From Haliotis cracherodii (lineage: Eukaryota), in contig NW_027266308.1 in the NCBI RefSeq assembly GCF_022045235.1, positions 66,712,001-66,776,000 of the forward strand: a DNA stretch of 64,000 nt, in the 5' to 3' direction. Positions 1-64,000 of this stretch are shown piece after piece. The first letter of the stretch is position 1, and every line of letters starts with the position of its first letter. The position numbers and the translations under genes were made by a program. Below the pieces are notes generated by a model. It was not told the origin of the DNA. It saw nothing but the letters and a program-made list of their open reading frames with translations, and searched no databases.

Positions 1-2
1 AA

Positions 3-194
3 CAGGGTAACACCAGACGCCACCGGCCTACAACAACAACAACAACGATGACTACTAAGCCAAAAGTAAAGGCTCATGAAAATGTCATGAAAGCATATCA
101 AGCTGATGCTCTCAGACGATTGGTGCACATGCGGACCCAAAGAAAGTCCAAGAAGTCAGATCAACAGTTGCAACTCCCTCCTGCCACTGCCTGA
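3..194 (+). CDS. 3' end (or small ORF from ATG 48) of an unidentified Polinton gene
   Basis: Frame open from the window start to TGA at 192-194. The stop overlaps a GATAAAA element like other gene junctions in the element. No recognisable motif. Confidence 0.35.
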   Translation, partial: QGNTRRHRPTTTTTTMTTKPKVKAHENVMKAYQADALRRLVHMRTQRKSKKSDQQLQLPPATA

Positions 195-254
195 TAAAAG
201 AGAGAAGCTGCAGATCAGGTGACTCATTCAGACTAACACCTCCATGCAAGAAAG

Positions 255-583
255 ATGTCTCAGTGCCTCAGGAAACAGAAACACGCTCTGTGTCATTTGT
301 GTGCTGCCGCTCCAGCGATGCGCAAAGCCATTCTCAAACATGCTCCTACCGATCTCATCCGTGCCCTTTGTGAATGTGTGGTGAACTTGTATGCAGGCAA
401 TATTCCCATGACCACGACGCAACGTCAAAACTTGCAACGACACGGTAAAGTCTTGAATACGCTCATGAAAAAACAAGTACCTCTAAGCAAGAAACGTAAA
501 CTTCTTCAACATGGAGGAGGAAATTAGGAGGACTCATACCTCTTATTGGTTCTGCCCTAGCCTCGTTGTTTGGAGGAATGTAA
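255..583 (+). pseudogene. Conserved small Polinton virion protein with C-terminal amphipathic peptide; frameshift near 522-524
   Basis: RKAILKHA..DLIRALCECVVN...GNIP...KKRKLLQHGG matches a conserved Polinton small protein. The expected tail LGGLIPLIGSALASLFGGM* is present in the -1 frame (524-583). Confidence 0.7.
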
Positions 584-632
584 TAAATGGTCTGACACCA
601 GGAAGGTTGGGATCAGTGTGTGGTGTGTCACC

Positions 633-1587
633 ATGAAGTACGCACGCAAGATGGTGTTGGTGTCTGAAGACACATGGCAAAGTCTACAAGCCACCAAACA
701 ACGTCATCGTCAGACACTTCATACCCCTCTCTTGGAAAAGAAACGTCTCCAAAATTTGGAAGAGATGGACGCGTTGATGCAGAGGTCACAGCAGCCTTTT
801 CACATGCGGGAACAAGAATACAACCAACTGTTGCAACACATGCTAGAGTTGCAGCGCCAACAGCACAACAACAACAACCACAACAGCAACAACAACACCA
901 TCAAACCACTACAACCCAAAGTGACACCACCACTACCACCGTCATCACCATCAACAATGGACACCACAGGTAGACCTGCCCCTCCTCAACAAGTGATAGA
1001 CGAAGTGGTCATGAGTGTTCCTAAAGCCATGTCAAGTAAAGCCATGAATTTGATGACAAGGATTCAAAACAATCCCGACTTGAGTTGGACTCCAGAGGGA
1101 ACCCTGACCGTGGAAGGGAAACCTGTCCCTGGCACACACATGGTGGACTTGATCAACGATTTAGTGTGTCACCGGAAAACCAAAGAGGGACCTGCAGGTT
1201 GGACCATTTTGAGTCACCAACAGTCATGTCCCTCATGAAATAATTGGAAATCCTCAACGATGGCAATGGATGCAGAAGCAACAGCAGGAGCAGCAACACC
1301 ATCCTCATGCCACACCAGAAACACCCATAACCCAGTTCTCCCTCCCCACGTTCTCCCCGCAAAGTCACAAAGAGAGAAGAAGAAGAAGAAGGAGGCGGCA
1401 GCTGGATCCACAAGCGGAAGAAGATGAGATCCCACCCCCACCTCCTTCGTGGCAACTGGATCCACCAGTGGAGGAAGAAAAAGATGTGATGTCAACCCCA
1501 TGGTTGATGACTCCACCTCCATCTGATACCAAACAGGACAGAGTCATCAACAGGCGAGGTTCATGGATACCCTTTAGCACCACCTAA
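633..1587 (+). pseudogene. Conserved Polinton protein of unknown function, split by a frameshift near 1220
   Basis: MKYARKMVLV start and LSWTPEGTL.V.GKPVPGTHMVDLINDL...PAGW motif. The conserved continuation SHVPHEIIGNPQRW is in another frame and runs into ORF 1270-1587. Confidence 0.7.
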
Positions 1588-1660
1588 GAAAAACAAATAA
1601 ATCTCTCCCCTTCTCTATAAAAAGGCCATTCATGTAGGAAGTGGCATCAGTCTGAGAGAA

Positions 1661-2935
1661 ATGAAGCGACAGGCCAAGACGCGACAGAGCATTCTTCCCT
1701 CTGCTGCTGCTGCAGGGAAACAAAACAAAGGATTTCCTACTTCCCTTTGGACGGCCTGGTTGGAAAAAACCTACTTTCATCCTGAACATCCTGCAAGTTT
1801 TGGAGGCTGGCGACCTTTGTGGAAAGCAGCACGCATCCACGCTCAAGATGCAAGAACCAGTAAAAGCAAGAAGAAAACCAAGCCATCGCAAAGTCAAATC
1901 AAGCGTTGGTTGCAAACCAAAAGTACCTACACCTTGCACAAACCAGCCAGACGCTCCTTTCCCAGAGACCACTATCACGTGGGAGGGGTCGATGAACTGT
2001 GGCAAGCAGACTTGAGTGACATGATTGCCTTTCAAGACGACAACGAAGGATTCAAATATCTGCTGTGCGTGATCGATGTGTTTTCAAAGATGGCATGGGT
2101 GCAACCCCTGAAGGCCAAGAGCAGTTCTGCTTTGACAGAAGGTTTTCAAACCTTGTTGATGCAACAAGCCAAAGATCGACTCCCTGCTCAATTGCAAACA
2201 GACAAAGGCAGAGAATTTGTCAACCGTCCTTTCCAGGCTCTCATGACGAAGCATGGCATTCATTTCTACACCAGTCAAAATCCTGAAACGAAAGCAGCCG
2301 TGGTGGAACGGTTTCAAAGGACTCTGAAAAATAAAATGTGGCGATACTTTACACAGCATGGGACCAGACACTATTTGAAAGTCTTACCCCAGTTGATCAA
2401 GTCTTACAACCGTCGTGTGCATCGGACCATTGGCCAGCGACCTGTGGACGTCCTCCCAGGAGATCCCCCGTCAGAAATTCGGGTGTTAGACTACATGGAG
2501 GAAAAACAACAACAACAACAACGGCTTCAGCGCAAAAAGAAAATAACAGCTCAAAGACTGTCGTCCCCCAAGACAAGATCCCCCTCTCTTTTACTGCCGG
2601 GCACCCGTGTACGTCTGAACAAAACCAAAGGCACCTTTGAGAAAGGTTATCTCCCCAACTGGACCACCGAACTGTTTACGGTGGACCGGTTGGTGACAGG
2701 GAGAACACCACCTGTGTATCGGATCAAAGATGATCATGGTGAAGTCCTCCAAGGAACTTTTTACCCTGAAGAAATACAACCCATCTTGAAAACAGACGAT
2801 GTGTATGCCGTGGATCGCGTGCTAAAAAGACGTCCAGGACCGAAACAGGGTCAAGAAGAGGTCTTGGTGAAATGGACTGGTTACCCTGCCAGTTTTAATT
2901 CGTGGATCCCTGCAGATCATTTACAGATAAAATAA
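1661..2935 (+). CDS. Retroviral-type (rve) DDE integrase with C-terminal chromodomain
   Basis: WQADLSDM (D), LQTDKGREF (D), AVVERFQRTLK (E); FEKGYLPNWT motif; C-terminal YAVDRVLKRR...VLVKWTGYPASFNSWIP chromodomain. Intact 424 aa. Confidence 0.95.
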   Translation: MKRQAKTRQSILPSAAAAGKQNKGFPTSLWTAWLEKTYFHPEHPASFGGWRPLWKAARIHAQDARTSKSKKKTKPSQSQIKRWLQTKSTYTLHKPARRSFPRDHYHVGGVDELWQADLSDMIAFQDDNEGFKYLLCVIDVFSKMAWVQPLKAKSSSALTEGFQTLLMQQAKDRLPAQLQTDKGREFVNRPFQALMTKHGIHFYTSQNPETKAAVVERFQRTLKNKMWRYFTQHGTRHYLKVLPQLIKSYNRRVHRTIGQRPVDVLPGDPPSEIRVLDYMEEKQQQQQRLQRKKKITAQRLSSPKTRSPSLLLPGTRVRLNKTKGTFEKGYLPNWTTELFTVDRLVTGRTPPVYRIKDDHGEVLQGTFYPEEIQPILKTDDVYAVDRVLKRRPGPKQGQEEVLVKWTGYPASFNSWIPADHLQIK

Positions 2936-2980
2936 GGAGCATGCTGTCTCTCAGACTCATTCAGAGGGTGGACACACGCG

Positions 2981-3376
2981 ATGACAGAACCGCAACCACC
3001 ACCACCACCACCGTCATCACCTCTGCAGAGAAGCCTCTCAGCATCCGTGGGTACTGATGAACCACCCCTTGCTGCTGCACCTCGTCATCACCAGCGCCGA
3101 CACTCACCTTGGTGTTGTTTTGGCATGACGTTACCCCGCAGTGAAGTCGTGTTTTTTGCTCAGATCATTGTGATATATGGCGTGATCATCATGAGCATGG
3201 TACAGTTGGCCTTGGATCACGGAGAGAAACAGTTGTGGACAGCCCTGCTCTCCAGTTGTTTGGGATACATACTTCCACCACCCACCTTGGCCGCCTCACC
3301 AGGCATACCCACGACGACCCCGTCCACCAGAAGACTTCAACTTGATACCTCATCCACCCAGAGTTTTCTACCCTAA
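2981..3376 (+). CDS. Small predicted membrane protein of the Polinton
   Basis: Hydrophobic segments VVFFAQIIVIYGVIIMSMVQLAL and LWTALLSSCLGYILPPP. Position between integrase and minor capsid gene; preceded by TATA/Inr-like elements. Confidence 0.7.
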   Translation: MTEPQPPPPPPSSPLQRSLSASVGTDEPPLAAAPRHHQRRHSPWCCFGMTLPRSEVVFFAQIIVIYGVIIMSMVQLALDHGEKQLWTALLSSCLGYILPPPTLAASPGIPTTTPSTRRLQLDTSSTQSFLP

Positions 3377-3387
3377 CTCACGTCATC

Positions 3388-4434
3388 ATGGCTGCCACCT
3401 TTTTTTCGAAACAAGACTTTTACATGACCCTGCCCAGTGATGCCTCCATGGACATCTATCCAAACAACACCGTCAATGCGTATGAAATCAAGTTGCCTTA
3501 TCCTCTGCATCTGGACCGTCAACAGTGGGAGGTGGGCGTCAGCGAAGTTCACTTTCCGATGACATGGTACAACGTCGCCCCACCCTTTGACTGGTTTGCG
3601 CTGAACCTCAAACTGAAAAAAGACACCCTTGTGTATGAAAGCGCAGGGAGCGCTATACCACAGCCACAGTATGGTGTCGTCCATTATGAAAGCAAGAAGA
3701 TTCCTATCGACAAAGGGGTCTATTCATCTGAAGATTTGGTGAAAACCCTCAACCGTTTGATTCAGGAACATATTACGGATGTCTTGAAAGAACAGCCCTC
3801 AGACAGCGTCCAAAGTGATGGAAGACGGTTTGTCATTGATGTCAAGTATCCCGCAGATAGTCTTCGATTTGACATGCTTGAAGATGGAAAGGTGCGATTC
3901 CAAGCCCCTCAAGAAGTAGCAATCAATCATCCTCTCATGGGAAATACTGGTGGACCACTCTATTCCACGGAAGTGATCATGCCAAGTCCACTCTCGAGAA
4001 TGCTCGGATTTGTTCAACTACCGCTCCTCAGTGAGGAGGACTATAAAACCTACACAGAGACGGCCGTTCCCTTGACTGCCTTGGCCCATTGGCAAGTGGG
4101 GGCTACTCCCATGACCGGTGGCTATGTGGAAATCACAGGTGACACAAAAGCACATCATCTGTCAGGATTCGATACTGTGTACATTTACACCAACCTGGTC
4201 GAAGATCAAATTGTGGGCAATACGATGGCTCCCTTGCTGATCTACGTGCCTGTGTCAAAGAAGATGATGCAAGACAGTGTGGTGATTAAAAGCCCTCAGC
4301 ACATTCACTACCTTGGGTTGCGTCATGGTTCCTTTGACGGTATTAAACTCTATATCATGGACGACACAGGGCGACCCGTGCCATTTCAAATGGGGAAAGC
4401 CATCGTGACACTTCACTTCAGACGCCGCTACTAA
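3388..4434 (+). CDS. Minor capsid protein (penton, single jelly-roll)
   Basis: N-terminal FYMTLPSDASMDIYPNNT...LP..L....WEVGVSEVHFP and C-terminal VYIYTNLVEDQIVGNTMAPLL...DDTGRPVPF..GK..VTLHFRR motifs typical of Polinton minor capsid proteins. Confidence 0.85.
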   Translation: MAATFFSKQDFYMTLPSDASMDIYPNNTVNAYEIKLPYPLHLDRQQWEVGVSEVHFPMTWYNVAPPFDWFALNLKLKKDTLVYESAGSAIPQPQYGVVHYESKKIPIDKGVYSSEDLVKTLNRLIQEHITDVLKEQPSDSVQSDGRRFVIDVKYPADSLRFDMLEDGKVRFQAPQEVAINHPLMGNTGGPLYSTEVIMPSPLSRMLGFVQLPLLSEEDYKTYTETAVPLTALAHWQVGATPMTGGYVEITGDTKAHHLSGFDTVYIYTNLVEDQIVGNTMAPLLIYVPVSKKMMQDSVVIKSPQHIHYLGLRHGSFDGIKLYIMDDTGRPVPFQMGKAIVTLHFRRRY

Positions 4435-4447
4435 CGCAGAAAACAAC

Positions 4448-4813
4448 ATGTTGGGACACGCAATGGCACACCAGATGAATCGAGGACAGTTTGGCCAGCG
4501 TGGGAGTGGTATCAAAGTATACAAAGGACGTTATCAGCAACGTGGCAGTGGTCTTGGAGGTATCTTGAAGATGGCGTTGCCTTTCCTTAAATCTGCCGGA
4601 ACATCGGTGCTCAAGATGGGTAAAAAGATCCTGCCTGGGTTGGTGAGTGATGTGGTTGGAGGCAAACGCAAATGGTCAGAGAGTTTGAAACATCGCGGCA
4701 CAGCAGCCCTGATGGATGTCTTGGAGGAACGTGAGGAGCCGAGACCCCCTAAAAGCCGTAAAGTCGTCCCAACCACCACCACCACCACCCACCACAAACA
4801 GCGTAAAAGATAA
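4448..4813 (+). CDS. Basic core-like/internal virion protein (putative protease substrate)
   Basis: Two QRGSG motifs followed by LGGILKMALPFLKSAG amphipathic segment; Lys/Arg-rich; sits between the two capsid genes. Confidence 0.75.
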   Translation: MLGHAMAHQMNRGQFGQRGSGIKVYKGRYQQRGSGLGGILKMALPFLKSAGTSVLKMGKKILPGLVSDVVGGKRKWSESLKHRGTAALMDVLEEREEPRPPKSRKVVPTTTTTTHHKQRKR

Positions 4814-4903
4814 AGAAAAACGGTTTAAAGGTCAGTCCTCATCAGACTTTCAACCTGACCAGACGTCCTTCAAGGCAGAGAAAAGGGTGAAACATCCATC
4901 ATC

Positions 4904-6232
4904 ATGATGCGCCGAGATGCTTGCGAATGTTCAAAGGCCCAGTTGGATCTCTTTACTGTACCCCCTGTGTCCACCTCTGTGCAAGAGGGTCAGTGGATTC
5001 GCTATAGTCCCTTGGCACCACCCTCTGTAGCAGGACCACTCCAGTTTAACATTTCCAATCCCGTGAACGCTTACATTGATTTGAAACAGTGCTACCTGAG
5101 AGTATGTCTACGCGTGACGAAAGATGATGGCACGGATACCGTTCTAGCGGATAACCCCGTATCGACAGTCAACAATGTGATGCATTCCCTGTTTCGCGAA
5201 GTGCGGCTGCAAGTAGGACACAATCAGTTGGAGATCACACCCTCCATGGGCACTTACCCTTACAGAGCCTACTTGGAAACCCTTCTGAGTTATGGTACAG
5301 GAGCCAAAACATCTCACCTTCGATGTCCTGGATGGTTCACCGACGATGCTGGTAAAATGGATGTCTTCAATCCTGATGCAGATGCGAACACAAGAAACAC
5401 AGGTGTCAGAACGCGACGCGATCTTATCGTACCCACCAAAGAAGTGGAACTTACAGGCCGTCTACACTGTGACCTGTTTCTTCAAGACCGTTATCTGCTG
5501 GATGGTGTCCCTATGAAACTGGAATTGTTACGAAGTCCCGATGAGTTCTTCTTCATGTGTGCTGCTGATGGTGCCTACAAACTAGCGCTGACCAAAGCCG
5601 AATTCTATGTGCGTCAGCTCAACATCGATCCTGCTGTCCGAGAAACACACGTGTCCAGTCTGAACGCTGGGGTGACTGCCAAGTATCCCCTTTCACGTGT
5701 GCATGTGACTGCCCATGACATCCCGAGAGGCGGTAGGGACTTTCACAAGGATCACCTCATCGGTGGCCAATTACCAAAACGCGTGGTCCTGGGACTGGTG
5801 GACAATAGTGCCTACGTAGGAAGCAAAGAGAAGAATCCGTACAACTTCAAACACAATCATGTCACCATGATGAAGCTCAAAGTCAACGGCCAGGAAGTCC
5901 ATGGCACGGAAATAAAAAGCGACTTCAGCAACAACAGCGCCAATTTGAAACAAGTCTACATGAATCTGTTCCGAAATACGGGGCAGCTATGGCGACCTGA
6001 GACCTGCGAACTGACTCCCAAGGCCTTCACTCAAGGTTACACCTTGTGGGTGGTGGATCTCACCCCAGACCTTGGCGCTGATGAAGGCATCAACTACCCT
6101 CGACACACTGGCAAGCTGGCTTTGGAAATCCAGTTTGGACAAGCTCTCGAGGACCCAGCCACCCTCATCTGCTATGAGGAATACGAAAATGTTCTGGAAA
6201 TAGATCGTTTCCGGAATGCGATGATGGTATAA
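4904..6232 (+). CDS. Major capsid protein (double jelly-roll, Polinton PY/hexon-like)
   Basis: CECSKAQLDLFTVPP start, YPYRAYLETLLSYG, GRLHCDLFLQDRYL, GQLPKRVVLGLVDN, KNPYNFKH motifs; 442 aa intact. Confidence 0.9.
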   Translation: MMRRDACECSKAQLDLFTVPPVSTSVQEGQWIRYSPLAPPSVAGPLQFNISNPVNAYIDLKQCYLRVCLRVTKDDGTDTVLADNPVSTVNNVMHSLFREVRLQVGHNQLEITPSMGTYPYRAYLETLLSYGTGAKTSHLRCPGWFTDDAGKMDVFNPDADANTRNTGVRTRRDLIVPTKEVELTGRLHCDLFLQDRYLLDGVPMKLELLRSPDEFFFMCAADGAYKLALTKAEFYVRQLNIDPAVRETHVSSLNAGVTAKYPLSRVHVTAHDIPRGGRDFHKDHLIGGQLPKRVVLGLVDNSAYVGSKEKNPYNFKHNHVTMMKLKVNGQEVHGTEIKSDFSNNSANLKQVYMNLFRNTGQLWRPETCELTPKAFTQGYTLWVVDLTPDLGADEGINYPRHTGKLALEIQFGQALEDPATLICYEEYENVLEIDRFRNAMMV

Positions 6233-6285
6233 AAAGAGCAGCGACAGACGGTCATGCCACACTTTTTCTCCTCCTACAAGGAACC

Positions 6286-6864
6286 ATGGATGAACCACTC
6301 CGGTTGAGCACCTTGGATTTAGAAGCCCTCGTGGCTGATGACGAACCACTTCATGCCATCTACCGGGGCACCCTGGCCAGAGATGACTTTGCCAGACTGG
6401 GATGGCAACAGGATGACCCCTTTTACCCCAAAGCCTACGTGATCAACACGGATTTAAGCGATCAACCTGGCACACACTGGGTGAGCATCTATCGTCCAGC
6501 TCCTGGATCCGTGGAAATGATGGATAGCTATAGACTGTATTCATTACCCCTGTTTAAAGAGACTTTGAATCGCATGGGTCAGATTCAACAACGATGGAAT
6601 ACACGCCCCTTACAACATGGATACAGCACGTTGTGTGGGGTGTACTGTCTCTACATGCTGACCTATCGCGTGCGTGGGTGGACTTTTAATCAAGTGTTAG
6701 ATACGTTGGACTGGAAGGACACCACCAAGAATGATGCCATGGTATTAGCATGGTTTCATACCAAAGTGTCTACCTCCGTTCCTGTGGATGAGATGCCAGC
6801 CTTTCGACTGAGTGCCCAGACGCGTACGCTACATCAAAAGAACCAACCTTTCTGCCCTTATTGA
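6286..6864 (+). CDS. Adenain-like cysteine protease (virion maturation protease)
   Basis: INTD...PGTHW (His), DSY (Asp), PLQ (oxyanion Gln), STLCGVYC (Cys) in the adenain order. Confidence 0.9.
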   Translation: MDEPLRLSTLDLEALVADDEPLHAIYRGTLARDDFARLGWQQDDPFYPKAYVINTDLSDQPGTHWVSIYRPAPGSVEMMDSYRLYSLPLFKETLNRMGQIQQRWNTRPLQHGYSTLCGVYCLYMLTYRVRGWTFNQVLDTLDWKDTTKNDAMVLAWFHTKVSTSVPVDEMPAFRLSAQTRTLHQKNQPFCPY

Positions 6865-6923
6865 CCTGACACTTGTTCACTGAACCTACGATCACCTGAC
6901 TGTCAACATTCCTGATTGAGGAG

Positions 6924-7052
6924 TGTACATACGTTCACTGCGTTTTAGGAATGTACATACGTTCACTATCAAAGTGGCAAAAGTTCTTCTTTTTTTCAAA
7001 CTGTACATACGTTCACATACGTTCACATACGTGTACATACGTTCATGTTCAC
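6924..7052 (+). repeat. Cluster of TGTACATACGTTCAC repeats downstream of the protease gene
   Basis: 15-mer at 6924, 6952 and 7002, a near-copy at 7032, plus partial ATACGTTCAC copies. Confidence 0.85.
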
Positions 7053-7462
7053 AAAAGTCACAGGGACGCCCCTAATCCTGTGACTTTTGTTTTGTTGTGT
7101 TGGTTCATGTGAGCGGGGGATTAAAAAAAGTTGAACCCATAGTCGTGTTGTGTGGTCTGTAGGATGAAGAAAAACAAAACAGGATCGCCATCTCTCCCGA
7201 AAGACAACTTTCCTCCTTTGCTTTGACGACCCTCCCACCCACACCATGAACCCGTCTCCTCCTCCCTCCCTCCCTCCCTCCCTCCCTTCACCACCACCAC
7301 CACCACCACCACCCTCCCTCCCTCCCTCCACCACCGCCATCCCCGTCTATGTTTAGAACCACAACAACCACCACCACCACAAACGATGTTTGACGCGCTT
7401 CTTTCCATGTCGATCCCGTTCACCTTTGACGGGCGCTTCTCCGGGTTTTCCCCTACTCCTCC

Positions 7463-7743
7463 CCGGAAACGGAGGCAACGCCCTCTTGGAGGCGTGCGCC
7501 ACCGGACACGGAAGTGACGCCCTCTTGGAGGCGCGCGCCTCCGGAAACGGAAGCGACGCCCTCTTGGAGGCGTGCGCCTCCGGAAACGGAAGCGACGCCC
7601 TCTTGGAGGCGCACGCCACCGGAAACGGAAGCGACGCCCTCTTGGAGGCGCACGCCACCGGAAACGGAAGCGACGCCATCTTGGAGGCACGCGCAGGTCA
7701 CGTGACCGGAAACGGATGTGCCGCCATCTTGGATGCGCACGCA
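7463..7743. repeat. 39-bp GC-rich tandem repeat in the Polinton terminal region
   Basis: CCGGAAACGGAAGCGACGCCCTCTTGGAGGCGCACGCCA-like units starting at 7463, 7502, 7541, 7580, 7619, and diverged units at 7658 and 7706. Confidence 0.95.
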
Positions 7744-8014
7744 AGTCCCATCATGCACTGCGCAGGTCACGTGACCGGAAGTGACGTCACAGAGGTCACG
7801 TGATCCTCTCGACCAATCAGAAGCCAGGAGCGGTTCCATACCGATGTGCTTAACTACTGGGGATCTATAGCCCATTTTTATATTGTCTTGTTGATTATAC
7901 ATGTATTGTTTTAACTGTTCTCAACTAGTTTTACAATTGAACCTGTGATATTCTAGTTATCTTACTGTCCATCGTTGACAGCTTTTTATTAAATCACAAT
8001 GTAATTATTATAAC

Positions 8015-8085
8015 TGTTTCGTCGCGATATGGCTGAAATACTGCCGATGGGACGATAATTTTCACTCACTCACTCACTCATTCCT
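8015..8085 (+). mobile_element. SINE 3' tail fragment
   Basis: cgcgatatggctgaaatactgccgat... ending in (CACT)n. A related reverse copy is at ~9105-9168. Confidence 0.6.
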
Positions 8086-9326
8086 TCATTGCACAAATGT
8101 AATGTAAATGTATATCGAAGGCCCAAAGACGGTGATATTGTGAACTCTATTTGTACAAACTGTTCATGCAGAGAAGTAGAGAATGAATACAATGTCTTAC
8201 TCACGCTCGTAATTGTGGAATTCCATTTAAGGTACAAATTTCTCCCCATGTTGCAAGGTATTTTTTATAGACTGTCAGTTAATGATAAATCTGCTAAACT
8301 CTGGAAATCCTGATATGATCCATGCTGTTCCTGTATCTATAACGAGGAATGTGGAACTTGATTTAAAATCTAATCATGTACATCACGTGACGAATGTTGA
8401 TATCCAATCTGCATTGTACTATGGGCCTTGATGCCTAAATTACTGACTAAACTGTCTGTCTGTCTGTACTTCATTCCTGACAACTATCCACTGTCAAAAC
8501 TTAAAGCTATGGCCGTCTACCAAATCTCAACAGAAACAATGTATTACAATTACAACATAATTCAGCAATACATTACACTGCCATATAACAACAGTTACAT
8601 GTGAGAAATACGATTTCGGTGGTAAGTATTGTCACAGCACAACATATAAATAGTGAGCGGCCAAAACATATAATCAACATTGAACGTTATTATGAATCTT
8701 TAGTATGATATTAATGTGAATATACAAGAACTTCGATATGTTCCTCTTTGTCAAGACATATAATGCTGGTGTTATCTCGTGGTGAGACACGATCTGATTG
8801 AAAAGTGAAACAGCTTACCATCAGAATACATTCTGCGTTTCAAAAGGCAGCAAGGCAGCGTTTTAATGATTGAAATTTATGTCCGACCATCACGTCATTT
8901 AATTTACTCTTGAAATGGTTCCTCCCATATGAATAGCCCCTCAAATTCCTTGTGAGCTTATGATCACCCCAACGGTAAGAATGGGACGAGATGAGATGAG
9001 ATGGAGATTCTGAAGCTGTGGAAATTCATGACCTAATTTCGAGTTATAGCTTTACAGTAAATGCTGGGTGAAAAGGAAAATCATATGGATCAGGGATTGT
9101 GGTTGAGTGAGTGAGGAAGTTAAAATTTGACGTCACATCGGTAATATTTCAGCCATATCGTGACGAGAACAAGCAATATACTACCAATAAATATACCCAA
9201 ACTGTATAATTACCTGTCAGCGAAGGACAATACAACAATTAGATCAAGAACACTTAAAAGCATACACTATTATTCACAGACACAATATAAATACGTTCTT
9301 TTATAGGCATTTAGAAGTTGGAGTAC

Positions 9327-9515
9327 AAAGTAAGGATATGAATTTATGGATGAACAACTTTATTACAATTAAGAGCGACGTTTCCCCGACGTTTTTGGTG
9401 TAGGTTCGAACACCGTTACCACCATTGCTTGATAACGGTGTTAGAACCTACACAGAAACGTCGCTCTTAATTGTGATAAAGAATTTGTTCATCCATGAAT
9501 TCTTATCCTTACTTT
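9327..9515. repeat. Long palindrome of Penelope-like terminal (pLTR-like) sequence
   Basis: ~90-bp arms (aaagtaaggat...aacaccgtta / taacggtgtt...atccttacttt) around a short loop. Carries the GAAACGTCG...TAAAGAA.TTGTT.ATCCAT motif also seen at ~16880, ~18280 and ~56260. Confidence 0.75.
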
Positions 9516-9689
9516 ATATAAATACAACCAATAGATTGCCAGCAACTAAATATACTTGTGGTACCTGCACGCTTTCCCAGCAGGATTTACACCATCCCAT
9601 CAGACCCCGAGTCCTTAAATGTTGTAACTTCTGAGCAAGAGTCGTAAATCTTGGTAGAAAGAGCATGCTTGATTATCGATCACACAATC

Positions 9690-9848
9690 TAGTGATTGAC
9701 ATCATGAGCATCGATCTACGCATTTGGGGTCAATGACATGCGAGTCTGACCGCCCAATCCCGGTAGTCGCCTCTTCCGACAAGCAGAGACGCTTTTTATG
9801 GCAAGCATGGGTTACTGAAGACATATTCTACCCCGGATCTTCACGAGA
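9690..9848 (-). mobile_element. SINE with CTTGTCGTAAGAGGCGACTA central domain (Meta-domain-like)
   Basis: Same body recurs at ~14490-14700 (-), ~20675-20865 (+), ~22230-22330 (-), ~22785-22960 (+) and ~61310-61460 (+). Confidence 0.7.
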
Positions 9849-9852
9849 CGCA

Positions 9853-10310
9853 ACCTTTTGAAATGCAGAAGGCATTCCGAGCTGATTTTCCTTTCAGTGA
9901 AATCGTGTCCCACGCCTAGCGATGACACCAGTATTATAAGTGTTGCCAAAGGAAAACAGAGCAACCTTGACTGCATGATTTTAAACTGTTGAATACAGGT
10001 TTCGAACACTCACTGTTTACAGTCTCTGCTGTGGCAGCAATGTACTTCAATCGTTTAAACGCTACCTTTAGAAACGCAGAAAATATTCCGAGATGATTTT
10101 CTTTTAAGTGAAATTGTGTCCCACGACAGGTGATGACACCAGTATCATGTGTGTTGAAACTATTGATTATGTGTTTAGAACACTCGCTGTCAGATTCTGC
10201 TGTGACAACACCGTTTTCACTCGTTTAAACGCTACCAATTATGTAGTGTCCCACGCCCAGCGATGACACCAGCATTATGTGTGTTGACATAAGACGAGAG
10301 AATCTCACAT
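9853..10310. repeat. Short array of ~170-210-bp repeats (copy 1)
   Basis: Core gtgaaatcgtgtcccacgcccggcgatgacaccagcattatg recurs 3 times; homologous arrays at 29.6 kb and 57.1 kb. Confidence 0.85.
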
Positions 10311-10396
10311 GACAACACACCTTACTGTACATCACTGGCCCTCCTTTTAAGAAAAACAATTACCCAATGACACACCCATTGACACACTCACTTACC

Positions 10397-10398
<2 letters not shown>

Positions 10399-10467
<69 letters not shown>
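10399..10467. repeat. (TG)n microsatellite
   Basis: Direct inspection. Confidence 0.98.
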
Positions 10468-10469
<2 letters not shown>

Positions 10470-10889
10470 CAGTGTTTATGAAGCCACTACAGGTTGTACT
10501 TATATTGCGTAAAGGTTTACTCAAAACTTACTTGACTATAAAGCCATGGTGGCACAGTTAATCGGTCTTTGGATAACGTGTATATTACATAAACAATTGT
10601 TCGTAGTCATAAATCATGAAGCGTGAAGTAAGTTTTTGTGGCCCCTGATGTTGTGCATGGAGCGGATATTATGCAACACCTCTCTCGTTCATCTCATACT
10701 TATACCAAAGTCAGCTCGCTAAATACAGGTCTGCATTGCAAAATTCCCATTCACCGTCCCCTGCACTGACGTGACACGTCCAGTCCCTACATACAGATCT
10801 ACAATGTGTAATTAAAGCAACACTATATCATGAGCATGTGTTTATAAATCAATAGCAAATAGCAATGATACCAGGTATCGTATCCTGCA

Positions 10890-12000
10890 ATGAAAAGGTG
10901 AGCGTATCCTGCCCCATCGGTGGCACCCATCACGAACACATACAATGGCAAGTCCATTGATCACCTGGAAAAAAACATGGGAATATATGGTACAAGTCAA
11001 AATAGAGAATTGCATCGGACATAATTTTTGTCACTGATGAGTCAAATTTGGAAATGTCCTCCACATGTCTACCATAGAACGTTTCAAAAGCTTGTTGTAG
11101 CTTGTTGTAGTCTTGATTAAACAATTTCTGAGCAAGGGTTGAATGATGCTCTCTGAAATCTTGGTAGAATAAGCATGCTCGATTGAATCTCAAAAGTTGC
11201 GAAATGTAAACACCAAAGGTTGGAGCTGCTGGGATATTGCTCGACATGAAGGTTTAGTTGACTTTCAGAAAGTTGAAGTCATCGCTCTTGTCACACAGTC
11301 TTGTGGGGAGTGTTTTGTCACTCTGAATCTTTATGCAAAGATCTAAATAGTGAAGCTTATATCCGTTATTTCTAGTTAAGTGGAAGAGAATTGGGCTATT
11401 CGCTGCTTATTGAACGATATCGGATCATTGATATACCCGAAGCTTAAGTTAAACTCCTCGGCCAAATTACCTTGTTTTGAATCCAACAGAAATTATGATT
11501 CATACGCATAAAAAAAACAGATCCGCAAGAAGGGGAGCAAAATTGATGCCCACTGGGGATGCCTTCTTCTTGCCTATATGTCTTACCCCAAAATTCTACG
11601 TACAATGTAGATGGTATCAATGGGGAAGTTTAACATTTCACATATAGTTTTCTCAGTAAACTTCAGATGGCATTTGCTTTCATTTTTCACAAATTATCCT
11701 CAACCTCTGAATATAGATACGTAACTGTATCGGTGTTCAGCACGTTTTGTAACAATTGCTCCATGGATCAAGAAATTAATATTTGTCTTACTTTTATCAT
11801 GTGGGATAGTGGTTACAAAGTTGAAAAATTAAATGTTTGACAGAATGGAACTTGGTTCTTTTCCGAGATTTCAAAAAGTCAAGCAAATCCTTTGAGTCTT
11901 TCAGAATCCACATGGCATTAATTACACAATCACCGCCACTGGTATACTGCCTCAGTTTATTATGGATTATCATAAAGACACTGACTCTGACCCCACTCGA
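10890..12000 (-). mobile_element. Decayed Penelope-like retroelement RT (probably Naiad-type)
   Basis: Minus-strand GIP.G.NFAPLLADLF..AYE, DKSDDFNF and SSNIPAAPTFGVYISQLLRF..AC motifs with frameshifts. Confidence 0.7.
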
Positions 12001-12613
12001 TCGTGTTTTATCCCCTCAATGCCAAGCGCCAAGCAATCTACAAACACGTACAATCTTTCAAAAGATGTATTCCACAAGTTTTATCTATGTCATGCTTGTG
12101 AGCTCCATTTTTCTCTTGCATTAAGCATTTAATTAATTAAGCAATATTAAATAAACGTGTAGAAAAACATTTTAAAGCAAGCAGCTTTCTGTCAGTTAAC
12201 ATTTGCTCAGCAAACACAATGCAGTCAAGCAGTTATAACAAAAACTATTCGGACACAAAGGACAACAAAAAATACTTTTTAGAACACAAACAGTCTATGT
12301 AATTTGTTTAGCTTCATAATTTTGAAATAATCCAATTAAAGATTTATGGATGTTGTGGAAAATTGGTGGATCAGCGGTAATCCATTTTTCCTGGTTTATA
12401 TATAGATTTTTTATATTAATATTTTTTATATAATTTACTGAATCATGTCGGCGGAATGTAAACATGTACACGCGAGAATTATGTTTCACTAGTATCCCAA
12501 AAGATGCGTCAACATGGAAAGACAGGACAGGACTGGAGCTCTTGCTTCGAGCCGAAAATGCAGTGAAAACCTTCAACCTGCGCTCAACTTAAAGTCTCCT
12601 GGGCACCCCAGGA

Positions 12614-12614
<1 letters not shown>

Positions 12615-12669
<55 letters not shown>
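12615..12669. repeat. (TA)n microsatellite
   Basis: Direct inspection. Confidence 0.98.
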
Positions 12670-12671
<2 letters not shown>

Positions 12672-13049
12672 TGGACGAAACTGAACTTTTGCGAATCATT
12701 AAACATGTAAACTTGTGACAGAAAATCTGAACTTTCCTATACCTGAGCCTTGCCACATAATACGGCTCACGAACTCCTTGTGCAGACAACGCAGCACGCG
12801 CTTGCGCACGAGTCTTGATACAAATCAACAACAATTGGAGACACACTATCATCATGGAGGGCACACATTGGCTGTTTTTTACCTATTAAGGTAATATGAA
12901 CAGTGCAATACACGTGTATCAACCGAGAGAATCAGGGTGGTGAATGTGTATTATGGTCTTCATTCCCCGTGGACTTGAGTTGTTTGGGGACATGGAGCTG
13001 AACCCCGGTCCAAGAACCAGAGGTACGGGAACCATGCTAACAAGAAGCT

Positions 13050-13430
13050 AACAGCACAGTTGCATAAACTTGAAACAAGGTTAGACAGCGGAGGAGCCTT
13101 CTCATACGTGGGAGTCATGGTTCACCATTGGAATGATACAGAAATTGTAGAACATGTTTTTTCTGGAGATCACTGTAGAGTTCGACAACTCACAGTCCGT
13201 TCAGATCGAACGTGCCCAACACCTTAAATTGAGAAATAGGGTAAAACCTACTATAATCGTCAAGATCAGTTTCTATAAGTACTTCAGGCAACGTCATAAG
13301 ACTCTTGCTGAGAAGCTGTTTGATCAAGATTCAAGGCCCCAGTAAAGCTTACAAAAAATGTGGAGGATATTCCAATTATGACACATCACAGACAAATCTA
13401 TGACCAATGCAATTCCCTATTGTGACTTGA
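13050..13430 (+). mobile_element. L1-type ORF1 fragment joined to a Penelope-like RT C-terminal fragment
   Basis: VQIERAQH...KPTIIVKISFYK resembles the IERAHR...RPIIVKF..YK ORF1 RRM motif. It continues as FRQRHKTLAEKLFDQ, matching FREHHSTLAQKLFNQ at ~11.1 kb. Confidence 0.5.
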
Positions 13431-13639
13431 TTTATGAGAACGTTTGATCTTATATCATGTTCTCATAGCTTTACTCTCTTTACTCTGCAGAGTGGTAAAA
13501 GCTGCTTTAAAAGACACAGTTCTGGCGAAGACAATCCCGAGAAGGTCGTACGAATTCACTGAAGACTCATTTCCTCGTGGAAATTGTAACTTAATTTCCT
13601 TCAAAGACACACCAAGATTATTAGTTTATTAGTTCCCCG

Positions 13640-13765
13640 GAGAGCGGAGGGTCCGGTGTTCGATCCCCGGCAGCGCCATACCAAGAAACATTAAAAGATG
13701 GTACTTGGTGTTACCCTGTCTGGCGCACGGCAATAAAGATCTTGAGCGCGACGTTAAATACCATT
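13640..13765 (+). mobile_element. tRNA-derived SINE fragment
   Basis: B-box-like GTTCGATCCCC followed by ataccaa...aaagatggtact body and gcgacgttaaa tail. Confidence 0.5.
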
Positions 13766-15329
13766 TCTCCTCACCTCACTGTATTGATTACAATCAATAG
13801 ACGATTGTGTAGTAATGCATCGACGATAACTATAAGAATATATTGATATCGAACAAAGGACAATTTGATATTCTTATTTGAGCTATAAATAGCTTCATCA
13901 GGGGAAGTACTAGTGTCAGTGTTACACGAAGAACTGACAAGAATGGAGAATCTGTGGATCAGGGTCAAATCTCGAGTCTCGTGTTTGTCCTGTTGGCGGA
14001 CAAGAAAAGGGCACAAAGATGTAATAATAGAGTTATTATTCTTTTGGGATTGTTAGTGTAAAGCTTAAGACAATAATTTACCACCACACAAATTGTCTGT
14101 TTATCTATAAGAGATATGTTACTTTGATTTGAAGCCACTGATTGCGAGTTATTGTATATTCTATATTCTATAGTAATGGTAAAATGTTGATTATTTTGTT
14201 GTTTGAATTGTCATCAAATAATGAGAGCAATACACCTGCCTGAAGAAGTCTAATAACTCATAATAAGCTCATATCTGACAAACAGAACAAATCAACCAAT
14301 ATTTCCTTCGAAAACACTACCCATTACAGGAACACGAATCATTAGTTTATACAATGTAAATATGGAAAAAAATGAACAAGCATCAAATGTATGTATATTA
14401 CTTGCTTGTACAGGAGAAACGTATTTGAACTTGAATGTTAATCAATGTGTCTAAATAGCTTTGTTTGTGTCTTTGTTTTTTTTGTTTAAGGCCGCAGTAT
14501 GTAAATACTCGAGTCCTGACCAGACAATCCAGTGATTGACATCATGGGTATCTATCTACGCAATTGAGATCAATGACATGCATCAACCAAGTCAGCGAGC
14601 CTCACCACCCGATCCCTTCTGTCGCCTCTTACGACAAGCATCGCCGCCTTTATGGCAAGCATGGTTAGCTGAAGACCTATTCTAGCCTGGATCTTCACTT
14701 GTAGTCTAAATGACAATTGTGCAGGTTTAAAATGTTATATGGCAGTGTACTTTATTGTTTAACAGTGATTGTGACTGTGTTGTATTGTTTCTGTTGTGTT
14801 TGTGTTGTGTTCTGTTGCATTGTGTTTGGGCACTAAACCTCAACCATCAAATCAGACAGTTAATCGGCCCTCTCGGACCATATCAGCAACTGTCCTAATC
14901 ACAACATCAACTGGGACAACGTCCAAATCCTATCCAACAACCTCCATGATTAAACTAAAAGAAAACGAACAGAGGCTGTCCACATTTGCCCCCACAAGCC
15001 ATCAATCAACTGAGATCAAGGTCTTTCATCCCATCTGCCTACTATGAACTCATCAAGCAATGATCACCAAACCTATGCAAACTAATCCTTTTAATTGGCT
15101 TCATGTCCCATTGACTTCCACCCATGTGTTCTCTGTCAATCATGTTGTATTATCCTTCTATTGTCATTATTTACACATGTTATCCCACTCATGGATGCAA
15201 TTGCTACTGTTAATCCTCCACCAACTATATATATTCTCTACAATGTTCCTTATTCAGTCCCATTTTTGTTTATCATGGTCTTCGGACGACATCAAGCCCA
15301 TGAGCGCTCTATGTCCTAAAAAACATCAT

Positions 15330-15363
<34 letters not shown>

Positions 15364-15589
15364 ACAACTCCAACCACTAAAGTTCCCTATCTCTGCATAC
15401 TCAACTGTCTTCAGCCCGGCCGGCCCGGATACCGAGGCCGGCCCACCACACCGTCTTAATAGACCAAGCCGCCATTGCAACAACCTCACCTGCTCACGGA
15501 CTTCATCTGCACTGCTCGGCATTTTCCACCAACTTCGTTTTGTTTCTCTCTTGTCATCTACAATCATCTTTTTCACCAGGCGTAATTAT

Positions 15590-16090
15590 GATATCCCCTT
15601 TCTATCAATCTCAATATTCTCCAGCCCAATCAATAATGAATGGCAGATCCCCAGGTGGCAGACAGAAATACAAGGAGTAATATACCTAGACAACAAAGAC
15701 ACAACAGAAGACATTCAAGAATCCATACATATTGCAAATCAGATCCAAACACAACCCCAAATCACAAACTTTAAGGCTATAAACAGGAAAGAACACACAC
15801 CAGGTAGAACAACCACTCAAACAGTTTTTATAACAGTCAACAACACTGCCCACACACATAACCTTCGTCGCCCCCAAATTAAAAAAATCCTACCCAATGC
15901 TTATTGTTTATCTTTTGGCCACAAATCTTAAGACTGCAAAAATCTCCCCCTCTGTCCCAGGTGCGGCTCACTAAACCATGCTATGGAGGAGTGCACTTGG
16001 GTCACTTTTTGTATAAAATGACAAGCCGAAGGACACATATCTAACCATAACACATGCCCTATAAAACACATATTGAAACTAAACAATCAG
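15590..16090 (+). mobile_element. LINE ORF1 (gag-like) remnant with three zinc knuckles
   Basis: CLSFGHKS*DC, CPRCGSLNH..EEC, CIK*QAEGH...TCP with in-frame stops. Confidence 0.7.
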
Positions 16091-16409
16091 ATCTACCAAA
16101 ACCAACAACCATTTCTTTACTAAATTACACATCAGATGGACAAGAAGACTTAACTGAACACATAAACAACAGTCACAGCTGATATACAACAGCTCCCCCT
16201 ACGAACACCCAATCAAACCGGCACCCCACAGACAATCTACCTTCATTACCCACACACACACACACACACACACCATCCCTTACCCCCGCCCAATCCCAGA
16301 CTACATCTCCAAAAGCAGAAAAGAATACCAAGCAAACAAAGTATAAAATCTCAAATCAGCACCGTCTGCAAACATCACCCAACAAAAACTACATAGCAAC
16401 ATGAACAAA

Positions 16410-16761
16410 ATGTGAACACACAATGCCATTTAGAAAGTGGTCAAATGTAACATTTGGGATAACACTTTCATAGAAAAGTACAGATTCTCGTACATTTTTC
16501 GGTTGAGTCCCGTCCGGGACTCAAACCCACGCCCAAAGTGAGGCACCTAATCGCCAGCACACACAGTCAGCGATCTAACCCATTCAGTCACCGAGGCTTC
16601 CACAAAATGAAAGTCCGACAACTGGTAGTCTAGGTCACTACTTTGTGTACCCCTCTGACAAGTGTAAATTGGCACGCTGCACAAAGGGGTACACAAAGTA
16701 CATGACCAAGACTACCAGTTGTCGGACTTTCATTTTGTGGAAGCCTCAGTGGCTGAGTGGG
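16410..16761 (-). mobile_element. Repeat with internal tRNA-like module and an inverted duplication of its 5' end
   Basis: Minus-strand A/B-box-like sequences. Arms 16579-16654 and 16684-16761 are inverted repeats. A deleted relative lies at ~26415-26615 (+). Confidence 0.6.
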
Positions 16762-17079
16762 CCTTTTTAGGTGAATGTATGATTTCTTGAATTGTTGTTA
16801 CTGTTAATCCTCCACCAACTATATATTCTGTACAATGTCCCTCTTTCAGTCTTGCTTGACCATGGTATAAGGATCTATATCGAAACGTCGCGTTTTACAG
16901 TATTAAAGAAGTTGTTATCCATAAAAGTGTTTCTACCTTGTTTTGAGTTTGCTTTATACACCAAGTGAGTCTGAAATGATTAAGAAATTGTTTTTTGTTT
17001 AAGTGTTTTTACTGAATGTATGGCTAGGAGTTCAACAGTACTAGTGTTGTTACTGGAGTAGTTATTGTAATGATAGTTT

Positions 17080-18210
17080 GTGGTGATGGGAGGTCCTGGC
17101 CTATATGGAAACTAGCCCTGTTTTATTGTTTTTGTTTTGAGATGCATCTAAATAAATGTGTGTATGAGATGGCCAGGCAGATTTAATGTGATTTAATATT
17201 ATTGCTGTTGTTTTCTGTAGGGGAAATGTTTGGTTGTGAAAGGAGTATGTTGTGAAGTGAGGTGTCTTTTTCAGGAACCGGTAAGTCTCGTATATAGTGT
17301 TAGGGTGGGGTGGGGTGGGGGTATGGGGGGTAGGGCTGATATTGGTGAGGTTATGTGTTTGTAGAAGTTTGTATAGGTGGTCGAGGTAAGGGGCATTTTC
17401 TGGATGGTTTTTTTTTTAATTTATGGGCTGTAGATTTGCCAGTGGCTATTTAAAAGGCTTTATAGTGAATTGATTTGAGTTAATTGTGATTTTGGGTAGA
17501 AATACCACTTAAGACCGCAGCGTCATAATCAATTTATGTTTGTATTTGTGTTTTGTATATGCTAAGAAGGGTTTGTTTGTCTAACCCACAGTCATTGCCT
17601 CTGATGGCTCTCATTAAATTTAAATCTTTTTTCACATGAAGTGGGCAATTTTGATATATGGGGTGTCCAGGTTAGGTGTTGGTCAAATATAACTCCTTGG
17701 AATCTTGCTTCTTTTTGCAATGTAATTTCTTCATTATTTAAGTGTAGTTTGTGAGTATAATTTGTCTGTATAATATGGGAGTACATATTGGGAGTATAAT
17801 ATGTTATTTTTTAATAAGATGCCAATAGTTTTTTTAGTGTTGATTTGAAATCCCAACTTGGAAGCCCATTTTTGAATATTATCCAGTGCAGACTACATTT
17901 TGTTTTTAATTAAATTTAATGATGATGATTTGGGTGATTTGGAAAAATGTCGTCAATCATAAAGTTAAATAATTTCGGCAAGAAAATGCTCCCTTGTGGG
18001 GTGCCATTTTCTAATGGGTGTGTGTGTCTGATATTGTTCCATGTGCGATAACTTGTTATGTTTCTGTCAGTTAGGAATGAGTGAATGAAATTTAGAATTC
18101 TCCAAGTAATGGCATTGTTTTCTAGATCTTGAATTAGAATTGAATCCACTACAGTAGGATTTTAAGGATGATTTATTGTGTATCGGATAGGTTGGTTATC
18201 ATTTAGTGAA
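17080..18210 (-). mobile_element. Decayed LINE ORF2 (RT, probable RNase H; I/Nimb-like)
   Basis: LENGTPQGSIFLPKLFNFMIDDI, QKWASKLGFQIN, KEARFQGVIFDQHLTWTPHI. Confidence 0.75.
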
Positions 18211-18554
18211 ATACGGCTGGAGCTGTCACTCCAGACTACCAGGAGTCTTCCATATTTATCAGTGTAAATCAGTGTGAAACCGAAACTTCGCCTTCACCGT
18301 ATTAAAGAAGTTGTTATCCATAAATTGTATCTACTTTGTCATCCGTTAACTTCTAAGTAATGCCTATCAGTCAATTCAGATCATCTCACAGTCCACGAAC
18401 CATATTATTTCCCTTCCCTTATATTTTCAGAGGCTGGGCATTAGTATAAAAGCAAAGCACGCCAAACTACCAAAGAAATTCCATTTAAGTCTATTATTGT
18501 TTTGCAAGTCTAGCTTTATTCAGCCCGACTCTCTATGTTCCTTGCGACCATATA

Positions 18555-19800
18555 AACTGACGTCCAAAATAAACCTTACCAACTGAAAATATAACTTTCA
18601 GACAAAGTATAAATTTTTTTTCGATGAAGTCTATCTAAAACACATAACCTAAATACAACAATAGTGTATGCAGAAAATGGTATGCGTCTGTTACATGTTT
18701 GCGAGATAACACGCGAAATTGTTAAAAACTCGTGCACCACGGACAACTGCAAATGTACGTGCGGGTAAGGGTATCAAACGATTGCAACGGCAAGTCAGAC
18801 ATCCAAAGTGATAAAAAAAAAACACACACAAAAGAAATGCCACGACCCACAGTCGAACAACGTGAACGAGCCTTGGGTATGGTACAGATGGGAGCCACCC
18901 ACACCCATATTGCACGAACCTTCGGTTGCTCCCGTGTTGCCGTTACCAACTTGATGCAACGTTACAGACAGACAGGACGGACTGCTGACAGGCCAAGAAC
19001 AGACAGACCCAGAGTGACCACGCCCCATGATTACCGGTACTTGCATACCTTGCACCTCCGATATCGCTTCCTGACAGTGACGTCAACGGCAACAAATGCC
19101 TTAGATCACAGGGTTAGTCAACAGACAGTGGCCAGGAGATTCCGGGCTCATGGAATCAGAGCTTTTAGACCATACAGAGGACAGCTATTGACAGTGCAAC
19201 ATCGTCGTCTGCGACTGGGCCCGGACTGTACGACGTTGGCAACGAGGGTACTGGCATAGGGTTGTCTTCACTGACGAAAGTCGATTCTGTATGTTTAAGG
19301 CTGATGGAAGACAAAGTGTTTATCGCCGAAGGGGTGAACCAACGGCGGCGTGTTGCGTGCAGGAGGTCGTACCATATGGTGGAAGGAGTGTCATGGTGTG
19401 GGGAGAGATCTGTGGTGTCATTTATCAGCCTGACAACGCTAGAGCCCATGCAGCCAGAATTGTCACTAACTTCCTCGCAGCCAACAACGTCAACGTCCAG
19501 CCGTGGCCAGCACGCTCACCCGACATGTACCCTATAGAACACCTCAGGGACTTAATGGATCATCGTGTTCGACAACGAACACACTCTCCAGCCAACCGGC
19601 AAGAACTGATCTTGGCCCTCCAAGATTAATGGCGTCAAATACCACGTGACCTCATCAGACGACTGACTTTTTCTGTGCGTCGAAGAGTTTTTGCGTGTAT
19701 TGAGGCATTTGGTGTTCACACACGCTACTAATGACTTGTTATTGAACGTGAGCGATTGTTTATATACTCTGCCTATTGTCCATGATTCTGAAAGCTTAAG
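18555..19800 (+). mobile_element. Tc1/mariner transposon, degenerate (transposase 18837-19731)
   Basis: MPRPT...HTH, RPRVTT, VFTDES, SVMVWG, QPDNARAH, WPARSPDMYPIEH, G.HTRY; frameshifts and internal deletion. Confidence 0.88.
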
Positions 19801-22359
19801 TTTTGTACGTAATCCCAACTTTGGGGGGCTCTGACGTCATTCTCGGTCGTGGCACATGTACAAGCAGCCACACACACGTTGCTATATCAGTGCCATAATT
19901 TTGGACGCCATGTATTCACCTCACTTTTCGACCATATATCAAAAGACATTTGAGCTTATGTATGAAATAACTTCAAATCAGAGAGTCTATTTGTTGATCA
20001 AGTGGCTTCCCAAACATATCATTTTTGTAGCTCTTTGGTCAATCTTTTCAATTCTGTGTTCCTGCCAGGATACATATTTGCGAAAACACACGACTGACTT
20101 ATTGAATTAAACAGGTCCTATCATAATTCAGAAAAAAAACACATTTGTCCAGAAACTTTCCAGGCTTTAGACACTCTTTCAGACAAAGGTGTTTACACAA
20201 TTCAACATGTTAAATTCATTGGTGTATACTAAAGAAGAAAAAATGAAATAAAATATTGTTTCCAAACTCAAACTTTTTACTGAGGGGAAAGCCTTGTACA
20301 CATAACCTCTGACACATGAACTCTGACGCTCACTCATCAAAGCTATTAACAAAAGTGACATCTGTGACAAAAATAAGAACCCAGGTTAGTTTTTTTAATC
20401 AAGCGACAAGTGCCATCGTGGATAGCTGATTGGTTTGAAATTGCCATACCATATTTATAAATGTCTCGCGCTATTTATCATGCAGTGGCATGCTTTTCAA
20501 CTAATTTATAGCGTTATTAAAAGTTTTGCGCAAGGACGAGAACATTTTCATTTGATCAAAACTAATATTTGCAAATACAAATTGGTGTGTTTAAGACTAC
20601 CTTTTCACATATTTCGTTTCACTGTTAACTTAATTCAAATAATTTATAGCGTTAAAGTAATATTTCACCTATTGCTTGACGCAAGAGGCGATTAATGGGG
20701 CCTAAGGGGGTCGGGCGGTTAGACTCGGTGACATGGTTGAGGCATGTAATCGGTCTCAATTTCGTAGATTGATGCTCATGATGTCAATCACTTGATTATC
20801 TGGTCCAGACTCGATTATTTGAAGACATATAGCTGGAGGAGTGCGGCGTTGTACAACAAACAAACCTATCGGCGACAACACCTTTGCCTTCAAAGTGTGT
20901 ATTAGGGCAGGATGTACCTACATTTTTCACGAACACCTAGTGTCATCACTGATTTTCTATGATGCATTTATAAAAAAATTTGAACGCTATTTTGCATCTT
21001 ACGCCCAATAAAATCTGTTTCATCAGATAACCGGGTCTTGTTTTTCTCTGCCGTTAAGTTCTACACTTGGTCAGAACTCATTACTTTAGTTTGCAAAATC
21101 ACAAATGTGTACCTAGAAAACGTGATCTTAACCACTGGTCTTGATATAATGTGAGACGAGAGGGGCATTCCCTTCCCCATTTATATATAGGCTAAATACA
21201 TTCTAAGTTCCATATCATCCTGAATTATAGTCTACAGATGTTCTAGAAGATTTAGGATTACTCCAAAAGCATCCAAATAACTTCAACACAACTGCGTACA
21301 GTACATACTACTTCATTCCTGACAACTACCCACTGCCAAAACATAATGCTATGACCATCAACTGAATCTCAACAGAAACGATGTAATACAGTTACAACAT
21401 AATCAAGCAACACATTACACTGCCATATAGCAACAGTAACAACACACATTTATCATGTGATCCTTTAGGCGATAAAGCAGGCGTACTTGAAAAGCATTCC
21501 GTTGCACATATACCTACCCAATAGGGGGCGGGGTGGTGAGGGGATTGGCTAGCCTATTGGTGATAACTTGGCGTGTCCATTAACAAGGATGGGGGTTCGA
21601 CCGTTTGGATACCTACACAACAATGGATGCACTTAAACTGTGTATAAGCTACAATGTAAGATTCTGTGTTTTCTGACATACGCTCTCTTCACAAATGGTT
21701 AATCATAATGATACAAGTAGACACAGAAAGACAATATCGCCACACAAACTCAAAGTTGTTTCCGAGTAATTGCGGTAGTATGTGACTAGCTAATATCTCA
21801 CAGTGATGTAACTTCGTCGACGTTCATCTTTTCTCTTGGCGTTTTGATCTTCTAAATGCATTTCTCAAGTATCCATACAGTGCTCAATTTGGATTACAGT
21901 ACAGCATTCAACACTGCCAAATAGCAGAACTACAAAACTAATTACAAGCAATTATTCACAAATGTTTAATGACACTACAATGTTGGGGCTTTCATAATTT
22001 GATGACATAATACCAGAAAAAAGGTGAATTCGCAGGACGTCGTTCTGTTGGCAGAATAAGAAAAGTGACAGCCAGTATTCGTTATATTCAAGTGTCTGGC
22101 CATATTCAAGTATAATCCAGAATGAAAACGTGGTGACATTTTACAAAAGTAGCAGCAGGCACAAATATAGGCTCTCAGTAACGTCTGTGCACTGGGGTGT
22201 TTGAATTGGTATGAAAGTGTTGTCACAGCATAATCCAGACAATCCAGCGATTGACATCAAGAGCATCGATCCACGCAATTTCGATCGATGACATGCATCA
22301 ATCATGTCAGCGAGCGTGACCACCCGATTGGCTGTTTGATTGTTATTGAACACTATTAG

Positions 22360-23290
22360 ATCATCGATATACCTAACGCTTAACTTTGGCCAAATTACCT
22401 TGTTTTGACTTGGCCAATCTGATCAGAAATTCCGATTCAAAAGCAAAAAGGAACACATCATGCTGGGAGCACAATTGCTGCCCATGGAAATGCCCACCTT
22501 ATGCCTTAATGTCTTGCACCAAAATTGTACATATACCTTATCAGGTCCAGCGTGTCACATGTTGTGTTTTCAGTAAACCTTTGATGGCATGTGCTTTCGG
22601 GTTTGATAAATCTACATGCACCGGTTAAGATAGACATATAACTGTATCTATGGTCATCACGTTTTGTAACAATACTTTTTCCATGGATCAGGGTAGCAAG
22701 TGGTGTACAAAGCTGAAAACTCAAATGATCTTACAGAATTGAATTTGGTTCTATTGTGCGTTTGCAAAATGTTAAGCAAATCAGCGGATCGGGTGGTCAG
22801 CCTCGTTGACTTGGCTGATGCATGTCATCGATCCCAATTGCTTGGATCGATGTTCATGATGTAAATCACTGGATTTTCTGGTCCAGACTCGGTTATTTAC
22901 AGACCGCCGTTATATAGCTGGAATACTGCTGGGATATGGCGTTAAACAACAAACAAACAAACTGAGAATCCACATGGTACTGATACCACTTGTCTCAAAT
23001 ACATTCTTTGACTATTTAGAAAGTCCTTTCTAGATTGTACTAAGTATTATGGTTAATCGTTGAAACAGGGATTTGATGGTACATTTACTGGACCCCGCAA
23101 TTTTTCTCTCTTTTTCGGAATTTCTTTGGTGTTTTAGAATCCGTTACAAAAGAGGAATGGAAATGTCTTCCGATTTTACAGTCAACCCAAAGTACTCATG
23201 GTTTTGGAAGTTTTCTTCCTCAGTTATCACACTTATGCCCTATATGTGGCATTATTTCATAAACCTAGTTCTTCGATCAAACAACTAATG
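22360..23290 (-). mobile_element. Second decayed Penelope-like RT copy, interrupted by a SINE (~22785-22960)
   Basis: Homologous to 11400-11950 (GISMGSNCAP motif; shared gttttgtaacaat..ccatggatca and agaatccacatgg strings). Confidence 0.65.
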
Positions 23291-23357
23291 TAGTGATGAT
23301 TCAGTATAGGGTTATGGTATTTGATGCGTTTGGATGAAAGATGGCTGGGAGAATGGA

Positions 23358-23998
23358 TTTATTATCCCCCGCCCAGCTACTTTCCGTACGTACGTCGTCA
23401 CGTTTCGTTTCCGGAGCATAACTCAGAAACCGTTCAATATTTTTACATGAAACTTTGCATGTCTGCTAGGTACATGCTGAACTGGTGCCTTTTGCTATTT
23501 CGAAATTTGAGACAATTTTATTTTTCCATGGCAACAAGATGAACTTTTAGAAATGAATTCTTCTTTTATATGCCAAAAAAATCAACTTGATACCCATTTA
23601 ACCTGTTTAAGGAATCTTATCTTGTGAAAAAGGTTTCATTTCTTTCTTGAACTTGTGAAATTGTGTTTTGCAGCATTTTATTTTGTTTCTTCAGGATAAT
23701 TTGCATTTACATCAAGTAGATGCTACCCTGCTGCCTTTCACTCTTTACAAAATTTTGAATATTTTCAAATGTATGTGCTTGTGTGATCAAATTTCACTAT
23801 TGTTGACATAATATAAACTTCATTTGTGGGGCAGGAGACTTGGCCAAGTTAGTAGCAAACTTTTCTTTTTTTAACAATTTCCATAACAACAAGTTCCACC
23901 TCGGTTAAAAAAGGTTAGGGTTTGTTTAGATTTAATTATGTCATAAATTCTGCAACAGGGTCGGGGGGATATAGCCACGTTAGTGGCAAACTCTTGTT
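23358..23998 (+). mobile_element. Non-autonomous Helentron-type element (HINE/DINE-1-like)
   Basis: 5' TATCCCCCG and 3' CGGGGGGATA sub-terminal inverted repeats, 3' hairpin GCCACgttaGTGGC, ends CTTGTT; gtttccggagcataactc...atgaaacttt core. Confidence 0.7.
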
Positions 23999-25049
23999 CC
24001 AATGTGGATTCTACCAATGACAACATTTGGAATAAATAGCCTAGTTTAAATAATACACTTGATTTGTATACAGTTGTGACATTTGTGACGTACTCTAGAA
24101 ATATAATGAATCTTTTGTATAACCATGAAGCAAAAAACGTGCGAAATCAAGTAGCTGAGCTTTCATTTTTATCAGCTGTTGTGAATCTATTGAATGGTAT
24201 CTGAATATGTTAAGTCGTATACATGCCACATTTCAAAGAACTTATTTGTGCTCTCCTTGTTGAACACAAATAATGCTGATGTCATTGCAAGGCGTGGGAC
24301 ACAAATCAGCTCTGAATATCCCCGAAAGGTGTTCAAAAGGTAGCGTTTGAGTTTTTGAAACACCTGGAATGACTGAAGACATTCATTATGCATGCAGTTG
24401 TTGCGAGATGCAGTATTGCAACTATCACTGAGCATATGTGTATGGTGGTTTACTAAAGATGGAGGTAAACATAAGTTATGATGTTTGTAGTACAAGCAAA
24501 AGGTTTACATATATGTTATATGTTAGTTATTCATATGTGTAAGCACTTCACATGTTCGTGTTTACTTGCATTTAAGGCACAACGTTTATGTGATAATGCT
24601 TAGACTTTATCTTCCCCATGGCCACTTGCAATTGAATATCATTCACTAATGTCCTCGGCATCCTTTGTCCATCCGAATGAGTGTTTACATTCAGAGCAGA
24701 GTTCCCAAGCTCATGACATGAGATGAAATTGGTTATGTGGCTTTTTATGTCCAATGTATTTCATAAGGTTTGGTTTAACGTTGAGTTTCCGGCTGGAGGG
24801 AAGAACTTTAAACTAATTCTATTGGACACTCCTCGCACTTCGCACACTCCTCTTCTTCCATTTTGCCTTTTGCCTCTGGGCTTTTGTTTGGAACTCTTCT
24901 CTGTATAATTCATACACAAACCCATGATTGGAAAAAATCTCCTCTGTACTTCTATGATAATGCTTCCCCAAATTACCATCCTCGGTCTAGCTACTATCCC
25001 TTTCCTTGGATTTGCGGATAAGTACCAGCTCCATAGGAGTACCTTGACC

Positions 25050-25705
25050 AAACATACCTTATCATCATCTTTCCTTGTCTATTCATTCAGAACTTTATCA
25101 ATTCGATTACCTGATAACTCATCCATTTTTCACAGCTGAATCAAAGGCCATTTTAATTGCTTCAGAATATTATAATAAACAGACTAAACACAAGGAATTC
25201 ATAATTTTTTCAGACTCTCTCTCCTGTCTTCAGGCTATTGAAAATACTTCGTGTCAGCATCCAATTTTTCTCGACATCTTAGAACTACAGAATAACCTTG
25301 CTACTTGCCAGTATGACATCGTCTTTTCTTTGTTACCCAGCCATGATGGAATCGTTGGTAATACAATGGCTGATGCTGCTGCAAAAACAGCACTCAACAA
25401 ATCTGTGACACCACTTCTTCTACCATAGAGTGATTATAAACCTGTCATTAGATGTTTCATCAGAGATCTTATGCAGAAGAAGTGGGACACCCAAGTGGGT
25501 ATAAATAAATTACATGCAATAAAAGCAAATATCGGTTATACCTTCTTGGGTTGTCAGCCCAGATTTTAAGACGTCATTCTAAGACGATGTCGTATTGACC
25601 ATTCTCGCTATACTCACGAATACATGTATATATTAATAGGTGAGGATCCTCCATTCTGCATCACTTGCGATGAAAGAATCACGGTCAAGCATGTCCTGCT
25701 TGTGC
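25050..25705 (+). mobile_element. LINE RNase H/C-terminal fragment (I/Nimb-like)
   Basis: IRLPDNSS.FTAESKAI, IIFSDSLSCLQAI, LPSHDGIVGNTMADAAAK, then LRRCRI.HSRYTH and a zinc-knuckle remnant. Confidence 0.8.
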
Positions 25706-25994
25706 GGCAATAAATACTTACTTTTCAAAGCAAATGGTAGGGCAGGATATGTTGCTCTTTTGACGAAAACCCTGTCATCACTGATTTTCATAAATTTTTC
25801 ATAGATATTTTGCTCTTTATGCTAAGTGGAATCTCTTTCGGCAGAAAATCATCAAGTTTGGTTATTCTCTTGCATTATTCATTGTAACGTGTATAAGCAG
25901 TAAACAAAACACTAATATTAATAATTCTAGTAATACCGGTAGAGCTCATTTTTGGTAAGTGAGGGTGCGTGTGATGAATGCATGGAGGTAAACA

Positions 25995-26047
25995 GAATGA
26001 ATGAATGAATGAATGAATGAATGAATGAATGAATGAATGAATGAATG
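25995..26047. repeat. (GAAT)n microsatellite
   Basis: Direct inspection; lies between ~55-bp direct repeats at ~25897 and ~26160. Confidence 0.95.
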
Positions 26048-26799
26048 AGGCATTTTATAGCATTGCTTTAATATGTCTAGGTACATGTATACTTGTAAAA
26101 CTTTACATATATATATATATATATATGTATTATTATTATGATAAATTATTACATGTATCAGCAGTAAACAAAACAGTAATATTAATAATTCTAGTAATAC
26201 CAGTAGAGGTCTTTTGTTTAACTTGGTAGGCACAACCACCCAACCCGCTGCTCAGGTCACGATCAGAACGTGCGCTGCGCCTGAATCAGAGAGCATAAAA
26301 AAATTCTGTGATGTGTTGACTTCCATATTGTAATAATAAGTTAACCCAGAAGTATGTCGACAAAAGAATTCAGTGTGAAACCATCAAAGAACAAAGGAAT
26401 GGTATATAATTAATTGTCAGAGGGATACACAAAGTACGTGACCTAGACTACACGTTGTCGGACTTTCATTTTTGTCTCGGTCTTGATGGCTGAGTGGTTT
26501 GAGACGGGACTCAACCAAAACAATTACGAGTATCTGTACTTTACTCATAAAAGTGTTATCCCAAATATAACAGTTGTTATATGGGACCACTTTCTAAAAG
26601 GCATTGTGTGTTCAATAGAGTTGTAGTACAAAATTCAATGGCAGTACAATGTCAAAGTAAAAGATAATAACAGTGGTAATAGCAATTGAGTCAGTGATAA
26701 TAATATCTCCACGTAACCGCTGGTCTTGAGGTAAGCTTCTCAAAGTATTTCTGTAACCGGGATTTGTGATGACAAATATACTCAACCGCAAAAGAAACG

Positions 26800-27190
26800 T
26801 CACCCTACGTAAAACTGCATCGGTCCTGGGAGAGGCAATGGTGTTACAGCAGCTCGGTACATTGAACAAGTATTGAGACCACACAACATACCTCATTTGG
26901 CACGTTGGAGTTTCAGCATGATAAAGCCCGTGCCCACACTGCGAGAGCAACAAGAGACTTCCTCCAGCAGAATGGCATCAGGACCATGCAGTGGCCTGCC
27001 CTCGGCCCCTATTTTAATCCCATTGAGCACCTGTGGGACGAGATTCAAAGACCGATGAATAACGTCTGACAAAGGCCGACATCTGCAGCTGAACTGCTTC
27101 AGGCGTTCCCTAGTGTGGACTCACCTCGTCCATTCCATGAATCGACGTTGCACGGCAGTCATCAATGCACATGGCGGACACATAAGACTG
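26800..27190 (+). mobile_element. Tc1/mariner 3' fragment
   Basis: FQHDKARAHTARATRDFLQQNGIRTMQWPALG...NPIEHLW; same family as the 37.8-kb copies. Confidence 0.8.
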
Positions 27191-28167
27191 GTGATGCCAT
27201 TTTCTAAAGGACTAGTGTAAACAAACAGTTCATCAAAAGTAAACAAACAGTTCATCAAGGGCGATAACTCGATCCCGACATTACTTATAAGATACAATAA
27301 AACCATGGTCCATGGTTGTTAAATACAATGAACATTACAAATACAATTACCACTCTCTTGAAATTACTATATCAATTTATTAACTGAGCATACATTTGGA
27401 ATGATACAATATTTACAATATATATTTCGAGAAACGACAAACATGTAAATTACCCGTACCCTGTGGGTGACACTGGGATGTTTATCGTATACAGTTATCA
27501 GCACAATCCTATATACAGTGTCAACTGTGAATGTGATATAAATATACGATATTGAATATACTCGAAGTGTAACCACATTAACTACAAACTATCACACCAG
27601 GTGTGACATACATGTAGCATACAAATACTGTATTTACACAATTATTAAAATCAACGCATTTACTCAAATATTCACACACAGAAATATAGAAGAAGGATGA
27701 GGAGCATTTATAATGTTTACTTAGCCTCATTTAATTATTAACTTAACAATATCGTGACACAATCACCATACCAGAGATAAGCATGTTAATGATACAGAAA
27801 TAACATTCCACATACCACAGAAAACACAAGTTATATTATTATACAAATACATACATACATATTAACTAGCAATTTTATACTACTAACCTTAACAATCGAA
27901 TTATTTATCTAAAGATCTGTCCCAGTCCAAATGTTGACTGACTTCTAAAGTGGTGTGGTGTCAAGTGCAAGATGGATGAAAAGTGCACAGTTTGAACAGC
28001 CAATGAAAACAAGGCTTGGGTTAGAACAAGAGAAGAAATTGATTTAAACAGAGAAACAAACATGTACTAAACCCAACCATCCTCTACATTATAAGTAAAC
28101 GACACATTTCTACAGTGATCGGTCTAGCTGTTCCAAAAGATTCCAGGTTACACTTCACTCCAAAACC

Positions 28168-28733
28168 AAGCATGGTTCCCTGGGTATGCTGCGCTGGCGC
28201 TACACTGACCTAGGCAATGACTGCACAATGGCCGCCTCCACTAGACGAACAAACATGGCGGACACAATGGAAGAAAACAGGGCATGATCGGCGACATTTG
28301 CTTTATCAAATTTGCTGAAATAAAGATGCTAACGGTATTTCATTGACGTTTTCGTTTAATTCTCCATGTATCATGTACACGATTTCGTGACAACAGTGAG
28401 CTGACACGAAATATTAACGCACATATCACTGTTGAAAATGGGGGGTGTTATCGTTTACATATCACCGATGTGACGACCACTTTCGAGTCTCGAAAAAGCT
28501 TAAATAATGTTTTCCTTCACAAAAAGTAACAATGGACGTTATTCTCGTGACATATACATTGCAAGAGCATTCACGAAAATGCCAGGAAAAAAATTAACCA
28601 CCCGTTCTAGTGTTTTTCTGTAGTAAATGCATGGCGTGTCCGCCATGTTTGTTCGTCTGGTGGAGGCGGCCATTGTGCAGTCATTGCCTGGGTCAGCGTA
28701 GCGTCAGCGCAACATACCCAGGGAACCAAGCTG
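28168..28733. mobile_element. MITE with ~95-bp TIRs and 9-bp TSD (MULE-like)
   Basis: Inverted repeats agcatggttccctgggtatg...catggcggacac and gtgtccgccatg...catacccagggaaccaagct; TCCAAAACC at 28159-28167 and 28734-28742. Confidence 0.8.
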
Positions 28734-29624
28734 TCCAAAACCACCTAAATACAGTAACTTCCATACCACTGCTCACAGACAGCACAAGATTCCTGACTAC
28801 GAACCATTGTGAAAACACAATACCTTGAACTTCTACTGAAGCTCAACAGAAACAACCACTGTTGTGTGTTTTGGGGTTTAAGCCATGGTTAATGATAGAA
28901 TTAAACCAATGTATAGGGTCATAAGCCACCGCCTTCTGGGCATAAAACTCTTGGCTACTTAAATAATCATATATTCCAAAATCATGTGACATTTTAGTAA
29001 TAAACTGGGCCAAGGTCTAAAGTAAAATGGCAATTCAGAAATATAATTCGTGCAAATACAATTCATGAACGGGCCACGCATGACCAGCCGATTGATAAGA
29101 GTTGAAAAGATTTGATTATCAATTTGAAAAGAGATTTATTTATGCTTTGTTTGGCTATTGATAGTGTTGTTTACACTGTTGATTGTCGGTTATTGATAAC
29201 TTTCAATGTCATATATATTTGAACCACGCTGTCAATCAGACTGGGTATACGATTTGTTTGTTTGATTGTTGTTTAACGCTGCACTCAGCATTGTTAGAAT
29301 CAAGGTTTAATTGTACCTCATATTACACTAAACAGAGAAAACCCATTACACTGCCTTGTCAGAAAGGGATGTACATAATGAAGAAGAGAAAGTTGAACAG
29401 CGCTTTCATTTTTACAAAAATAATTATCCACTTCAAAGTGCATATGAAATACATATTTCTGTGAAGTCCCTAGAGGTTATGGGTTAAAGTGCACAAAAGT
29501 TCAGGGAAAATATAAGTTTGAGAATGCATGTCCAACAGTGTAATGAAAACATCTTTTTCAAGCTTAGCCTATTGTATGCAGCATGTCATATTCGTATTTC
29601 GCTAGTTTGTCATGGGAGAGACTT

Positions 29625-30205
29625 TGTTTTCAAACTGCTGAATACAGGTTTCAAACACTGTTAACAGGCTCTGCTGTGACAACACTGCATTTCAATCGTT
29701 TAAACGCTTCCTTTTGAAACGCAGAAGGCATTCCGAGCTGATTTTGTTTTCAGTGAAATCGTGTCCCACGCCCGGCGATGACACCAGCATTATGAGTGTT
29801 GACAGAGGAGAATATAGCAACCCTGACTGCTTAATTTTAAACTGTTGAATACAGGTTTCGAACCCTCACTGCTTTCAGGTTCTACTGTGACAACACTGTA
29901 TTTCAATCGTTTAAATGCTACCTTTTGAAACGTAGAAGTTATTCCGAGCTGATTTTCTTTTCAGGTAAATTGTATCCCACGACTGGTGATGAAACCAGCA
30001 TTATGTGTGTTGAAACTATTGATTATGGGTTTCGAACTCTCACTGTTTACAGGTTCTGCTGCTACAACACCGTATTTCAACCGTTTAAATGCTACCTTTG
30101 AAGCTCAGTGGGTTTTCCGAAGTGGATTTTCAGTGAATTCGTGTCCCACACCAAGCGGTGACACCAGCATTATGTGTGTTGACAAAAGAGGAGAGTATCT
30201 CACAT
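29625..30205. repeat. ~170-210-bp repeat array (copy 2)
   Basis: Core at ~29755, ~29965 and ~30135. Confidence 0.85.
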
Positions 30206-30924
30206 AACTACATACCTTTCTGTACATCTGTGTTCGTGTATTTTGATGCTACTTTTGTTAGGTAGAACTCTTCGCGCATTGTTTTCCTTTTGGTTTGTAT
30301 TTGAATATGACCAGAAACCTCAATATAACGAATACTGGCTCTCCATTTTAGAAAAGCACTCGCCGATTGACACACCTGTTGACACACTCACTAACCACTT
30401 ATGTGTGTGTTTGTGTGTATGTGTGTGAAGGGACTACTGGTTATACGTGTGCCTGATATTGCTTTTGGTAGATATATCTTATGAATATAGAAATGGTTTT
30501 GGCACTTTTAGTTATGCGATGCTCATGAGCTCTTGCATTAAGTATTAAATTAAGGTAAAATTAAAGATTAAATAAACGTGTAGAAAAACATTTTTAAAAA
30601 AACAGCTTTGTAATATGTTCTGTCAGTTAACATTTGCACAGCAAATACAATGCAGTCAAGCAGTTATAACAAAAACTATTCAGACACAAAAGACAACAAA
30701 AAATACTTTTTAGAACACAAACAGTCTATGTAATTTGTTTGGCTTTATAATTTTGAAATAATCCAATTGAAGATTTATGGATGTGTGAGACAATTGTTGG
30801 ATCATCGGTAATCCATTTTTCCTGGTTTATCTAACAATTTTTTATTATTAATATTTTTTTAATAAAATTCACTGAATCATGTCGGCGGAATGTAAACATG
30901 TACATACATGTACAAGAAATATCT

Positions 30925-31545
30925 TTTCCGAAAACTCGAGAGTGCGACATTTCATTTTCTTACGATCTGGCGTTCTCGCGTTTTGGTCGCTGTCCGTGCG
31001 CATGCGTAATTTCATAAGGTCAAGGCTCATGCGCATGTTAGTAGTCCTTTGGTCAAGCTTCGTTCATGCTCTTCATTCTCCGAGTAGCATTTAGCAAACT
31101 TATTATGACTTCAGCTTGAAAATGCTATGTAATTTACATACACAAAGTCCTATGTAGAGCAGAGTAGAGTCCCCTCCCGTTGTTCCAGTGTCCTATGTAA
31201 GCTAAATTAAAACCCTAAACATTATCAATATAAGTTAACAAATGAAAATATGTACATGAATGTCAAATGATAGTGAACACATGAAAGTGGCCGAAGGCTG
31301 GAAACAAAACTATCACCGTCAGTGAGTGAGTAATATTGCTTAAAGCCGCATCAGCAGTATTGGAGCTATTCGCAGCCATACCGTCAGTTATAGAAATAAT
31401 CACAAGCCAGTGATTTTTTCCATAAGGCAATATTACACACGACTAGCACTTTCCTTAAAGCAAAATTATCACAGAACAATTTGCCATACAACATTAATTA
31501 ATAGATTTTCATTTGCTCCCGCCTGACTACAAAACATCACGCCTT
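30925..31545 (+). mobile_element. Dispersed non-coding repeat, homologous to ~47600-48240
   Basis: Colinear similarity (gcgcatgcg...aggtcaagg...catgctcttcattctcc...gcttgaaaatgctatgtaatttac...). Confidence 0.7.
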
Positions 31546-32559
31546 ACATTACTTTGAAAGCTAAAATGAATATAATTTACGTCGGACAGTTAATGGAAGA
31601 CCTCGTGCTTCTGCAAATGATAATGCCCTGAAAAATAGCGTTGCCATTATAATATAACACTGCGGGGAGAATAAACCCGGATGGGCGCAGTGAGTTATTG
31701 TACGATAAACAAATCCCACTCGTCGTTTATGTCTTATATGAAATATCAACATTATGCACAGCCTTTTTAAGGCTGTTGATAATATGTACAAGCTTATTTA
31801 ACCCCTATTTAAATAATGATGACTCCCACAATAGAATCCTACCTCGACAAGTCCATTTAATGCACAGCTGGATATTTCCCGCATATTCTCACAAGCCTCA
31901 GGTCCATTACCCGTACCTTTTCTCCCAATACCGATTGTCATATCTTTCCCGGTTTTGGATGCGATCGTTCAGCCATCTGTGTTGCCCTGCTACGTCTGTG
32001 GGGAACAACTCACTAGACACTCCCCTCTCACAAATAACGTCATCGTGTTGCGAGCGCATGTTCGAATCTCCAGAAATGACGTCATGATAGAACAACGTTT
32101 TATTGTGAAATAAACCACGCTTCATTCTTCATCGTTCTTAGCGATTTATCGCGTAGCTATCTAATATAACTTGATAATGCTCTCATATTGCTTGACAACG
32201 GGCCATTACTACGCCCGTTGTTAGTGCTGACGTCATATGACGTTCAATAGTGACATCATCTGGTTTCAATTTATCTAGAATCACAGTAAGGCTATTTTTC
32301 AGGGCATTTCCACCAACCCTCCTTCGTTGGGCAGTTAATGGAAGACCTCGGGATTCTGCAAATGACAATGCACAGAAAAATATCGTTACCCTCATACTAT
32401 TGCCTCCCAATTCCTGGAAATATGTGCTCTATACAAACACGCAATATGGATATTTTTTTCACCATAATAGCAAAATTAGCGGACCAAGAGGAGCACAATG
32501 TAGAGGTTTAATGTGTTACAGTATCAGTGATCAAAATGAGCATGACAAGGACATGCAAA

Positions 32560-33105
32560 CCATTTAAAACACGTACGATTCGGAAAAAAAACGCCCCCAG
32601 TGCATCAACAAAAGGGCCTTGGAGCTGCACGAACTGCATGTGAAGAAGCACAACGAATGGTATTGAAGTGGAGGGATTTTGATTGCCTGGCATCTGCGTC
32701 AATCAAACATTGACAGTTCAACAACATGCCAAGATTAACAAAGAAACAACGTGATAGGCCGCTTGCAAGCAGGTGAATCACGATCAACTGTAGCCAGCCA
32801 GGGTTTTCAATCCAGTGCCAAGCACCATTACAAGGCTATGGGATCAGCTTCAATAGCATGGGTCAACACATGGTCGGCCGAGATCGGGACGAACAAGAGT
32901 AACCACCCCATCCCCAGATCGCTGCATCCGACTGAACTACCTTTGTGAATGGGCAACCACAGACACCTCAACCGCATCCCAAATACCCGGAATGCGCGGA
33001 ATGTCCGACCAGACCGTACGAAACCGTTTAAAAGCAGCAGGTCTACGAGCAAGACGTCCTGTTCGAGGCGTCACATTGAGTCACAACATCGTCAACAAAG
33101 AATGC
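32560..33105 (+). mobile_element. Tc1/mariner 5' fragment
   Basis: MPRLTKKQR (ATG 32726), IGRLQAGESRSTVA, RSGRTRVTT; frameshifted. Confidence 0.75.
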
Positions 33106-33389
33106 ATTACACCGGAAGAACGTTAAACCGGAAACTGCGCACAGGAAATGGACAGTTTTGGTGTGGGTACCTTTATGATATAGGCGGCTATCTGTTATCA
33201 TGGCATAAGTTTGCTAAATGCTTCCATAATCAAAAAATAAATTTATTCAAAATGCCTATTCTATACACAAAGAAAACAAGTTAAGCACTCCCCTATTTGT
33301 GTGGGTGGGGGGGTCAAATCTGGGCTCATTGCTGGCCAGAGTAGAGTCGATACTGCATTTGCCCTCAAGTAATCCACGACTGCAAACAG

Positions 33390-35530
33390 CGCCGCATTTA
33401 ATTTTCATTGCAATACGTGACTACATAGCATTGAAATAAAGCAAATCCAGCATACAATTGCGTTTTCCACCCTCAATATTAAAGACTGTTTAAAAATCTA
33501 TCCAACTTGTTCCACCACTTGGAATCAGAATTCTACAACACATCATTGCAGCTGAAATAGATCTAAATATTATATCACCTTCTTTCTTCTCCTCCCTGTC
33601 ATATGGTGAAGCCAGAGGTAGATCTCACTCTAAGCCAGATAAAATCGTCTGAAACTAATCCTTTGGTATATCAACATTCATATAACCAATTACGATCAAA
33701 ATATAATTCTCACAGATCCATTTTTACAGATGGATCCAAGGATGGTGACAAGAACCTTCAACTGCTCCAAGACAACCATCAGCAAGTTGATAATCTGCTA
33801 CCAACAGACAGGACAGAATCAAGACCGACCAAGATCAGGAAGATCGAGAGTGAAAACACTGGCCGAAGACCGCTACATCCGGCAGATTCACCCCCGAAAC
33901 AGATGTTCGACGGCGACGCCAACGGCAGCAACAGCACGAGGGCATGCCATCAGCAGACGAACAGTCCTTCAACGACTTCGTACGACTGGTATACGAGCCT
34001 ACCGACCCTTCCGTGGAATGGCCTTGACCCGTCTCCACCGTCAACGCAGACTGCAATGTGCACGAACTGTACCTTGGTGGCAGCGACGTTACTGGGCGAG
34101 AGTGCTCTTTACAGATTAAAGTCGATTCTGTCTGTTCAGGAACGATGGCAGAGTTCGAGTTTTTCGACGAAGTGGAGAGCGACTGGCGCCAAACTGCATT
34201 TGAGAAGTTCACCCGTTTGGAGGTGGACACGTCATGGTATGGGGTGGCATTTGTGGCCCGATTACAACATAACTAGTTATCATCCGAGGAAACCTGAATG
34301 CTCAGCGATACAGGGATGAAGTGTTGAGATCTGTTGTGATGCCACATCCAAGAGGATTAATTTTGCAACAAGGCAATGCAAGGCCTCACACTGCCCGAAT
34401 TGTTGAAGACAACCTGAACAACGTTAACGTCAACGTATTGCCCTGGCCACCTTGTTCTCCAGACATGAACCCCATTGAACATCTCTGGGATCATCTTGAT
34501 CGTCAGCTGAGACAACATGTACCGCCTCAAGCAAACTGACAGGAACTTGAACAGACTCTATTGAACTTATGGAACAGGATTCCTGTTGACGTTATACGCC
34601 GACTGACGACGTCAATGAGGAGGCGTGTGTTGGCGTGCATGGATGCCCAGGGTGGTCACACTCGCTATTGATGACATGTTACCTGACCACTGTGTCATTA
34701 ATGGACTCTTCATGCACTTTTTCAATGACCTCTGATTTGTGTAATTTTTAATTTGGACCCCTTTACTCTTTCTTTGTGTATTGCAGAGAATGCAATATCG
34801 ACATTACAATGCATTTTCATTCTAATTCATGGAAAATGATTTCTGTTTATAAATTAATCATCATAAATCTCACATATGCCTTTGTTTTTGGTATTTGGTC
34901 AATTTAAGTCGGTGAAAACTTTCTTTTTCCCGGTAGTTTAGTTCAATTTTTACTGCTTAGGCCAAAGCTACCTTTAAAGCTTTGACCTATATCAAGCATC
35001 AAAAACAGTCTAAAAATTTCATCATCTTTTCAGATTCATTGTCTTGCCTTCGGGAACTAAAATGTGTCTCATCTTATCACCCTATTATCCTAGACATTTT
35101 AGAACTATAATCAAGTAAGCATAACAGGTAACTCAAAAGCTGATACTGCAGCTAAACCACTTATCCTGTACAGTGATTTCAAACCAACCATCCATCAAAC
35201 CAACCATCGGAATCTCATGCAAAAAGGGTGGGACACCCAGGTAGGAAGGAATAAACTTCATGAATTAAAACCAACCATCGGTCATACCTACTTAAGTTAT
35301 CAGTCAAGAGATGACAATGTGGTTTTAAGACGATGTCGTATTGGCCACAGTCGGCTTACACACGAATATCTGCTTAAGACAGATGAGGACGAACCTCCTA
35401 AGTGTATCCCATGATGAAAGGTTCACCGTCAAGATCACTTTTGCCATGTCTGCGGGCATCTCATTATCAGCTACTTGAAAGAAATTAATCGGTATAATAC
35501 ATTTTAAATATGTATGTGAATTCTTAAATG
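33390..35530 (+). mobile_element. RNase H-bearing LINE fragment interrupted by a Tc1 element
   Basis: IFTDGSKDGDK at ~33720-33752, resuming at ~34940 with SIFTA*AKA, IIFSDSLSCL, MQKGWDTQVG..KLHELKP, RCRIGHSRLTH; same family as the 25.0-kb fragment. Confidence 0.8.
33750..34938 (+). mobile_element. Tc1/mariner element lacking its 5' end
   Basis: RTFNCSKTTI, DRPRSGR, VLFTD, LQQGNARPH, WPPCSPDMNPIEHLWD, GGHTRY; 3' end ttttcccggtagt. Confidence 0.88.
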
Positions 35531-37806
35531 CTGACATTATTGAAGGCTCTGTCCAAGTTTCGTAAAATTATTGTGCCCGTGTGTGACACATAATCCTATC
35601 ATAATGCATGTAACTATCATCGACCAGTGTTTTGAGCCAACTCAATGCTGAGGGTTTTTTAATATTAGCTAGCAATGTGCACAACTACCTGTGTCTAAAG
35701 TGAAGGAAGTAGAGGTGGCCTTGCTTTGGTTACTGGTGTCCTACAGCCCATGTTTTAAAACCATACACATGATATTGTTATGCTCAATTTTGCTTTGGTT
35801 TTTTTGCATAAAGGACTCAGTTGTGAATATATTAACCTGATCCCGTCGCTATATGGCTGGAATAATTCCGATACGACGTTAGATTTTAATTCACTCACAC
35901 TCTCGCCTTCCCATGGATTTAATCAAATAATCAGCCAAAATGGAAGGTTAAATTACACCAATTAACAGAGACTATGACACATAGAAGGGTCAAATATTTT
36001 CCGTGAATAATATTGGACGACTCTGAACATTTAATTGATATTGAGAATTTGAATGTCCAAACGACTGACTCGTCGGAAATGGCCACAGCTGGATATTGTA
36101 CAGGCGATGGAAAACAGATTATCTGAACTTCTTATGCAAATGAAAGTCGATATTCAATCAATAATTGCCTCTTTGAAACAAAACATCCCTGATGTGAAAA
36201 AGAAAGTGAAATTTGTAGAACAGAAGGTCGCTACACACAGGGAAGAGATAAAAAATAAATCCGTGGAGAGCTTTTTGTAACAGAAAGACAGTTTTCCACA
36301 ATGAGAATTTTGTTAGACTGCTCATATATTCCATGTGCATTAGTAAATCCACGTTTTATTAACGGACATTACTTATACTGAGTCCTCTTTCCATTTAGCC
36401 CGATATGTTGTACTCAATGCTTTCTCATGCTGTTTTAGTCGTACACGGGCATGCAGTAGGGTTACTGTGTGCAAACGCGTGTTATCTGTACCGACAACCA
36501 TGGCGGGGAGCATTATCAATCTGTGCATTCAAGTATGATTCATCGGAAACTATGGATTCTATGTTCAATGGAAAACATCTCATGGGCTTGAAACGGTAAG
36601 TTAATGTACACGCATAGTTCAGAACAAGTAACATGTTCATTGTCTCCTAATTTATTACGAATGCAAAGCATAAACAACACTAATTTCTCTTTTGGCTACT
36701 TCTCCACAGTTCCCAAATTCATCGCCCTCCCCATTTTGATTGAAAGGTCATAGCAACCATGGATACGTTTACAACATTTGATGGGAATAGATGACAGAAT
36801 AAGTATTGTGTCGGAAAACTGTAGATGTTTAGCCGAGTAAAGGAAACGTAAAGAAGTTCTCAATTGATAAGAAGATAAAGTGCTCTAATATATGTTTACC
36901 ATGTATACATAGTTCTGAAGACAAAGAAAACATGATGAATGGGGTTAAGAATGCACTGTAGCTCCTTACAAATCTAATACTAGCAGTGTAGAAATTCTAT
37001 TAATATTGTATAATTTAAAATACATAGAGTACATTAAGGTGAAATTTTATCATACGAGACATATGAGTAGAGGGGATACGATTCACACTCACTTATATTT
37101 ATGGTCCAAATTCATATAAACCTAATTGCTACAATGTATTATTAAAAAAATGTCAAATGTTTGTCCACAATATCAGTATCATTTGTTCATTGCAAACATT
37201 TCAATCAAATTTGGCTTTAACACAATTCCAAGTAATGCTTTACTGAATGTATAAGCTTTTTTACTAAAATTCATTCATTTCAAGCAAGATCTGTATTCCA
37301 TAAGGCAGATCTGGGGAATGCATTAGACTGCATGAGCTTGGTTTAAATTATGTAACTGAACACAATACAAGACTGGAAACGAATCAGCAAAGAGGGCATT
37401 GGAATTTGATAAAGATATTGGACCAGCATTGAAACATGCCTTTTGACTCTGAATCATTGAGGCTAACTTATAGGTACACAGACCACAGACTCTATGTCAT
37501 GGAACTCACGTGCATCGCTTTACCATGGCCGTTGCTGTGATGCGTTTGGTCGATTGGTTTTATTGTCATCTACTTTGTTTTTTTTATCATCAAAATTCAT
37601 TTTTCCGGACAAGGTAATGTTAAATTTTAGGAATTGACAATGACAGATATTTGAGTGACAACTTGCAATGTTACTTCGGGTGTTGTTTATTTGCGGTTCA
37701 GTATAGTTGAGTGCTATGCAAACTGAAATGCACATGCGTTCCCCTATTTCTTGCCCTATAAAAATCCAGATCATATAACATTCTTTCGTTATTGAATTAC
37801 TACAAT

Positions 37807-38651
37807 ATGCCAAGACTGACAAGAAATCAGCGACAACAAGACCTTGGACGATTGCAAGCTGGACAAACCACCCGGCAAGTAGCCAATGCATTTCAAGTCC
37901 ACATAAGGACCATATACAGGCTCAAGCAATGGTACCAGACCACCAACAGTTCAGATGACAAACCACGTAGTGGAAGACCAAGGGTCACCAGCCGACGTCA
38001 GGATCGTCAGATTGTGCGACAGCATCTTCAAGATCGCTTTGTTACTGCTGCGGAAACTGCTCGACAGACCAAGGGGACACAACAGCGACACATTTATGCG
38101 TACATCATGCGTCGACAATTGACGAGCAAACACCTCCACTGTCACAGGCCACACCAAAGACCCATTCTGACACCACGTCATCGCCAGGATCGTCTTCAGA
38201 GGGCAACACAGCACCAGCATTGGCGTGGCGCCACCAGACGAGAGCCGTTACTGTATCTCAACAGCAGATGGCAGAGAGAGAGAGAGAGTCTGGTGACGCC
38301 ATAGGGAACGTTATTTGGATGCTTGTGTTGTTGAGAGAGACTCGTGGGGTGGTCAGAGGATCATGGTGTGGGGTAGAATTGGTCTTGCACAGAGGGTCAG
38401 CCATGTGGTCTTCCAGTACATCGGTCCATGGAGAGGCAATGGTGTCACAGCAGCTCGATACACTGATCAAGTCTTGAGACCACATGCCATACCTCATTTG
38501 GCACATCGCCGCAACCATGAGTTTCAGCATGATAACGCCCGTGCCCATACTGCGAGAGCAACAAGAGACTTCCTCCAGCAGAATGGCATCAGAACCATGC
38601 AGTGGCCTGCCCTAGTCATGATTTAAATCCCATTGAGTACATGTGGGACAC
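37807..38651 (+). mobile_element. Tc1/mariner transposase remnant (also 41347-42191, 44885-45729)
   Basis: MPRLTRNQR...GRLQAG, DDKPRSGRPRVTS, GGQRIMVWG, FQHDNARAH; frameshifted and 3'-truncated. Confidence 0.88.
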
Positions 38652-38694
38652 TGTTTGGACAAATAAGGTTTCTTATATATCTATCCAAGGTGAC

Positions 38695-39615
38695 GTTTCT
38701 TTTGCGGTTCAGTATATATTTTGGACTTACCTTTCTTGGTTAAATCAGTAAGGGGTTCTGCAAGAGCTGAAAAATCTGGGATAAATCGGCGATAATACCC
38801 AGATAGACCAATCAAAGCTCGTACCTGTTTCTTTGCAGTCGGCCTCGAGAGTTCTAGGATTTTGTCTAATTTTTTCCTGTCTGGAGAAATCTCACCTTCA
38901 CCGACAGTGTGGCCTAAAAACTGCAGTGTATGGTACCCAATTACCGTAAATGACTTAAAACAGCTCAAAAGTTATCTATATGTTCAGACCATTCCTCTGT
39001 CCCCTCTTAAATATCGTCAATGTAGCTGTCCACATGAGCTCTTCATCCAAGCACCTTCCTCATTAACCTCGTGAACACTGCAGGGGCTTTCACAACCCCA
39101 GATGGCATTACAGTCCATTGATACAACCCATCTGGCGTAACAAAAGTTGTACATGCTTTACTTGCTTCTTCCATGGGAATCTGCCAATAAGCCTTGTTTA
39201 TGTCAATTTAAGAATATGTGTAACATTTGCTAAGACGAGTGAATAAACTTTCTGTCAAAGTTTTTGGCTCTGAGTGAAAAACTGTGATCTGGTTAATCCG
39301 ACGGAAGTCCACACAAAATCGATACTGATAAGTAGTCCTAGTCTCTTCATTTGGGATATCCTTTGTCCATGATTCTTTCAAAACCTGAACTCGACCTCTC
39401 ACCATCCTACCATACAGTAAATCAAATGTAGCAAATCCCAAACTTTCCTGTGGGACCTCACGATAAGCAAATAACAGGGCTGGTAAATAACGATCACAGT
39501 CTTGGGGTTGCTCTGCACTCAACCACTTCAGCATGGTTTTCAAGGTGTCATTAAAACTTTCAACTCGTCCATTGCACATTGGATGATATTAAGTTGTGGT
39601 AAGCTGTTTAAGTGA
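38695..39615 (-). mobile_element. Gypsy-group (Gmr1-like) pol remnant with integrase upstream of RT (also ~42235-43153, ~45773-46693)
   Basis: Minus-strand order: NGRVESFNDTLK...AYREVPQESLGF (INT), RFCVDFRRIN, KAYWQIP, YIDDI (RT), FLGHTV...GLSGYYRRFIPDF. Confidence 0.85.
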
Positions 39616-42600
39616 TAGTAATCTTCACCTCAATACATTGACATCTTTGGGCATTAATACTTAAATACACTTCAATACATGCATGTCAACAATGAATAAT
39701 CTCATATTATATACACAATCTGTACAAAGTCATTTTCCCAACGCCTCCTTCCACGTCAATGCACTATACACTGTACATTGTTTAGGAGCTTCACTCAGGT
39801 CTCATCCTGTCCATATTAGCATTCTCATATTCTTGGCCATCTGTCGCCGTGGGGTCAGGCTTCATATATTCCATGTGCATTAGCAAATCCACGTTTTATT
39901 AACGGACATTACTTATACTGAGTCCTCATTCCATTTAGCCCGATATGTTGTACTCAATGCTTTCTCATGCTGTTTTAGTCGTACACGGGCATGCAGTAGG
40001 GTTACTGTGTGCAAACGCGCGTTATCTGTACAGACAACCATGGCGGGAAGCATTATCAATCTGTGCATTCAAGTATGATTCATCGGAAACTATGGATTCT
40101 ATGTTCAATGGAAAACATCTCATGGGCTTGAAACGGTAAGTTAATGTACACGCATAGTTCAGAACAAGTAACATGTTCATTGTCTCCTAATTTATTACGA
40201 ATGCAAAGCATAAACAACACTAATTTCTCTTTTGGCTACTTCTCCACAGTTCCCAAATTCATCGCCCTCCCCATTTTGATTGAAAGGTCATAGCAACCAT
40301 GGATACGTTTACAACATTTGATGGGAATAGATGACAGAATAAGTATTGTGTCGGAAAACTGTAGATGCTTAGCCGAGTAAAGGAAACGTAAAGAAGTTCT
40401 CAATTGATAAGAAGATAAAGTGCTCTAATATATGTTTACCATGTATACATAGTTCTGAAGACAAAGAAAACATGATGAATGGGGTTAAGAATGCACTGTA
40501 GCTCCTTACAAATCTAATACTAGCAGTGTAGAAATTCTATTAATATTGTATAATTTAAAATACATAGAGTACATTAAGGTGAAATTTTATCATACGAGAC
40601 ATATGAGTAGAGGGGATACGATTCACACTCACTTATATTTATGGTCCAAATTCATATAAACCTAATTGCTACAATGTATTATTAAAAAAATGTCAAATGT
40701 TTGTCCACAATATCAGTATCATTTGTTCATTGCAAACATTTCAATCAAATTTGGCTTTAACACAATTCTAAGTAATGCTTTACTGAATGTATAAGCTTTT
40801 TTACTAAAATTCATTCATTTCAAGCAAGATCTGTATTCCATAAGGCAGATCTGGGGAATGCATTAGACTGCATGAGCTTGGTTTAAATTATGTAACTGAA
40901 CACAATACAAGACTGGAAACGAATCAGCAAAGAGGGCATTGGAATTTGATAAAGATATTGGACCAGCATTGAAACATGCCTTTTGACTCTGAATCATTGA
41001 GGCTAACTTATAGGTACACAGACCACAGACTCTATGTCATGGAACTCACGTGCATCGCTTTACCATGGCCGTTGCTGTGATGCGTTTGGTCGATTGGTTT
41101 TATTGTCATCTACTTTGTATTTTTTATCATCAAAATTCATTTTTCCGGACAAGGTAATGTTAAATTTTAGGAATTGACAATGACAGATATTTGAGTGACA
41201 ACTTGCAATGTTACTTCGGGTGTTGTTTATTTGCGGTTCAGTATAGTTGAGTGCTATGCAAACTGAAATGCACATGCGTTCCCCTATTTCTTGCCCTATA
41301 AAAATCCAGATCATATAACATTCTTTCGTTATTGAATTACTACAATATGCCAAGACTGACAAGAAATCAGCGACAACAAGACCTTGGACGATTGCAAGCT
41401 GGACAAACCACCCGGCAAGTAGCCAATGCATTTCAAGTCCACATAAGGACCATATACAGGCTCAAGCAATGGTACCAGACCACCAACAGTTCAGATGACA
41501 AACCACGTAGTGGAAGACCAAGGGTCACCAGCCGACGTCAGGATCGTCAGATTGTGCGACAGCATCTTCAAGATCGCTTTGTTACTGCTGCGGAAACTGC
41601 TCGACAGACCAAGGGGACACAACAGCGACACATTTATGCGTACATCATGCGTCGACAATTGACGAGCAAACACCTCCACTGTCACAGGCCACACCAAGGA
41701 CCCATTCTGACACCACGTCATCGCCAGGATCGTCTTCAGAGGGCAACACAGCACCAGCATTGGCGTGGCGCCACCAGACGAGAGCCGTTACTGTATCTCA
41801 ACAGCAGATGGCAGAGAGAGAGAGAGAGTCTGGTGACGCCATAGGGAACGTTATTTGGATGCTTGTGTTGTTGAGAGAGACTCGTGGGGTGGTCAGAGGA
41901 TCATGGTGTGGGGTAGAATTGGTCTTGCACAGAGGGTCAGCCATGTGGTCTTCCAGTACATCGGTCCATGGAGAGGCAATGGTGTCACAGCAGCTCGATA
42001 CATTGATCAAGTCTTGAGACCACATGCCATACCTCATTTGGCACATCGCCGCAACCATGAGTTTCAGCATGATAACGCCCGTGCCCATACTGCGAGAGCA
42101 ACAAGAGACTTCCTCCAGCAGAATGGCATCAGAACCATGCAGTGGCCTGCCCTAGTCATGATTTAAATCCCATTGAGTACATGTGGGACACTGTTTGGAC
42201 AAATAAGGTTTCTTATATCTATCCAAGGTGACGTTTCTTTTGCGGTTCAGTATATATTTTGGACTTACCTTTCTTGGTTAAATCAGTAAGGGGTACTGCA
42301 AGAGCTGAAAAATCTGGGATAAATCGGCGATAATACCCAGATAGACCAATCAAAGCTCGTACCTGTTTCTTTGCGGTCGGCCTCGACAGTTCTAGGATTT
42401 TGTCTAATTTTTTCCTGTCTGGAGAAATCTCACCTTCACCGACAGTGTGGCCTAAAAACTGCAGTGTATGGTACCCAATTACCGTAAATGACTTAAAACA
42501 GCTCAAAAGTTATCTATATGTTCAGACCATTCCTCTGTCCCCTCTTAAATATCGTCAATGTAGCTGTCCACATGAGCTCTTCATCCAAGCACCTTCCTCA

Positions 42601-45600
42601 TTAACCTCGTGAACACTGCAGGGGCTTTCACAACCCCAGATGGCATTACAGTCCATTGATACAACCCATCTGGCGTAACAAAAGTTGTACATGCTTTACT
42701 TGCTTCTTCCATGGGAATCTGCCAATAAGCCTTGTTTATGTCAATTTAAGAATATGTGTAACATTTGCTAAGACGAGTGAATAAACTTTCTGTCAAAGTT
42801 TTTGGCTCTGAGTGAAAAACTGTGATCTGGTTAATCCGACGGAAGTCCACACAAAATCGATACTGATAAGTAGTCCTAGTCTCTTCATTTGGGATATCCT
42901 TTGTCCATGATTCTTTCAAAACCTGAACTCGACCTCTCACCATCCTACCATACAGTAAATCAAATGTAGCAAATCCCAAACTTTCCTGTGGGACCTCACG
43001 ATAAGCAAATAACAGGGCTGGTAAATAACGATCACAGTCTTGGGGTTGCTCTGCACTCAACCACTTCAGCATGGTTTTCAAGGTGTCGTTAAAACTTTCA
43101 ACTCGTCCATTGCACATTGGATGATATTAAGTTGTGGTAAGCTGTTTAAGTGATAGTAATCTTCACCTCAATACATTGACATCTTTGGGCATTAATACTT
43201 AAATACACTTCAATACATGCATGTCAACAATGAATAATCTCATATTATATACACAATCTGTACAAAGTCATTTTCCCAACGCCTCCTTCCACGTCAATGC
43301 ACCATACACTGTACATTGTTTAGGAGCTTCACTCAGGTCTCATCCTGTCCATATTAGCATTCTCATATTCTTGGCCATCTGTCGCCGTGGGGTCAGGCTT
43401 CATATATTCCATGTGCATTAGCAAATCCACGTTTTATTAACGGACATTACTTATACTGAGTCCTCATTCCATTTAGCCCGATATGTTGTACTCAATGCTT
43501 TCTCATGCTGTTTTAGTCGTACACGGGCATGCAGTAGGGTTACTGTGTGCAAACGCGTGTTATCTGTACCGACAACCATGGCGGGGAGCATTATCAATCT
43601 GTGCATTCAAGTATGATTCATCGGAAACTATGGATTCTATGTTCAATGGAAAACATCTCATGGGCTTGAAACGGTAAGTTAATGTACACGCATAGTTCAG
43701 AACAAGTAACATGTTCATTGTCTCCTAATTTATTACGAATGCAAAGCATAAACAACACTAATTTCTCTTTTGGCTACTTCTCCACAGTTCCCAAATTCAT
43801 CGCCCTCCCCATTTTGATTGAAAGGTCATAGCAACCATGGATACGTTTACAACATTTGATGGGAATAGATGACAGAATAAGTATTGTGTCGGAAAACTGT
43901 AGATGCTTAGCCGAGTAAAGGAAACGTAAAGAAGTTCTCAATTGATAAGAAGATAAAGTGCTCTAATATATGTTTACCATGTATACATAGTTCTGAAGAC
44001 AAAGAAAACATGATGAATGGGGTTAAGAATGCACTGTAGCTCCTTACAAATCTAATACTAGCAGTGTAGAAATTCTATTAATATTGTATAATTTAAAATA
44101 CATAGAGTACATTAAGGTGAAATTTTATCATACGAGACATATGAGTAGAGGGGATACGATTCACACTCACTTATATTTATGGTCCAAATTCATATAAACC
44201 TAATTGCTACAATGTATTATTAAAAAAATGTCAAATGTTTGTCCACAATATCAGTATCATTTGTTCATTGCAAACATTTCAATCAAATTTGGCTTTAACA
44301 CAATTCCAAGTAATGCTTTACTGAATGTATAAGCTTTTTTACTAAAATTCATTCATTTCAAGCAAGATCTGTATTCCATAAGGCAGATCTGGGGAATGCA
44401 TTAGACTGCATGAGCTTGGTTTAAATTATGTAACTGAACACAATACAAGACTGGAAACGAATCAGCAAAGAGGGCATTGGAATTTGATAAAGATATTGGA
44501 CCAGCATTGAAACATGCCTTTTGACTCTGAATCATTGAGGCTAACTTATAGGTACACAGACCACAGACTCTATGTCATGGAACTCACGTGCATCGCTTTA
44601 CCATGGCCGTTGCTGTGATGCGTTTGGTCGATTGGTTTTATTGTCATCTACTTTGTTTTTTTTATCATCAAAATTCATTTTTCCGGACAAGGTAATGTTA
44701 AATTTTAGGAATTGACAATGACAGATATTTGAGTGACAACTTGCAATGTTACTTCGGGTGTTGTTTATTTGCGGTTCAGTATAGTTGAGTGCTATGCAAA
44801 CTGAAATGCACATGCGTTCCCCTATTTCTTGCCCTATAAAAATCCAGATCATATAACATTCTTTCGTTATTGAATTACTACAATATGCCAAGACTGACAA
44901 GAAATCAGCGACAACAAGACCTTGGACGATTGCAAGCTGGACAAACCACCCGGCAAGTAGCCAATGCATTTCAAGTCCACATAAGGACCATATACAGGCT
45001 CAAGCAATGGTACCAGACCACCAACAGTTCAGATGACAAACCACGTAGTGGAAGACCAAGGGTCACCAGCCGACGTCAGGATCGTCAGATTGTGCGACAG
45101 CATCTTCAAGATCGCTTTGTTACTGCTGCGGAAACTGCTCGACAGACCAAGGGGACACAACAGCGACACATTTATGCGTACATCATGCGTCGACAATTGA
45201 CGAGCAAACACCTCCACTGTCACAGGCCACACCAAGGACCCATTCTGACACCACGTCATCGCCAGGATCGTCTTCAGAGGGCAACACAGCACCAGCATTG
45301 GCGTGGCGCCACCAGACGAGAGCCGTTACTGTATCTCAACAGCAGATGGCAGAGAGAGAGAGAGAGTCTGGTGACGCCATAGGGAACGTTATTTGGATGC
45401 TTGTGTTGTTGAGAGAGACTCGTGGGGTGGTCAGAGGATCATGGTGTGGGGTAGAATTGGTCTTGCACAGAGGGTCAGCCATGTGGTCTTCCAGTACATC
45501 GGTCCATGGAGAGGCAATGGTGTCACAGCAGCTCGATACATCGATCAAGTCTTGAGACCACATGCCATACCTCATTTGGCACATCGCCGCAACCATGAGT

Positions 45601-46699
45601 TTCAGCATGATAACGCCCGTGCCCATACTGCGAGAACAACAAGAGACTTCCTCCAGCAGAATGGCATCAGAACCATGCAGTGGCCTGCCCTAGTCATGAT
45701 TTAAATCCCATTGAGTACATGTGGGACACTGTTTGGACAAATAAGGTTTCTTATATATCTATCCAAGGTGACGTTTCTTTTGCGGTTCAGTATATATTTT
45801 GGACTTACCTTTCTTGGTTAAATCAGTAAGGGGTACTGCAAGAGCTGAAAAATCTGGGATAAATCGGCGATAATACCCAGATAGACCAATCAAAGCTCGT
45901 ACCTGTTTCTTTGCGGTCGGCCTTGAGAGTTCTAGGATTTTGTCTAATTTTTTCCTGTCTGGAGAAATCTCACCTTCACCGACAGTGTGGCCTAAAAACT
46001 GCAGTGTATGGTACCCAATTACCATAAATGACTTAAAACAGCTCAAAAGTTATCTATATGTTCAGACCATTCCTCTGTCCCCTCTTAAATATCGTCAATG
46101 TAGCTGTCCACATGAGCTCTTCATCCAAGCACCTTCCTCATTAACCTCGTGAACACTGCAGGGGCTTTCACAACCCCAGATGGCATTACAGTCCATTGAT
46201 ACAACCCATCTGGCGTAACAAAAGTTGTACATGCTTTACTTGCTTCTTCCATGGGAATCTGCCAATAAGCCTTGTTTATGTCAATTTAAGAATATGTGTA
46301 ACATTTGCTAAGACGAGTGAATAAACTTTCTGTCAAAGTTTTTGGCTCTGAGTGAAAAACTGTGATCTGGTTAATCCGACGGAAGTCCACACAAAATCGA
46401 TACTGATAAGTAGTCCTAGTCTCTTCATTTGGGATATCCTTTGTCCATGATTCTTTCAAAACCTGAACTCGACCTCTCACCATCCTACCATACAGTAAAT
46501 CAAATGTAGCAAATCCCAAACTTTCCTGTGGGACCTCACGATAAGCAAATAACAGGGCTGGTAAATAACGATCACAGTCTTGGGGTTGCTCTGCACTCAA
46601 CCACTTCAGCATGGTTTTCAAGGTGTCATTAAAACTTTCAACTCGTCCATTGCACATTGGATGATATTAAGTTGTGGTAAGCTGTTTAAGTGATAGTAA

Positions 46700-47520
46700 T
46701 CTTCACCTCAATACATTGACATCTTTGGGCATTAATACTTAAATACACTTCAATACATGCATGTCAACAATGAATAATCTCATATTATATACACAATCTG
46801 TACAAAGTCATTTTCCCAACGCCTCCTTCCACGTCAATGCACTATACACTGTACATTGTTTAGGAGCTTCACTCAGGTCTCATCCTGTCCATATTAGCAT
46901 TCTCATATTCTTGGCCATCTGTCGCCCTGGGGTCAGGCTTCATACAACGAATGTCCCTGCCTCCTCATATTACATACAGGTGCCCCTCTGGGTCCCCGGA
47001 CACTATATAACAAACGTCCACTATGAAATGAGGGTGGCCAGACGAGAATGGATAGCGGATAATAGACCATGGGGAGGAAACTCTAGATTATACAAATCCT
47101 ATAAAAATGCTAAAAGGGAATTTAGACGTTTACACCGAAAATCAAAACCTAAACAGCGTAAAGAAATAAGTACAGAACTAGAAAAGACATGTGAAGCCGA
47201 TATAAATACATTCTATAAACATGTTCGTAAGTTGAGACGCAAGAGTCCAGTTATTGATAAATTAGTTTACAATGGACGTAGTGCTGTTTCTTCAGCTTAT
47301 ATATGTAAACTGTGGGGTGACTATTATTCGGACTTGGCAAAGCCTCACCAGTTTGATGATTTTGACGGAAACTTTAAACTCACCATTGTATCAAAACTTC
47401 ATTATATCATAACAAAATCGTCATATTCATGATCCACTAGATGATATCCTGTATACAGAAATCCAAGTCTCACAAAGTATCACAAATACACAACCTTAAA
47501 AAAACAAATCTCCAGGACCT
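46700..47520 (+). mobile_element. CR1/L2-like LINE ORF2 fragment (EN-RT linker)
   Basis: REWIADNRPW...YKSYKNAKREFRR, FYKHVRK, and LKKNKSPG at ~47495-47520; its 5' part forms the end of each triplicated unit. Confidence 0.6.
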
Positions 47521-49707
47521 ATGGAATACTGTAAGGGACATTCTCGCGATCTCGCATTCTCGCGATCTCGACCTTTGGAAACAAGCTAAATATGCCCAAA
47601 ACACGAGAAGGTGAGATTTTGGCCAATCTCGCGATCTCGCGTTTTAGACGCTGTCCATGCGCATGCGTTAAATCATAGGTCAAGGCGCATGCGCACGTTA
47701 GTAGTCTTTTGGTCAGGCTTCTTTCATGCTCTTCATTCTCCAAGTAGCATTGAGCAAAATTATGACTTGAGCTTGAAAATGCTATGTAATTTACAACCAC
47801 AAAGTCCTATGTGGAATAGAGTAGGGTAGTCTCCCGTTGTGACACTTTCCTATGTACTTTATATTAAAACCCTCAACATGCTCAATATAATTTAACAAAA
47901 GAAATTGTGTACATGAATGTCAAATGATAGTGATGTGTCCGAAAGCTGGAAACGAAACTATCATTGTCAGTGAGTGAGTGATTAATATTGCTTAAAGCCA
48001 CATCAGCAGTATTGCAGGTATTGGCGGCTACACTGTCAGTTACAAAAATAATCACAAGCCAGTGAGTATCTCAAAGAGGCAATTGTATACACGGCTAGAA
48101 TATTCATTAAAATAAAACTGTCACAGACCAATTTGTAGCATTCGGTTAAAATGATATTTTCCGATGTTTTTTTATACGATACCATATTCGCTACTTTAAT
48201 TAATAGATTTTCATCCGCTCTCGCCTGACAACAAAACATTACATTATTCTAATGCCCTCAAATTCCTAGAAATAGAAGTATCGTTAATATGAGTGTTCCT
48301 ACTTTCCTATGTTCCTCCCTGATAAAATACTCTGTACACGTAGCCCTACTGAACACACATGACGCATGTGAATAGCACCCATCGACAGCAATTGTACATA
48401 TATGCCTAAAGTAGGTCGATAAGAACAAAATGAAACGTTAAAAATAAAATGCCTCCTGTCTCCCATGTTATTAAAATATCAATCAAACTGTAACTATTAA
48501 TTTATTGCGGCCTTAACATCCAAATGACAGGCATGCTTATACTGGAAAAGTACCCCAAATATCCAGCCTGAGGGACCGGCATGGCTCTGAATAAGTTAGA
48601 GTTTGCCTTAACACATCTTTGAACAGTATTTATATTTCAGTTAAATCCCGGCCTGTCGGTTTAAAGGGGCACTAATCTTCTTCTCGGCTGTCTAAAGCCA
48701 CCCTGACACTTGCACGATTTTCGTTCCCACAATGGCTCGCCCTTCGGCGTGCCAATGATTAAAGTCTTCGGGAAGGAGTGTGTGAAGGGTGCCATTGTCA
48801 TAGAGAGAATTTTGAAATGTTAAATAATTCGGCACGCATCAATTTTCGTGACATGTGGGTGCCACTTGCGTGAACCATGCGTGAAGACTGCACGAAGTCG
48901 GCGCGAACACTGCCGAAGGTGCGTGTCAATACGTGCCATGGGAATCCACTGCTCGCTCTGACACGCCATGCCACGCAAACTGTCCACGTTGTGGGCGCGC
49001 ATTCACGCATTCGAGCGTGTCGCGGAGTGATCATGCGGTCGTTAGGGTGTTCTCAACAGTTGTTCACGTAATCATAGAACGCCCAGCTCACGCATAGGTC
49101 GCGCACGTCACCAACCATTCGCGCAATGCACGAACTGCTCAAGAAGTGTTTACGCATTGTTCGCGCGTAGTTCCCGACCAATGAGCGACGACGGCGCTCG
49201 CGTCAGTGCGTATGTAAGCGGGTCCTGGCCATTCTGCAACTTGCCAGCAAACGAACAACATGACGTACAAGGAGAACGTCCTTAGAAGAAGGGGAAGACC
49301 AGTGCAGAAGAGACAGGAAGAGGACAGGCCAGGGACAGAGCAAGAGACACAGATTGCAGACAGGGAGAGGGTTCTTTCTCCTCCTTCCTCCTGGATGTTG
49401 CTCCACAGACACAACTTGACAGTTCTATTTATATATAGAGAGTTTATTTCCTCCAAGTTTCAGGCCATAGCCCATAGAACATACATGATCTCAATAAAGT
49501 GTATGCATAAATACTTGAAAAGAATATAATACACAAATAATACATCAGTGAATTGTGAGTGACTCGCGTAATCTAAAAGCGTGGTAGATACAGTTCTATT
49601 TGAGTCTCTGTAATAACTTCAAGTGAAGTAAAACAGTAAAACAGAAGGAGAGAAACAGAGTGTCCAAGATAAACATTCCTGAGTATAACTGGACAGATTA
49701 GTGTACC

Positions 49708-49780
49708 ATGAAATCAGCAGAATATGTAAAAGACTACCCGAAGTTGTATGACAAGAGACAGAAGAACTGGCTCAATGGGG
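49708..49780 (+). pseudogene. Harbinger Myb/SANT (MADF)-like gene, truncated
   Basis: AEYVKDYPKLYDKRQKNWL resembles the MADF N-terminus; convergent to the transposase. Confidence 0.55.
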
Positions 49781-49814
49781 CACCACCCTCTGCCCTAACA
49801 TCAACATACAAGAA

Positions 49815-50330
49815 CTTATACCTAGCATCTGCAACTGCCATGAGTACAATGCTGTTGAAGCCCTTTGTAATTATAATAGAGGGAGCCTGCTTTGGGTGGC
49901 TTCTTCATAGCAAAGTACTTGCCGTCCAGGGCCCCCAGACAGTTGTGATAGTTCCATCTGGAGCTGAACATCTCAGCAACCTCCTTCCACTCTTCTTCAG
50001 TTTGGGAGCAGCTGAGCACTTCGTCCTTGTAGACCTCAATGATTGCTTTGCACACCTCTGGTATGAAGCTGTACTGTAGACCTGGATAGGAATTTTCAGT
50101 GGCTAGGAAGTGGAGGGTGGCGGCCAGCTTGAGTCCAACTTCAAGCGGTTCTCTCATGAATGTGGCATGTTTCTTAAGGTGAGGGGTTAACTTCTCCACC
50201 ATCTCTTGGAACAGGTCGGATATCATTCTCAGGTAATTCCTGTAGCCTCTGGGATCTTTCTTATGGAGTCCTGTCAAGAGCTGATCATAATGTCCGAACT
50301 GATGTTTTCTAGCCAACCATTCCTTGCTTT
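49815..50330 (-). pseudogene. Harbinger (HARBI1-like) DDE transposase, 3'-truncated
   Basis: YRNYLRM...F, KLAATLHFLAT..SY..LQYSF, WNYHNCLGALDGK, GSLYYNYKG. Confidence 0.88.
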
Positions 50331-52654
50331 CCTTATTCTAGTTAGGGTTGTCTCTTCTTCTTTCTCATGCTCTTCCTCTTGCTCTTACTGCCTTTTCTCA
50401 TGCTCTTCAAGAAGTAATAGTCCTGCAGCTGACATATATAGACACCTTCTCTGTTCTGCAATAACAGTGTCTCTGATATTCAGCATGTTGTATCGTCCAC
50501 AGCGTGTCAAGGAATGAAGCATCTCTTCTATTTGGAGTTTTTGTACATACGCCAACAGCGGGATTGGAAGCGTGCCCATAAGCGGGAAAAAGTGGGACCA
50601 AATATTGCCACGACGACTTCACGCATGCGCGAAGTCGTTGGGGCAATGCGTGGAGATGCGGGAAAACAATGGGAACTATGCGAGTCGTGTGTGACACTAT
50701 GGGACATTCGGTACGGTAGACGTGAAAAATGCGCGAACAATACTTAACCTATGCATCGACAAGTCGTGCCACTGCGTTTCAGTGTGGCCCATTTTTTGCC
50801 GTGCATTGCGTAGACATTGTGTAACTAATGCGTGAACAGTGCGCCAACAGGGCGCAAACGCGGCTTTACGCTCCGCTGCGTACTACCGAAATGGCACGCC
50901 TTGCCACAACGCATTGCGCGGCATTGCAGAGACAAAAATCGTGCAAGTGTCAGGGTGGCATAACACTGCCAGCTTGGGCTCACTATCTGCCGTAAGTCGA
51001 TTAGCTCGCTGACCCAACTGAGCGTGACAAGAGACTGTGCTACCGTTTTCAAGAACACTGGCAACATGTAATCTATGAATCTCAGACAAAGGCGCATGTT
51101 AATTAATTTCTTCAGCCTAAACAAACGGACAATAAGAACGATTGAAGCTCATCGGATGTCATTATTTGGAAATACCCCAGGCGGTTATAGTTTAATAGTT
51201 AAAAAAATGGTATCCCAGGAGTGAAAGCGTTTTCGGATTTTGGATTGCGCAGATAAGTTAGTGTATCATATGCATATTATTTTCTGTTCTTGGATGCATG
51301 GAACAACACTTGGTGGTAATATTTGATTAATATTTGGGACACCCCTGGAACACGCCAATTTCGTAGCGGAGATGTCCTGCAAACGGTGACTATCTTTTGA
51401 CAGAGTTGGTACAAACAAACCCTTTGAGGATTCGAACATGTTTGATGTCAGAAATGGGTTTAGAACAGACTTAGCACACGTCAATTTCGTAGCGGCGATA
51501 CACTGCAAGTTGTGCCTACATGTGACGGATTTGGTACAAGGAAACCCTTTGAGGATTCGAACATGGGTGTAATTCGAACAGTGTAACTTGGAGCCCGCCA
51601 TTGCTGCTTTGCACCTATATTTGCATTTTGTTTTCATTCATTTGCTGTTGCATTGAATAGAATCATTTTTGTTCCTCTTGTTCCTGTAGGCGTATATGTT
51701 ACACTCAATGTGTAAAATGTGATTCACTCAGGCAATTTATGAAATGTCTAATTATTTCAGGAATATACAAATTGACTGAATTCAAGTCCAGATAGAGGTT
51801 CAAAAGGACTTAAAACATCACAATAGACTATTTATCCTAGTATTAGAGTGAGTGAGTGTGTTTGATTTTACACCGCTTTTAGCAATATTCAAGCAATAAC
51901 CACTAGTCTACCCGACCGCCCCTCTAGTATTAGAAGCCAAAACTATAGAAACGTACTTTGAATTTTGTTTTCTTTTAATCCTATCATTTTCAGTCACTGG
52001 GTGATGAAATTAAAACATAAAAATGTTTGGAATTCGTAATAACAATAACATAAATGGACCGATTTTCAGTCAATTTGTAAACTGAATATTTAGCCATTTA
52101 AAAAATTGCCTTAGTGAAACTTTATACATTTTGGCTAAACAATATACCAACAATGAAATACTATCAATAAAAGCGATACATGCACTTACGAATGGCGCAG
52201 CACAGGTCGCGAACTAGTCTAGATTTCTGCTATATCATCCGGATACCCACGGGGTAAAAACAATAACAAAGGCGACAACCAGTCTCAGGGCATTGCTGTA
52301 GATCAGTGCCCCTTTAAAATGGGTGGAAACCTACCATTGTAGGATTCTGGCACATCCAAGGGACGCAACTCTACACAAAGAATTGCGAAAAAAATCAGAT
52401 GAATGAGCCACAAGATAACTGTATGGGTAATTGGCAGAAAAACGCGACATCGCGAGATCGCGACATAAGCCAAGTGTCGCTATCTCGGGTTCTCGCCTTT
52501 TTGAAAATATTAACATATAACTGTATGGGAAATTGACACAAAAGAACGAGAAATATTGGTTGACCCTCGATGATTAGAGAGCCTACATGTTACTGTGGAT
52601 AATGAACATCAACAATACTAAGGCTCTAGGGTTTGACGCCTCTCACTTAAGTCA

Positions 52655-52742
52655 GGTAGCCCAGTGGTGAAAGCGTTCGCTCGTCACGCCGAAGACCCGG
52701 GTTCGATTCACTACATGGGTACAATGTGTGAAGCCAATTTCA
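52655..52742 (+). mobile_element. tRNA-derived SINE head
   Basis: A box TAGCCCAGTGG, B box GGTTCGATTC, then non-tRNA body catgggtacaatgtgtgaagcc; degenerate relative at ~21545-21620. Confidence 0.75.
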
Positions 52743-53572
52743 ATGTCTGACAATAAACTTTAGGATGATCAACACAGAGACATTATATTTTATTCTTATT
52801 TTTGTTCAGACAAATTTGGATAATTATAATAATACAGATCATAGCATTCCAATTTGCATAGTATTTAGAAAGTGCGGCTTGCTTTAAGGAAGAAGCTCAA
52901 CAATGTTTGTCTGTGCATTTATCTCTGTCTGTCCAGCTTTTTTTCGGGACAGGTGGTGCTAGACCTGTGTCCAACATGTTCACAAAACCATGCTGGGTGT
53001 GTTTCTTTCATTAGCACTAGGTGATTAAAACAGTCAGTCCGAGGATGAGAAATGGGGTTGATTACTCCATACACTGTACTTTATACTTCTCTAAATGTTT
53101 TCCATTGGGTTTTAAGTATTGGTGAATCATTTTCAGTAGTCCGATGTTCGATAGGTAACAAGACGATCCATTGTGAACCTATGTCAAGAAATATATCTAC
53201 TATATATTCTCATGGGTCTGTTAAAAGATTATACTCTAATCGATTGTATGAAAGGGGTCAATTCAAATATACAATAGCATTCAAATGGTGTAAAAGTCAG
53301 TAATAGTTCCCATACAAAGAAATACGTTTGACTGATGGTTAGCAACATTTGTAACAGCATGCACGTTTTCCGTGTGAGACTGTCCCTTGATTTGGTACGC
53401 GTACTATAGAGCTCTGAACTGTGCTGTCAGACAAGAGTCGCACCCAACGATCACGTGTTTTAGCCGAACAAATGCATATTTGTGTGACAGCAACAGTCCG
53501 CGTTTAGGGGACGGTATGCATCACACGTGTATTGCAGACTTTGACGAAGCATATGTTTCTATCAATTTTAGA

Positions 53573-53891
53573 ATGACTCCATATTTGATGATAGTTGTCA
53601 TCATATCAACACTTGTGAAAACCTCAGCCTCTCTCTGTCTAGACCACTGTGGCTGGACTACAGGACAGTGGGGAGCATGCAGCCACTCTTGTGGCGGTGG
53701 ATTTCAAACGAGGGAAACATCACTTTGTTGTTTGTTGGGGGAGCAAGCTTATTACTGTCATAAGCGATGCAGTCATTTTGCTACCCCCCCGTCAAAGAGC
53801 AGAGGATGTAACAACATATGCTACAACGGTGGTACTTTTCATGGGCGGTGCAGGTGTAGAGAGGGATACAGAGGTAGATGCTGTCTGGAGG
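53573..53891 (+). CDS. First coding exon of a secreted protein: signal peptide + TSP1 + EGF-like domain
   Basis: MTPYLMIVVIISTLVKTSAS signal; WTTGQWGACSHSCGGGFQTR (TSP1); CYNGGTFHGRCRCREGYRGRCC (EGF); acceptor ttttag at 53571, phase-1 donor G|GTAAG at 53891/53892. Confidence 0.8.
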
Positions 53892-55699
53892 GTAAGACAA
53901 CATTTTACACTGTTTTACCGATGTAGAAAACGCTTAAAATGTTATATCACAGCTGTATTGTGAGAACATTTGGTCATTTGCTTCTGAATATAATTACATA
54001 CATCTTATTATAAAGACAGCATAATAATACAGCAGTAAACACCATCAAAATGTACATACAAATACGAACATGTCTGTTGTACAAATTACAGTGAACTCAC
54101 AAAGACTGCAAATAACTGCATGTAAACCACACATTTGATTATGTTTTAATTATTTGTTATATTACACCTCTGTGTATTTTGTTTTACCATACAATCAACT
54201 TCACAGAATAACCAGTCTCGATTGTCAAACGAAACAGCTTCCATTGGGCATGAAAAGCAAAATTGTGATGTAAATCATATAAAGGCATCACAGAAAACCA
54301 GGTGTTCCCGAAAAGAGTATGTCCTGCTCTATTTCAAGTCGTACTCACACTCACACTCACAATTTGCAAAAAAGGTATTGCTGTCAAATGCCGCACAGCA
54401 GTACTCCTGCCACACGACGGCTCTTTATGGCTGAAACATTAGGGACGATTTCGAATAAGTATAGATTACAGCAAACTGTTCGTCCCAGCACAGACAATCG
54501 TCTTAGGTTGCAATACACTCGTGAACAGTAAATGGAAGCTCGTTCCGTAACTTCGTGCTGCGAAAACACTAATCACTTCGAGGTCAGGGTTGCACACCTT
54601 TCCAATGTTCATATTTGACACTGACTGTTGTTTAAAAAAAAAAATTATTTGAAGTTTGCATTCAGGTTTTCCATTGGACGAGAGATCGATCACATGACCG
54701 GAAATTGACGTTCATAAGTGTATGAACGATACATTTTGACGATCGTACGTTTTTCACGAGACCGTGTTCTTGAAATGACGTAAACACTGACGGACTACTT
54801 CCATATTTAATCATACTTTCACTCCAGATACCAGATTTGATGGCTGATTCAGCTGATTTATAGCGTTATTGAAATATTTCGTCCAACGGCATAAACTGGT
54901 TTGCAAATACATAAAGTTTTGTCAAGTATCATGACACATAATTATACTCACTGTGCCTTTATTCCACTTATTTATAGCGCTATTAAAATATCTCGCCCAC
55001 TGGCGAAACACTTTGCTAACATATTAGTGATAACTTGACCTGTCAGTTTACAAGGATGCAGTGGAACGTTTGAACACTGACACACCAATGGATGCACTTG
55101 ACCTGTGTATGAGCTCCATTGTAAGATGTTTGTGTTTTCTGATGAACGTTCTCTCTTCGCAATTAGTTAATACTAACTGATACAATTGGATACAGATTGA
55201 CAATTTCGCGACAATGTTTCACAGTGTCACAGGGATGTAACTTCGTCGACATTCATCTTTACTCCAGGCGTTTTGTTCTTCTAATGGTAATTGGACTATT
55301 CTTTGTGCATGAGACGGCAGTCTTGAACACAGGTTTTAACTGTGTGGCTTTGTTGTGGTTACTGTGCATTATTCAACACTGACAAATAGCAGAACTTTGC
55401 AATATAATTACAAGCATTTATTCCAAACTGTTTCGTGACGCCACAATGTTGGGGCTGTCATAATTCATAGACATAATACCAGAGAAATGAGGGGCAATTC
55501 GCAGGGCGTAGACCTGTTGACAGAACAAATTAAAGGACAGTCAGTGTTTGTTACTTTTAGGTGTCTGGTCATATTCAAATATAACCCTAAAGAAACACAA
55601 CGTGCTGACATCTTAAAAAAGTATCACCACACACAAATACAGATGTAAACTAATCAAATGTTGAGCGGATGAGAGGTCCATTTTGTCCTGATGTGTTGT

Positions 55700-56110
55700 A
55701 TAGTTTCAACAAAAATCAAAACAGTTGCTCTTGGCTTCAGAAAATTTAAAGCCATTTTCTTGCAAACATTCTTTATTAGAAATAACTGCAGCTATCTGTC
55801 TGTTGATGAACTATACTTGGTCTTATCTATATATGTTTTAGTCGCCATTTTTTTCTGACACCATATCATATATATATAGAGAGAGAACAGCGTCGGTAAC
55901 AATTTGCATATTTGATTAACACCCAGTAAAATATTATATGAATCGGTTCTAAAACTATTTAAATTTACAGAACATGTTACATTAGTATATAAATCCTGTA
56001 CAGCTCGGATCATGTTACATCATATACCCACATATATCAGTTTGTACCAAAAGCATGTACGATACATTCCGTCTAAACTCTCTTATATCAACAAAGTAAA
56101 CAAAATGTTT
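55700..56110 (-). mobile_element. CR1/L2-like RT fragment, highly decayed
   Basis: MIRAVQDLYTNVTCSV.LN...LGVNQ.C.L.PTLFSLYI. Confidence 0.6.
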
Positions 56111-57094
56111 TATGGATAACAACTTATTTATTATTCTGCAATTGCGACGTTTTGGTATAGATTGTTTTACAGTTGGCAAGCAGGACTGGCTGATACACAT
56201 GGCAGAGAATCATATATGGTAGGGTAAGGTTTAAAAGTAACAATAATTGTCATACAAAACCAAAACTTTGCAATTGCAGTATAATAAAGAAGGTGTTATC
56301 CATCCAACATTTCTATCTACTTTGTCATAAATCAACTTCTAAGAAATGCCTATCAAACGATATATAGACAAATAAAACATAGGTTGACATCCTAGAACAT
56401 TTCCGATTGTTTATTATATCATATATAGTGAAAGGTGATAAATACAGTTTCTGTCCGATCTGAAACCAATCTGCTCTTTAGCAAGATTCGTGTTCGATTC
56501 CAACCACTTCCGTATTCTACAGTTCAACACTTTGCAAGGATGGTGTTGATATGAGGGTAATTACTCTGTATTATACAGGGTCGGTGCATGTGCGATAGGG
56601 TTACTCCTTCTCTCCTCGGATGGTGCGTTAGAATTGTCGGAACTGTAGCATACAATACGGTGTAATAGGTCTATACAATGTTTATTGGTTGTACTTATTT
56701 TGGTGTCCCTGTCAACTTCCCCTTCTTCATCATCTTTACTGCAGATTTTACTTCCAGCAAAGACACAGACAAGTACAAGTCCCACTCATATCAATTAGTG
56801 TCAAACTGGCATTTTCTGTGTAGACTTAAGTGTACAAAAGTTCTCACACGATTCACGCATGGATTGTGGTGAAATAGTCATCGTTATCGTCCGCCGCAAG
56901 GGCTGTATGGATATGTAAAGCTTTGGTTGTCTACTTAAATTTGTCAAAATTATGCCTTAAATGAAACTTTATGCACAACTGTTACGTAGACATAAAATAA
57001 ACGCGTGTTTCTGTGTGCACACACTAAGGTTCATTTCAAGTGTAATTGAAATTACATTATGGTCTTCTATAAATCGTATTTCATTGGTTAAAAT

Positions 57095-57775
57095 GAAACG
57101 CTGAGGGTATTGCGAGCTGATTTTCTTTTCAGTGAAGTCGTGTCCCACGCCCGGCGATGACACCAGCATTCTGTGTGTTGACAAAGGAGAAGATAGCAAC
57201 CTTGAATGCTTGATTTCAAACTGTTGATTATGGGTTTCTAACATACACTGTAATCAGGATTTGCTGTGACAGCACCGTATTTCAATCGTTTAAACGCTAC
57301 CTTTTGAAACGCATTTTCAGTGAAGCCGTGCCCCACACCCAGCGATGACAACAGCACCTTGGATGTTCAACCTATTAATTATGGATTTCTAACACACACT
57401 TTTGACAGGATCTGCCGTAACAACACCCTATTTCCTTCGTTTAAATGCTATCTTTTGAAATGCAGAAGGCGTTCCGAGCTTTATTTTCTTTCAGTGAAAT
57501 GGTATCCCACGCCCGGCGATGACACCAGCATTATGAGTGTTGACAAAGGAGAACGTAGCAACCTTAACTGCTTGATTTCGAACTGTTGAATATGGGTTTC
57601 TAACACAAACGTTTTACAGGCACTGCCGTGACAACACTGTATTTCCATCGTTTAAACGCTACCTTTTGAAACGCAGAGTGTATTACGAAGTGAATTTTCA
57701 GTGAAGTCGTGTCCCACGCCCAGAGATGACAACAGCATTATGTGTGATGACAAAAGTGGAGCGTATCTGATAAGA
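57095..57775. repeat. ~170-210-bp repeat array (copy 3, 4 cores)
   Basis: Cores at ~57132, ~57320, ~57494 and ~57701. Confidence 0.85.
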
Positions 57776-60154
57776 CAACATACCTTTTTTATCAGTGCTC
57801 GTGATATAGTCTAAATCATACAAACACTCTGCTTTATTCGATATGGAAAAGATTTTGTCGCTTTATTTATTGAATGTGACCAGAAACCTGAATATAACGA
57901 ATACTTGTTGTCCTTTAGTGTGTTGTGCATGACTCACCCATTGGCACAACAATCGACCCACTCACTACCCACTAGTATAGTGTTGTGCCTGATATTGCAT
58001 AATGCCATGTTTACTCACTCGTCCAAAACTGACATGAGTATAAAGCATTCCTGGCACAACTGATCGTACATTGCATAACGGATATATTACATAAAAACAT
58101 TTTCACTCAGTCACAAATGACAGCGTGAAGCCAACTCTTGCGGCCCTCATGTTGTACATGGCAGGGCTATTCCGAAACACTTCTCTCGTTCCTCCCATAC
58201 TTATACTCAAGTCGACTCTCTCTATACAGGTCTTCATTGCACAATTCCTGTTCACCGTTCCCTGTACTGACTTGATAAGACAACACCCTGCGTACAGGCC
58301 TGCAATATATAAATCCTAAACACCACCCCTGCATACTGTCTCAGTTTAGGATGGCTATGCCTAAGGCATAGTGCTCTGAGTCAAGCTCACCCGCCCGTGT
58401 TTCATCCCCTTAATGCCGAACGCCACGCAATGTACCAAGAAGTACCCATTTTTTTATGTCCATCGATATGACGTTGCCGGGGAACGAACCACTACCTTCC
58501 GCTCTCCCGACAGACACTCTCTCCACTGGACCACAGAGGAGGTCGTCTATCAAACGCTTTATTGCAATATTATTTTTGCTTTTGACCACTCGGCTTGTCT
58601 CAGTCCAATATTATGTCGCAGCAGAATAAGCCACGTGATCCCGACCTACAATTCGGGACAGTAACTAAATAGTCCATGTCCGACACTGCTAACCTAATCA
58701 GCCGGGATTTACCATACATTGTAGTTGTTTGTGCGACGGGTGACACCGGTGGGGCAGGATACGCTAAGCTTATCGCAAACACATAGTACCATCACTTTTC
58801 CATTGTAAATTATGAGCACATGCTCATGATGTACTCGTAAAAACATACAATGGACTCTGCTTTTTCTTATGAATATGGAATAGGTTTTGCGCTATTATTT
58901 ATTTCATGCTCATTAGCTCCATCTTTCTCTTGCATAAAGAAAGATTAAATAAACGTGTCAATAAACATTTAAAAACAAATGTGAGTTTGAAGAGTACTCA
59001 GCAAACACGACAAAGTCAGGCAACCATAACAAAAATTATTCAGACACAAAAGACACTGAAATAACACCGACGACAAACAACCTTTGTAATGTGTTAGGTT
59101 TTGTGATTTGAAATAATCCAATTGAAGATTATGGATGTGTGAGAAAATTAGTGGATCAATGGATAATTCATTTTTCCTTGTTGGTCTATCCATTTGTTTA
59201 TATTAATACTTTTTATATAACTCACTGAATCATGTAAACATGTGCATACAAAAATTATGTTTTACTAGCATCCCAAAAGAAGATGTATAGTTGTTGTCTA
59301 AGTTTACTTGCGGGCTGGTATTTTGTTGCGCCGTTTGTTGTGTTCATGGAAAATCCGCGCCAACAGAACAAGTAATATCATTGATGACACCAGGTGTTCA
59401 CTTTATGACCAATATTCACATGAAGGTCAAACCTTTTTCGGGAGACTTTAAACTCACATTAAACCAGTAAACAGATGATTAAATTGTCATCTGCGACATC
59501 AGCTCGACAATGTTGTAAAACTGTCATTTGTCTGTGCATTTATCTCTGTCTGACCAGTTGTTTGGGGACAGGTGGTGCAAGACCTGTGACCATTATCACC
59601 AGGTGATTAAAACAGCCAGTCCGAGGGTTAGAAATGAGGCTGATTGCTGCATTCACTGTTCTTTCCACTCCTCTAAATGTTTCCCATTGGGTCTCAGGTA
59701 TAGGTGCACCTTTTTCAGTAATCCGATGTTCGTTGGTTAACAAGACAGCATGACCCATTGTGAACCTATGTCAAGAAATATATCTGGTATATATTTACAT
59801 GGGTCTGTTAAAAGGTTATACTCTAATCGCTGAATATATTAAAGGGGTCCATTCAAATTGACAATAGAAATCAAATGGCGTGAAAGTCAATAATAGTTCC
59901 CATACAAAGAAATACGCTTTACTGATAAGGCATGGTTATCAACATTTGTAACAGTGTTGAAATTTTCTCTTTGAGACCGTCCCTTGATTTGGTACTGAAC
60001 TAAGCTGTCAGATAAAAGTCGCACCTCACGCTCACGTGTGCTGAGCCAAACAAATGCATATTTGCGTGACAGCAATAGTCAGCATTTAAGGGACGGTAGA
60101 CATCACACGTGTATTGCTGACTTTAACGAAGCATATGTTACTATCAATTCTAGA

Positions 60155-60456
60155 ATGACTCCATATTTGATGATAGTTGTCATCATATCAACACTTGTGA
60201 AAACCTCCACCTCTCTCTGTTACACACACTGTGGCTGGACTACTGGACGGTGGCGAGCATGCAGTGGGCATCAAACGAGGGACACATCACTTTGTTCTTT
60301 CTGGGGGGAGACTGGAGATCAGTGTCAACGCAGTTATTTTGTACCCCCCCCCCCACCCCCCACCCCCACCCCCACCCAACAAATGCTACAACGGTGGTAC
60401 TTTTAACGGCTGGTGCAGGTGTAGAAAGGGATTCAAGGGTAGATGCTGTCAGGAGG
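60155..60456 (+). pseudogene. Paralog of the TSP1+EGF exon, disrupted
   Basis: Same signal peptide. TSP1 loses the CSHSCGGG motif by deletion, and the EGF part is out of frame after a C-rich tract (~60344-60378). Donor G|GTAAG retained. Confidence 0.75.
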
Positions 60457-61015
60457 GTAAGACCACATTTTAACTCTTTTACCGATGTAGAAAACTCAAA
60501 AACATGCTATATCACAGATATATTGTGAGATCATTTGTCGTTTGCTTCTAAACATAATTACATACATCCTATTATAAAGGCAGCAGAATGATACAGCAGT
60601 AAACGTAATCAAAATGTATATACTATACGACATGTAGTACAAATTACAGTGAACTCACAGAGGTTTTCAACATAACTTCATGTGAACTATACATTTGATT
60701 ATGTTTTAATTACTGTTATATTACAACTATGTATATTTTGTTTTGCAAATCAATAAACTCATAGGTAAATGTATAACATCAATTTCATAGAATTGTCAAA
60801 CGAACGATTCCACTGGGCGTGAAAAGCAAAATAGCGATGTAAATTATATAAATGCATCACCGAAAATTAGATGTTCTCGAAAAGAGTATGTCCTGGTCTA
60901 CAAGTCGTGCTCACACTCACACAATTTGCATTTAAAATATTGTCAAACGCCGCACATCAGTACTCCTGCCACACGACGATGCTTTATGGCTAAAAGATTA
61001 GGGCGTTAAAGGGAA

Positions 61016-61178
61016 AAACAACCCTAGAGAAGAGGAACAGGGAAAAGGTTTAGTTCATGGTATGTACTGTAAAACTGATTTGAATAATGATATTGATTTG
61101 AATATCATTATTCAAAGCAGTTCATAGTACATACCATAAACTAACATATTTCTCTGTTTCTCTTCTCTGGGGTTGTTT
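61016..61178. mobile_element. Foldback (hairpin) MITE-like element
   Basis: Nearly the whole sequence is palindromic: aaacaaccctagagaagag...tttgaataatgatatt / aatatcattattcaaa...ctcttctctggggttgttt. Confidence 0.8.
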
Positions 61179-61220
61179 AACCTGAATCTCGGCCTAGAGC
61201 AGTCGACTTTGGATGATTAA

Positions 61221-61221
<1 letters not shown>

Positions 61222-61273
<52 letters not shown>
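61222..61273. repeat. (CA)n microsatellite
   Basis: Direct inspection. Confidence 0.98.
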
Positions 61274-61275
<2 letters not shown>

Positions 61276-63289
61276 CTCCCCCCCCGAGACACGAGCTCCA
61301 AAAGTACAGAGACCCGGGATTGCGGGATAGAATATATAGGTCTTCAGCAACCCATGACTGCCGTAAAAGGTGATTATGCTTGTCGTAAAAGGCGACTAAA
61401 GGGATCGGGTGGTCAGGCTCGCTGACTTGGTTGATGCATGTCATAGATTCCAATTGACTCGATCAGTGTCTAGGCTGACAGTGACCGTCTACAGAAATCT
61501 ACAAATTTACCTTAGTGTCTGTTTGACACATCTTTAATCACCTTTCAATGATCGGCCAGTTGATCAATGATGACTAACACATGTAATCGCCAAGGGTTTC
61601 TTAACAACTTCGGAAATCTCTCCCGTCACGTTTATCGTGTCAGCTATTCTGACGTCTTGTACTTGATGTAAATGTATTACGACTCGCTGTAATTGTGACT
61701 GACTTTCTGAGGTAGTCCTTAATAGAACTTCATCATCTAATGAACATTTCATCTAAAGAAACTACAAATGTTGTCCCTGCTAAGCATGTTTAGCATACAT
61801 AAGCTCATGTCACCTCTCGCTTTGAAGAACTACTTTATTAAGTGATGCAGCTGGTTGTTGTATGGCTGTCAGTGTAAACATGAAGTCAAACACATTAAAT
61901 GTAATTGTGTATAGATAATATGCAGCATCATAGAATGGTTTACGTATTTGCAAAAAAAATGGGTAAATATAGGAAAATTATATCCTTGTTCTGATATTTA
62001 GCTTTGCATTTTTTTCATTCTTTCATTCCAAAAAGTGATTTCAACTTTTTCAAAGGTCATTGCAACGTCTTATGATATCAGCCTGTTCTACCGAGAAAAT
62101 GATAAGGTGGTAATTATTCATTGAAAGCAAAGGTCATAATTGGAACATAAGAAAACACATTAAAACAAGATACTGCAGTCAAACATTTTCAATGTCTATT
62201 GATGGGTAACATTACACAGACAATAAGAAAGTTACTTCGAATTAGAATATTTATGTTACAGTTGATGACAACATGATGCCCTGTATGTTTCAGAGTATCC
62301 ACGTCTAGAAAACTGCTTGGACCAAAAGAATCATAAATGCAGAAGATGTGTTACCCCTCCTGCAACTGCAAATTATATATATCGGATGCAAGAAGACAAG
62401 AAAAAATGTTACCGTATGTGTCATATGTTTTCAATTCCTGATGTAAAGTGACATACACTGTGAGACATACCTATAATCCAAAGGTATCCGTTTCATGTTT
62501 ATCGCCATCAGAACAAACATGATAAAGGTGCTGAAACTAAGCTCTGTCCTAAATGGTCAATACGGTCATATTGAATATGACAAGTACTATTTGTCATTGG
62601 TACAAAAGATGTATCAAGTAATAAATCATAAGTAGCTTAGTTATTCAAGGATATTAGTTTCAAGCTTATTGTCATTGTTCATAGAAAATTTAACACATAA
62701 CTCTAAACAATCTGGTAATATTTCTTCAATTTGACGACATACATAATATTTCCATAATTCATGAGGGATATGAACTGATACTGACGGAATGTTGGCTTCC
62801 GCGCATACAACCTTGAACTTATAGCAATTTTTCCTTGCAGGTAGTTGTGAGAATATGACTGGGAATGTCACACATTCACTATTGTGGTTACGTCCGGATA
62901 AGGAACACTGTGACGGTGAGTGTATCAACACATGCACTGAGCGTGTTATCTATTGTCATCAAGTACAGTTCTTGCTGAATACTAGACTTTTAGCAGTACC
63001 TGTCTCTTTCAAAATGAAAATAATAAATAATATGTGTTTTCTAGTGTGTTCTGAATGCATATAAGTAATATAATGAGTATCTGATAATATAATTTATAAC
63101 ATACAGACTATAATGAAGCAGTATTTTTCCTGCCTCTGTAATAACCCATGTGTCATGTTGTCTGTATTCCCCCACACTCTGTTCTTTCAACATTGTCCTT
63201 TGTGGTGTCATGCCTGTTAGGTTCCTTGTCAAATCAACAGTGTAATCAAAAGAACAAATGTGGCAGTGAGGAGTGACACGAGTCACTAG

Positions 63290-63545
63290 TAAGTGAGTGA
63301 GTATTCCAGTTATATCGCGACGTGTCAGCTTAATGTGGGAGGAAAGCCTGAAGTGATGCAGGTCTCAGACGTTTACCACTTCGGTGAAACCCACGAGCAC
63401 TGGTATGGTGCTGACAAACCTAAAAACATAATCGGGGCGAACCAGGATTCGAACCCACAATCATAGGTTTCTGGCGTGCCCAGGGACGCAACTCTGCACA
63501 GCGGCTCGCGGCGCCTTAGACGACTGGGCCGACCGTTTCCCGGAG
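63290..63545 (-). mobile_element. tRNA-derived SINE with widely spaced A and B boxes
   Basis: Minus strand ggcccagtcgtctaaggcg ... GGTTCGAATCC, ending cgcgatataactggaatactcactcact; partial copy at ~52320-52380. Confidence 0.6.
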
Positions 63546-63824
63546 ACAAGTCACTAGACTGTATAACTTTTTAAACAGGGTTACTGAACTTGAATAGGAC
63601 TGTTAAGTAGAGCTGGATTGTTCGCTGTGGGAAAATAGGGAACGATGGCATATTTAAGAAACATATAGATGTTAATGAAAATTAGAAAAAGCTATGACAA
63701 CGTGGATAAGAGGAAGAGATGTAAAATGTGTGAAACCAATGTCTGTAATATTGCTGGAAGAGGTGTATTTACTCTCTGTTTTCAAATACTGTGCCATATC
63801 ATTATCTTACTGATACTATTTCAG

Positions 63825-63941
63825 CCACGTGCTCGTACGTGAAGGACAGGTGGTGCTGGCCTGGAACATGCTCTGATGGTCTCACAAAGTCATGTTTGTG
63901 TGATGCCGGATTCAGAAGGAAAGACAGTGCAATATGTGACG
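63825..63941 (+). CDS. Internal EGF-like exon (phase 1-1)
   Basis: tttcag acceptor and G|GTGAGT donor; 117 nt reading xTCSYVKDRWCWPGTCSDGLTKSCLCDAGFRRKDSAICD with six Cys in EGF-like spacing; below the ORF-track cutoff. Confidence 0.7.
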
Positions 63942-64000
63942 GTGAGTGAGTGAGTGGGTGGGTTGCTGGGCGGATTCGTTGGTGGGTTGGTGGACTGGTT

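Follow-up and report, generated by a model that had tools for sequence, protein, structure and literature searches.

The Polinton-like element that opens the window (the whole 64,000-nucleotide stretch of Haliotis cracherodii DNA analysed here) is probably segment A of a Polinton split into two mutually dependent segments. The other part, segment B, is present in the same abalone genome and carries the polymerase pPolB together with two IAP genes. The gene sets of the two segments are non-overlapping and complementary, and together they comprise all six core genes. A polymerase placed on a separate element with matching ends is more unusual than the recent, intact adintovirus that had been proposed in the first-pass annotation of the window.

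Segment A measures 10,604 bp as a whole (G000:C45:66709255-66719858). Its right three quarters fill positions 1..7858 of the window (+), and its left end lies 2.7 kb upstream, the 2,746 bp before the window containing the left TIR, the left arm, the packaging ATPase gene and the start of a 320-aa ORF. The right TIR (7188..7858, -) repeats the left end without mismatch over 318 bp (7541-7858) and continues as an imperfect part to 7188 (91%). The imperfect repeat measures about 590-670 bp, and the right TIR contains a 39-bp tandem array at 7463-7694. The clean terminus described earlier proved to be exact: the element ends at 7858 with ...ACTACT, followed by the 6-bp TSD GGGGAT (7859..7864, +), and the identical 6-mer precedes the left end. 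The GC content of the segment A part is 50%, versus 40% in the remaining window. A recent insertion in an invertebrate host had been suggested, and both points are supported, the host being an abalone, the 318-bp TIR perfect, the TSD exact and the sister copies 97-99.8% identical. No further TE frame longer than 250 aa, read from stop to stop, was found at 7900-64000, in agreement with the decay reported for the other TEs of the window.

The four genes on which the annotation was based are open and co-oriented, and their Polinton identity is upheld. The first (1661..2935, +; 424 aa) encodes a DDE integrase of retroviral type with a C-terminal chromodomain (Pfam rve, E 8e-12; chromodomain, E 9e-9), in which D117, D181 and E216 are intact. 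The two capsid proteins are identified by predicted fold, not by sequence, and the models agree with the jelly rolls expected for both. The minor capsid protein (mCP, penton; 3388..4434, +; 348 aa) gave an AlphaFold model with pLDDT 85.1, for which the mavirus penton was the top Foldseek match (E 2.1e-9). The double jelly-roll major capsid protein (MCP; 4904..6232, +; 442 aa) gave a model with pLDDT 92.5, for which the Sputnik MCP was the top PDB match in Foldseek (E 7.6e-17); a sequence search of the PDB with the MCP returned 0 matches. The adenain-like (C5) maturation protease (6286..6864, +; 192 aa) retains H64, D80, Q110 and C117 and falls in Peptidase_C5 clusters of the ESM Atlas (score 0.97); Pfam gave no match for mCP or protease. 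The packaging ATPase (234 aa; Pox_A32, E 2.8e-6) lies upstream of the window at C45:66710462-66711166.

Several smaller ORFs accompany these genes. The 3' end of the 320-aa ORF, whose N-terminal half is rich in Pro, Ser and Gln, occupies 1..194 (+), and its middle is paralogous (BLASTP E 7e-8) to a small conserved ORF at 255..527 (+), which ends early here (90 aa, versus 109 aa in other copies). Homologues of the 109-aa ORF are present in one-piece Polinton families of the same genome, and its position suggests a PZ-type core gene (label from PMC8097293). An accessory ORF at 633..1587 (+) is broken into two pieces of 201 and 105 aa, and elsewhere forms a single frame of 316-331 aa. The intactness claimed for the element therefore holds for the four virion and integration ORFs, but not for the accessory ORFs at 255-527 and 633-1587. 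A 131-aa ORF with hydrophobic stretches (2981..3376, +) is represented by a homologue in a further Polinton family of the genome, and a small basic ORF between mCP and MCP (4448..4813, +) would by its position be the PW/core protein.

Upstream extension had been proposed as a way to find pPolB, the ATPase and the left TIR; the latter two are present, but no pPolB was found between the two ends when the whole 10,604 bp were read, and the reading of a complete Polinton or adintovirus is thereby abandoned. Polintons are defined by a polymerase and an integrase in one element. Among the features of a stand-alone Polinton/Maverick, segment A has the integrase, MCP and penton, ATPase, protease and TIR/TSD, and lacks pPolB in the element and a length of 13-25 kb. 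Its termini may be compared with the TIRs of 100-1500 bp and TSDs of 5-8 bp given for Polintons in the accessible text of 10.1101/2023.08.22.554363. Because pPolB is absent and is present instead on segment B, segment A is Polinton-derived, not a stand-alone Polinton, and is incapable of replicating alone.

Most of the loci read in the genome assembly, which represents one individual, have the same layout. The 33 MCP-bearing loci were each read across about 11-20 kb; pPolB is absent from 31, and the 2 that contain it are old relics. Among the best 40 of 63 integrase candidates, all 16 matches of at least 95% identity are A-type, with the ATPase adjoining the A left arm and no pPolB. The closest spacing of MCP and pPolB was 242 kb among the best 40 matches of each (26 MCP and 134 pPolB candidates lie beyond these).

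Segment B was read at 27 loci, 0 of which contain any A gene (integrase or virion gene). A TIR pair was found in 26/27 and an exact TSD in 25/27. Its pPolB is recognized by Pfam (E 1.3e-34), the frame being open in 16/27 loci, and contains EFLGCFWHG at 863, which we take to be a VSR-like motif. A VSR-like motif has been described for mollusc pPolB2 (10.1101/2023.08.22.554363, in part). The TIRs of both segments start with AGTAGT, and each segment has its own 6-bp TSD. The lengths are 9.9-10.6 kb for A (9 copies) and 10.6-12.0 kb for B (25 copies, one 8.4-kb deletion copy being omitted), with medians of 10.3 and 11.6 kb; a compact one-piece relative measures 12.3 kb. Palindromic flanks were observed at one B locus.

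It could be supposed that the window copy, and likewise B, is an ordinary product of a single deletion or an artefact of assembly, since single internal deletion copies of 4.5, 8.3 and 8.4 kb do occur in the family and one B locus has the palindromic flanks mentioned above. This explanation is highly improbable and was ruled out by recurrence with independent TSDs: the A junction is contiguous in 20/43 rows and the B junction (from the end of pPolB to the next B gene) in 40/40 rows of the best 40 candidates, at independent sites with different TSDs. Moreover, the A junction is spanned by one 706-bp contig of a second organism (X12). In runs of three organisms (labelled A, B and C), B-like sequence (at least 90% identity) was found in 29-30 of 30 bins, and among the contigs listed no bridging contig for the B junction came from another organism. 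Reads of run X18 on segment A are almost all partial (442/448), with thin coverage.

The right TIR sequence is common to segments A and B, and an A copy and a B copy match exactly across the 125 terminal bases compared. Mean identity of the termini is 0.74 between A and B, 0.70 within A and 0.83 within B, and the ends of four other Polinton elements in the genome score 0.52-0.59. In the terminus tree, A and B copies are interleaved, with at least five label changes forced by the starred branches, although some clustering by label persists (values as low were reached in 10 and 30 of 500 shuffles). At 3/16 loci, elements devoid of genes carry the family ends together with exact TSDs, and therefore the ends suffice in cis.

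Selection was assessed from dN/dS of variants shared between copies and of private variants in 15-16 A-type and 37 B-type copies, two A copies whose flanks are identical (a duplicated single insertion) being counted once. The shared and private values were 0.18/0.61 for MCP (p 7e-6), 0.16/0.56 for ATPase (p 0.002), 0.32/0.76 for integrase (p 0.02) and 0.25/0.70 for pPolB (p 3e-20; 37 B-type copies), with 0.17 in the C-terminal half of pPolB and 1.25-1.94 in off-frame controls. For mCP (p 0.057) and protease (p 0.36) selection fell short of significance, as it did for the 320-aa ORF (0.84/0.72), for the B accessory genes and in the youngest copies alone, which hold few variants (p 0.09-1). The values of private variants are also below 1 (0.5-0.8), and this class is therefore not purely neutral. 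The variants between copies, which differ by up to 10-20%, show that purifying selection acts on both halves, and the finding of selection on the capsid and ATPase genes of an element without a polymerase argues clearly that those genes are used.

These data bear on the proposal that A and B are separate non-autonomous lineages moved by an intact one-piece helper and independent of each other. The helper could be a master copy that is polymorphic or missing from the assembly, an exogenous virus or a sister family. Non-autonomous derivatives with the same ends do exist, and the search for a helper covered the best 40 candidates per gene in one individual's assembly. A sister element in one piece, whose pPolB, ATPase, mCP, MCP and protease frames are open, could also help in trans; however, it has in common with the family the first six bases, its ends being otherwise unrelated (0.52), and it is rare (2 copies of at least 98% and 5 matches of at least 88% identity). 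Passengers should lose genes, whereas A and B keep full, exactly complementary sets under purifying selection and have terminal variants in common. In addition, no young one-piece copy was found among the 16 young integrase loci (best 40 of 63 candidates). A one-piece helper is thus unlikely, and a split Polinton is preferred.

One-piece copies of the family were found as six relics only, in which pPolB stands beside A genes. They are old and broken, with stops in 6/6 and pPolB spread over several frames in 5/6, and the genome search gave no copy more than 86% identical to two relic polymerases. On the preferred reading the relics represent the ancestor of both segments. The two-part state could be correct and its history reversed or mixed, the relics being A+B fusions or the B polymerase having come from another lineage, which we consider rather improbable. 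Identity to B is 73-82% for the relic pPolB and identity to A mostly 80-92% for the relic virion genes, the pPolB of the sister family lies on the strand opposite to its ATPase, unlike that of the relics, and exchange of pPolB among Polintons is documented (10.1101/2023.08.22.554363, in part). Nor is the root of the pPolB tree fixed: in 31 rows (9 young B copies included) rooted on the sister family, it fell among B copies with weak support (AU test p 0.43), so that this rooting did not separate fission from fusion. Against such a history, the end branches of the relics in this tree (0.058-0.13) exceed those of all B-type copies (0-0.055), and the other Polinton elements read in the genome are all one-piece. 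The preferred reading, for its part, is weakened by the MCP tree (33 rows, 2/6 relics, no outgroup), in which the oldest branch of A type (0.067) matches the two relic branches (0.045 and 0.059) in length. Outside this genome, 2 loci in IMG/VR and 6 in metagenomes were found; L189 and L190 were inspected, and neither is close enough to test the layout elsewhere. L189 (IMG/VR), a distant, complete 12.3-kb element, is a one-piece element with the co-oriented gene order of the relics (polymerase-motif ORF, ATPase, integrase, mCP, MCP, protease), which also speaks against fusion; its long ORF, which we take to be the polymerase from its motifs, had no Pfam match at 0.01.

For a split Polinton, we infer complementation between A and B and the formation of virions. 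Both segments would be excised or copied out as linear DNA. The pPolB of B, presumably primed by its own N-terminal terminal-protein domain, would copy any molecule bearing the family ends, and the integrase of A would insert any such molecule. The ATPase, capsid proteins and protease of A would package both segments, our preferred guess being one segment per particle, because both are about the length of the compact one-piece relative. The pointers to packaging, namely selection on MCP and ATPase and the similar lengths of the two segments, are indirect. As A and B are both present in every host cell, a divided genome would here be spared its usual cost, the need for co-infection, and this would account for the persistence of the split. 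We tentatively extend this, as a possibility in which we place limited confidence, to a natural multipartite dsDNA animal virus, namely a polintovirus whose two integrating segments are packaged separately in double jelly-roll capsids, which occurs in several abalone species and whose one-piece ancestor, segments and gene-less parasites are all preserved in the abalone genome, forming a dated series.

If correct, the split would be a new genome architecture for the Polinton lineage, with two complementary segments integrating separately. It would document in nature how one piece became two, an open question in virology, and would parallel the bidnaviruses, which are segmented and carry a Polinton-related polymerase. 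No report of a bipartite Polinton was found in the literature, Repbase/Dfam entries, subscription papers and supplements being outside the scope. The supplements of 10.1101/2023.08.22.554363 include Haliotis rufescens pPolB2 elements, which may bear on the split layout. As far as its accessible text goes, surveys have required all genes within 20 kb or pPolB-integrase linkage; both A and B would therefore be missed, and 'defective' Polintons elsewhere may be halves.

Compared with known systems, the abalone elements resemble Polintons/Mavericks (polintoviruses, adintoviruses) in the six core genes of A and B together, the AGTAGT ends, the TIRs of several hundred bp and the 6-bp TSDs. Described Polintons are one piece of 13-25 kb with pPolB and integrase together, whereas here there are two inserts of 10-12 kb. 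As in non-autonomous Polintons and mini-Polintons, each segment is without an essential enzyme, which has to be supplied in trans; such derivatives rely on an intact master, however, whereas no such master appeared among the copies read here, and the two defective forms complement each other and show selection. With segmented and multipartite viruses, A and B have in common complementary, non-overlapping gene sets and shared terminal sequences. Bidnaviridae have a parvovirus-like capsid and are not known to carry an integrase, and segment A, with its double jelly-roll MCP and integrase, falls outside them. Bidnaviruses (Bombyx mori bidensovirus) and Drosophila Vesanto virus are likewise segmented, with pPolB and terminal repeats matching across segments (PMC8502044, PMC8363768, in part); unlike the endogenous abalone system, with its double jelly-roll capsid, integrase and adenain protease, they have ssDNA and are described as parvovirus-like. 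The accessible part of a 2016 review (PMC5094692) names as multipartite animal viruses only a bidensovirus and an RNA virus. Complementation between defective genomes as a way to a multipartite state is known from an FMDV experiment, in which two such molecules also replace a one-piece ancestor (cited in PMC5094692, in part), but that is an RNA virus in cell passage, and the abalone case is a natural dsDNA-type element with dated genomic copies. Polydnaviruses too have segmented dsDNA and proviral segments in an animal genome; their particles are described as replication-deficient and wasp-domesticated (PMC2646287, PMC5094692, in part), whereas the abalone segments keep inserting at new sites.

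The element at window positions 1-7858 extends upstream of the window, where its left TIR begins 2,746 bp away. The first-pass annotation had looked to this flank for the left TIR, the packaging ATPase and pPolB; the first two are there, as is a 320-aa ORF, and no pPolB was found in the upstream part up to the left TIR. The whole element, here called segment A, measures 10,604 bp, has a TIR that is perfect over 318 bp, is flanked by the TSD GGGGAT, and ends exactly at window 7858, where a clean terminus had been claimed. The integrase (1661-2935, 424 aa), minor capsid protein (mCP, 3388-4434, 348 aa), major capsid protein (MCP, 4904-6232, 442 aa), and protease (6286-6864, 192 aa) are all open on the same strand by ORF calling, in agreement with the earlier description; two accessory ORFs are interrupted in this copy. 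The integrase, with Pfam rve and chromodomain matches, carries the DDE triad said to be intact (D117-D181-E216), and the adenain-like protease, which groups with Peptidase_C5 clusters (score 0.97), retains the reported H/D/Q/C residues (H64, D80, Q110, C117). Jelly-roll folds are predicted for both capsid proteins: the MCP model (pLDDT 92.5, alignment of 114 sequences) resembles the double jelly-roll capsids of Sputnik, PBCV-1 and iridovirus (best E 7.6e-17), and the mCP model (pLDDT 85.1, 29 sequences) resembles the penton of mavirus and the penton bases of adenovirus (best E 2.1e-9). The decay claimed for the other TEs was confirmed, as the window outside the element holds broken TE frames only. 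A 3.54-kb unit containing a broken Tc1-like transposase and an integrase fragment occurs there in three near-identical tandem copies (37500-48000), and two similar frames, at 53378-53926 (with a thrombospondin type 1 domain) and 59999-60406, are probably exons of duplicated host genes.

With the TIR as a genome query, further inverted pairs were detected; two of the nine fetched were segment A and seven were a separately inserted element, segment B, which encodes a 1417-aa pPolB (Pfam E 1.3e-34) with BIR and zinc-knuckle genes. No integrase or virion gene was found in these seven elements. Segment B (L021:2099-2611 and L021:9594-10049) has two BIR (IAP) genes, together with one zinc-knuckle gene and small ORFs rich in Cys; a BIR gene after the protease is still present in some old A-like copies. 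Apart from their ends, A and B have in common a promoter-like repeat and some short stretches, and nothing else. A promoter-like motif, ATAAA...TCA(G/T)T, stands 44-94 bases 5' of the start codon in 7 of 10 segment A ORFs and also before three B genes; none occurs on the opposite strand of A. Over the first 100 bases, mean terminal identity is 0.74 for A-B, 0.70 for A-A and 0.83 for B-B pairs, and one A copy matches one B copy at all 125 bases used in the terminus tree. At least five A/B label changes are forced by the starred branches of this tree, in which the labels keep some clustering (10 and 30 of 500 shuffles gave values as low). Bases ~8-30 of the ends are highly variable among copies, yet the same at both ends in most young copies, which suggests that panhandle-type repair equalizes the ends in each round. 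In one A copy, an additional ACT triplet precedes the TSD at the right end.

The MCP DNA query returned 66 candidates and the pPolB DNA query 174; among the best 40 scored of each, no MCP lies closer than 242 kb to a pPolB. pPolB is missing from 31 of the 33 MCP loci read; a TIR pair is present at 14 and an exact TSD at 11, and in five the frames of ATPase, integrase, mCP, MCP and protease are all open. The 27 pPolB loci read contain no A gene (0/27); a TIR pair is present in 26, an exact TSD in 25 and an open pPolB in 16. That the split is an artefact is highly improbable. The junction of A's left arm with the ATPase is unbroken in 20 of 43 rows and that of pPolB with the next B gene in all 40 rows scored, and lengths are narrow, at 9.9-10.6 kb for A (nine young copies) and 10.6-12.0 kb for B (25 copies, omitting one 8.4-kb deletion copy). 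Segment A words are present in 17 runs from four organisms; in organism C, one 706-bp contig joins A's left arm to the ATPase with 10 differences, and in organisms A, B and C 29-30 of 30 bins are covered by B-like sequence. At L037-L040 (C6:35.79-35.85 Mb), a pair of A copies separated by 46 kb has the same flanks and TSD and is a single insertion copied by host duplication. One B copy (L012-L013, C25:692635-704639) has no TSD and flanks that are inverted copies of each other, which reflects either fold-back rearrangement or an artefact of assembly. Among named MCPs, the nearest carries the label Haliotis cracherodii (99% identity) and related ones occur in H. rufescens and H. asinina, which identifies the host as an abalone. 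Full-length H. rufescens MCPs fall within the same 90% cluster, and a pPolB of that species is 91% identical; in H. asinina, 18 MCPs are ~74% identical, and the best pPolB match among the 7999 candidates scored is 48% identical (P0003 cluster, P0156).

Selection was assessed by dividing variants into shared (at least two copies) and private ones and estimating dN/dS for each class in 15-16 A-type and 37 B-type copies. Shared/private values in A-type copies were 0.18/0.61 for MCP (p 7e-6), 0.16/0.56 for the ATPase (p 0.002), 0.32/0.76 for the integrase (p 0.02), 0.23/0.49 for mCP (p 0.057), 0.31/0.60 for the protease (p 0.36), and 0.84/0.72 for the 320-aa ORF. For pPolB in B-type copies they were 0.25/0.70 (p 3e-20), and its C-half gave 0.17 in frame and 1.25-1.94 in off-frame controls; for B accessory genes the difference was not significant. 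The shared variants therefore indicate that selection preserved capsid and packaging genes in a lineage that has no polymerase, and pPolB in one that has neither integrase nor capsid. Taken by themselves, the youngest copies differ at too few positions (p 0.09-1). It is unlikely that A and B are instead moved by a hidden helper or one from the sister family, a related one-piece Polinton family of this genome: integrase matches of at least 95% identity are all A-type and within the loci read (16/16; best 40 of 63 candidates), and four other Polinton elements of the genome have ends that score 0.52-0.59 against the family ends.

We consider it likely that A and B are mutually dependent segments, a reading built on directly observed anatomy, copy census, common ends, selection and relics. 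Protein-primed replication by pPolB starts from element ends. B's pPolB would copy both segments in this way from their common ends, using a terminal-protein domain like that described in PMC11071308. Insertion of both would fall to A's integrase and their packaging to A's virion module, while the IAPs of B would delay death of the host cell. Since A and B reside in every host cell, co-infection is not needed; that particles form, each carrying one segment, is a further and less probable step. Gene-less elements with family ends and exact 6-bp TSDs were found at 3 of 16 loci (L174:1524-5186, L176:971-8375, L186:3601-9275; 3.7-7.4 kb), with no A or B protein matches, which shows that the ends suffice in cis and the enzymes act in trans. 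Others in this third class, which also takes in L169-L173, are long palindromes made of A's left arm, and both kinds look like defective parasites of the A/B system.

Old one-piece copies bear on the origin of the two-part state. In 2 of the 33 MCP loci pPolB directly precedes the ATPase in the same orientation, and one of these two loci has family ends plus an exact TSD; no relative above 86% identity was found when the genome was searched with these two. Among 19 older pPolB loci read, four adjoin A genes (two with a clean pPolB-ATPase junction, one without ATPase, one rearranged), ten were classed as B-type and five were unclassed. All six relics contain stops, and together with two unclassed copies they form one clade in the pPolB tree (100/100), with end branches of 0.058-0.13 vs 0-0.055 for B-type copies. 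In the MCP tree, the two relics (0.045, 0.059) are within the A-type range (0-0.067), so the split and one-piece forms overlapped in time. Fission is favoured by the relics' gene order in a distant complete IMG/VR element, L189 (IMGVR_UViG_3300040792_000067). This contig is 12,321 bp long, has a TIR at either end, encodes a compact one-piece set of Polinton genes and is a candidate for a free linear genome. The pPolB tree, whose root is not fixed (p-AU 0.43), and the sister family, whose pPolB on the other strand does not favour fission, leave room for a history that is reversed or mixed, which we judge improbable. At least three other Polinton families of the genome are one-piece (16.5, 17.1, 21.6 kb; 28 kb including an insertion), several with many open-frame MCP copies; the elements (L149-L168) are at C4:10.27 Mb, C67:50.2 Mb, C2:46.4 Mb, C6:4.9 Mb and C23:57.3 Mb, with no ends located for the fifth.

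Among ssDNA viruses, bidnaviruses and Vesanto virus combine a pPolB with a segmented genome whose segments have matching ends (PMC8502044; PMC8363768). A 2016 review, in its accessible text, listed no multipartite viruses of animals other than a bidensovirus and an RNA virus, and cited complementing defective genomes as a route to multipartite viruses (PMC5094692). A split Polinton is not mentioned in the accessible text of PMC6431247, and no bipartite Polinton was found in the openly accessible main texts searched. Polintons have been described as one-piece elements of 13-25 kb with pPolB and integrase (10.1101/2023.08.22.554363; PMC5499653; PMC8097293), whereas segment A is without pPolB and falls below that length. 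Segment A is not a stand-alone Polinton; A and B together would work like one.
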